Below, piece by piece: positions 1 through 64,000 of a stretch of 64,000 nucleotides of DNA. The position numbers and the translations under genes were made by a program. Origin of the DNA: Mytilus edulis (taxonomy: Eukaryota); contig NC_092348.1 of NCBI RefSeq assembly GCF_963676685.1, positions 55,800,001-55,864,000 of the forward strand. Direction: 5' to 3'. The notes below the pieces were generated by a model, which did no database searches, had not been told where the DNA came from, and was given only the letters and a program-made list of their open reading frames with translations. The stretch's first letter is position 1. Each line of letters begins with the position of its first letter.

Positions 1-3000
1 ATTTAATAATAATAATAACAGACACACATTTTGACTATTAAAGTCTTATCAATATAGCATTCGAACTAAAGATCTGAAGTATCTGATAAACGATTCATGA
101 CAACTGTTTTATTCCTTCTCATCTTCAACGATGGTTCGTTTTAGATCAAAGTATTAAACTATTCAACATATAATTTAATGATTGAAAGATTGGGTTAAAT
201 ATGGTAATGTTTTGTTGGGGTAAAAACAAAGGACAGCATCCCGCAAGCAAAAATTTATTGACGGAATTGTATAGGATTCAAGGACACTTTCATTGTCTCG
301 AATTTTATAGTAAGTTGGTTGCTCCTTTACCATTGAGCTGAAACAAAATAAAAAGACAACATCATGCAAGCAATTTGTTTTCGATATTTGTTGATTGGGG
401 TGGAGGGGAGGAATTTCTAGGATCAAATAAAATTGAGAACGGAAATAGGGAATTTTAACTTGGTTGCTCCCAAAACACGAAACGGAGAAGAAAACATAAA
501 CAAGTCTAATAGCAATACAATATATATATATATAGATCATAAGATGTGGTATGAGTGCCAATGTGACAACGCTCCATCCAATTCACAATTTGTAAATTTT
601 TAAAGTAAACCATTTAGGTCAAGGTTCGGTCTTCAACACGGAGCCATGGCTCACACCGAATAGCAAGCTTTGCATTCTTGTGTTTTTGCGTAGCTTTAGG
701 GTTGCAATGCAGTTCATGACTTTTTTAACCCATGTATACGTAATACATGTCAAAAGTTATTTAACCTATATCTTGATATGCCCCGTGATGTCTAAACATT
801 CATTTTTTTCTCCTTTTTACTTGAGATTGCATGGCTACTTATGACGGTATTTGGTAGATTCCTTTGCCAAATATCATGCATATTATGTTTATAAACCCCT
901 AGATGTTTCAAATGCTCAACATGCTCACCGGTGAATAGGATAGACAAATATATGCAAAGAATTCTACTCAAACCGGCTCTAGGTCGGAACCGTTTTGAAC
1001 TTGCAATAAGGTGTGGTAGTTTGCTCCATGAGTTAGCCACAATCCAATTTTAAGCAGATCTTTAGTGGACAACAGACAATAAACATAATAACTTTTCATT
1101 ATCTTTTTATAATAAGCCAAAACTTTAAAGGACGTAAGATTGCAATTTTACGTTGATAGATACAAAAAATATAACGTAAACTCAAAGTAAGCAGTACAAA
1201 GCCCAAAATACTGCAGCATTCTTTCGAGTAAGGTAACACACTTTTTTTCTACTGAATCAATTATCAACCAAGTATGAACTATATCTGTATCATGCGCGAA
1301 TGTTTCAGTTTACGAAAGAAAACAAATTATTAATTAATCAAATCCCGAGATCATTATCCTAGCATCTATGCTGATTGCATTTGGTACACATGTTTCAACA
1401 GATCATATTCAATATTGATAAACAGATGGCAAACGATAGGAAACGGGTGACTAATTAGAACCGGATATGATTAAGTCTTTAAGTAATCACTGATAATTAC
1501 AACCCTGTGGAGTGTAAGACTATATATGTAATTGGATTGTGTGTGTGCATTTACATTTTCAACAGAAAAAGTAACCATCAAAATAGATAAAAATGAATAC
1601 TATCGCATATCTGTGGTTTCTCTGATGTTCTGACTATGCAATCTTTTGTGAATTTCAGACGAGACAACTGTTCTGAGTCACGAGAATACATCATAGCTAT
1701 CCTTGCAGATTAAACAGGATATTTGCAAAGGCGTTTCTTCGTCAAAAATTACAAATTACACATGTATATATGTGCAGAAAATTGACAAATATAACCGATT
1801 GTGTTGAATTTTAAACTAAACATATACATGGTATATGATGAAAAAACATCGCATTGTATAAATCACCAAAACCGAATCACTGTAACATTTCTGTTCATAT
1901 CCGATGATGTACCCTTATTTTAAAAGTGGTAATCCAAATTTTCCCGACCTTCATTCTGGGCAGTTTATTTTACAGGACCAAACTATTGTATTTAACTATT
2001 GCTCGTCCTGAACCACTGCATGGTCGTTATATAACCAACAATCAATCATAACTGCACTTACAAATAATAAACGGAGATAAAGGAAACTCTTATACTTATT
2101 TAATTATGAGGTGTGCTACAGATTTAACTGTAACACCAAAGATTAACAACATAGATAAAGATATTGCTATCATGGGTAACGAACGATCTCACTACTCACA
2201 TTAGAAAATCATGAAAAATTATTATAATCTTAGAAAATGATCAAATTCTTAAACTGCAAAAATAACAATTGCTAGATATTTCAATTTTATGAATGAGGAC
2301 TAATGAACAAAAGTCTAGTTTCAAAATTTACACCAGAAACTACACGAAATCTCGTTTTAAACGAAAACTTATAACAATTTCAATACACGAATAACAGAAA
2401 TCTTCTTAAAAAACCTCTATCAACAACATTGACTTAAGTTATTCGATATATAATCCATGTATTATTTTATGAAGTCATAAAATGGCTGCATTAATCTAGA
2501 ACGGACTGGGCTGGCAGTAGAGCATCATGCCCGTTTTGGGACTGTGCTGAAATAAAGTCCGGGGAAAAAAATTTGATCTTTGTTGAAAAGCATAAAAGCA
2601 CTTATGGTCGAAGACACTCACATGCATGCACCCTTTTTAGAGGAGACAGTAACTAATGTAAAAAATATGGTTTGCTCAATGACAAGATCGCTTAAAAACA
2701 AACACCACAGACACACACATTTGAGATGACTTAGAGGAGACAATATCTGATATAAATCAGTAAATCTTTCATTCAATCCGGCTTATTAAAAGTGTGTTTT
2801 GTGCCATGACAAGATCGCATGAACTTGCTTTAAAAAAAACCATACACACACATTTTAGGTGACTTAAAGGAGACAGAAACTGATAAAAATCTTTTATTCA
2901 ATCCGGCTCATAAAAGTATGGTTTGCTCCCAGACAATAGATCACGATATCTATAGACCAAAAGAACAGATGCTACCAGTATTTTACGGTCATTTCACCCT

Positions 3001-3558
3001 CCATATACCAGACAATTAAATAAGGACGGATGAGTGCACCGATTACATACCTGCTTCTGTTATCTATAAATCATGGGAGATCAGTATTATTGGCAAACTG
3101 AAAACATATGGTGTCTAACAGCAAAGATAAATAAAGATCTAACAGGATTGCATGATATTTATAAAATTTACGATTGACTACAGCTTCTGAGGATCGAAAC
3201 AACTGCCATAAGACAAAGGCTACTATGTTATATCACTGTCTACATATTTATTACTGGAATTATATATCAACATCTTTTTTTCTGTTGTTTAGCATTGATT
3301 CTACAATACTTTCGTGTCTCAATATTCAAGCTTCTCTAAACACACAAAGAATTAAGTACTTTTCATATGGTGCCCGAAAAAACAGATCCCCATCAAAAAT
3401 AAAATTATTGGGTCGTCATTACAAAACATTATCAATATTGGTAGGTATACATCAAAAGAATATAATTATATAAGCCTAAAAAATAAATAAAAACCGAATG
3501 TTGGCCTCTACGAGGGTTTGGATGGGGTTAAATGATTATAGAATATAGCCCTTAAAAA

Positions 3559-3695
3559 TGAAGATTAGAGAATAACGGGCAAAAAAATTAAGATTAGAGA
3601 AATGTGTGGTCTAATTTTTTGAAGATTAGAGAAAAAGGGGTTAATTATTTGAAGATTAGAGAAAAAAGAGGTGAAAATTAAATGTTTACAGAATA
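3559..3695. repeat. Minisatellite, ~30-bp unit containing GAAGATTAGAGAA
   Basis: AAGATTAGAGAA recurs four times at ~30-nt spacing. Confidence 0.7.
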
Positions 3696-6600
3696 AGAGT
3701 TCTTTAAAATATCAAGGTTTTTTAAAAGGGCCCGGGGTCTCCAGAATTTGAATAACTTCAAGTAGACTATAAAAAATTTGCGTTTCTATTTTTCAAGTTT
3801 TATCAAGTTCCTGTATATAAATGTTGTTTATAACTTGTTTTAAATCTTTGTTTATGTCTGTATGCGACCTATCATTGGATATGACATGCGCAATGGATAC
3901 AAACAAAAATCAGACGGGTGTACCTAGTAGAGCAGTACTTCCATTCTTGATGAAACTTTACAAGGTCACATGATGTTCTTACCTGCTCTAGATCGAGGAC
4001 GCAGTAAAGTAATGTTAAGCAATTATGTAATTTTACTCGATTTAATGGATGGAACTTCAAATGTCAAAAGATTATACCGTTTATCAATACTTCTGATATC
4101 ATATTGAAGATTTGAAGATTGCATAAATCTAAAACCATTATTTTTTGGAAATGCTGAATTTTTAAGATTATTGAACACTATTTGACAATTAGTTTTTCTG
4201 CAAAAGAGGGGCGAAAGGTATCAGAGGGACATTTAAGCAATATCTTCTAGAAATCCATTAGTATTTCTTATTTTGAAATTTAAAAAAAACTATTACGAAC
4301 ATTAAACAGATAATTTCCAATGGTTTTTGTACTTTTGTTCTCAAAAATTGTACTTTGTATTTTAAAATTGTACTTGTACTTTGATTGACACTGATTTGCC
4401 AGATGTTTCTGTCCTTTATAAAAAAAGTTTTATCGTAAACTGTTTATGAATGAAATCTCAATTGCTTTTATTTTACTGTCATCAAATTTACACCTTATAA
4501 ATGGTCATTGTACGAAGACTTGATACGCTACCAAACATACCTACGTATGGTTAAATTATCAGAACTTATGCTGATAAATTATGTAATACTTATGTATGTA
4601 TGTACATATACTGTTTGTACTTTGAACTGAGCTGGTTTTGTCTGAAGTAAAATGTTTGAAATTGTATTAAGCTCCTTGTGAGCTCATGTAATGGAAATAA
4701 AAACATTTTCTTTTAAGAGTATTCCTTTTTAGGCTAGCGTACAAAATATACTTTGTAATTTCCTCTGTTTATATTGGCAATCGTTCGTTTTCGAACGTCC
4801 GGCCAGTACATAAAATACACATTGACAAAAACGCCCTTATAAATTGTTTTTTTCCTGCAAAAATGTTTGAGTTTATTAAAAATCATGTTTGGGTTTTGAT
4901 GTAAAACGAAGAATATATCTTGTATGATTGCCAATAAGACAGCTATACACAGATAAAATTAAGAGGAGGCTAGCAATTATAGGCCTTCAACAATAAGAAA
5001 ACCCCATACCGTATAAAAGGCTATAAAAAGCAACACATATATCAGATTCAACTTCAGTGTACACTTAATTTAAATCTCATTTCAATTTAAAATAACCGAG
5101 GCAACCATGTTATTTTATAGAAGTCTCATAAACAATTGGACACATTCGCACGTCCACAACCGAATTTCATTTAAAAATGCAAATTATTGGCAGAAGAAAA
5201 TGTTTCAATCATTTTAACTGTCAAGAAAAATGTATAAAATTCCATTTAGAAAACATGAAAATTGATTATTTAGAATATGAATGTTGATATTGTCCATCAT
5301 GTCATACAGTGTTGACAAATTAATCTGGTGTTTTCAATTATTAATATAATTATTCATATTTGTCACTAGAAGCTGTAAGATCTAACCGAAGAAAACGATG
5401 ATATATCTTCGTTTTGTGGTTCCAAGCGAGAATTGTCGCCCAGACACAATATAGGTTAAATGAGATCGATAATTCTACCATCAGACTAGTAACTATGGTG
5501 ACAAAAATCTTTCAGATGATTGTTTTCATGTTGAATAGTATAATTTTGTATGTTTACGTGCATTGTCATGCAAAGGGAGAATCATATAAATATATGCATA
5601 TGGCTTCTTTCCCATATCCATTCTCAATATTCATAGGTTTAGTTAATGACATGAATCAATACACAAATCTTTCTTTACGCTAATAGCATTACAGTATACA
5701 TAAAAACAGCATATATTTCTCCGAAACTAATGAGGTATTTTTAATGATCCACTTACTGTGCTTCAAGGTTAAAAGTAAAGCGAGGTTAATTATGTATGTT
5801 GTATGCTTGGTACATCTTTCTGTCAGATAATTTTTATATAAAGTACAACAGAGTACTGAGATAAGAACATTTTGTGACAAAACCAACAGTTATGGTTCGA
5901 CATTTTGTCACATGAATCTGTTTCCCATTTTCCTTTGTTGAAAACTGACATGCTGATTACGGGTTAAAGATATTTTCATGACCTTGGATTTTTCATTGGC
6001 TTATTGGATTCAAATTACACATCCCTATCGAATAAGCACTATTTTCTTCATGGTAATGACAATGGACATTATCTGTCAATCTGCCAATCATCTGAGCCTA
6101 TCTAGCCATTATTCGGAACCTCTTTTTTATTTTAATGCCTGATGCTCCTAATGTATTTGTCTATTTAAGTTTTAGGTCTCTAGATTATCTTCTTAAGGTT
6201 GTCAAAGAAACACGTGTCTAACGCCCTGAAGTCAAGTTAAAACTATACATGTCTTGCGTTTATTTTCTTCTTGAACTTAAAATAAAACTAATGCAAATGC
6301 CGTGATCAAACAGAAAATGCGGAATGGCTATTTGTGTGGTATCAATTTGGGTGTCAACAATTTCAGTTTTATTCTTTAATATTTTTGGGTTAAATCAAAT
6401 ACATTATATGTTTAGAGAATCTTTACAACTTTACTAAGAACTCGGTGTATAAAATATGATTCTTGGACAGATGCGGATCCAGTCATTTTTTTAAAAAGAG
6501 GGGGGTCCCAACCCAGGACAAAGGTTCCAACTATATGTTCCCATTCAAATGCATTGATCGGCCAAAAAAGGGGGAGGGTTCCAACCCCCGGACCCCCTCC

Positions 6601-7919
6601 CCTGGATCTGCCAATGTTGGAACACAAAAAAAACGGAATTATCATTAGTTGAACTCTGAGTCGAAGTACAAAATGTATGACTGCATTCCAAGAACCAAAA
6701 TGACACAAACAGTTAATGCCGCCGACGGTCAAGTTTACATGAGCCAGATGCAATTAAGCTTGATACATAATTATCGATGTCTATACTGAGCAAACATGTA
6801 TATCAACTTCTTGCATTCTTTGACATGAAATGTTAGCAAGAACAACACATAAAGCAGAGACAAAGTCTGGATTTTATTATTTTCTGGAGGGTTACTATGG
6901 TAAACAATAGAAGTTATGTAAGTAAGCAAAGCCTCGGGATGTTAATTGAAAACAAATGAGATACAAATATTTTGTTGAACGCCAAGAGGGTTGCTATGGA
7001 TACAAGAAAACATTCTGTAATGTTATAATAATACATCGTTTTCATCTGCACTTATATATGTATATCATTAAGACATGTATTGTAAAGTCATTATGCATCT
7101 GCACCAGAACATTTGGAAACATTTGGGGTTCTGATTGGGGTTATTTATCTATGTTTAAAGAATTCTTCTTGTATAATAATAAACAAAGAGATGTCCTTTT
7201 TTCGTAAATTAACTGGTACAAACTCATAACCGACATTTTCTGAAGAATTAGATCTATTTTATTTAACTGTCAGTTTTTAATTTAATAATTATTTAATAAT
7301 TTTTCATGTTCATGCGCTTAAACAGAATTTGGGGAAATGACCTCTTCCTAAAATATGTATTTAAGTTTTGGTATATATATTGTGGAAGATTGATGATTGA
7401 ATAAGTATTCGATCTATTGGGCTAGATAAAAAAATGAATGAATAAAGTACCAACTGTTGAATAGCAAGTATACCATAAATCCGTTTAAAATATGTAAGGA
7501 TCGATGCCCACGTGTCAAGATCAAAGAAGTCATACGTTGTAAGAATAATTAAAGGATATGTTAACGACCTTCAAATGACCTTCACCAAGTTCTGAGTGTT
7601 TGAGATTAAATATTTGCATAAGTCTGGAATACATTCACAATTATAAAAGAGTACTCAATTTTCTTTGTATGAAATATCAATTATGTCTACAAGTAGCAGT
7701 TGATATCATTTTAAAGTTATCAAACACAATGTTAAAGCAATTGAGCAGATATTTTTAAGCGGTTTTTTGTTTTATTTTTGTTTGATAATCTGACTTTAAA
7801 AGATTGCCAATATTTTCTTAAAAATCATTATTAAAATAATTTTAACAAACAAGTTTGTTTTCTAGAATTTATGAGGCCTGTTTTTTTTCAACAAAGGTTG
7901 TAAAATCGATCCCCGCATG

Positions 7920-8067
7920 TGGCAATTGTGTTCGACTCAGATCTTAATTGACGAGGATTATTAGTTTTCCAGTCGAAGGTCGTAGTTTTCTCCTCCAACT
8001 ACCTCCTCAAATAAAAGCTGACCGCCACGAAATATTCAATGGTGCTGAAAGTAGCACCAAGCACCAG
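7920..8067 (+). mobile_element. Degenerate SINE 3' portion
   Basis: ..GTTTTCTCC..CCTCCTCAAATAAAAGCTGACCGCCACGAAAT..GCTGAAAGTAGC resembles the invertebrate SINE core/tail; similar remnant ~57620-57692. Confidence 0.35.
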
Positions 8068-10396
8068 TTAATGAATCTAACACTCAATGGATAATGGATA
8101 GTTTTGGATACTGTCTAATGGTTGTGTTGTTTTTATTTGACGTTTTTGCACGCAGATAGCCGACATTGAGAAACTGCATGGCTGTTCCTTTTCGATTCGT
8201 ATGGCGGAATCGTTACCAGGAGAATAGAAGAAGCAGGGTTTTTTTTATCATATCTGAATTATGTAACTTGCACATGCTCTTTGAATACAAGTTAACACAC
8301 GTTCGTTCATTTCATTTGAAAGAAATCCTCGATTGTAACGCCAGGACAGATATAACTTTGTATTTGTTTACGGACAGAACAATCAAACAGACCACACGTA
8401 ACATCTGTGTAAAATCGACACCGAGTCCATTAGATCGAAGTCTATTCTGTAACAATGTCTGTAGCACTGACAAATAATACTGTCTGTATCAATATTTATA
8501 ACGTTTTTAATCTCAATCCGATCAAATGGTTTTTAATCTCCAATCCGATCATAACTGTGCATAATCTCTTAACTCGACTATCAAACAAACCCTGTTTATA
8601 ATCGATACTACGGATAAAGTTTTAAATGATTTGCTGCGGGTGGGGATATTGCACACAAATAGGACTACATTGTGTTTTTCGGTCAATCCCATAAATGCAT
8701 TGATTAAAAAAAGCAATACTTGATGGTATGGCAATTTGATGTAGTCGAAACGTAGTTATTCGAATAAACCCAAGAAATGTATTAAGCAGAACTAACATGT
8801 ACGCGATATATGTAAATCAAGGTAAACTATAACTGAAACAAAACGATAATAGGTATATGGCAATTTAAAAAGGTACCATAAATCGTGGGGCTCTACAAGT
8901 AAGACAAGTTAACGCTATACCCAAATATGATTGTCTTTATAGTTAACTTTTTATACGTGTACACAAAAAAGTAGGTTATTGTCACATATGTTTTGCAAAT
9001 AACATGTATTATTTCTAGCTTAGGTCAAAATGTTCTCATTGAAGGCATACCATGACAAATACATTAACAAAAGGGGGTCTCATTATCGTATATATACACT
9101 GATACAGTAATCCAGCTGGCATACACATATCGCGTCGCATTTGATATACTTATAAAAAAACCGGAAGGATTTTTTCTCATACGTTCACCCAGTTTAGTTA
9201 ACCTTTTCACTTCTATGTTAAAGCAGATGAAAAGAAAATGCAAGCATTTATGAAAATATCTTTTTTTTTCTCAGATGTTCACCCAGTTTAAACCTTTACA
9301 ATGAATAATATTAAAGTATTATTTTGTCGGAAACAAAAGAATCGATACTTAGTACTATTAAACGGTTATATTTTATTATTTTCCACCCCCTCCCCTTTTT
9401 TATACTATTTTTTTTGTAAATTAGGCTAATAAAGCAACAGCATTTTCAGTTTTCTACGGGCATATGACAATAATTAGATCTTCAATTTGTTCACTTGATT
9501 TAGAGAAGTTTTTATAAGAATAGAGCCAATACATAATTCGAATGGAACATTTAATTTTTTTTAATTTTTGAAATCATATATGACTTCATAATAAAATTAT
9601 TATACTAAATAAAAAAGAAGATGTGATATCATAATTGCATATATACATGATATAAGAGACAACTGTCTATCATAATTAAATGAAGAGGACATCAGCAACG
9701 AAAGGCCGTCGTACGGCTATTAATTATAGGAGACAACCCATACCGTATATTTTCGGCTTTTTGAAGCATCTATAAATTCTCAAAAAAAACTATCGCGTTA
9801 ACAGTTATATCCAGCAACAAGCCACCCAAATAAGACTTTTAAGTCAATGAGAGGCAGAAAATAAGACTTTCGTTAATAATTCCTATGAACCTACAGAAAG
9901 CTGAATTTGAATCAATATTGCAACAAACACGAATTGATGAGCTTAAAATTATCACTGAAAAGATCTGTCAGTGTCCTTCGGATTCTCTCGGACTTGAACA
10001 TTGTTGAATGAGATCAACTATAGATATCAATCAAGATATATGACCATGGATTCTGATCAACCTTTATTGTATCTTGACACACTAAGTCTGCTTGGCCTTG
10101 ACCATAATCAAATGAAAGTTCATATATGGAATCTTTCCAAGTGATCCTTATCCAAAATGTTCGTCCTTGACCCAGAGAGTCTATACAATTTCATTTTACT
10201 ATCTGCATCGGGTGCCATCATAAAAATAGGGATAGTTATAAAATACACTTCATCTAATTTTAAACAAGAATGTGTCCATAGTACACGGATGCCCCACTCG
10301 CACTATCATTTTCTATGTTTAGTGGATCGTGAAATTAAGGGTCAAAACTCTAATTTGGCATTAAAATTAGAAAGATCACATCATAGGGCACATGTA

Positions 10397-11234
10397 TCAG
10401 GTATTTCACATCCAAAATTTTATGGAAATATTCTTTATAAAGCACAAAAATGTCAGTATTCTCCTCAGAAACTAACAAAACCTTTAAATAGACTTATTAA
10501 AAGGGGATATAGTTACGATACTGTTGTCAGGTCATTAAAGATTGCATATTTTGGCTTTAACATTGATTCACTGATAGGGTCTTTGCATCGGAACTAAACA
10601 CATTTATTTCTAAAAAAACAGTTGTTGGCATGACACGGGTTATGTTCTTCTCATATATTTTATGATAGTATGATACTAAACCCCTAACGGGAGGGATTGT
10701 ACCTGATATTCATATGATGAAGACATAATCTTTCAATCAGTTTAATTGAGGTCTGGAGCTACATGTCAGTTAACGGCTAGTAGTCTGTTGTTATTTATGT
10801 ATTATTGTCATTTTATTTATTTTCTTTTGTTACATCTTTTGACATCAGACTCGGACTTCTCTTGAACTGAATTTTAATGTGCGTATTGTTATTCTTTTAC
10901 TTTTCTACATTGGCTAGAGGTATAGGGGGAGGGTTGAGATCTCATAAACATGTTTAACCCCGCCGCAATTTTGCGCCTGTCCCAAGTCAGGAGCCTCTGG
11001 CCTTTGTTAGTCTTGTATGATTTTAGTTTTTAGTTTCTTGTGTATAATTCGGAGTTTAGTATGACGTCCATTATCACTGTACTATTATGCATATTTTAGG
11101 GGCCAGCTGAAGGACACCTACGGGTGCGGGAATTCTCGCTACATTGAAGACCCATTGGTTGCCTTCGGCTGTTGTTTGCTCTATGGTCGGGTGGTTGTCG
11201 CTTTGACATATTCACCATTTCCTTTCTCAATTTT
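10397..11234 (+). mobile_element. 3' end of a Penelope-like retroelement (family A), 5'-truncated, inserted in a Helentron-type element
   Basis: Encodes C-terminus GISHPKFYGNILYK...LIKRGYSYD...LHRN* followed by a structured 3' region; near-identical inverted copy at 45364-46306. Confidence 0.7.
10912..11002 (+). ncRNA. Twister ribozyme motif, P5-type permutation (intact-looking)
   Basis: P5 GGCTAGAGGT/GCCTCTGGCC; P2 GGGG/CCCC; GAGGG; T|AA cleavage site 10955|10956; GCC; P3 GCAA/TTGC; P4 CCTG/CAGG with loop TCCCAAGT - matches the twister core UAA-P2-GCC...G-P4(UCCCAAGC)...P2-GAGGG. Confidence 0.8.
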
Positions 11235-12954
11235 AAGTTTCAAGTTGATTGGACTTCAACTTCATCAAAAACTACCTTGACCAAAAACTTCAAACCTGAA
11301 ACTTGCACTATCATTTTCTATGTTCAGTGGACCGTGAAATTGGGGTCAAAACTCTAATTTGGCATTAAAATTAGAAAGATCTTAGATCATAGGGCACATG
11401 TGTACTAAATTTCAAGTTGATTGGACTTCAACTTCATCAAAAACTACCTCGACCAAAAACTTTAACCTGAAGTGGGACGAACAGACGAACGGACGTACAT
11501 ATCAGAAAACATGATGCCCCTCTACTATCGTAGGTGGGGTATATAATAAACGAAATCAGAGACAGTGCACATCTTTAATACATTAAAATGAATAATGTGT
11601 TACATGGTGATTGCTCTTCCTCAAGTAGCCCTAAGTATTAACAAACATATGTTGTGTTCTGACACCTTATCAGTAGAGAATATACACACATTGACCGAAG
11701 GGTCTGCATATATGTCACGTGTATTTAATCATATTTGCAATCTAAGGGAGATTCTCGCAACGGGTGCATTAATATACTAGTATTCATCCGAAAGAACAAT
11801 CATGAACATCTGAAAGATTTATCTTAATCTTTAACATTTTTGTTCCTTTATGTCTTTTTAAAATAATATGGGCAAATCTTTAGTCAAATGAACGGACTGT
11901 TCCAAAATGATACCGTTCTAGTTTAAGAATGTTCGTAATCATGATAATCATTGATAGTCAACCCTATATATTAGCCTCAATATGTCTTTTAATCTAATAT
12001 TTGTTGAATTTTATGTACCTCAAACTCTATCCTTTGTTGATGGCATAAAAATAAGTAGTTGTCTTATAATTGCCAATGGGACAACTATCCACCTAAGTTG
12101 AAATAAATTGGATGTTAGCAATTGAAAGCAGTGTTTTATTGACTGTTGCTTGTTCTTGGTCTTATTGTACCCTTAGACTATATTCCCCCTTTATACAACC
12201 TAATCAGATAAGTGACTACTTAAACATAGTAATTTAAAGTAACATGCAAAGTCGATCTAGAGGAGAACGAGCAACTCTTCTCCTGTTCTCTACTCTTTGC
12301 TTGTGGGACGTAGTCTAAGTTTCTTCGAAGACAATTTCTCCCTGTTGACTTATTATATATGTATTTTTTTCTCGTTTTAGCATGCAGTGCAGGAACTAAA
12401 TAATGATGTTGTCTACATTTAGCATGTTTAGTTAAATGATTACAAACAATGATAATCCTAACATATTTAAATAAATATATAACATACTTGAATGTTTTGA
12501 CTTCAATGCATACAGTTTGTTTAATGCTAATCAACTGTATATAAATTCTTTTTTTGTCAATGTTCAACTCGTAATAAGTCAAAATGACCTTGAGCTTACA
12601 TAATTTCATTTAAGTTTAAATATTCTAATACAGTGGCCTTGACCGCCAAAAGAACACACTGTCCAATTATGTCATTTTGATAGGACTGGGATCGATTTTA
12701 ATGATTACTAGATTATAAACATTACATGTTTACCATTGATTTGTAGAACAACCAATGGTGTTCAAATTTCGTTCTAATCTGTTGTTAATTTTCTCATTTA
12801 CAGCTGATCGAAATTACGCTGAACTCAAAGATAAATCAAATTATATTAAGCATATATAACGTCTCCCAAAGGTCAAGTGGACAATTACTAAGGGTAAACT
12901 GTCTCAGTGACAAAAACAAATGAGTATATTGTGCGATTGGTATATAGTTATAGA

Positions 12955-12993
<39 letters not shown>
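12955..12993. repeat. (GT)n/(CA)n microsatellite in junctophilin intron 1
   Basis: Direct TG dinucleotide run with one interruption. Confidence 0.9.
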
Positions 12994-13046
12994 ATACTGA
13001 CGAAACGGCATTCATGACATGCAAAGGGAAAGGATACAACTATTTA

Positions 13047-13451
<405 letters not shown>

Positions 13452-16400
13452 TTAGATGCTACCCACATGGAGGGAGGGTGTAAAACTCCAAGCTAGATAT
13501 GTATTTTCACAGAAACAAATAACATTATCCACATAAATCCGCCAAGAAAATAATTCACCGGCATTCTCTATCCAAAATGGCTGACATAATCCTATGAGAC
13601 TCGTCAGAAACAGAAATCAATGAAATGGTGTAAATTAAGGTTAATTAAGAAAAAGTCAGGTGAATAATAATTGTTCAACAATTTCATCCTAACATTGATT
13701 CATGGCTATGTAGTTGGAGCTTAAATCCAGAAAGCAGACTGATTGTCGTATCGTCAAATCACATTGTTACATAAGATATACGTCAGATGTAATATTTTTT
13801 TATAAACACTCACTTGAATCTGTATCTCTTTCAAGAAAAGATGGCGTAGTGAATCTCGACAAATTACTTATGCCATGTTATTTTTCAATCAAAGTCGTAG
13901 CGCAGGCGTAGCCATTTTTGAAGCCTTCATTATTTTGTTATCGAAAATTGTTATGAATTAAGTATATTCAGTAATGAAAAGATACTATAAGATGATTCGA
14001 AATTATCATCGACAGGGTGAATAAATTATGCGAAAATGTCGGACATAACACAGTATCTGACTCCTCGGGTCGGGTCTCCATATATGGCCGCACGTTACTA
14101 TTGGCCAAGCGTCTGGTAATATAGCTGCCTCCTGAAACGCCACATGTTCTCACAGATAAGATACTTGCATCAACACTTTAACGAAGGCAATTTTCGTTTT
14201 TCCAGTAATTCCAAGATTTGCACAGTGACAAATAAATAATTAATGTACACATGAACGATCGGTTTGATCGATCTCAGGTATACATAGACAATACGCAGGT
14301 TGTGTCGTATTGATTTTGCTCATGAAGTAAGAAGAGCTGCTTGAAAAGTTTGGGACATATGCAGATGATTGTTTTTCTATTGATCTCGCGATAATTTAAC
14401 GAGATCACTTGATTAAAATCAACAGCTCTCCAATAAAATACTTAAATATTGCTCATTATGTACAAAAATTTAGCTTATTGATTCAGCGTTTGTTTGCCTA
14501 TTACTGGTCGATCCATGTATTTTTTTCTTTCTTCCGTTTTTCTTTCATTTCTTTTATTTTTTTACTAAGGGTAATACAAAAGTTCCCAAGCTTTTCATCC
14601 ACTTAAATATAAAAAAAAAGGGTTTAAAACGTAATATAAAACGCTTGTAGTTTTAAATTACATGTAGTTAGATTTAAACAAGTTTTTAAAAAATGTTTAA
14701 ACGACATTCAAAACGATAATAAAACAACATCGGAATATCTATTTAAATTGTACAATAGTGAGAAGAGTTGATGTAGATTTGTTCAATAAAAATAATTAAA
14801 ATTAACGTCCAGTGACAAATATTAGTACGTTTTTATGAAGAATAAACGCAAAAGCTTTTGTTATAGCTATAAAATGTTGTGCAAATATTAATTATTAAAT
14901 GAATGTAATAACCTTTTATCTGAAGAAGAAATCATCGGGTTGGACTAGAAAATAAAAGAGAACAAATTTTACCAAAGTAAGCAGTTCAGATTTTCAAGCA
15001 TCTGGATGAAAGAATGCTTCTTCAATGTACAACTCTTTCGGAACTTGTAACACGCTTACCCGAGGGTCTGGTTGGGGTTCACAGAATATAAAGTAATGAA
15101 CAAAAGTGCATGATAGAGGGCTAATAAATAAAAAATAGAGAAAAGGGCAACATAAATAAAGAATAAAGTAAATGCTATAAATCGTAAAGAATAAAAACTG
15201 AAGGACCCCACATCTAGACAAAAAAAATGAAGGACCCCACATCATCCAGACCCTCCTAACCTATCGTATAATTGTAGATGACCGGTGAACTCGTTTGGCT
15301 TTCTTTTACCTAAAATATTGTGAACATTTTCCTGACAACAAACATACATACATATATATACATCTTAACCATTTTTTTTACAAGTCAATATGTCTAACAT
15401 GTGGAAATGTTTGCCTTTCCTCGTGCCATTGTTTGCGCATCAATTCGGTCTTTATTTAATCAAGTACGATAATTTGTTCAGTAATAACACCTTAGTAATT
15501 CATATTTATATAGGCCAAGTACAGCAAACAGCAGATATGATCAGATATGTGGAATAAATTCAATCTTCACAACGGAGCATACCATAAGGTTGACGTTGTC
15601 GCTAGATTTAAGGGTTTTGTTTACACATAAACAATGTATTCTAAGTACAGACAAACCTGTGCAACTGAAAACGTTTATATATTTACATATATATATAGCT
15701 GATGTGGTCGAGGGGTCTAGAGCGCTGGACAAGAGCGTACGAGATTCAAGATTTATTCATAAATACAATTGCATTTTGAGTTTCTAAAAAGCAAGCAAAA
15801 ACATCCTAGATTTTTTTTCATTGTAGAAAATGCAAAAAAAAAACTAAGTCCGGTATATGTCTTGATCCGTTCCTCTCAGGTCATTGAATTTCATTACAGT
15901 GATTAATATGGACAACAGAGGGACGATAGATATGATATCTGGACATGGCACCAAAAATAAGATCGCTTATTTTACCATCTTCTTCGATGCAAGACAGAAT
16001 CATCTCAAAATTTTATTGATCGAACACAATGCATTTATCTTTCACATGTTTGGGTCCTAATAGTACTCAAAACGATTCCTGTTGTTTGTCTCCTCAATTG
16101 ATTTCGTGGTGTAAACACTGCCATGTTTGCCAAATGGTTATCATGAACCTTAAGTGCACATGTAAATCAATTACCGCGATATACATCTAATAGGATTAGT
16201 GTGTCGAGATATGTTTTGTGTAACATCGTGCACCGGGTTCTGTTGTTAATTGGTACTCATTGGGCTGTGCAATACACTTTGTTACATAATGTAACATATA
16301 CAATGATATACATGTGCTAAATATTTATAATATAAATATTGTTACACAAAAAAAATCCTTTAACATGTACTAAAAATGTATGATATACGTGTTGTCAGAT

Positions 16401-16919
16401 AAATTCTTTCTGCTTGTTTTGAGATATAAGCATTTATAAATTTGGCGGGAAACAGCTAGTTCTCTTAATCTGTTATGTATTTAGTTTACAGATTTACTGT
16501 CTTAATTATTTCAGAAATTAAAAACCTTTCCCAAACATGTATTCAGTTTCAAAAGTTAACATCACTGGCTCCTAATAATAATTCAAGTAATTTCAGTCGT
16601 TATATTCCGCCGATCTCCGAATAATCCCACATTGCTACATTATCGATAGGCTAGATGCAGACGCAGAATTGTTCGAGTAAGGTCAGTCCTTGTTTTTGAG
16701 TTAGTTGTTTTGATTTGGTTTTTTTTTATATAAGAAATCGTTTATCTGTTATGAGTGTTCTTATATGTGCTTTTTGTCTCGTAGTATTGACATTTTAGCG
16801 ATCTTTTTTAACATTGCCATATAAACGGGAGGATTGGCTAGCCCTAACACCAGGTTCAAGCCACAATTTTTCTTAAATCAGTGTTATCAAATAGTGTGTT
16901 TCTATGTATGTTGGCCTTC

Positions 16920-17546
16920 AGTGATCCTATATATGGAAGTGTTTAATGACCTTGACTGACTATACAGCTCTCGCACGGTCGGCTCGGTGCCCGAAGGCGA
17001 TTGGTGAGCATATAAATAATTTTGTGCCATCGGTCAGGAACGAGTGGTGGTCGCCATTTTGGAGGTCGCCATCTTGGTTTTGTGAGCTGTTTTGATTTAA
17101 TTTGTTTACTAATTTGATGTTATATTCTTCACAACGGCTGCTTTCAGGGCCAGATTGGTCAGCTTGGCAGTCCGATAACCTCGATGATGGAGTACTGGTA
17201 GATGAATCATGGACGTAGTATTAAAGATGACAGGAAGCATTATCAGGACCAAAGCCGCGAAGCAGTGAAATGAAGGTCAATCATCTAACACCTAGGTTAC
17301 AGCCCTCGGACGTTAATCGACATAACACTCCCCAATGATACAATGGGTATTGGAGTGCATGTTAACGCGGTTACGCCTACTACTACGTCTACTGTACGGT
17401 GTTGAATTGGTTTCTGTCATCTAAAGTAGTAAGTCGTTGATCATCTAACTGTAAACCCTCATCGAAGATAGCGGGTAAAGGAGAGCTGGCCCAGCACGTC
17501 CGTTCAGCTGTAATGACTGAGACGTGACCGAATTGAGTGATCCTAT
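16920..17546. mobile_element. Unclassified GC-richer insertion flanked by 11-bp direct repeat AGTGATCCTAT
   Basis: Direct repeat at 16920-16930 and 17536-17546; composition differs from flanks. Confidence 0.4.
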
Positions 17547-18895
17547 TGTTCCTTTGTCTTTCTCTTATAGTGGACATGTTTCGCTTGTTTTAGTTTGAAA
17601 ACCGGATTTGTTTTCTGCCAATCGATTTATGACTTTTGAGCAGATGTATAATACTACTGATGCCGTTATTTATATAATTTTGTGTTGGTTGATTTGTTGG
17701 CTAGGGTTTTTTCAACGCTTATCCAACAATATGTGTTCCAAAAGCAACATATTTATCGATAGAGTCTTGTAAACAATGCTATCAGACAATCTGTATGTAA
17801 AATCCTCCATCTTCCTGACCCTTTAAAGCCACACCAATCAGCAATTAGAACTTACTGTTGTTAAATAATACGTAATTCAAGATGGCACGTGTATATCAAA
17901 TGAAAACTGATAGCTTCATAACGTAATGTGAAGCAGTAACCAACTTTAGAAATTATTAAAAGAAAAATGGGGGTGATACATTATATTGCTATGTTAAGTA
18001 AAAAAGTCAAAATTGCTGAAATAAAATAGAATGGAATCCTTGCGTACTGTCGACTCAAACCACTCAAAGCAAGTATTTCAAACACATAGATGGTAACCAT
18101 GACCATGCAGCAAACATCCTAAATAAATACATTTCCGTTATTGTTATCTTGTAGAATGTGATTATTTTGTCTTCAATATTTATTCAGACGTTCGCTACAG
18201 ATGACTGAAGTGACAGACACGCCATACCTCATAAAACGCGTTGAGAAACTGGCCTGGTAGAATTGTCAGCTTGGTTGTGAGCTTTTGTTGGTTCAATCCC
18301 GTCATGATCAAAACCTATAGTTACTCAAATCGGTCTCTGGTAATCACAGTACATCTTATCATTTTTATACTATAATAAACTAGTAGATTTTTTTTTCTTC
18401 AGTACCCTGCATGGCAGCATTATGGAATTGGAACAACAATATAGTTGCAACGAGTCAGAATTATACTGAATCGTTTGGAAGCCATTGTAAATAGCAACTT
18501 TATATATATAAACCCAGGTCCAACATTTCCTCACGGCGATAGTAAGCTGTTGCTTAACATAATGATTCGCGGACATTTTCAAGATGTTATTTAATTACAT
18601 TTGGAAAAGCAAGATTAACATCGTTGCTTTAAGCAACAACAACAACAACAAAAAATGAAAATTCCTTTAATAAAAAAACAAATGATTATTATAACCAAGA
18701 AAATAAAGCATAACTCGAAAGCTGAAGGTTTAATATCATTTTATTTATTTAGAGAACCAAATTGGTAAGACCACAATGTAATAAAAGTCTTGAAGTCCTC
18801 TTCCATGTATTCGCAAAATATGGATGGTAATTATTTCTTCAATCCATTTCTATATCATTATGTCACAATTATGTTGTTACGCTAGTTTAATATGT

Positions 18896-21800
18896 TCACT
18901 TGTCCTCACAATATGATGCCGTTTGGTCGGTTTTCATGAAATTTTTAGTGTCGACTTTGAAATCTTCGAGTTCTTGGAAAAGCTTAGTCTTAATTTCTGC
19001 TGTTATGGATTTCTCCCTTGCCAGTATCCATGCGAATTCAAAATGTACATCGACTACTTCCGAACAGGAATAAATAAGAGTATATGTTTTATAGTCTGTG
19101 TCAATCACCCAGTAATTTCCATATGGAGCAGCTGAAATAAATAAGTTGAAGTTAGGCGTATAAATACAATACGTTTTGTTTTAAAATTATATTTTTTTTT
19201 CAATTCAATTTTTCAATTCAATTCAAAGTTTTATTGCCATATAAACTTCACAGTTTTGTGACATATAACAACAACAAAAACAAATAAAGACAATAACTAA
19301 GTAACTCAATATATATACACAAATTCAGGTAAATATTAAAGGGTCCCCTGTCCTCAGTTCCATCGACTTTTTTTATAAAGGATACTAGTTTATTCACTTG
19401 TGTTGGTGTTGATGGGTTAAGTATATATATAACTTTGTCTTATTGTATATACTTACTTTTTGTACGTGCATGTAATCTAGCTCGGTGAAACAAATTTGAC
19501 CTTAATGATTAACCAACTCCGATTTTGTAATCACAAAGTCATATACTTTAACCATACATTAAGCACTACACTTTTTCCCAGAAAGATGCAAATGAGGAAA
19601 CCATTCAGATTTGTATTTCTAACTTTTTTTTCTCACACTTGAGACCCCAAATTATCTTATGCATAAATAAATTGGCTGTGTTGTAGTGTTATGTAAAAGT
19701 TAAAGTTTTTGGTTCATGTTTTTGGGCAAGATAGTCTTTTGTGAAGTTAAATTGGTACAATTAACTTAAAACTTAGTACACATGTTCCCTATGATATGAT
19801 CTGTCTAGTTTCAATACCAAATTAGAGTTTTCATCCCAATTTCACTGTTAACTGAACATAGAAAACTATAGTGCGAGTGAGTCCTCCTTGTACTATGGAC
19901 ACATTCTTGTTTACAAAAATCGTTTTTGAGAATTCGTTATATTTGATTTCAACACAAATAATGACTTTGCTATTTATACCTCTTATTTTTGAAATTGAGA
20001 GTATATGCAATGTATAATTGCAAAATCATCTCTCGAGTGATGATTTGGAAATTAAATATGTGTGTACCGACGGTCTTGGAAACTGGAAAGTATGTAACAA
20101 TAATTTTAGAAATGAGATTTACTTTTAGCATGCAACAGTAATATTATAATAAATGTGTTTATTTTGCACAGTAATTAAACGTTCGTTTATTTTTTTTATT
20201 TGTGTTTAAAAACCATAAAACCCATGACTGTTTCAGATAATATTGTATCCGCCTGCAACATTTATAACATGTAAAGAGAAAAAAAAACGTTAAATTATAG
20301 CCAAGCTTAATTTGCAGAACTACTTTTTTGTATTTTTAATAATCATAGAAATAAAACAAACCTTCAGAAAATTTAACCAATAGTTTTGCTGGTTCATTCT
20401 CATCGGGAGCATAACCATCACCAACTATTGAAATCGTTTCTCCGTTTCTGAAAGAAAAAAACAAGGTATGCAACTCCAGCTGAGAATTTAGTCATATCAG
20501 AGTTATCTCCCATGTAATCTTGATATTTTTCTAAATCGCTCAATCGTTTATGAAAGAAATGTTCTACAATAGAAGTCAGACATTAAGTAAACAATAATAA
20601 AACATTAGGCGCTTATTTGAATTCAAAATTGATAAACAGATCATTTAATCCCAACTGTTCGGTGTTGATATATTTTGTTGATGCATCCGATACGCATGTA
20701 TTAAATCGGTAGGTCAAGTTATTTTTACAGTAACTGTAGAAAATAGAAATAGAAAGAAATTCAAAACAGCGTGGCTGTGGCCATTGATTGACACATTAAA
20801 TTCATCCATTGACTGGGACAATTTACGTGAACGTTTGTCTGTAACGACCACTGTTCACGACGTACCTACGATAGACATTTAAACTGTGGGGTCACCAAAG
20901 GTTTCTTAACGCCTTTAATTATAAAATAATTCGAAAAATTAATCAGGAATAACCTTTATGTTTTGATTTATATAATTGATATAAATCAAAACATCGTGTT
21001 ATTTCTGATTAATTTTTCGAATTACTTTATTAAGGTGTTGAGAACCTTTGGTGACTCCATAGTTTAAGTGTCTTTAAAAAGTACATAGTGAGCAGTGGTC
21101 GTTACATACAAACGTTCACCTAAATTGTCCCAGTCAATGGATGAATTTAATGTGTCGTCCAATGGCCACAGCCACACTGTTTTGAATTTCATTCTACCTC
21201 AAACTGACCATAAATTGGCGTCTCTACTTACGGGGTCTTTCCCTCGTTTTGAACTCTGATGTGTTTGTCCTCCTTAAGTAAATAATTAGCTTTAATACAT
21301 TCTTGTCCGTCTTCAAAGTTTGCTTTGAATTTGTAGATTTCATACCAATCCCCGAGATACTGAAATCATGAAAATTCATATTTGTAAATCACTAGTTTAG
21401 CTCGTCATGTTATTAACATCTCTAATTCAGATCCATCCAGCAATGAATTTTAATTAAACTATGATTTTATTATTATCTTTCTCATACATGTGATCCTGCA
21501 TTCGCTAAAATCAAGCTGGTATACTTTAAATTTAAATATCAAATACACATTCAAAGAAATTCATATATTTTGCGTGCCTTCTTTTTTCGTACATACTTAT
21601 ACAGTGATAAGGCAAAGGAAAATGTCAAAATGATGTCCCCAGAACATTAAAACCTGCTCAATAGTTTTGTTCATAATAAGACCAGTGCATCGAATAGCTT
21701 AAATGTATATAGGGCCTCAATACTGTTTTATTAAATGTTCAGTCCCACCTTCCTGAGCTGCAAGATTATATTCAGTATGTCCTTATCAAATATTTCAGTG

Positions 21801-22607
21801 ACATCTTACAAAGGAATGTGTGTGTAACTGTACATTCAATTTATTTCTTGGTCTTATAGACATGCATGTGTTCTAAATTTTACAACTGAAGTTTGTTGAA
21901 AGATACGAAAATAATGAAATGTGGTCTGATGCCAATGTCAACTGTATGTTCAAATGAAGTGGATGTGAGCAATTAGGGGCAATGAGAAAACCCCATACCG
22001 TAAACAAAAATTGTAATAATAAAAACTATATTAGATGAGAGTTCTCTAACAAGAATAATTGATAAAGGAAGATGTGGTATGACTCTCCATCCAAGTCACA
22101 ATCTATAAAAGTAAACCGTTATAGGTCGAGGTACGGTCTTCAACACCGAGCGTAGGCTCACACCAAACAGCAAGCCTTAAAGTGCCCTAAAAAAAACTAG
22201 TGTGAAACCATTCAAACGGGAAAATCAACGCCCTGATCTATATAAAAAACGAGAAACGAGAAACAATAAAAAAAAAGGTAGTTACACAAATAAACACCCA
22301 TAACCGTAAAGTATGAGGGCAAATACTACCAGCTAGGTACAGCTAGGGACACAGTCTATTGCAGCCACACATCACGAGTAACAAACCCTGCAATCAATGT
22401 AAAAAATATGGAGATGTTGTATAATGGCAAATGAGACAATTATTTAGTTTACTTGATCATATATGTATGTTTTTAATGCCGTACCTCTTTTACATCGAGT
22501 TCCTTTTGTGCCACTACAGGAGGACATTTTCCTATACCAACTATCTGCGCATGAGTAACACCAACATTCAGAATGAAACATAATACAAAGAGTGCCACCG
22601 TAAACAT
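18896..22607 (-). CDS. Apolipoprotein D-like lipocalin, copy A; exons 22607-22485, 21359-21232, 20447-20362, 19131-18896
   Basis: Signal peptide MFTVALFVLCFILNVGVTHA then QIVGIGKCPP; lipocalin motifs YLGDWYEI (SCR1), YWVIDTDY (SCR2), WILAR (SCR3); all introns GT-AG with consistent phases 0/2/1; TATA-like TATATATA at ~22646-22653. Confidence 0.92.
20750..21196. mobile_element. Foldback/palindromic MITE (~215-bp arms) in ApoD-A intron 2
   Basis: TAGAAAGAAATTCAAAACAG.GTGGCTGTGGCCATTG... mirrored by ...CAATGGCCACAGCCACACTGTTTTGAATTTCATTCTA; centre ~20975. Confidence 0.85.
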
Positions 22608-24689
22608 TTTGATTAGAAGTATTAAGAAACGTGATCGCGTTCCAATATATATACCTACTTAAGATCTTTATGAAACATCTGAAGGGGTCAACATGATTCA
22701 ATATGATATAATAATTCTACCTGACCGATATATGGATCATCCTAATATTTGTAAATATAAATTATATATGTATAACTGTGTAACAAACTGAATTTGAAAA
22801 ATAAAGAAAAAAAAGTCTCTAATCGTCTCTTTTATATTTCAAGTTTATGATAACAGCATTTTTATATACGTGCCATCTTTTCTCTCTTTGTAAATTACCT
22901 TGCTTTCAGTGGCGGATCCAGAACCTTTCCTAAAAAGGGGGGGGGGGGGGTGCTGACTGACCTAAGGGGGGGCCGCTCCAGTCATGCTTCAGTGATTCCC
23001 TATATAATCAACCAAATTTTTCCCACGAAAAGGGGGGGCGGGCCCCCCAGCCCCCCCCCCCCCCCCCTGGATCCGCCTATTGCTTTTTGTAAACGAATAT
23101 TTGTTGCAACCCGAATTTGTAACACAAAAGGTTTATGATTTTCAGCGTAATATATAATGCCAATATCAAGGTCGACAACTTAGACCCAAATATGAATGTA
23201 AATTCTTAATTTGATAAGACATGTGAGAAAATGGTCAAGCTTTGTTTACGTGTACTAAGATATATCCCAGTGTTTATCTCCGATCGTTGGCCTTTAGCCT
23301 ATATCTGTCCTTACATAAACAAAAAGTTCTAGTGTACTCATGAAGATGTTATATCAGGGGTCAGATCTTGGAATTAGACTATGTCAAGTAACTGTATATA
23401 TCGGCTCAATTTCTGTACATTATATCATTGCTCCTGTGTGTGTAATGTAGTTTTCCTTTTTTTCCTTTTCTTTGATACCAAGTTTTATAACTTTAAAAGT
23501 TTTTATTGATGATATTCAATTTAGTTTTGCTTTTATTTCCCCATTTTGTAATTCTTAAATTATGTTTGTTGCATGGTTGCTTATTTCAAAAGAATGATCG
23601 GAGATCTGAATTGTCATTGTCATTGGTCGTAGTAATCGAATAGCACTTTCTGATCACACGTAGAGCGCTCTATGTCACACGCATTATACCAAAAATTCAC
23701 TCGTGTGAATTTGCAGTCTTATACCTTGACATGTTTGAGAAAGCTGTATATAATAATGAGGCTCTAGAATTATTTATCATATAGATATATAAGATATGGT
23801 ATGAGTGCCAATGAGTGAACTCTCCTTCCATGTCACAATTTGAAAAAGTAAACAACCATAGGTCAAAGCAAATAAGAGCTCAGGTCCACACTTAACAGCC
23901 AGCCACAAAGTGACCCCAAAACGACTAGTGCAAAACAATTCAAACAGGAAAAACAACGGCAAATCTAAAAATCACCCACGAAGCACACCAACAAACGACA
24001 CCCACCGAACACCAGGTTTCCGACTTTGGACAGCGCAAATAAAAGAATAGGGACCAAACTCTTCAATAGACGCCAACCTTCATCGATCTTCACCCAACCT
24101 GATGCAACATTGTAACATCACAACACAGAAAGACGCACTATAAAATATTAACCGAAACGACTAAACTCAACCAAAAGACAAATTAACAAAAATAAGTAAA
24201 AACACATTGAACGAACACATTTGATGTGTCTGTCATACGACCGACAGTAGCCTGACATTCAGCTGTTGTTAGTTGCTTGCCGTATGTTATATACGATTTC
24301 AATTTTTTTTGTATATGAGGTCGTTGATTTTCCTTTGTTGAATTGTTTCACGTGTTTCACATGCTTCACGTCGGGGGTCATGAAAATAGCCAGCTATACG
24401 ATATGGGCTTTTTCGCATTGTTGAAGACCGTTCTGTGGCCTATAATTGCATACTATACCACTTCTTTTTAACCCTGGTGGATAGTTGTCTTATTGTCAAT
24501 CATACCATCTCTCATCAGTTTTATATACTTAAGTGACCATAAATTACATTTATTACTATTTAGAATTCTTTCAGTGTCCAAATGTGTGTATTGCTAAGGC
24601 TATTATATTGCATGCCATTTCTCATAGAATCAAAACTAAAACGATATATAATAATTTAAAACAAAAAATTTTAATAAAACATTTAACAT

Positions 24690-27600
24690 TTAATTAGTAC
24701 AATATTTAGAAGTTTGATTTGATTTCATAAAGTTGCCTGTATTTATCTTGAAGTCTGCCATTTGTTTAAAGAGTTTGTTCTTTATATCATCACTGATTGT
24801 CTTCTCTCTAGCCAAAATCCAAGCAAACTCGAAATGTGTTGCTCCAAATAAAAGGTCTGTACACGAAAATATTAGAGTATATGATTCATAATCTGTGTCT
24901 AAAACCCAGTAGTCACCATATGGCGCAGCTGAAACGATATAAACACACAATTGAGTTAAAACCGAATATTTATCATTTATTATAGTTATGTTTCGTTCTT
25001 TCTCTCTCGTCCTCGTCTTGTTTGCACGCACACAAAAAACCACAAGCAACACACAACTGCTTTCAATGACATGTTTACTTTTCTTTGGTTAGATGTATAC
25101 AGATAAAAAAAAAAACATTACGTTCAAATAAATGTATGAAAGAAGGGCATATTGACGCCCTCATTATTATCTTTTTTTTACCCAAGAAAATAAGCATATT
25201 ATGTTAGGAAATGAATAGAATTATAAATACAGATTTTTAAACATTTTAATTTGTTGGTGTCTCACATATATAAGAGTCGTAATTATTTGGTGCCATGCTA
25301 ACTCGTAAAATGTGAAACTTGTTTTTACCTCTTTACACCTTGTAGTAAAGAAAGGACAAATTATAAAACATATAGAGTTACTTTTAATTTGCACCAGTTA
25401 ATATTTTGGCCAATAAGAACCTTATTGATCCTCTTTTTTTTTCATTTCCCTTTACTTTGTGAAATGTGTTTCCGTTTTAACTTACCCGAGGCAAATCTAA
25501 GTTTAAGTCTTGCTGCATCGCTTTTATCAGGATATAAGCGTCGCCCTCTGCAGATGTTGTTTTTCCGTCTCTGTCAATTAAAAAAACCCAGAAAAATACA
25601 GTATTTTTGAAAAGTTATCAAGATTTACAGTCAGAATAAGAAAAGAGTAGTATGACGAGAATCAATTTTTAACCAAACTAAAAATCGGAAGATGCTATCT
25701 TTTATTGTGTATTGAATTTTTTTTTTAATCAATTGTTTAACTTTTTAAATGTTTTGCCATAACCAATTAATGTTTGAAACTTCAAAACAATATACTAGTG
25801 CATTCCTGTGACCAAATGTCTTCAATCAGAGATATCAATAAAAAAAGAATAATTTATTAGCAAAATACACCCAAATTAATCAAAAACATAAACATATATA
25901 ATACAGATAGCGGATAATTACAATTATAAACATAAAAAACAAAGTTATAAATGGTAATGTAACCTTTGATTGACATGGACCTCAATTTCAAAATTCTAAA
26001 GATTGCTATACGAAAACCATGAAAACTCACAAACATATAAATTTCAGTTTATTTGTACTCAGAAGTCAAGAGTATTTAAAAAAAAAACGTTAAGTTCCTG
26101 TTATCGAGACCCTATTAAATCAAATCTAATAAAAATGTAAATAAAAAATACTCACGGTCCGAATCCAGAATTCAATATATCAATGTGACCATTATCTTTC
26201 AGCTTGTAATTTGCTTTATTGCAAACTTGATCGTTCTCAAAACCAGCTTTGAATTTATATATCTCATACCAATCTCCAAGATACTGAAAAATAAAAAAAA
26301 GAATATAAAATATCGAAATAAATAAATTTCAGTGACAATGAATAGATATTAAAATGATATGGTACAGTGGCGCGTCCAGGGGGGGGGGGGGGGGGTTCCG
26401 GGGGTTGGAACCCCCCTTTTTTTGGCCGATCAATGCATTTGAATGGGAGCATATAGTTGGAACCCCCCCCCCCCCATTTTACTCTGGGTTGGGAACCCCC
26501 CCTTTTTAAAATAGCTGGATCCGCGCCTGTGGTATGAGTGCCAATGAGACAACTCTTCATACAAGTCACAATATGTAAAAGTAAACCATAATTTATATGT
26601 TTTCAACACGAAGCCTTGGCTCACACCAGACAGCAACTATAAAACCATAAAGCCCCGCAACAGTTTTAATTTGCAACATTTTACATGATATCATACCACA
26701 AAAATCCGTATGTCAGTAGATAAAGATAAGATGTGGTATAATTGCCAATGAGACAACTCTCCACCACAAACCAAATGACTAGGAAGTTTACAACTAGAGG
26801 TGCGGCCTTCAACAATGAGCAATACCCATACAGCATAGTTTAGTTAATATTTGAAAACATAGATATAGATATAGAATAGAATAGAATATTTTTATTTCTC
26901 AAATTACAGGACCCATAAAGGGCATAACATCAGATACAATTGATTTACATGATTGGTAACAACAACAACAATGTTATGATATATGTTTATATCATAATAT
27001 ACTGTATGTTGGAGTTCTATTTATCAATATGTTTAAGGTACACGTGTAAAGTAAAATAGTAAAATATAATTTATATCATATTTCGGATACTTTTCAGATA
27101 TGTCTTCGATCGGGCCAAATAAACTAGAGGCTCTAAAGAGCCTGTGTCGCTCACCTTGGTCTATGTGAATATTAAACAAAGGACGCAGATGGATTCATGA
27201 CAAAATTGTGTTTTGGTGATGGTGATGTGTTTGTACATCTTACTTAACTGAACATTCTTGCTGCTTACAATTATTTCTATCTATTATAATGAACTTGGCC
27301 TAGAAGTTTCAGTGGAAAACGTTAGTGTAAATTTACAAATTATATGAAAATTGTTATAAATTGACTATAAAGGACAATAACTCCTTAGGGGGTCAATTGA
27401 CCATTTTGGTCATGTTGACTTATTTTTAGGTCTTACTTTGCTGTACATTATTGCTGTTTACAGTTTATCTCTATCTATAACAATATTCAAGATAATAACA
27501 AAAAACGGCAAAATTTCCTTAAAATAACCAATTCAGAGGCAGCAACCTAACAACAGGTTGTCAAATCCATCTGCAAATTTCAGGGCAGATAGATCTTGAC

Positions 27601-28860
27601 CTGATAAACAATTTTAAAGCGTCAGATTTGCTCTAAATGCTTTGGTTTTTGAGTTATAAGCCAAAAGCTACATTTTACCCCTATGTTATATTTTTAGCCG
27701 TGGCAGCCATCTTGGTTGGTTGGCCGGGTCACGCTACACAGTTTTTAAACTAGATACCCCAAAGATGATTGTGGCCAAGTTTGGATTAATTTGGCCAAGT
27801 AGTTTCAAAGAAGAAGATTTTTGTAAAAGATTACTAAGATTTACGAAAAATGGTTCAAAATTGACTATAAAGGGCAATAACTTCTAAAGGTCAACTGACC
27901 ATTTTGGTCATGTTGACTTATTTGTAAATCTTACTTTGCTGAACATTATTGCTGTTTACAGTTTATCTCTATCTATAATTATATTCAAGATAATAACCAA
28001 AAACATCAAAAATTCCCTAAAATTACCAATTCAGGGGCAGCAACCTAACAACGGGTTGTCGGATTCATCTGAAAGTTTGAGGGCAAATAGATCTTGACCT
28101 GATAAACAATTTTACCGCGTGTCAGATTTGCTCTAAATGCTTTGGTTTTTTAGTTATGAGCCAAAAGCTGCATTTTACCCCTATGTTCTATTTTTAGCCA
28201 TGGCGGCCATCTTTGTATGGTTGGCCGGGTCATGTCACACATTTTTTAAACTACATACCCCAATGATAATTGTGGCCAAGTTTGGTTTAATTTGGCCCAG
28301 TAGTTTCAGAGGAGAAAATTTTTGTAAAAGTTAACGTCGACGACGACGGACGCCAGGTGATGATAAAAGCTCACTTGGCCGTATGGTCCAGGTGAGCTAA
28401 AAATGGGTGTTTCCTATTTCCCTACCTAACCCATACTTTAAGCTTAGAAATTGCATACATTAAAGTTGCATTTTTTTTCAATTTTTTTTAATAAGCACTG
28501 TTAAAGTTAGAATTTCTCTCCCGTAGACTCAATGTTAAAACATATTGTATATTAAAAACAATTCCCTTCCTACTTACCCTATTTTTTTAAAAGATGTAAT
28601 AGGAAACACACATAATATTTTATTTGGCCTCAGACAGACAGACATATCTTACTGGAAACATAGTAATGGTACAATATCTAAATAAATGAAATTAAAATTA
28701 AGTATAACAAAAAGGAAGAAAATTTGGAAAAAAACCCACTTACTTGATTAATATCAAATCCTGATTTTACTGTAACAGTAGGACATTTCCCTGTACCAAA
28801 CACTTGGGCGTAAGAACAGCCTAGAATCACAAAGAGGATACAACCAGCAAGGGACAACAT
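24690..28860 (-). CDS. Apolipoprotein D-like lipocalin, copy B; exons 28860-28744, 26283-26156, 25570-25486 (1-bp frameshift as assembled), 24928-24690
   Basis: Signal peptide MLSLAGCILFVILGCSYA, GKCP, YLGDWYEI, YWVLDTDY, WILAR; same intron positions as copy A; exon 3 is 85 nt versus 86 nt in copy A. Confidence 0.88.
27121..28402. mobile_element. Helentron/HINE-type non-autonomous element with internal ~520-bp tandem duplication; 5' fragment also at 58556-58760
   Basis: AAACTAGAGGCTCTAAAGAGCCTG hairpin start, GAC-microsatellite, terminal hairpin AGCTCACTTGG..CCAGGTGAGCT, A/T-rich flanks. Confidence 0.65.
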
Positions 28861-29502
28861 TTTGATCGAAACTAATAGAACATCTAAATCAGGGTCGTAT
28901 TAATAGCTTAAATAAATCAGCTGTTTGGCCATGTGAATCCTTATCATGGATTTCATAAGATGTTATATCACTTGTGGTCATTTTTCGGTGTCCAACACAA
29001 AGTGATTGCATAATGGATCTATTCAAGGTCAATGACGGTCAACTGTATGCCTTGATAATTTTCATTTTCAGTATTGTCCATGTTGTAATAGCGTGTACTT
29101 TGCATTGCTATGGCAACGTTGGCCTTTGGGACAAAGTATGCTATAAATCTGTTTTCGTTAATCACTTTTAATAATAAAAAAAATGGTGGCAGTTCCCAAA
29201 TCAGAACATTTGATAGTCACAAGATGCTTTATCCTAAAAAAAATATTTCTTTTTAATTTTCGTGAAGTGAAAGAATTTGTCGATGTTTATTTGACAAAAT
29301 TGACAAAACACTTTTGAAATACATTCATATGATAAGTTAAAAAACGTTTTGATGAACAATCCTCAATTATATACATTTATGTACATTACATCTTAAATTA
29401 GATAGTCCCGAATGTATATGAAATATGTGCTACTGAACATTAAGCAACCTACAATCAATAAGTCAGTTGAAATCAAATGCAATGATTGAAAATTTATAAC
29501 TA

Positions 29503-30035
29503 CAAGTACACACCCGTGATATCGCGGGTCCGTGACTGACTTAAAGTATATAACTATGCCTAAGCCTTATTTTAGTAATTGGTATTGTCATCTGATAAAG
29601 TCATGTCGATTATGAGATACACAGTTTTTTTTTTGCTTTCAAATCTTTCTGTTTGAACCCGTCGACCTGGAACTTATCAATTATTGGTAATATTAATTAT
29701 TTGGAAAACAAAAGGTCCTGGGTATCCAGGAATGGAGTATTTTCAGCCCTTTGATTATGACCCGTGTATATAGCAAAATCCTAAATACACCGTTTGGTGG
29801 TGCGCCTGTCAAATGCGGAACGTACAGATAAGGTAATAGCTAACAGGTGAATATACTATTGGTATCAGTATCGGATTTATATTAATTATGTGGAAAACAA
29901 AAGGGTCTGGAGTGGTGTAATTTTTAATCTACACCATTGTCCTATATTAGTTCTATATAGAGTTGAATTCTTTGATTTGTCGTTTTTACCCGATGACGGC
30001 TGACAAATTGGACCTCGTAATTTTAGTATTATAGA
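29503..30035 (-). mobile_element. Non-autonomous Helitron
   Basis: Minus strand starts A|TCTATAATACTAAAA and ends with hairpin CCCGCGATATCACGGG followed by TGTGTACTTG|T (CTRR-like end). Confidence 0.6.
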
Positions 30036-31273
30036 TAAGGAAATGAATTGGAATTTGAATAATCGTTTTTTCAATAATTTTTTTTACAGTAATACTTTTT
30101 TCTGATTAATAAATTGATATCTGCCGTAGTCTTATACTCTTTTAAAAACATTAATCATACATAAACTTGAATAGTATTTGCAGCATCCAATAGATATGCT
30201 TGTGCTCAAACCAATCCTCTTTGGCTGAATTTAGAATATTAGAAAAAAATGAAATAAATGTATGGCTGAAATTTTAACGAACGCAAAACATAATGAAAAA
30301 GGAGGAATCAATTGTGATATCTCATGACACAACTGACTTCGTACACGCATTTGACAAAATCAAAAGAGGAGGAATTGCGCCATTATGTTGTTCTTCATCT
30401 TAAAGGTGCAGTAAAGCCTTGAATACAGAACAAAAGCTCGCATAGCTTAATTTGATTATTTCATGAACTATGAAAAGAAGAATATGTGTCTATAGGACAA
30501 CATGCCCCGTTTGCAATATCTCTTTTTTTCATGTTCTGTGAATCGCGAATTCGGGATTTTAATCGTAATTTTGACATAATGTTTATCTAACGTTCACATC
30601 ATGCTACACACGCGTACTTAGAATCAAGTTCATAATTCCAAAAATTATAATGTGGAATGTGGCATATATTCCAAAAAAAAATTACATTATAATAAATATG
30701 TGTATTTAACTTTGGCGGATTGATATAATTACAGCAATTCCATGGTAGATCATGGTAAACTACTTAAAACCAACTTCATTTTTTTTTTATTTGGGTTCAT
30801 ATTTGTTTCGAAGTTTAGTGTGACGTCCATTTTCTCTGAACTAGTACACATTTTTCTCGTATGTTTTGCAAAACAAAAGACCCAAATCATTAATTATACT
30901 TTTGAAAAACAAAACCTATATAGCTATCATAAATCTATCACGATTACACTATTTCACAGAGAGAAAAATGAGTCATAAATTGATTTAAATATATCTGATG
31001 GACGGTATTTTAATACGACTGTGGGATTGCATGATCTTAAAAAAAATCCAATCGTATTACCTCTTGATACTCTTGATTTTTAAAATTAGGAACCTTTTTA
31101 CATTTTTCATCTGAATTTGACCTTATTGATATACTTTTAGTAGTATACACGCATCGTTAGGCTTGAAAGAATGACCCTTATTGATCAGCGAATCAGGGTT
31201 TGTTACTATTTGCCTGCTTAACTTTATTCCAAGGGAATCCCTAAGTATTCACTTCGGACACTTAGGAATAGGC

Positions 31274-31418
31274 AGGCGCAGATCCAGCCATTTAAAAAAA
31301 GGGGGGTCCCAACCCAAAGTAAAGGGGGGTTCCAACTATATGCTCCAATTTCAAATGCATTGATCGGCCAAAAAAGGGGGGTTCCAACCCCCGGACCCCC
31401 CCCCTGGATCCGCCACTG
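31274..31418. mobile_element. Short GC-rich MITE-like family with GGCGGATCCAG...CTGGATCCGCC ends; copies at ~6468-6612, 22908-23078, 26366-26529, 44392-44584
   Basis: Terminal inverted repeats and shared core TTCAAATGCATTGATCGGCCAAAAAAGGGGG in several copies. Confidence 0.75.
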
Positions 31419-31605
31419 CTTAGGGATAGAAAACCCGGCACCCATACTTCTCATAAATAGTGAAGAACCCCTTCCCAAACCCAACTTGGTGACGGCGCAC
31501 ATTGTTGTCATTAATTTACTAAAAAAGTCATAAATAAATAATAACATGATGAAATCTGATCATATCTAGATGTCGATGTTCTGATTGTTAAGATAGGAAC
31601 ACTTC

Positions 31606-31730
31606 CATTGGTTGTATGACACTGCAAGGTGCGCGCTTAAATTAACGTTATAGCTACTGGTGGTAACCTAGCAACTGACGTCATTCACGCCAAGTTGTGT
31701 GTTGTGTGCAGACGTCGCCATTGTAAACAA
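31606..31730 (+). promoter_or_regulatory. Proximal promoter of the zinc-finger gene: CCAAT (ATTGG), RFX X-box GTAACCTAGCAAC (31663-31675), CRE TGACGTCA (31676-31683), forkhead-like GTAAACAA (31723-31730)
   Basis: Consensus motifs clustered 60-190 nt upstream of the ATG at 31792. Confidence 0.6.
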
Positions 31731-31791
31731 CGTCAACGGATAACATCCGGTTAAAGTTAATTAGTTCAAACTGGGCTATATTATTTTAATC

Positions 31792-34700
31792 ATGCCAAAA
31801 TGTTACTTAAATGGTATTCGAGGATACAGAACAGGAAAATACAAAAGCAATACGGGTATGAAAATATTGAACGTTAAATTAGTTGAAAAACTGTTTAACG
31901 TATGACGTAAATTCGTACGTGTCCGTAACGGCTGAAACTCAAATATGTTTTTGGACTTTCAACTGTCCCCCAATGTTACTTTCAAATGGTTTTCTTGTTT
32001 TTGCGTTGATCCAGCGTGTTTCTATTCAAAGTAAAACCCATTTCATTCATTATAAGTTAACGCTTCGTTGAATATGAATCAACTGCGTTGTCTATTTATT
32101 TGTTTCAAGGGAAGATAACTCATGTTCTTGAAAAGCAGGTGCCCTGTAAATTATGCATCAAAGTAAAATTTGAAATAGCCTTCCAGGGCGTCATTGTTAA
32201 TAGAGTAAGTGCTTTAGAGGTGTTTGCAAATACATGAGTCAAGGCAAACCTTTAAAACAGATTATTTTGGCATGATCATTATTTGATACTAATTACTATT
32301 ACTAATACTCAGTATTTATACTGACTTTTGATCAAATATTTAGAGAGAAAAATGGGGAATGACTTTGAGATTAACAAGCAAAGATTTGTCTCCAAGAGAA
32401 AGTATTAATGTCCAAATTTTTGTCTTGTGGTATGAAGAGGACCTTTGTCTTCTCCTTGTCTATGGTTTATAGTACGGTGACAAAGGAAGGAAAAGTCGCT
32501 TATTTAAGGAGTTTAATCGTCATTCGGACTATACGGCTGTAAATCACAGTATTGGTAGTTCAAAGGTTACACTTTACATTTTGACTTGTCGTCGAAAAAT
32601 CGTACGGTGCAATTTTTGTAAAATGGGCTTTGAAGTTCGTTCCCTTACTTTAAAGAAAAAAATACTTTCAAAAGATTTTTGGCCTACATTCTAAAAGAAC
32701 ATTCGGGATATGCTTTTTGTTATTATATACATTGTTGTAACACATTATTTTAACAATTTCAAACAAAGTTTAGCAAAATTAATCCGTTATTGAGGAGTTT
32801 TTGTAAAAATTGAATACTACGAATATTTTGCATTTAATAGAGTACGTTTCAATTCATTTTCATCATTTATTTTTACCCAAAATGTAAAATAAACAACATT
32901 TATATGATATTTCAAACCTTTATTGAACAACACTTTCAAAATCATTTATCTCAGAAGCATTATTTCAACTTGTGCATTGAAACAAAATATACACTACAAA
33001 TTGAAGATACAGGTTTTCCACTTGAAATTCGACTTGTAAAAAAAATTGAACCGGACCGAAACTATTATTCTAATCTATAAATTATATTTTGTATCACAAC
33101 GATTTTTCATTGCTAACATTTGTTCAATTCGATTTTTTTTGGGATAGTTTATGGTCCCATTTCGTGTTGGTTATCGTGTTTTTTTTATGTCATTTTAAAA
33201 GATTTCATATTTTCGTATGTTTATTTGATATGGGTTTTTTTTCTTTTTATACATTTCAAAAATTAAGAACCAAGTCTGAATTTGGACATATAGTTATCTG
33301 GAAAATGTTTGAACTAGGAAGTCCTTTACGATTAGTTAAAAAAGGCAACACATGGCTTTTAATTTTGAAAACTGTATCGTATGACAGAGAATAAGTACTG
33401 AATCAGTCACCTCCTTTACTGTAAAGAGTAAATGTTGCTTCTTAAGTTCTGTTGAAAGACTAAATGATGGAATCTGCCAGCAATGTGTTGTAGAGTATGG
33501 GTCGTTTGTTGAACGTGATTTGGTGAACCAATTCAATTCTGATGCCTCGTGTGCATTTTCCCTACCTTCCTTTGGCCCATCACTCACAACTTACACCAGT
33601 CTGAGAGGTGGTATGGCATTGCTTAAATGTATTGATGATAACAAAAAAGCAAAAGAAATGGTGACCTTGCAGGCGACTATTATAAAAATATGACCCAATG
33701 CTTTTCGCTAGCGCACACTGTAGCAGACATATTTTTACCGCTACGACAAGAAAAGCTCAATAAAGTTGTCTGTTGAAAAGGAAGGCATCACAAAGAGTAC
33801 ACCTTCAACCAAAGTGTATCAGATTATTGAAGGGAGAAGGATACTGACTGGAAGAATTTTCTTTTCTGTTAAAGAAAACCAACAGGCTCTCCCTAATTTC
33901 TTTGGTAGTTTTTCTTTTTTTAAAACTATGACAAATCCCCTATGATTCCACCTTATAGTGAGCTTGACTCAGCTGGAACGTTTGTAAATCTGAAATTGTC
34001 GAAGTTATTTCAGACAATAATGTTAATGACTGTTGTAACTTGCTTAGCACTCACCAAGGGCCAATACTCGCATGATAATTAGTGCCGTATACTTTGACAT
34101 GAAGTTAACAGAAAAGGGAAAGAGCGACAGAATAATCCTAAGGACCTTTGATACGGGTGTGATTGTTCTCTGTGTTCACTACTGCAAACAAATGACACAT
34201 GCATGCGAGTTGTAGGCGCAGTTGGATGTGTACGGATTGCTAGTTTAGTCTTACATGAATGATTTATTAGTTGTTGGTGGCTTTGAACTAGCTGTCAGAT
34301 AACTGCGAGTACTCTCAGATTTGTTTCTAATGTCTTTTTGCTGTTTGGATGCACAAGTAACCGGCTACGTCCAATTGTATTTTTGTCCATCTGATGAGTT
34401 AAGCCTTTTTCAACTGATTTTTATAGTTCGTTCATATATTGTCCTGTTATACCACTGTCCCAGGTTAGGGGGAAGGGTTGGGATCCCTCTAATATGTTTA
34501 ACCCCGCCACATTATTTATGTATGTTCCTGCCCCAAGTCAGGCGCCTGTAATTCAATGGTTGTCGTTTGTTTATGTGTTACATATTTGTTTTTCGTTCAT
34601 TTTTTTTTTATATAAATGAGGCCGTTAGTTTTCTCGTTTGAATTGTTTTTACAAAAGACTTGAAAGGACACACACGACTATTGTAGTTGATCTGAGGAAT

Positions 34701-37700
34701 GATCTCTTTAAATCATTCCATCACGATATTAATAAAATTCGCGTCAAGCTTGCCACCAGTAAAAAAGTATGTTTAGTCAGGTTACCTCTCTGTGAAGCGG
34801 AAATTTTGACCGCATAAAACATTGCTAAACCCCCTGTTCCGTCACCTTTAGAATACGGTTGGCGAAAATTAATTATTTCATTACACCCCGTTTATTTTAA
34901 AGGGCATAATTCCAGCAGAATTCTTGCAGGATCTTTTGTGTTCATGTTAGGGAAAATCTTCATGTGAAAAGTGTTTGTTCACAACAAAACCTTACATGTA
35001 CGGATCTTTGCTCCTTTCAAGGGTAAGAATTATGTAGAAATTCCTTGACAGATGAATCAGAAGATACTCCTGGATGAAATCTGTTTTCTGATCATTTTGA
35101 TTGGATTTTTTAATGTTCTTCGAGCTAATTAGTGGTTTTTGGTTGCAATGAATTACATGCATGAGCTTTTTCAAAATAAACATTCAGGGTAGAAGGCTTT
35201 ACTTGAAAACAACATTTATCTTTTATTGCTGAGGTTGAATGTCACCCGGTTAGGTAACTACTGTAACTTTAACGGAATTTGTATTGATCTTGTATAATAG
35301 AACAAGTGTTGAAAAACGCCAATTTTCAGAATTAACCGATTACTAAGTAATATGTTCCTTTTTTTTTTTTTACATTTTCGAGATAATTCATTTTCAATTG
35401 ATTTGAAATTTAACACAAAATGCTGCTGATATCTTTCAATTGTTAAGATACAGAAAGAAAAAAACAGTATGTTGATCTTTGACCTTAATTTATGCAAAAC
35501 TGTTACCACATTTCTTTTTGACGACATCGATATTCCAAAAGTACTAATTTTTCCGAATCCAATGATATATTATATAGCCATATAGTATGTTTGACGATTA
35601 AATTTTAAAAATATTTGGTCTGGTCACCGCACTATTACTTCTGAACGTATTTACTTTGTTGAGAGGAGCTAGAATTTTATTTAGATATATAAGAAGATGT
35701 ATGAGTGTCAATGAGACAACTCGCCATCCAAGACATAATTTATAAAAGTAAACCATTATAGGTCTTCAACACGGAGCATTATCTCACACCGAACAGCAAG
35801 CTATAAAGGGCCCAAATAATGACAAGTGTAAAACCATTCAAACGGAAAACCCAAAGGTCACTCATACCACATCTTCTTTTTATAATCTGTATAAAAAACG
35901 AGAAACGAGAAACACTTATGAACCCCATCAACAAACAACAACTACTGAACATCAGATTCCTGACTAAGGACCGGTGTAAACAATTGCAGCGGGTTTAAAC
36001 GTTTCAAATATTTACCAACCTTCACCCTTATTTGAAACAATAGTGCAACACTGACATCACATCACAGAAAGACAAATGGTTAAAACATCAATTAAAATGG
36101 CTTAATTAACTCAATCCAAAGACATATATACACAAGTGAACATACACTGACCGAATAAATTTGATCTATTATACATCCTATGTTATCAATAAATGTACGA
36201 CGGGGTTAGAAAACACCCTCTTATGCAAATTTGTGTTTACTTTAAATATGGTATATAAAAATAAGGAGGTGCGGTATGATCGCTAACGAGCTAACTATCC
36301 ACAAAAGTTCAAATGAGGTAGACGGTAGCAATTAATAAGTTATCGACATTGAACCGTACGGTCATCAACGTACTTTATCCTATAATGGTTTACTTTTATA
36401 AATTGTGACTTGGATGGAGAGTTGTCTCATTGGCTCTCATACCACATCTTCTTATATATTTCATATATCTATCTTAAGTCTACTGATCTACTATACTAAG
36501 AAAGCAGTGCGTTCATTAACGCACATGGGCATGCGATTTATCAGGTCAACTTACAGTCTTTATCAATTATAGAGGGTATACAATTATTGTGTCTAGCTCT
36601 TAATCGCAAAGACTCCTAAAAAGGGTAATGAATAAATTAAACAGACTTTAACGTCAACACTAAATTATCTGATAAAATAAAATACTCTAAGAAAGACATA
36701 TTAAAAAATTAAAAATAGTTAATTAAATTGTAACTTACGAGTGTTTTGCTGGCATACTGGCATTCTTCTGATGCTTCCCAAAAGTTTATTATCTAACTGC
36801 CCAGTTCAAAATTTTAAATTGGTATGGAAAGGGGAAACCAACATATTTTAAATGTAACCAATTTAATTTGTTTAAAAATGGCATTGCACAAATTAATCTG
36901 CAGAACTATACAAGTTTTTCAATTAACAAATTTAAAATGACATTTATTTATATTTTTACTTTAGAGCACGACCCATATGTTATGACAACAAGGTCTGGTT
37001 TGTCCATCAAGAAAATTCCTGCACTTCGAGGACTTGGTATAGCAGCAAAGCAACAACCACAGCTGCCTAGACAGAGAAAGGAAAATGCCGTAACTAAGAA
37101 ATACCCAATTATCAAATACAAATCTTTGAGCTATCTGTCTTTTGTAACTAGATTTGCTCTGGCTTTGAGGGTTCCAGAATTAGAACTCGCCGGAGTTAAC
37201 CCAAAGGAAACGTTGGAGTATTTAGGTGATGATGGGTATTTTTATCGGTCAAATAGTGCTTCAACTTCAAGCGGAGGGGACTCATATGATGACGACTACG
37301 AATCAGAATCGGAAGATGAAGTATTTGAAGGAGTGGATGATAACGTATTTTACGGATCAGAAGAAGATGATAATAAAAATTCCCAAGGGGAAAGTGACTC
37401 CTTGTGTGATAGCGTCAGCGATATTCGATTGACTGACGAAAATCAAAACTTCAGTGACAATAGTGCTGATTTAATTGTTGAAAGCAGTCAAAATTTAGAA
37501 TCGAAGTTTTTGGGAGTCTCGCTTTCTACAATTAACGGACCTGACATCAGTAACCTTAACGAAACTAATAAACTTTTTGCGTTACAATTGAAAAGTGATA
37601 CACAAATTTCGTTTAAATGCGAAGACTGTGAACGAAGTTTTACAATATATTCAGCGTACCAAGCGCATGTTCGCTCTCACACGAAACAACGAAATCGATG

Positions 37701-37953
37701 TGGAGTATGTGGAAAAATTTTCACACGTTCTTGGCTCTTGAAAGGCCATATGCGCACTCATACCGGGGAAAGACCTTTTCCCTGTCCTGCTGAAGGATGT
37801 GATAAGGCATTTGCTGACAAGTCGAATCTTCGATCGCACATGCTTATACACAGTGTTACAACAAAGAACTTCACCTGCCAGAAATGTGGGCGTGCTTTCG
37901 CTCAAAAACGTTATCTCCACAAGCATATGCTAGAAGTGTGTCGTTTGATATAA
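31792..37953 (+). CDS. Snail/Scratch-family C2H2 zinc-finger protein (~350 aa); exons 31792-31855 and 36965-37953
   Basis: Four fingers incl. CGKIFTRSWLLKGHMRTH, AFADKSNLRSH and terminal YLHKHMLEVC, typical of Snail/Scratch; short exon 1 MPKCYLNGIRGYRTGKYKSNT with donor G|GTATGA (phase 1) joins in frame to acceptor TTTTAG|AG at 36965. Confidence 0.85.
34225..34650 (+). mobile_element. Family B non-autonomous PLE-related repeat (also 47245-48085, interrupted)
   Basis: Shared blocks GCTTTGAACTAGCTGTCAG, ACTCTCAGAT..ATCTGATGAGT, twister motif and CATATTTGTTTTTCGTTCATT in both loci. Confidence 0.65.
34461..34548 (+). ncRNA. Twister ribozyme motif, family B copy (point mutations)
   Basis: CAGGT..GGGGGAAGGG...TTTAACCCCGCC-ACAT..ATGT-TCCTGCCCCAAGTCAGG.GCCTG; different P3 and P5 sequences that still pair. 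Confidence 0.65.
35692..36170 (-). mobile_element. Family C non-autonomous repeat with the common tail ...GTTGTCTCATTGGCACTCATACCACATCTTC; partial copies at ~540-670, 22068-22265, 23793-24225, 24290-24515(+), 26530-26640, 26727-26838, 36378-36455(+), 39941-40120, 52775-52920, 55245-55330(+), 63209-63294(+)
   Basis: Recurrent AAGATGTGGTATGAGTGCCAATGAGACAACT...CTTCAACACGGAGCCTTGGCTCACACCGAACAGCAAGC motif. Confidence 0.75.
35953..36034 (-). ncRNA. Twister ribozyme motif, family C copy
   Basis: Minus strand CAAAT AA GGGT GAAGG ... AAACGTTT AA ACCC GCT GCAA..TTAC A CCGG TCCTTAGT CAGG A ATCTG; P2 and T1 covary relative to family A. Confidence 0.6.
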
Positions 37954-39334
37954 GATTTACAGCAACTTTCATTAACCTCATACAGAGAGAGACATATATA
38001 TGTCTTTGCTTCATGTATAAACGCATCGCTTTTATTTCGAATATTTATCATACTACCATATTATGTTACTCCGTCTCAATTTTCTGTTGTGTATTGTGTA
38101 CTGTTGTGCGTTCTTTTTTAGATTTTTGCTATGGCTTCTTCAGTCAGTTCAGTTTTCAGAATATGAGTTTGAATATCTTTCCCCCTTCTACATTTTTACT
38201 GGTATAAATTTTATCGTCTTAATCTATAACTGGTTTTTTTTTTAAATTTAAAGAAAATAATTTGTGGTGTAACATGAAAGAAAATTTTTCATTATTTTTA
38301 TAGTCAAATCAAAACAAAATCTTTATTGCCATATATTTCATAGCGTTCGATGTATGTTTAGTCTTGTCTCAGTGGTATGCGTCATGAAAAAGTTAACAAT
38401 CTACACAGAAAAAAATATTGTTAGGGTTTTTTTAACTTGGCAAAATTTTCGTTCATTTTCTTTGGAATTTTAAAAATTTATTTTGTAAAACTGCTATATT
38501 TTGGGGCAAAAAAGAGGTCTTACTGAACCTATACTCCTTTAAACGCATATAGTAAATAAATCAACTAAAAGTATGCACCTCGTCTTAAATTATACAGATT
38601 TTTACATGTAATTAGTTTAGAATATAAAGGTTTTTTTCTGAATGTTTGATAAATCAACAAAAGTTAAGTTAATTTGTATTTGAAAAATAATAATAATTTG
38701 ATTCTTAATTAATTTAGCAAGCTAATAAAATATGTTGTCCTCTGTGAAATACAACTGTGACATACATTGTATTATGTAAGTGTGTTCTCTTGGAATATTA
38801 AAATGAAAAAAAAAATGTGTAAAACTGCTAAATTTTGAATATAACAGAGTCATTATATTGTGTATTAAAAAGATTTGTCAATGAAATACATTCAAAAAAT
38901 TATATTGTGTGTTTTGCACATTTCTGTTCATATTTAATGCAATATTTATATGCTATGTTTTATAATATTGTAATAAAATTGCTTTGTGTATGAAAGAATT
39001 ACATGATGTTTTAACTACTTGTAGACTTTTATACGTATGCATGGTTAGAAGATGAGTTCATTTCAAAATCGAATGTAGAAAAAGACTTATTTATTCAGGT
39101 TCAATCTTTCTGAAATATGGATACTACATAGTCAGTATGAAAATAAGGAGATATGAATACCAATGAGATACCTAACCACAAGATAGCGTAGGTTTAAGCA
39201 ACAAAAGGTCAACATAAAGTAAACAAAAGCCATACCGTACAGTAAGGTAGGAAAGCCCCTACGTGATCGAATATTTAAAATATCATATGAGAAATACAAC
39301 TGTCTCTCAGCGAATCCATTTTAGTTTCGAGATA

Positions 39335-39925
39335 AGAAGCTGACAATGATGGTCAGTTAATAACTGAACTTTACGATACGAGAAATGATTTAAATTTTCC
39401 CATTTTAAACTTTCCAATTCTATTGAGCAACATTCCAGTAACATCTATTATACATTGAGTGACTATTTCCAGTTGAGGTGGTACCTAATACTACAGGGAG
39501 ATAACTCTGTAAAGTCAGCTAAACGTTTTAATTACGTTGTGTTGTAAGGGGGATATTAAGCTTCTCAATGATCAAAATTGGTGTTTGTCAAACTGCTATA
39601 TAACCAGTGTAATTTTTCTGACAAAACGGTTGGTTCAAAATTTTTGAAATTTTTATAGTTTTGTTAAAGGGTCAAAGAAAATACTTTGTCAAAATTTTAT
39701 GAAAATTAAACGAGACAAATAAATTTTAGTGATAGTGTTGGGTACCACGACACGCCAGTCATTTGGAGTATATGTCTTCTTGTTAAAACGATATTCCAGG
39801 GTTTAAGTTTCTTTTACGATTTCCCGGATAAAGGTTTTAAGTCTACCTGAATCTGATGGTAAAGTTATTCTAATGTTTTAATTATGACTGTTTCACCGAT
39901 TACCACGGATATGTTTTAGTCGTAT
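39335..39925 (+). pseudogene. Degenerate Penelope-like RT fragment interrupted by a MITE
   Basis: Frameshifted remnants of LYDKRDDFNFPIVNFP..SNIP (39373-39440) and GVY.SQL.RYSR..DF.D.G (39764-39835). Confidence 0.55.
39477..39748. mobile_element. MITE with TIR GGTGGTACC(C/T)AA(C/T)AC; second, one-end-truncated inverted copy at 57697-57934 in a TONSL intron
   Basis: Terminal inverted repeats and two dispersed copies; TTAA precedes the 57697 copy (Kolobok/piggyBac-type target). Confidence 0.75.
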
Positions 39926-41907
39926 CGTAAATAGATATAAGAAGATGTGGTAGGAGTGCCAATTAGACAATTCATCTAAGTCATAATTTGTAAACCATTA
40001 CCAGTCAAAGTACGGTCTTCAACACGGAGCCTTGGCTCACGCCGAACAGCAAGCTATAAAGGGCCGCAAAAATAATATAGTGTAAAACCATTCAAACGGG
40101 AAAATTAACGTTCTTATCTATATACATGTAAAAATTATGCAGATAATTATATTCAAAGCTTAATCTATAGCTATTGCTTATTACGAAAAAAACACGAATA
40201 TTAAAGTTCAGAAATGTACTAAATTCGATATAAGGTAAAACATAACATTGGTAGAACTTTGGGTAAATGTAAAATAAAAATGTTCAAGTATCAAGCCTAC
40301 ACATTTGAGGATCGGAGATTTGTGAGAAGCAAGAAAGCGGTCTTCGTATTTCCAAACTCAGTAAATTTACTACACCGGCGATGTTTTCCGGTACATTATC
40401 CTTACTTATGTTCCATTGACAAAGCAAAATTAATACTACCAATCGGCAATATCCACCAAGACTCGCATTGGTGATCATAGGTTGGATGGATTAAAGTCCA
40501 TGCAGCACCAATCAGTTAACGCAAACGTTCCCACATGATATTTAACGTCGAAACGTCATAAACCTCTCTGGCAACCTTGTATCAGAGTAGAACGTTGCTA
40601 TCTATCTGACTGCTGCTTTTATATGCCTGAATAACTGAAATTGAATTTTGAAAGTTTTAAGAGGGATCTCGTTGTCAGGTAAGACTATTTCTTTTTGTCT
40701 CAAGTGTCATTTCCCGAGGTAAGGCAAATCTAAAGGAAAATTAGCGAACATTATTGATGTATTTGTCCTCCTGTAAACTTTTTTTACAAGTTTTTTGTTT
40801 CTTCGATCTCAATTTTACACAACATTTCAATTTTGGACTGATTTTTTTTCTGACGCAAGTACAATTAGTATATTATTCCAATCATCCAAGTTAACAGCCA
40901 GGCTACAAAATTAGAATAATTGAGCTATTTTGATATTGGCCATTTGAAAGAACCATTTACATAAAATAATCTTGTATAAAAAGGCTCTTGTATGTCAAAT
41001 AAAGAAATACTAGCAATTCCACCACTGCCTACAGTATTATCTTTTTCTTTTATTTATGTTTGGTTATTGTTTTTTGTTTGTTTGCTGGAATATTGAAATA
41101 TAATTAATATATGTAAAATTGTGTACAAATGGCTTGCAAGTGCATCATAGACATATAAAATAATTATAAAGTTAGTTGAAGACAGTCTGTTTTTCTAGAG
41201 TAGCGGCATATAATTCAAATGTTATAAGTTAACACAAGTAAGCACAGTTAATACAAATGGAAATTTAGTGCGGCCGACGCGCTTTTCTGGATTAACCTTC
41301 CTCAGTATCACTCTAATGTATCATGAGTATATGTAAACACTTGGACACGTTGGAGGCAACATAACCAAAATGAACCTTAAAGAATAACACAATTTATCTT
41401 AGGTAACTGAACTTTACATGGAGGCAGTTGAAACCCTTGAAAATTGCTGTTAATATCATACTATTGCAATTGATGTTCTTAGAATAGGGATCATGTACAG
41501 TTAAACCTCGGCCGATAAAAACTGTCACATGATCCTTGACCGTCTAAACGTCATAGTTCTGATATTTCTTTGGCAACGTCGCCAGTTTGCTAACTTGCCT
41601 TCAGCAGTGTACACAGTGTTAACTATTCTAAACGTATATAACCATTTGTCCGAGATTCATCAATCGAGAACAACTTGGTAAGTTTCTATTCATATTAAAA
41701 AAAAACCCAGATATACTGCTTGCAGGAGCAACAGGTCGAATGAACAACACAATGAGTTGTTTCATCAGATGAAAAAAATAAGACATATGAGAGACAGAGT
41801 GAGGGGTGAGAGCGAAAGAGAAAGAGAGGAATTAATTACAACAAGTAAGGCAAAAAATTAAAAAAAAAACGAATAAAAAAGTAACAATTCCATATATTTT
41901 TTTCAGA

Positions 41908-44900
41908 ATGAAAATGGAGACCGATAATAACAGTCTAAATTGGAATATTCGTAGTTTAATGGTGTCATTATTCCAAGTTGCTTTTAGGTATGTATTCAAT
42001 ACCATTACTATGAGCTACTATATTTTGACAAACGTCATTTTCTAGACTGACTTTAGAATGTAAAACCTATTTTGTATTGGCTAAAATCAAATTTAAGATT
42101 TAAATAAAACACTATAGGAATGTATATTACTTCAGTAAATCAAATATGTTCGACATCCGGATTTTGCAATTTTGAAAAAGAAGAAGAATAATATTCAGTG
42201 TGTCTTTCTGCCCTCTATGAGAATATCCTTTTCACTATAATTTATTTATTCTATTGAATGGGAATAAATTTCCTGAACGCCGTTACATTAATTCTGAATA
42301 CTTCTTGGTTTTATTTTCAGTGAAATAGAAGCTAACATTATGTCTGGTGCACAAGTAGTTAATTGTAACGAGACTGAAATACCATTGAATAAAAAAGAAG
42401 AAGAAATAACAGACGGTGACGAATGTGCTGCTTTTTACAAATCCGTCAGAGATGCTGAATACAATAAACTTGTTGACGCATATGCCAGAGAAAAGATCAT
42501 CCAAGAAGAAAAGAAGAGAAATATGATAGTAAGAGAAAAAGAAAAGATCATTTCAACCAAAGAAATAACAGACGGCGACGAATGTGCTTCTTTTTACAAA
42601 TCCGTCAGAGATGCTGAATACGATAAACTCGTTGACGCATATGCCAGAGAAAAGATCATCCAAGAAGAAAAGAAGAGAAATAGGATAGTAATAGAAGAAG
42701 AACAGATAATTTCAACCAAAGAAATAACAGACGACGATGAATGTGCTTCTTTTTACAAATCCGTCAGAGATGCTGAATACGAAAAACTTGTTGACGCATA
42801 TGTCAGAGAAAAGATAATCAAAGAAGAGGAGAGAAATAGGATAACAAGAGAACAAGAAAAGATAAAGACACAATTTGAAGAGTTCTGGAAACCAGCCACT
42901 GACCTTGACTCACTTCGGCGTTTTTCCCAGGAGGTATAAACATTGTTGTTTTTAATGTATGTTTCTTCCACTTTATTGTCGGAGTTTTTGGTGCTAAAAA
43001 AAAATCGCATTTTTACACTATAGATACAGTAGTGTTTCCCATAGAAGTAACCGTCCCATCAATCAGTAGCTAATAACGGTTTATTTATCTTTTTACTATT
43101 TTTTTTCAAAATGACCTGTTTCAATATTGTGCGTAGATGTCAAAACTGTAAACTTTTCGTAATTTTCATATCTTCATATATTTATTTTTGTGACAGCCAA
43201 AGAACAGTAGAGAAAAGGCTTGCACTTCGCCACAAGAACTGATTTTTAAAGAGGAACAAACAGAGAAAAGACAATCAGAACCATACCTTTCACCGACAAA
43301 AGAAGAAAGAATACACTCATTTTTGCGAGAACAGCATAACAATTATCAAAGCTTCCAAATGACAGACACGTGGAATGTAGCAATCGACAGTAAGCACATA
43401 TAGAAATTAAATATGAGATTTTTGAAAAAGGCCGAGGAACACACATGGAAATATAAACAAATTACGTGAACAAAAGGAAATATTACTTACAAATCAAACA
43501 TAATAATTGTTTTCGATGTTATTTAAACAAATATAGTTTTTTTTTTATGTTACCCTGTTATCGTATCAAAATAAAAAGATTTGTACCCTCTTTCATATTT
43601 TGATGAAAAAGTTTGGAAACATGGCGAAAATCCTCAAACAATTCCATGACATTTGTGTTTCAGAGATTTGGGTTGAAAACCGTAGGAGAAATTGATAATA
43701 TAAAAAATGTACTATCTTTCATAAATCTTGCTGAACATGTTGGAAAATAAAAAAGTCAAACAAAAATTAAGAGATGGTGAAACCAAAAAAAGGACATTAA
43801 AATATAATTTAAAAACGAAAAGCACTGAAATAATGAGTTTGCCATTAGAAGACCAATTAATTGTTTGTGTTTCATTATTACATTTTCATGTTTATAATTG
43901 AGAAACATTTTGCTTTTCTTTTCAGAGGAACTGGACGGATCTGTTGTTCCAAAGAAAATGGGATATCTTCAACGAATAGCCAATAAAGTATTTAAGGTAA
44001 AGTATATTGGTGTTGTTATAAAAAATAATTTCAGTAACAGAAGATAATACTTTTTACAGCATTGATTCACATTTACTGGTGAAACGCTGTCTATAAGCCT
44101 GATTCAAGCCTGATTCATACTGAAACAAAATGTCAAAATTACAATTTAGATAAACGCATATTTTATTTCCGTAAATTCACTGGGTGGTCTTTTAAAACAG
44201 AAACTCCCATTTTTTATATCATGACTAGTATAAAAGGACCTAATAACAATTAATTTGACTCTTTTTTTTTAGAGAAGCAAGCCTTCAACAAAAGACATCA
44301 TTGATAAACAGCTTGCTTTAAAGGAAGAACTAAAGTTAGATTTCTCGACATTAGATGACAACATAGAAGATCAAGGTACATTATATCAAACCAGGGTGGA
44401 TTCAGGAATTTATAAGGGAGGGGGGGGGGGGCGTAGAGTAAATTATAGAAATTATCTCGCCGGCTGAAGCGAGGCGATTTTTTTTTGGACCTTTTTTTGG
44501 GTAAAATCACGTAAAATAATAATTAAAAAAAAAGTGAAAGTAAAGGGGGCGTACGCCCTCTACGCCCCCCTGAACCCCCCACTGCAAATCACCCTTTTCT
44601 ATCTACAGAAGTTACCATTTTATAACCTAGATGGCTTTTCGATTCATAATAAATACAGCCAAATGCTGGATATCACCACTAATGTCATTCATTTTTTGTA
44701 CGTAAAACTTTAAAAAAATCATCACTGAAATTTTGAATACAAATTTTATGTTTTAAAATATCACAATTATGTACTCAACCCTAACACCCAAAGTATTTTG
44801 TTATGATTGATAATGAGGTTGTATTTTAAAAATCGATCATTTAAAAAAATGTCCTTTCACTGTTCCCATGTTAATAAAGTATTATTATCTTCTAGATATA

Positions 44901-45170
44901 CCAGACACATCAAGGACGTCAGACAGTGAATGGTTCAGTATTAGTTTAAGTGACACAGAAGAAACTCCAAGACCACATTTAAAGCCATTCTTTTCATCAG
45001 TATTAGAAGAAATACATGTTTCAACGATTACTAGTAACACAAAAGAATCTGTAATAGATATTGAAGTTGGCTTTCAATCCAAACCTAACAGTGGATTCAC
45101 GAGCTTTCGACAGTGGTTCTGTCAACTTTTTTGTTGTCATAGCAAACCTGATGAAGATTTTGACAATTGA
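41908..45170 (+). CDS. Uncharacterised ~444-aa protein with three 53-aa tandem repeats; exons 41908-41987, 42321-42933, 43197-43389, 43926-43996, 44273-44375, 44896-45170
   Basis: Six exons joined by GT-AG introns with matching phases (2,0,1,0,1) give one 1335-nt open frame; AATAAA at 45204-45209. Confidence 0.8.
42403..42860 (+). repeat. Coding tandem repeat, 159-nt (53-aa) unit, ~3 copies
   Basis: GAAATAACAGAC starts at 42403, 42562, 42721. Confidence 0.95.
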
Positions 45171-45363
45171 AAATAATTATTTTTGTTGTTTATTTGTTTA
45201 TTTAATAAAACTTTTATTTTTGTTTAATTTAAGATTTATTTGAAGCTAGGTTCAAATTGCCAATCAGACCAACTCGATCCATCTCGATAAAGATAAATTA
45301 AACCTGTTTGATATGTGGTCCAGATTAACTCGACCGATCGCTTCATGATCACTACGACTTCTA

Positions 45364-46306
45364 TAAAATTGAGAAAGGAAATGGTGAATATGTCAAAGCG
45401 ACAACCACCCGACCATAGAGCAAACAACAGCCGAAGGCAACCAATGGGTCTTCAATGTAGCGAGAATTCCCGCACCCGTAGGTGTCCTTCAGCTGGCCCC
45501 TAAAATATGCATAATAGTACAGTGATAATGGACGTCATACTAAACTCCGAATTATACACAAGAAACTAAAATTTAAAATCATACAAGACTAACAAAGGCC
45601 AGAGGCTCCTGACTTGGGACAGGCGCAAAATTGCGGCGGGGTTAAACATGTTTATGAGATCTCAACCCTCCCCCTATACCTCTAGCCAATGTAGAAAAGT
45701 AAAAGAATAACAATACGCACATTAAAATTCAGTTCAAGAGAAGTCCGAGTCTGATGTCAAAAGATGTAACAAAAGAAAATAAATAAAATGACAATAATAC
45801 ATAAATAACAACAGACTACTAGCAGTTAACTGACATGCCAGCTCCAGACCTCAATTAAACTGATTGAAAGATTATGTCTTCATCATATGAATATCAGGTA
45901 CAATCCCTCCCGTTAGGGGTTTAGTATCATACTATCATAAAATATATGAGAAGAACATAACCCGTGTCATGCCAACAACTGTTTTTTTAGAAATAAATGT
46001 GTTTAGTTCCGATGCAAAGACCCTATCAGTGAATCAATGTTAAAGCCAAAATATGCAATCTTTAATGACCTGACAACAGTATCGTAACTATATCCCCTTT
46101 TAATAAGTCTATTTAAAGGTTTTGTTAGTTTCTGAGGAGAATACTGACATTTTTGTGCTTTATAAAGAATATTTCCATAAAATTTTGGATGTGAAATACC
46201 TGAACGTATAAGATGTCTGCATGTTGAGTTATATTTACGAATTATTTCCTTATACCGGTGATAAAATTTAGTAAATGTTTTGACCAGTTTGTGATATCGA
46301 AAACCC
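45364..46306 (-). mobile_element. 3' end of Penelope-like retroelement (family A), second copy
   Basis: Reverse complement of 10397-11234 with few differences; extends the frame to GFRYHKLVKTFTKFYHRYKEIIRKY, a PLE-type RT C-terminal motif. Confidence 0.7.
45597..45687 (-). ncRNA. Twister ribozyme motif, P5-type (identical to 10912-11002)
   Basis: Reverse complement of the 91-nt motif above. Confidence 0.8.
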
Positions 46307-47297
46307 TATACATTTTTCATCCCAGACCAGCTCGACCAATACCCGACATCTACCACATTCGATCACTCTTCGATCTCTACTCGGCCATGCACGTGTATAC
46401 ATGACTGGTACACCATTCTCTAAAAATGTGTGCAGCTCTTATTAACTCTCATAACTTTGCTTCCGCAAAAATACCGGTATATTGTAGCTATTTATTTCTT
46501 AACTGTACACAAATTCCTCCATGTACAGTACGCATCTGTACATTTGCAAGGAGGTGTAAATTTTTAAAGGAGAGACAAAAGATACCAAAGGAACGATCAA
46601 ACTCAAAGGCGCAGCCATAGCGAAAATCGAAAGTTGACGAGAACACAAACAGCAGTCCACATAACACAACATAAAAAAATAAAAACTTAGCAACACGAAA
46701 CCCAATAAAAAACCTGCTAAATCCTGTTAATGTTTATATTTGTGTAATGCACAATGTTATGCTGTTCTTAGACAGTTGGTGGCAATCCCATGAATCTGTT
46801 TATGTCAACAAGCAATATTAAAATACCTACTTCAGCTATCAGAAACTAGGGTTTCAAAAGTTGAGACATGTTGACTGAAATGGTTTATAAATACATTATT
46901 CTGTCCAGTCGGATGGGTTTGTGTATTCTAATTTTAATACCTTATTTTGGTCTACTGAGCAGTTATTTTATACACCAAAAATATAATTTTTAGGACCAGA
47001 GAATTAATAAAACAACAAAATCTTAACATTTACCAATGAATCATGAACCATGAAAATTTAGGTAAACTTTGAAAAAGTGTTATTTCGTTTTTTTACAAAC
47101 AAAATTTGTTTACCAACCTTAAAATCAAACGATGTGTTATGTTTATATACATATGCACGTTCATGGCTCTTCGATCTGTCGATACCTGTATCGTGGCATT
47201 GCACAAGGTTATGTTTTCCGTGACTGTCTTTGCACTAAATCCATTGGATGTTGGGTGTGTACTGATTGACGTTTTAGTCTTAGATGTATGTTTTTTT

Positions 47298-47581
47298 AAC
47301 ACCGCCGCATTTTTGCGCCTGTCCCAAGTCAGGAGCCTCTGGCCTTTGTTAGTCTTGTATTATTTTAATTTTAGTTTCTTGTGTACAATTTGGAATTTAG
47401 TATGGCGTTCCTTATCACTGAACTAGTATATATTTGTTTAGGGGCCAGCTGAAGGACGCCTCCGGGTGCGGGAATTTCTCGCTACATTGAAGACCTGTTG
47501 GTGACCTTCTGCTGTTGTTTTTTCTATGGTCGGGTTGTTGTCTCTTTGACACATTCCCCATTTCCATTCTCAATTTTATTT
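47298..47581 (+). mobile_element. Short family-A-like insertion beginning at the twister cleavage site, nested in a family B element
   Basis: Starts AACACCGCCGCATTTTTGCGCCTGTCCCAAGTCAGGAGCCTCTGGCC and ends ...TTCTCAATTTTA like 10956-11234; flanks (47245-47297 and from ~47590) are the two halves of family B. Confidence 0.75.
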
Positions 47582-47792
47582 TTAAAGTTATTTTTATTTG
47601 TTGTTATTGGCTTCGAACTAGCTGTCAGTAAGAATGAATACTCTCAGATCTGTACTTAAGTGTCATTTATTGTGGTGATACGAAGTAAAAGTACCCTGCC
47701 ACGTCCACTCTGTGTTTTTGTTATCTCTACCTCTGATGAGTTTAGAAATATTCAACTGATTTATATTATGTTTTACTGTTACATCAGTGTCC

Positions 47793-47873
47793 CAGGTAAG
47801 GGAAGGGTTGACGTTTTCAAACTAGTTTAACCCCATCACGTTCTGTACGTGCCTGTCCCAAGCCAGGAGCCTG
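47793..47873 (+). ncRNA. Twister ribozyme motif, family B-like copy (degenerate GCC->ATC)
   Basis: CAGGT..GGGAAGGG...AAACTAGTTTAACCCC..ACGT/ACGT GCCTGTCCCAAGCCAGG AGCCTG. Confidence 0.6.
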
Positions 47874-48365
47874 TATTTCAGTGGTTGTCTGGTTTGTTGC
47901 TGTGTTTCATATTTGTTTTTCGTTCATTATTTTTACATTAATCATATAGAGTCCTTTTATAGTTGAATATGCGATATGGGTTTTGTACATTGTCGAAGGC
48001 AGTACGATGGCCTGTAGTTGTTTATTTCTGAGTCATTTGGTTTCTTGTGATGAGTTGTCTCATAGGCAATCATACCACATATTCTTGTTCCTATATATAC
48101 TCTTTTGTTGTAAACGTTAGTTCCGTCACATACCAGTTCAAATACTAAAGATTATCTGTTTTATTCCATTTTTTATTTCTCAAGATAAATTTACAATATC
48201 AAATGTAAAAGTTATTAAAAATACAGTTCATAAAAGTAATTTATATATTTCAAATGATTATTTTGATACATTATTTAAATCGGCCTGAATTTAGTTTCAT
48301 CTGAAAGTTTTCATGATTTTTTATGCAAATTCTGTCAAAATATTTCGGTTTTCCCCGCAATTTGT

Positions 48366-49208
48366 CTATTTCTCTCCTATCGTTTCAATGATTTGCCATA
48401 TATGGCGATCCTTGTCTTGTAACATTTCCAAAACTTCATCGGTGAGATCAGACTTTATTCCATTTTCAAGTTCAAATTTGTACATTTGTTCCGGTGAGAA
48501 AGACAGATATTCAGCCCAGCGCTTTACCAGTAGAGACATCGTATGCTGCAACAAAGCATTGTATCGAACCTCCTCTTGAAAGTCTCTGTTGAATTTCTTC
48601 CATTCTTTTTGTTTTGTTTCGTTATCATTTACCGACTTTGATACTTCATCAGGACTACGAGATTCATCTTTTGTCTGTTTTTCACATTGTCCTTCCGTTT
48701 TTGGTTCCTGCATCAATATTTCCTGTTTTAGATTCTTTTCTGGAGAAGTAACATCTGAACGTGATACAACCATATTTGACACCGGAACTAGTTTTGCCGT
48801 TGTAATCTGACCTGAATTACTGTCGTCACTTGCAAGTCTGAGTTCAAATTGAACAACCTTGGATGCCCCTGAACTTCCACTCGAATCCAAATCAGACAAA
48901 GCAGTCAGATTTATCATATTTTGAAAGCATTGCTGAATAGAACTGGCATCGAGTCCTTTTGCGTCAACTTCTTTCTTTTTTCCAGACACGTTGATCTGAG
49001 AACTTACACTAGTAGTACTACAACTACGTGGAGGTGGTGGTATTTCGTTCGAAGGACCCAAATACTGATGATCTAACAGTATGCTAACACTTTGGTTAAC
49101 GTTTATCTCCGATAAGCTCATCATTATCTGTCCTCCTATTTTATACAGCTTCCGCTTTGCAACGTTTTCAGGACTTTCTTCCAGTTTTCTTTCTTGCTTT
49201 GACGACAA
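48366..49208 (-). CDS. Uncharacterised ORF (first ATG 49124); Ser-rich low-complexity middle, helical C-terminus with weak death-fold resemblance; possibly a pseudo-exon
   Basis: 843-nt open frame in AT-rich DNA; in-frame TGA at 49221-49223 just downstream of a plausible acceptor (TTTAG, ~49241). Confidence 0.5.
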   Translation of the reverse strand: MSSKQERKLEESPENVAKRKLYKIGGQIMMSLSEINVNQSVSILLDHQYLGPSNEIPPPPRSCSTTSVSSQINVSGKKKEVDAKGLDASSIQQCFQNMINLTALSDLDSSGSSGASKVVQFELRLASDDSNSGQITTAKLVPVSNMVVSRSDVTSPEKNLKQEILMQEPKTEGQCEKQTKDESRSPDEVSKSVNDNETKQKEWKKFNRDFQEEVRYNALLQHTMSLLVKRWAEYLSFSPEQMYKFELENGIKSDLTDEVLEMLQDKDRHIWQIIETIGEK

Positions 49209-49499
49209 CAGTTCCCGACGTCATAGTATATTTTGTAATTCTAAATGCAAGCCAAGACTTCATCTCTCATTCAATCATTGATAGAAAATAAAATGACATG
49301 TTTGAAAATTTGTTTTCAATTAAAATACCGATTACCATCTAAGCCAAATTATCAACAAAACGTTGAAGTTCTCAGTAAGAAAATACTTAATTTCTGTGTC
49401 ATTTTGGTCTCTTGTGGAGAGTTTGTTTTTATAAATATAACGTCTAGTGGCAAATAGTTCATGCATGTTCAGGACGAGAAAAAATTAACAATAAACACA

Positions 49500-51360
49500 A
49501 TAGGAAGGTCCTGTAAAAAGGCAGTCCGGGAAAACTGAACAGCAAAAATTTACCATGGATAACAGACAGTCTTAAAAGACAAATGAAAAGTGCAATAAAA
49601 AGTATCAAAAGTACAAATTGAAAGGAAAAGGGAAACAAGAACAACTAAAAAACATAAAACATGAAATACAAAAACATCAAAGAACATCTTATTCGAATTA
49701 TATTGAAAATATGATATGTGGTAGACAAGCTGATAACAACCCTACTACTATATCAAAGAGCCCTCAAATATGTTCAATAATATAAAAACACAAAAGTCTG
49801 AAAGCTCTAAAAATACAAAAACAGGGCATAGAAAAACTTTTAAATAACATCAATATCAACAAAGCAGCTGAGCCCGATCTCATCCATTGAAAATTTTTAA
49901 AAGACTGTAAGACATCTATATATCACTCCCATCTTAATTATCAATCATATTCCAAAAATTACTGAACTCTGGAAAAATCCCAGACGACTGGCGTCACGCA
50001 AGTATATGTCCAGCATTCAAAAAGGCGACAAACACGATCCTATAAACTATCGCCCAATTTTATTGACTTGCATCTGCTGCAAACTTTTAAAACATGTTGT
50101 AGTTAAATATATAATGAAACATCTGGAAAAAAATAAAATACTATATGACTTACAACATGAATTTCGATCATTTCCCTCCTGTGAAACTCAACTATTTCTA
50201 AATATCTTTTATTCAAGATTTTGCAAATTCAAATAACTAAAACATTCAAATAGACATCATAATAATGGATTTTGCAAAAGTATTTGATAAAGTTTCACAC
50301 CACCACCTCATGTATAAAATTGGTTTCTACGGTATAAATTGCAACGCATTACATTGGATTCAAAAGATGTTTTAACAAACAGAACAAGCACAGTAGTTCT
50401 TCAAGGTTAAACATCAAATAAAATTCCTGTAACATCTGGGGTACCACAAGGCACAGCGCTTGGTCCAATTTTATTCTTATTTATCCATTATTTCGCAGAA
50501 AATATTGAACATAGTACATTAAGATTGTTCGCAGATGATATAATTATTTATAGGGAAATTTAAAAACAGATGACACATATACATTACAGTCTTACTTAGA
50601 AGAGGCTGGCAGATGGGAACAGGAATGGCTCATGCATTTTCATCCTGTAAGTGCAACATTCTCAGTGTAACTCAAAAACGCAAACCTTTAGACTTCACTT
50701 ATAAATTACACAATCACTCTCTAGAAAAAATCGACTCTAAAAAATATTTAGGCTTAACTCTTCAATCAAATTTAACAAAAAAATCGATAATAAGACATCA
50801 AAAGCAAATTAGTCTCTTGGATTTATTCATAGAAACCTAAAAATAGCCTCACCTAAAGTTAAAGCTCATAAATTTAAAGCTCTTGTCCGACCAAAACTAA
50901 ATTACTGCTATACTTTTTGGGATCCACATCAAAAACAGCAAATTCACAAATTGAAAAAGTTCAGAGAATAGCAGCACGCTTCTCATGAAACCGCTTCCAT
51001 AACACAAACTCAGTTACTGAAATGATGACAGAACTAAATTGGTACCCACTTGAAATTGCGCGTTTACGATACAGACTTGTCTTTTTTACAAAATTGTACA
51101 CAAATTGTTGCAGTCCCTAAATATAACCGTTTGATTCCAATAGACAATAGAACCAGATATAGCAATCCATCACTGACTGTGTCACATCCACACTCATTTA
51201 GGCAAATTTATACAAACATCTAAAGACAGTTATAAATATTCATTTTATCCACTAAGTTATAAATTGGGATCATCTGCCACAACAAATAGTATCATGCAGT
51301 ACAGTACAGGGATTTAAGAGTATGATCTCAGAATCTACTCTCATCCCCATATTCTATCCA
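49500..51360 (+). mobile_element. Degenerate non-LTR retrotransposon (LINE, CR1/L2-group-like) RT region
   Basis: Frameshifted motifs KKGDKHDPINYRPI, DFAK.FDKV, SGVPQGTALGPILF, LFADD, KYLGLTLQSNL, LVRPKL, WDPH. Confidence 0.85.
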
Positions 51361-51968
51361 TAACTATTCTGTTGGCAAATGTATATACAAATGTAGTTTT
51401 ATCTAAATTTTATTTTTCAAATAGTCATACATTATTTTGATTTTTTAATTGTGTTACTCTTATTTTTCTTGCTACAATGTTAATTAAGAATTTGATAGTC
51501 GACGCCCGGCGAATAATCTTCAATAATTGAATGATCGCTAGAAACTTTAAGAAGGAGAACACGGGGGTATATTAGAAATGTAAAGATCTTTTACCTTTCA
51601 GCAGGCCACCTACAGAACCCCCACATTTATATCGATTTTGGTAACTTTAGTGTAAAGGGCGACTTTTGTTTTTACGTATTAAAATGCAGTGTACATCCGA
51701 TTCGATGATCTTTTCCTCAAAATTGGTACAAATAATCTTCCTATATATAATTTAACTAAATTAATTAATTAAATATATATATTCCTTCGTGTCCAAGGTA
51801 CTAAAAATGCATGTTGCATGCTTCCTCCTTTTTACCATGAATATCATCTCAGTTGATCACCATGGTAAAGTGCATTTACTCCTTTCCAACTGATTTTTAG
51901 TTTGTGTTTTTGTTGTGCTTTTAAGCCAGTCTCCAAAGTTACGCTATTTTTTTTTATTTAAAAATTAA

Positions 51969-52541
51969 AGTCATAAGAAACGAGTGACCGGTGAAAAATA
52001 ATGTTCTTCCAATTCTTGAACCAATGCATACAAACATCATAAACTTAGTCTTCTGTGCTCGAATTTATCATTTTTTTCGTGTAAATTTCGTATAATTGTC
52101 AATTTTTTTTTCAATCGGTCAGTGTTGTTGTGAAAATATGGCAGGTAATTAAAGTCCGTGTCTTGAAGCCGAAGTTTAACGATTGTCACCTGTTTGTCAA
52201 CAATTGACGAAAAATAAACAAAAAAAGCATGGAAATTGAGCACGTGTTTAACATGTAAATTCAGATAATAGTTTATTTTAAGGACATCCATGCGTATTGT
52301 GGTCACCGGATTTTTACGAGATGGGTCACACTGAGGTCACCTTGCATACGGAAAATATCTCGGGGGAATTGCTTGCTGGAAGGAAGCTATTCAAATAAAG
52401 TAAACTTCTTCTAAATATGAATAAATTAAAGAATTTTCTTCAGAAAAAAGTATATGTACATAAGTTTTATAATGAAAACTATCCATTGAGTTATTAAAAT
52501 CATATGCATTATTTTTTTTTGATTTGAGGTTTCTTATGACT
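51969..52541. mobile_element. MITE with TIR AGTCATAAGAAAC and TTAA target duplication (Kolobok-like)
   Basis: TTAA|AGTCATAAGAAAC ... GTTTCTTATGACT|TTAA. Confidence 0.75.
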
Positions 52542-54370
52542 TTAAGAATGAATAAAAACCTGAGATTGGCATCGGGTAAATTGTTTGTTGTTGCTATAAC
52601 TGCTTTGTTTTAGAGCATTTTACCCCTAGGTTCTATTTCTAGCAACTGCTGCCATATTTGGTGATGGATCAAATCCCCAGATACATGTTTTTCAACTGAA
52701 TCTCTTAAAGAAGATTCAGGAAAGTTTGATTGCTTTTATCCCAATAGTTTCATAGATGCCTTAAGTAGATATAGGAAGATGTGGTATGAGTGCCGATGAG
52801 ACAACTCTCCATCCAAATAACAATTTATAAAAGTAAATCATTATAGGCCAAGGTACGGCCTTCAACACGGAGCCTTGGCTCACACCGAACAGCAAGCTAT
52901 AAAGGCCCCCAAAAATTACTAAGGTTCACAACATCAGAAAGACAACAAAGACAGACGCAAAGTGCTGGAAAAAGACTGAATGCCAGTTGAGAAAAAAAAA
53001 GAAGAAAAAAAGAGAGAATTTGAATTCCTCAGCTGCAGTAACATCACGATTTAAGTCAGTATTTACAAAATTATTGGTTTCTGGAATTTCTTTTTTAAAG
53101 ACTATCACCAAGAAGATTCTGAAATATGCAATACCTAATACAGATAACAACACTCTTAAATGGCTCTGAAGAACCTATGTCGCTTACCTATCTCTAGGTG
53201 CATCATCACCAATTGGCAAACACACAAAATCAAAGTGCTTGTGAGCACCGAAGGATAAAGTTAAAAGATTGCTTTCACTTTGCAACTTAATGAAGTTTTG
53301 TATTTTGCTTCAATAGGTTTAAAATTTGAGTTGGAGTTATCATCCTTTGTTCAAGTTTTTTTTTTCATTTTTAGATACGTTGACTGGATAGGACCATAAG
53401 GTTTTGATTGCATTTTATGAAATCTTCAAAAACTTGAATTTTACCTCTTTTCCTTTTTATAGCCATTTTGCATGTTGGTTGGCATGCAAGGTCATCAGAC
53501 ACATCTTTAAAGCAAGATACACAATGTTGATTGTGGCCCATTCGTTGTTTAAAAGACAATTTTGTAAAAGTTAAGATTACAATATACGCCAAGAGGTGAA
53601 AAAAACCTCACTTTGCATAGATTATGAAGCTATCTGGTTCTTCATATAATTTGCCATGGGTCAAAATTATTGGGAATTTTATCAAATACAATGTATAACT
53701 GCATTCAGAATAAAATTAAAACAAGTGTGCATCCACTGAAATTTTTGGCCTGCTTTACTGACCATTGATTGTATGTTGATAGTCCTAAATATAAGGTTTC
53801 ACTTAAGGTATCACATAAACTCATACCACATCTTCTTATATCTATATATGTTCCAAGAAAATGAGGTCAAGGTCAGAAAAAACAAACAAGAAATGAGTCA
53901 GAAATACATGTACACCTTACAATCATTCCATACACCCAAAATATAGTTGACCTTTTTTTAAGTAGTCACTGATCCATGAAAACAAGGTCAAGGACAATAG
54001 AAATATGACAACAAAAATTTCATAACATTAGGTATCTATATACACATCCAGGCCTTCTTACTTCTAAAATATTAGATTAAATTTTCAAGAAGTTTGTTAA
54101 TGCGGCTGCCGGATAACTATCCCTGTGGCTTCCTTTCTGTATCAGAAGTCACAGGGTCAACAAAAACATACATAAATAAACTCACAAAATGACATTGAGC
54201 TTATATTACTTTATGCAAATCCTCAGGCAGTTTTCTACAACTGTGTAAAATCACAACATCCATCCAGTTGTTTAGTTGTGCTTACAGGAGACTATTATCA
54301 CAAACTGAAATATTGAAGTTTGTTTATCTCCCCTTAAACATGTATAACCTGAATTTTATTCCTTTATATA

Positions 54371-55188
54371 TACTGAGCCAAAAAAATTTAGCAACTCTTT
54401 TTTTTTGAATTTTTTATTGGTTGTTTCTGGATTTTTTTTTTTTATCAAACATCATTGATATAATCCTTAGTTTTACCTGGATTTTTAAGCAGTCGTACTT
54501 TTTTCCAGGTGATCGATTTCGCGCCATTTCAGCTTTGCGCGTGTAATTGATGTTTTACCTTCTGTACCGAAATTTAATTTTTTTTTGCACTAGCGTTTAG
54601 AAACCCACCATTGGTAAGAAAAACACATAAACGTTTGAAAAAATTGCATGGGGCGTCAATCAGGCCTCTCAGAAAATGACCGTCAGATGGCTCTTGGAAT
54701 GGTTGATGCCGGCATGAGTGTTGCTGACGTCTTGGCTCGATTTAATGTGCATAAGTCAACAGTTTAGGGACTAAAAAACAGATATCAACAAATTGCAACA
54801 GCACAGGATAGGTCGGTATGTCGTAGAACAAAAACAACCATCGTCAAGAGAGGAGCGCTACCTTCGCTTTACGTCAACACGGGACAAGTTTTTTGTGGCC
54901 ACAAGAGTAGTGCATTGACTAAGGGCAGCTGCTGGTGTGCCTGCCAGTCCTTAATTGATGCCCTTAAAGCATGGCCAAGAAATTGATTTTGAATAACACT
55001 ATACTCATTTCAGCTTTTTGACCCTCCCGCGCTCCATACAAAAAAATATCCTAATGAATATGAGTGTTAAACATTCATGTTGCTTCTGACATGTCATAAT
55101 TCCATTTTTTTATTATTAAATTATATGTTATGATTTTTTAATAAAATAAAATTTTATATTTATGTTGCTTAACTTTTTTGGCTCAGTA
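54371..55188 (+). mobile_element. Internally deleted Tc1/mariner element
   Basis: TA|TACTGAGCCAAAAAAATTTAGCAAC ... GTTGCTTAACTTTTTTGGCTCAGTA|TA; from 54648 a Tc1 HTH remnant MGRQSGLSENDRQMALGMVDAGMSVADVLARFNVHKSTV*. Confidence 0.85.
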
Positions 55189-56120
55189 TACTTACTCATG
55201 AAGAGTTTTACAACTGTGTAAAATTTCATTTATATCTGTGTATCAAGGTTCCGTGTTGAAGACCATACGTTGACCTATAATGGTTTACTTTCACAGATTG
55301 TAACTTGGATGGAGAGTTGTCTCATTGGCCCTTAAAATTTTCTTATACCTATCAATATATTATAGGATTTGTTCTAACAACAGACTATATTATCACATAA
55401 GTTTTTTTGACTGATGTCTATTCATTTCTTTTATTTCTTTAAGCCATGGTGTTGTCTGTACTACAGTGTTTGATTTGACCCTTGTTATCTTCTTCCTTTT
55501 TTTTCTCTCTCTCAAGATGATTAAAAAACAGGTATAATTTCATGTGTTTATCGTTTAGTAATTTAATTTTGGTTGTTACAAGTCTTCTGATTGGCTGAAA
55601 GATTATTGTCTATCAGCTCATAGACATAATTTTTTTCATACAACCGTGACAGCATGAGTCCCCCTTTTAAATGATTTATTCCTAAGACATGGAATTTAGA
55701 ATTCAAATACACACATGTATAAGTAATGACTTATATTTTTTTTCTCTATTCTAAATAATCTAAAAAAATTTAGGGCACACTTTTAAAATTTATAATTGGA
55801 TGCCATTATTGGATCTGTCGTATCTTCCCCCTCTTTTTCAAGGAATGAAATAAACATTTACAACATTTTCATGTGCTTATCGTCTAGAGAACCTTAAATT
55901 GTAAGATATTTTCTCAATTTATGGTTTGAAAATAAAGAAGATATTTCTTGTGAATAGGAAATCTAGAATTGAATCATTATTTTTGTAATTTATTTTATTC
56001 ATCTCTTTACCTTTTTTCTCTTTTGCAATTGATTTGACATTAGTTCATCTTGTCAATCTCCAACATTTACAAAACTTAGAAATTAACAAGTTTTAGCTTT
56101 CTTAAAAGCTGTGGACTGCT

Positions 56121-56193
56121 TTGCTCTATCCAAGCAAATACACGTGTATTGATAATTGCTCTATCCAAGCAAATACACGTGTATTGATAATTG
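56121..56193. repeat. 35-bp tandem duplication TTGCTCTATCCAAGCAAATACACGTGTATTGATAA
   Basis: Two adjacent exact copies. Confidence 0.85.
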
Positions 56194-56680
56194 ATATTTC
56201 AACATTGAATTTCAGTGTGCAATATATGCATAATAAAACAACACGAATTAATGACAGTTGATCGGAACTGATATACATAGTTAATTTTCCGGCTTTTAAA
56301 GACTTATCCTGAATGAGGAAGTCTGTAATTCTTTATGTCATTTAAACCAATGGCTGTTGCTGATTCTCAGCTGCATCATAAAGTAACCAATCAGTGATCA
56401 GTAATTATTTCAAGATGGCGTGTATGTCTACTGAAACAAAAAGCTCTGCACCGTGATGTGCAGCAAAAACAAACACATAAACAAGAGTTTAATAAATTGC
56501 ACATTTACTAATATGTAAAAAAATAATCATCATACTATACAAATTACAAAATAACACATGCAATAACAATATAAAAGTTACACTATGATATAATTTGTCT
56601 AAATCTATAACATGTATGATACATCTTCTAAGATATATATAGTTTATAAAACAACTTTATAGTTTATATTAACAAATAAA

Positions 56681-59600
56681 TTATGTACTAGATACACTCA
56701 ATCTAACTAAGGAACTGCTAATTTGAATTTGTGCTGAATCTTTCCAATGTTCTGTCCAAATCTGGGATAAACTATCTACATCAACTTTGTCCAAATTTCT
56801 ACATGTAAAACTAATAAATTTAAGAGAATAATCAGACATTAATTTGTCACTTATGGCATCTAGAAACATGGTATCCAATGGTGATACGATGCCACAACCT
56901 TCTGCCGTAATCTTTTCCAAGTGTGTGTTGTTTGTCGAGGCCACTTCTAATACTCGTGTTACAACACTATTGTCTAATTTTGGATTATCTGACAGATTTA
57001 ATGAGGTGAGACTTTTACCAGCTATTGGAATGCTGAAAAATGAAACTAAATTTCAATATCAAAATAAAACTCATTTAAAATATATCGGAAAAAAACAAAT
57101 CAATTACCAAAATTTACAGAAGTCTAATATGACTAAGTGAAAGGATAATATTTCGTTCCATTTCTGTTTAACCTGTAAATTGTTTAGCATGCATACATTA
57201 TCACAGGACATCAAATATGAAATAACATAAAATAATTTCTCTTATATGTACTTGTGTCTGGTTCATGGCTTTTTCATACTTGTGCTTATTTCCTTTTTTT
57301 TTTTTTAAACTTAAATAGTGTAACCTGCCTAATCAGTCACCTGAGTATTCAAACATCCTGCTTTAACGGACACATTTTCATGGTCACAAAATATGCCTAT
57401 CATTGCAGAAAAAACCTAAGTATTTCGAAACCCTGCTTAATCCCACATTGTTTTCTCCTCCTCCCTCAGTGTATCAGATAACACAGTTTACACTGTACTT
57501 TAATTTGAACCTTTCTATTCTTTTGTTTGTATTACATGTGGTAATTTTATATCTTATTTCGGTTTATAGCTGCATCATTTTTCTATGTATTTGAATACAA
57601 GATTGATTTACTAGGATTGCCAGTTTTCCTGCTAAAGGTTGATGGATTTCTCTGTATATTACACCTACTTCACCAAAAAATACTGGCCTCCATTAAGGTG
57701 GTACCCAACACTTTCACTAAAATTAATTTGGCTCCTTTAATTTTCATAAAATTTTGTCAAAGTATCTACTTTGAGACTTTAATAAAAATATAAAATTTTT
57801 AAAATTTTTGAACCAACCATTTTGTCAATTTGACAAACACCAATTTTGATCATTGAGAAGCTTAATATTTCTTTTACAACACAATGTAATTAAAACGTAT
57901 AGCTGACTTTACAGAGTTATCTCCCTGTAGTGTTTTTAAAGAGGCCACCAAAAGCACTGAAATTGTCATTGAACATCACCAATCAATCTTGTATTTAAAA
58001 CAATCCCTAATTTATTTTTCATCTGCTATTGTGTTGGTTCTTTCGTTCATCAATGTGTATTTGTATATGGACTTGCAGATTATCGTTGGTCATCTCAACA
58101 AGATGGATTTTCCAAAATGAGAAAAGTAATTGAGTTGAGATTACCAATGATAATCTGTTTATCACCATTTCACCTATGAAGATGCTGTTAATTTCATTGA
58201 CAACAGCATGAGCACCGTTAGTTTCTAACAATATGTTTTCATTTCACTCTACTGTGGTGAAAAAGGAAATTATCAGTCAGTAAGATCAAAGGAAAATTTC
58301 ACAGTTTCTATTTATAGACACTAACCTAACAAGGAAGTCTGTATGGTCTGTAGACAAGTGACATCCAGATAGATTTAAATCTTGGAGGCTACATTTATCC
58401 TGTAACAGAAATAAAATAAATAAATTGAAACAGCAGCGTGAATAAATGAGATGTAATGATTTGCAATAAAGAATTTATAAATGATTTATTAAACAATAAC
58501 GAATTCTTTGGCACCTTACTTAACTAATGCATATGAACTGCAGTGGCAAATTTAAAAACTAGAGGCTCTTAAGAGCCTGTGTCACTCACCTTGGTCTATG
58601 TGCATATTAAACAAAAGACACAGATGGATTCATGGCAAAATTGTGTTTTGGTGATGGTGATGTGTTTGTAGATCTTACTTTACTGAACATTCTTGTTACT
58701 TACAATTATCTCTATCTATAATGAACCTGGCCCATTAGTTACAGAGGAAAATAATTTTTTAATAAGTGTCTCCTCCTTTTCTTGCTACTGAATCACTGTA
58801 TTCTAATTTGCATATCAGATTGTCAATCTGTTTTTTTTCTTTCTTTATATGTAAAAGGACTGTGTACATGTATATACTAAGAATATATGTAAAGTCCTAA
58901 ATAGAAAATACGTTGATTGAAATTATGGCAAAACAAATGCAGCATGGATTATCTCCCCTATACCAGTATAAATAAAACAAATTGCCTTACCTTTGACAAA
59001 AAGTTCTGTATATGTAACAAGAAATAAGATTGTGGTGCAGATGTTAGTGTGCTGTCGATGTTCAATGACCACATGGTTGCAGGATTGATGGTCTTTAACA
59101 ATAGTTCTATACCAAGCATACCAAATTGGTTATGAGAGACATCCAAATTCTGCAACTGACAATCTGAAAAATAAAATCTTATACATATTCATGCTTTAAC
59201 TTAAGAGTGCATACTACTTACAATCACACATCAAAAGCATGAAAATTTGACAATATTCTACCTTAAAACAATAGCAGGAAACAATTAATGACTTTTAAAA
59301 TTTCTTTTTCACTACACAATTACTTTGCCTTTATACTTTATGTGTTTATTAATGTTTTTTAAGAAAAATAATCTCTGGATAGTAAAGTGTGTTCTTAAAT
59401 TTAATAATGAAAAAAAATGTACATTTTCTTTATATTTGAGTCAAAACTCTTATTAAATATATACATGTATTTCAAAAAGTTCACATCATAATGAGCATTT
59501 GTAAAAGTTTCAATTTGATTTAACCACAACTTTGTGTTAAACTTCCATATACAGTAAATGAGCTATGTAGCCTGATTTTGGTAAAATTTTGCAAACAACT

Positions 59601-60229
59601 TTGGCTCATTGAACAACAATTTGTTGTCTGAAATAGAACTGAGTGAATTCTTTTAAAATACTGCAAACATTTGTAGAGACCCCATTAAAGTTCTAAAATT
59701 TGTCTTAAAATGATCAAATATCCAAATTCCAACCCATAGATTTGGAGATAGTTGGGATAGTCTCAACCAATCAAATATTCATTCAGCTATCAAATTTAAC
59801 ATATATCTTACAATCAAAATTCATGATATGACTGATCAAAAACCTCCAAACCAATTTTTGTAGTCCATTTATTGTTTTTAAAAATTATGAACAACCTTTT
59901 TTTTTTTTTAAATTTCTTGAAAAATATGTAACCGCTTTAAAAAAAATTTTGCTTACAATTTATGTTGAAAGTTTCTATCAGATTAGTTTAACAACTAAGC
60001 AATGAAGTAAAAGAGCCTGAAGATTATCTAAAACAAAATCTTATATTGTTAACCTACTCAGTAAGCTTTCCATCAGGCTAATTCTGTGTTGCTGGAACAA
60101 TTTAGCAGTAAAATCACAAGAGGATAAAGACAATGTGTTCAGCATAGGTAGGTGTGTCACTATACTAGCCAGTGATTGGCAGCTGGAATCTCCTAGAGAA
60201 TTGTAACTCAAATTCAACTCCATTAAATT
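56681..60229 (-). CDS. TONSL: Tonsoku-like protein, last four coding exons (LRR region): 60229-60058, 59163-58991, 58399-58326, 57032-56681
   Basis: ELNLSYNSLGDSSCQSLAS...LSLSSCDF...LDVSHNQFG...CSLQDLNLSGCHL...LNLSDNPKL...GCGIVSPL follows the TONSL C-terminal LRR series; splice phases 1,0,2 are consistent. Confidence 0.85.
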
Positions 60230-60835
60230 CTGAAATAAAAAATATTTTCTTCAATAAATAAAAAAATCAAAATATATGAAAGGATTACTACAGCAGCATG
60301 CAAGTCATTAAAGTTATGAAGAGATGATCTTGCTATTAAAAACATTATACCCTTCTTATAAAATAGCTGTTGTAACATTCAAACTTACAAGATAATAAAA
60401 ATAAATTCCTTAATTTAAATTATCCTCATAATTTCTAAGACCCATTGAATTACAAATGACTTCTATGTATGTAATTAAAGGTTTAGGGAGTACCTGTATA
60501 GAGTCATTGCAAAACCTAGTATGTACATGTATGGATGAACTAAAAAAAACTACTCAAGTCAATCAAAACTACCACTTCTTATTGTAAAGAAATGTATCAG
60601 ACTAAGATTTGAACTTTCAGTACACTACACACAATATTTACTGATCCTGATTTTATTATAAAGGATATTTATAAACATTCATTTAGCTATGAAGTTTATT
60701 TTTCATCAGATGACCACAAGTAAATGAAGTATCATTCTACCCTTTCAATTTTTGAAGATTTCTGTTATAATTTCCATAAGCAGACAGCTTTAAAAACATT
60801 AATTCATATACAAAGTTACCCACTTTTCTTCAATA

Positions 60836-63800
60836 CCTTGGCTCACACCGAACAGCAAGCTATAAAGGCCCCCAAAAATTACTAAGGTTCACAACATCAG
60901 AAAGACAACAAAGACAGACGCAAAGTGCTGGAAAAAGACTGAATGCCAGTTGAGAAAAAAAAAAGAAGAAAAAAAGAGAGAATTTGAATTCCTCAGCTGC
61001 AGTAACATCACGATTTAAGTCAGTATTTACAAAATTATTGGTTTCTGGAATTTCTTTTTTAAAGACTATCACCAAGAAGATTCTGAAATATGCAATACCT
61101 AATACAGATAACAACACTCTTAAATGGCTCTGAAGAACCTATGTCGCTTACCTATCTCTAGGTGCATCATCACCAATTGGCAAACACACAAAATCAAAGT
61201 GCTTGTGAGCACCGAAGGATAAAGTTAAAAGATTGCTTTCACTTTGCAACTTAATGAAGTTTTGTATTTTGCTTCAATAGGTTTAAAATTTGAGTTGGAG
61301 TTATCATCCTTTGTTCAAGTTTTTTTTTTCATTTTTAGATACGTTGACTGGATAGGACCATAAGGTTTTGATTGCATTTTATGAAATCTTCAAAAACTTG
61401 AATTTTACCTCTTTTCCTTTTTATAGCCATTTTGCATGTTGGTTGGCATGCAAGGTCATCAGACACATCTTTAAAGCAAGATACACAATGTTGATTGTGG
61501 CCCATTCGTTGTTTAAAAGACAATTTTGTAAAAGTTAAGATTACAATATACGCCAAGAGGTGAAAAAAACCTCACTTTGCATAGATTATGAAGCTATCTG
61601 GTTCTTCATATAATTTGCCATGGGTCAAAATTATTGGGAATTTTATCAAATACAATGTATAACTGCATTCAGAATAAAATTAAAACAAGTGTGCATCCAC
61701 TGAAATTTTTGGCCTGCTTTACTGACCATTGATTGTATGTTGATAGTCCTAAATATAAGGTTTCACTTAAGGTATCACATAAACTCATACCACATCTTCT
61801 TATATCTATATATGTTCCAAGAAAATGAGGTCAAGGTCAGAAAAAACAAACAAGAAATGAGTCAGAAATACATGTACACCTTACAATCATTCCATACACC
61901 CAAAATATAGTTGACCTTTTTTTAAGTAGTCACTGATCCATGAAAACAAGGTCAAGGACAATAGAAATATGACAACAAAAATTTCATAACATTAGGTATC
62001 TATATACACATCCAGGCCTTCTTACTTCTAAAATATTAGATTAAATTTTCAAGAAGTTTGTTAATGCGGCTGCCGGATAACTATCCCTGTGGCTTCCTTT
62101 CTGTATCAGAAGTCACAGGGTCAACAAAAACATACATAAATAAACTCACAAAATGACATTGAGCTTATATTACTTTATGCAAATCCTCAGGCAGTTTTCT
62201 ACAACTGTGTAAAATCACAACATCCATCCAGTTGTTTAGTTGTGCTTACAGGAGACTATTATCACAAACTGAAATATTGAAGTTTGTTTATCTCCCCTTA
62301 AACATGTATAACCTGAATTTTATTCCTTTATATATACTGAGCCAAAAAAATTTAGCAACTCTTTTTTTTTGAATTTTTTATTGGTTGTTTCTGGATTTTT
62401 TTTTTTTATCAAACATCATTGATATAATCCTTAGTTTTACCTGGATTTTTAAGCAGTCGTACTTTTTTCCAGGTGATCGATTTCGCGCCATTTCAGCTTT
62501 GCGCGTGTAATTGATGTTTTACCTTCTGTACCGAAATTTAATTTTTTTTTGCACTAGCGTTTAGAAACCCACCATTGGTAAGAAAAACACATAAACGTTT
62601 GAAAAAATTGCATGGGGCGTCAATCAGGCCTCTCAGAAAATGACCGTCAGATGGCTCTTGGAATGGTTGATGCCGGCATGAGTGTTGCTGACGTCTTGGC
62701 TCGATTTAATGTGCATAAGTCAACAGTTTAGGGACTAAAAAACAGATATCAACAAATTGCAACAGCACAGGATAGGTCGGTATGTCGTAGAACAAAAACA
62801 ACCATCGTCAAGAGAGGAGCGCTACCTTCGCTTTACGTCAACACGGGACAAGTTTTTTGTGGCCACAAGAGTAGTGCATTGACTAAGGGCAGCTGCTGGT
62901 GTGCCTGCCAGTCCTTAATTGATGCCCTTAAAGCATGGCCAAGAAATTGATTTTGAATAACACTATACTCATTTCAGCTTTTTGACCCTCCCGCGCTCCA
63001 TACAAAAAAATATCCTAATGAATATGAGTGTTAAACATTCATGTTGCTTCTGACATGTCATAATTCCATTTTTTTATTATTAAATTATATGTTATGATTT
63101 TTTAATAAAATAAAATTTTATATTTATGTTGCTTAACTTTTTTGGCTCAGTATACTTACTCATGAAGAGTTTTACAACTGTGTAAAATTTCATTTATATC
63201 TGTGTATCAAGGTTCCGTGTTGAAGACCATACGTTGACCTATAATGGTTTACTTTCACAGATTGTAACTTGGATGGAGAGTTGTCTCATTGGCCCTTAAA
63301 ATTTTCTTATACCTATCAATATATTATAGGATTTGTTCTAACAACAGACTATATTATCACATAAGTTTTTTTGACTGATGTCTATTCATTTCTTTTATTT
63401 CTTTAAGCCATGGTGTTGTCTGTACTACAGTGTTTGATTTGACCCTTGTTATCTTCTTCCTTTTTTTTCTCTCTCTCAAGATGATTAAAAAACAGGTATA
63501 ATTTCATGTGTTTATCGTTTAGTAATTTAATTTTGGTTGTTACAAGTCTTCTGATTGGCTGAAAGATTATTGTCTATCAGCTCATAGACATAATTTTTTT
63601 CATACAACCGTGACAGCATGAGTCCCCCTTTTAAATGATTTATTCCTAAGACATGGAATTTAGAATTCAAATACACACATGTATAAGTAATGACTTATAT
63701 TTTTTTTCTCTATTCTAAATAATCTAAAAAAATTTAGGGCACACTTTTAAAATTTATAATTGGATGCCATTATTGGATCTGTCGTATCTTCCCCCTCTTT

Positions 63801-64000
63801 TTCAAGGAATGAAATAAACATTTACAACATTTTCATGTGCTTATCGTCTAGAGAACCTTAAATTGTAAGATATTTTCTCAATTTATGGTTTGAAAATAAA
63901 GAAGATATTTCTTGTGAATAGGAAATCTAGAATTGAATCATTATTTTTGTAATTTATTTTATTCATCTCTTTACCTTTTTTCTCTTTTGCAATTGATTTG
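60836..64000 (+). repeat. Near-identical direct duplicate of 52873-56036 (runs off window end)
   Basis: Offset 7963/7964; the only difference I saw is one extra A in an A-run (~60955). Confidence 0.95.
62335..63152 (+). mobile_element. Duplicate of the Tc1/mariner relic (part of the segmental duplication)
   Basis: Identical to 54371-55188, offset 7964. Confidence 0.85.

Follow-up and report, generated by a model that had tools for sequence, protein, structure and literature searches.

Repeats in a 64,000-nt stretch of the Mytilus edulis genome (NC_092348.1, positions 55,800,001 to 55,864,000; here called the window, with coordinates counted from its first letter) contain a fold resembling the twister ribozyme, which raises the question of what element carries this fold, whether it is kept as a structure, and whether it is likely to cut RNA. 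A sequence-only reading had described compensatory changes across three diverged families and had concluded that the repeats are ribozyme bearing and retrozyme-like. The letters and coordinates on which it relied agree with the sequence on checking, and all four of the window copies it cited are damaged.

Judged by sequence, all of the sites are the 3′ ends of 5′-truncated Naiad Penelope-like retroelements. In family A, which is young, the 4,031-nt unit encodes an N-terminal GIY-YIG and a reverse transcriptase (RT) and has four in-frame UGA codons, and a SECIS-like hairpin in its 3′ UTR fits the presence of these four codons in the full open reading frame (ORF). With GIY-YIG N-terminal to the RT and a Zn-finger-like motif upstream, the ORF resembles published Naiad proteins, and it contains the CxC, GxKF/Y, and DKA motifs and the KR-rich block described in section 6 of PMC8557442. 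The body plan is also that of Naiad, with a 3.4- to 4.4-kb body, 5′ truncation, partial tandems, and inverted truncated copies. Neither Pfam nor PDB gave anything useful when searched with the ORF sequence, and an AlphaFold2 prediction made without an alignment (pLDDT of 34) was left unused. Families B, C, and D and a new family, F, likewise lie 380 to 480 nt past a Naiad RT end. The position of the motif behind the RT is common to all five families, and the RT ends of the others are about 64 to 81% identical to that of A wherever the frame is intact (rows C and D2 of the RT-end tree were unreliable and left unused). The twister fold lies within the 3′ UTR, about 280 nt ahead of the fixed 3′ end.

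In the window, one 5′-truncated family A copy (10397 to 11235, + strand) consists of the last 66 RT-ORF codons, the 3′ UTR, and the fixed 3′ end, and is 99.3% identical to tandem unit L213; its SECIS-like hairpin (10652 to 10716, +) scores 30.9 bits against Rfam SECIS_1, below the gathering score of 35. Another (45364 to 46307, −) retains the last 100 RT-ORF codons (46305 to 46006) and the 3′ UTR (99.9% identity) and has its SECIS-like stretch at 45884 to 45948 (−). An older family A tail (47295 to 47578, +) sits inside a D-type copy and starts about 3 nt or less from the predicted cut site, the edge of this insertion being ambiguous owing to a T run in the host. The remaining tails belong to family B (34221 to 34654, +; a family that sits about 440 nt past the RT C terminus), family C (35676 to 36175, −; RT link seen in locus L088), family D (47588 to 48096, +, with its upstream part at 47138 to 47297; RT link in L092, L096, and L100), and an old C/D-related lineage (23779 to 24225, −).

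Across copies, 3′ ends are fixed and 5′ ends are scattered, reaching up to the full ORF. The motif occurs once per 4-kb unit, and the units are dispersed. Head-to-tail tandems are present as well, with 4 pairs at a spacing of 4,031 to 4,043 nt among 41 rows; over 50 nt, the tandem junction has one and the same sequence in 17 of the 19 loci spanning it, and of 30 loci that include the ORF start, 16 extend upstream through the site. DNA searches with the 3′ UTR passed over common words; they missed most young copies.

The intact family A fold at 10912 to 11002 (+) has a predicted cut between 10955 and 10956. It comprises P5 (10912-21/10993-11002), P2 (10925-28/10958-61), the catalytic G-A (10929-30), pseudoknots T1 (10931-33/10981-83) and T2 (10962-63/10986-87), P3 (10964-75), and P4 (10976-79/10988-91). 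A second intact family A fold lies at 45597 to 45687 (−; predicted cut 45644/45643), and a 3′ half alone lies at 47298 to 47344. The proposal that the fold is a twister is borne out by P2 and P4 in the strand order opened at P5, both pseudoknots, and the conserved core; over 15 copies, the paired share is 89.8% in P2, 96.6% in P4, 97.8% in T1, and 90% in T2. When 211 nt of family A was searched, Twister-P5 (RF02684) matched at 23.4 bits (E value of 0.0044), below the gathering score of 37.6, and an Rfam scan of the whole 64,000-nt window gave no twister match. Letter by letter, the core agrees with the Rfam twister consensus except at P1, in the type of one P4 pair, and at T2, where there is a G-U wobble. 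In the place of P1, whose absence the earlier reading had left unmentioned, a U faces a U, followed by two palindromes. Published mutagenesis found the T2 wobble (C31U) and P1 loss to be tolerated, and P1 to be conserved yet not essential (PMC5113685; PMC11662667).

The family-majority core keeps the UAA, the general-base G and A, and L4, and an identical core is present in 28 of 30 family A loci selected by ORF. That a very abundant repeat superfamily carries the fold, as had been proposed, holds at genome scale, where the core pattern has 12,952 matches versus 0 in the control. A search for families with other P4 pairs gave 6 matches, comprising five mutated copies and one canonical twister. 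Lesions are found in window copies C, D, and E. In the cited family B copy (34461 to 34548, +; predicted cut 34499/34500), a mismatch closes P3, a U has become C ahead of T1, and there is an additional A. The family C copy (35953 to 36034, −; predicted cut 35997/35996) has lost one L4 adenine, one P4 pair, and the first palindrome, and the family D copy (47793 to 47873, +; predicted cut 47828/47829) is unable to form T2. The copy described as decayed at 24013 to 24101 (−) is indeed a decayed twister in which the UAA is gone. When monomers were folded without pseudoknots, alternatives beat the twister secondary structure by at least 3.7 kcal/mol in all 15 rows. A shifted helix over the cut site was considered as a means of monomer autoinhibition and rejected as a general explanation, because its pairing is 0.99 in family A and 0.0 to 0.2 in families B, C, and F.

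Most of the proposed compensatory changes are family-level differences. The P2 pair beside the cut site is C-G in families A and B, A-U in C, and U-A in F; the T1 pair beside the AA of L4 changes from C-G to U-A in C and F; and the pair closing P3 changes from C-G to U-A. P5 likewise differs between families: in A it has 10 bp, and in B and C 5 bp with a 7-bp helix distal to it. Pair 2 of P3 is G-C in A, C, and F and A-U in B and D. The ACGT/ACGT form of P3 (47838 to 47850) is private to one copy: of 30 family D loci, one has it and 16 have the family B form, so it is not family-level covariation. Over 15 real copies, 91.8% of cells are paired, 27 cells are changed on both sides, and 6 of 18 pairs have both sides changed. 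These double changes fall in P2, P3, and T1 (one in T1), with none in P4 or T2 among the families of this genome. The covariation score was reached by 0 of 500 shuffles and slid partners pair at 27 to 47%, results that agree with the earlier claim that structure rather than sequence was conserved. However, 21 of 500 shuffles equaled the double-change pair count, 492 of 500 equaled the pair-type count, and the 15 rows represent about three related lineages, so the comparison falls short of an R-scape-grade test. By eye, published Naiad consensus tails from four bivalves have the same fold and two palindromes, with further double changes in P2, T2, P3, P4, and P5. A second Naiad lineage is also visible among the published consensus tails.

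The two self-complementary stretches that replace P1 (10 and 12 nt in family A, at 10935 to 10956, +) have remained self-complementary through at least 6 changes, and their positions are fixed in 9 of the 10 real segments. One is centered on GATC, GTAC, or GCGC and the other on CATG, CTAG, or ACGT; in family F, the center is GTAC in 6 of 14 loci and GATC in 8. The predicted gain from dimer formation is 10.6 to 16.6 kcal/mol, versus 5 to 7 for shuffles, and two palindromes arise in 4 to 12% of single-segment shuffles. A domain-swapped dimer restoring a normal P1 was rejected, the two palindromes not being complementary to one another.

Signs of cleavage were sought in the genome and in RNA. Only 1 of 90 family A copies has its 5′ end at the cut site and 89 read through, so genomic 5′ ends show no sign of cutting. 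The idea that the cut sets 5′ ends was discarded on this count and on that of 30 loci, 2 of which end nearby (at −8 and −14). In one raw RNA run, of which 6% was read and for which strand assignment was assumed, depth on the presumed sense strand was 605 before the predicted cut and 459 after it, versus 776 and 765 on the other strand, which had steps of 120, 127, and 168 at other places; no pile-up of read ends was flagged. This step is suggestive only. Depth was 1 to 4 in the 5′ UTR versus 300 to 450 at the motif, indicating that the sense-strand step comes mostly from dispersed single copies. RNA reads placed at 93% likeness gave no such depth shift and no joints, and no circles or back-joints were seen in one RNA run with a library type ill-suited to them. 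Contig runs are unable to show RNA ends, and no run recorded as RNA was listed as containing the stretch.

Several explanations can be weighed against these data. It is barely credible that chance pairing between G-rich and C-rich runs of related repeats produced the pattern: independent lineages are few and related rows inflate shuffle tests, but the Rfam twister core is matched with no control matches, slid controls pair poorly, and one P2 position has three pair types. Retrozyme-like repeats, short non-coding ribozyme units spreading alone as small circles, are a very improbable identity. Most copies are short and non-coding, and animal retrozymes have been traced to Penelope-like terminal repeats in a 2026 preprint (10.64898/2026.07.22.740005). 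However, the fixed 3′ ends, the 5′ ends scattered up to the full ORF, and the 4,031-nt unit argue otherwise. The window has no motif-bearing short tandem array, and neither a short non-coding tandem unit with a ribozyme in each copy nor a type I hammerhead was found (an Rfam hammerhead search across the window had no match). The retrozyme-like reading is thus largely refuted for families A, B, D, and F, which are truncated 3′ ends of autonomous protein-coding 4-kb Naiad units.

A twister-derived structure that does not cleave, and that serves the Naiad RT/endonuclease as a signal for recognition or packaging, would account for the lack of a direct cutting sign in genome ends and RNA depth, the Rfam score under threshold, and the competing monomer folds. 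We regard it as quite improbable, in that the unpaired catalytic UAA, G-A, and L4 are conserved across families with changed stems and are not obviously needed by a purely structural role. An active monomeric twister lacking P1 is unlikely in our judgment; its cleavage would trim or destabilize read-through transcripts, and the palindromes would serve otherwise, perhaps in RNA dimerization for the RT or in dimeric-protein binding on DNA. P1 is dispensable (PMC5113685; PMC11662667), P1-less twisters function in Schistosoma Perere-3 (PMC8501958), and the origin of the RNA step mostly in dispersed single copies suits a monomer. Yet templates would be 280 nt long if a fast cut fell that far from the priming end, a length seen in only 1 of 90 copies, and the palindromes occupy exactly the P1 position in all families.

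The explanation we consider probable is that the motif, located in the Naiad 3′ UTR, is a twister fold of type P5, predicted to be self-cleaving and likely filling the role that belongs to hammerheads in other Penelope-like elements. The host element, the position, the fold, its covariation, and the 4,031-nt head-to-tail tandems are observed; catalytic activity is what we infer, and the predicted self-cutting likely processes the RNA of the element. A partial-tandem transcript would carry two motif copies, and cuts at both would release a unit-length RNA that would be rejoined into a circle or retain an intact site by other means. Reverse transcription would begin at the fixed 3′ end, pass through the site, and could circle more than once, which would yield truncated tails and seamless tandems. 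More weakly, the palindromes might pair between two copies and favor cuts in tandem transcripts over those in dispersed singles; since other twisters can do without P1, a dimer is possibly unneeded. Tentatively, bivalve Naiads may have swapped the hammerhead for a dimer-gated twister, with palindromes pairing, the RNA cut, and a circularized 4-kb rolling template formed. If so, this would be a natural obligate-dimer twister, convergent with the dimeric hammerhead although of another ribozyme class, and each genome would hold over 12,000 near-intact copies.

Craig et al. 2021 (PMC8557442) found no canonical hammerhead in Naiads, and raised the possibility that ribozymes are dispensable for, or parasites of, Penelope-like elements. 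That a young, amplifying Naiad has another ribozyme class in the same position suggests a requirement for self-cleavage, with ribozyme classes able to stand in for one another. A twister in Naiad tails was not found in print, the PMC11662667 supplement, which possibly lists mussel twisters, aside. With an intact element and a 91-nt RNA available from young family A, what a ribozyme does in Penelope-like retrotransposition can be tested directly. A whole-window Rfam scan misses the twister variant defined by the twin palindromes, and thousands of copies in host transcripts could influence mRNA stability.

The twister class reportedly goes back to Roth et al. in 2014. Like the type-P5 twister (RF02684, clan CL00120), the motif has its strand order opened at P5, UAA at the cut site, P2, P4, both pseudoknots, the catalytic G-A, and a conserved L4; unlike it, the motif has no P1, two palindromes, a G-U wobble in T2, P3 besides P5, a score below gathering, and a eukaryotic retroelement host. 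Penelope-like element hammerheads are said to have been described by Cervera and de la Pena in 2014 and Lunse et al. in 2017, and animal non-LTR retrozymes by Cervera and de la Pena in 2020. According to two reports, minimal type I hammerheads occur in the pLTRs of Penelope, Poseidon, and Neptune elements (PMC7761336; PMC6765202) and cut as dimers via a palindrome (PMC6765202). These hammerheads share with the motif a place near the element 3′ end, a helix replaced by a palindrome, a tandem context, and a dimer model, and differ from it in ribozyme class and in having one palindrome rather than two.

The T-variant twisters of Schistosoma Perere-3/RTE elements (PMC8501958; PMC7761336) are also twisters with degenerate P1 in a retroelement, but they are type P1 and lie at the 5′ end, which their cut sets, whereas the Naiad motif is type P5, lies in the 3′ UTR, and is read through by insertions. 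Animal non-LTR retrozymes (10.64898/2026.07.22.740005) resemble Naiad tails as abundant ribozyme-bearing mollusc repeats with a Penelope-like link, but are short, non-coding, tandem, and hammerhead bearing, while Naiad tails are fragments of a 4-kb coding element. Naiads themselves are described differently: the word twister is absent from the text and supplement of PMC8557442, and by eye the motif sits unnoticed in four of its consensus tails. Naiads, including the clam selenoprotein Naiads of that paper, share with family A GIY-YIG, CxC, DKA, the KR-rich block, 5′ truncation, partial tandems, and in-frame UGA codons with SECIS, and two family A UGA positions coincide with those of Naiad_Mmer and Naiad_Scon.

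The 3' untranslated regions (UTRs) of Naiad elements, a type of Penelope-like retroelement, carry a real and abundant type-P5 twister fold that lacks P1; both fold and host are firm. The motif reads as a type-P5 permutation: P5, the P2 3' strand, G-A, the T1 3' strand, a 20- to 22-nt linker, UAA, P2, T2, P3, P4, L4, P4, and P5. In a 211-nt search, the Rfam Twister-P5 model matched positions 10925 to 10991 with 23.4 bits (E value, 0.0044), under the gathering threshold of 37.6, and an Rfam scan of the whole window found no twister. A model made from our own alignment scored seven window copies above 45 bits, largely by construction, with the next match at 22 bits. Genome-wide, the core pattern matched 12,952 times versus 0 for a reversed control, bearing out the sequence-only reading's claim of a very abundant twister-bearing repeat; the 3' half of family A (40 nt) had 1,989 exact matches by itself. 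The letters cited in that reading were present in the window where it placed them, but the copies of families B (34461 to 34548, plus strand), C (35953 to 36034, minus strand), and D (47793 to 47873, plus strand) and the decayed copy at 24013 to 24101 (minus strand) each have core lesions. Both family A copies in the window (10912 to 11002, plus strand; 45597 to 45687, minus strand) are undamaged, with a core identical to that of 28 of 30 loci picked by ORF end.

Compensatory covariation across repeat families, also claimed from sequence, stood in part. Sampling covered 30 loci per family, plus 20 further loci for families F and G. An alignment of 15 real copies showed changes on both sides in 6 of 18 pairs, and 91.8% of its cells paired, falling to 27 to 47% when partners were slid; double changes were absent from P4 and T2. 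The shuffle figures are not probabilities, since the rows stem from about three lineages, the P2 columns of family D are offset by one, and the count excluded P5. The ACGT form of P3, offered as family-level covariation, was found in 1 of 30 family D loci and did not hold at that level.

An RT frame ends (46305 to 46006) upstream of a family A motif. After extension to 10 kb, 4 of 10 loci reached the endonuclease, and in these the family A ORF has 969 codons, including four UGA codons. It contains an N-terminal GIY-YIG, a KR-rich block, CxC, GPKY, DKA, and YLDD, which are Naiad signatures according to section 6 of PMC8557442. The 4,031-nt unit has a 383-nt 5' UTR and a 639-nt 3' UTR, the latter with a SECIS-like hairpin (10652 to 10716 and 45884 to 45948), and copies are about 99.5% identical. 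In family B the core was downstream in 23 of 25 loci picked by ORF end, and the motif follows related RT ends by an equal distance in families B, C (locus L088), D (L092, L096, and L100), and F, where 2 of 20 new loci retained RT. The motif also occurs in a metagenome contig with 81% protein identity, where P5 differs and the cut site reads CAA; two further contigs are one unit long and overlap at their termini. Since the motif follows RT ends in five families (A, B, C, D, and F), the repeats are 5'-truncated Naiad tails; the proposed retrozyme-like identity is not supported, and 0 of 12 tandem rows in the window overlap the motif.

Four in-frame UGA codons and the SECIS-like hairpin mark family A as a mussel-type selenoprotein Naiad (L151, L153, L155, and L156); the available parts of Craig et al. 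(PMC8557442) list selenoprotein Naiads only from clams and spiders. Another conserved block occupies the far 3' end (11095 to 11235 in the window; the final 200 nt in every family). It has a G-rich start and words common to families A to F and is possibly an RT recognition structure. Splice-acceptor-like tracts occur in the 5' UTR (L213:1158-1540), and one copy, L212, starts at such a tract; an intron may be retained here, as in other Penelope-like elements. Families B, C, and D have a hammerhead half-core-like word, lacking a matching second half, some 80 nt before the twister (34385 to 34400 in the window); half cores of this kind are mentioned by Craig et al. (PMC8557442).

Instead of a helix, the P1 position holds U opposite U plus two palindromes, both found in 9 of 10 real segments. 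Shuffles gave a 4 to 12% chance of two palindromes per segment, so the weight rests on their position and covariation: at least 6 changes preserving self-complementarity mapped on the RT-end tree, which has three groups, namely A with the metagenome element, F by itself, and B with D (C being assigned to F by tail, and rows C and D2 left out as unreliable). One of these changes, within family F, swaps the central two bases (6 of 14 loci have one order and 8 the other), and a hairpin cannot explain this swap. On the simplest reading, two molecules pair through the palindromes; on another, they form a site for a dimeric DNA-binding protein.

Self-cleavage is predicted for the Naiad twister and is likely. 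Unpaired core positions, counted toward activity, are conserved; the T2 wobble is the same as the tolerated C31U twister mutant, and P1 is not essential in twisters, according to the accessible parts of PMC5113685 and PMC11662667. In one raw RNA run, with strandedness assumed, presumed sense-strand depth fell from 605 to 459, more than at any other point in that column, at a bin edge coinciding with the predicted cut, while the other strand was level there, with three similar-sized steps elsewhere. No pileup of read ends was flagged at the cut in this run, and stricter alignment gave no step there. Monomer folding predictions favor alternatives to the twister structure.

Among 90 family A copies (all of the first 30 places listed and 60 from the 70 that followed), 1 started at the cut site and 83 aligned to a fixed 3' end at +278 to +282. 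Tandem junctions were seamless (identical in 17 of 19 loci), and one locus holds a run of more than two units. Reverse transcription would begin at the fixed 3' end and nearly always pass through the cut site, and such near-universal read-through implies templates with an intact site. A circular or continuous template would give seamless tandems. We therefore favor a model of cutting in tandem transcripts, after which the RNA would be re-joined; the palindromes may favor the two-copy state. We infer cutting, circles, and dimer gating, the latter two as hypotheses.

A canonical type-P1 twister lies elsewhere in the genome (L370:1522-1581; G000:C2), with an Rfam twister-P1 score of 56 bits (E value, 1.6e-12) in 141 nt. 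The window also contains a plus-strand 393-aa open frame (36772 to 37953) ending in C2H2 zinc fingers, presumably of Snail/Scratch type, a plus-strand 213-aa open frame (42298 to 42939) on a 159-nt tandem repeat of 2.9 copies, and a near-identical duplication (52992 to 56000 and 60956 to 64000) spaced by 7,964 nt.

Literature searches found no report of a twister in Naiad or a mussel retroelement, though the PMC11662667 supplement may list such sequences. In the portions available, "twister" was absent from the text passages, section 6, and supplement of PMC8557442 and from a 2026 retrozyme preprint (10.64898/2026.07.22.740005), and in the single paper containing both "twister ribozyme" and "Mytilus" (PMC7761336) the two are discussed independently. 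Twisters are described at the 5' end of Perere-3 (PMC8501958, in part), the accessible supplement of which mentions neither Mytilus nor Penelope. In the accessible PMC8557442 supplement, judged by eye, the tail of the record before Naiad_Mcor carries another structured motif, unlike the Naiad twister, that includes a 10-nt palindrome, and the Naiad_Mcor tail did not show the same fold. By eye, that fold is present in the available consensus tails of Naiad_Mgal and Naiad_Bpla and in those of Naiad_Mphi and Naiad_Scon, the latter two named by file order (PMC8557442). In these published tails, double changes are more numerous, T1 is shorter, and the second palindrome is of odd length. The Naiad twister is a new form of an established ribozyme, carried by a host described as lacking ribozymes.
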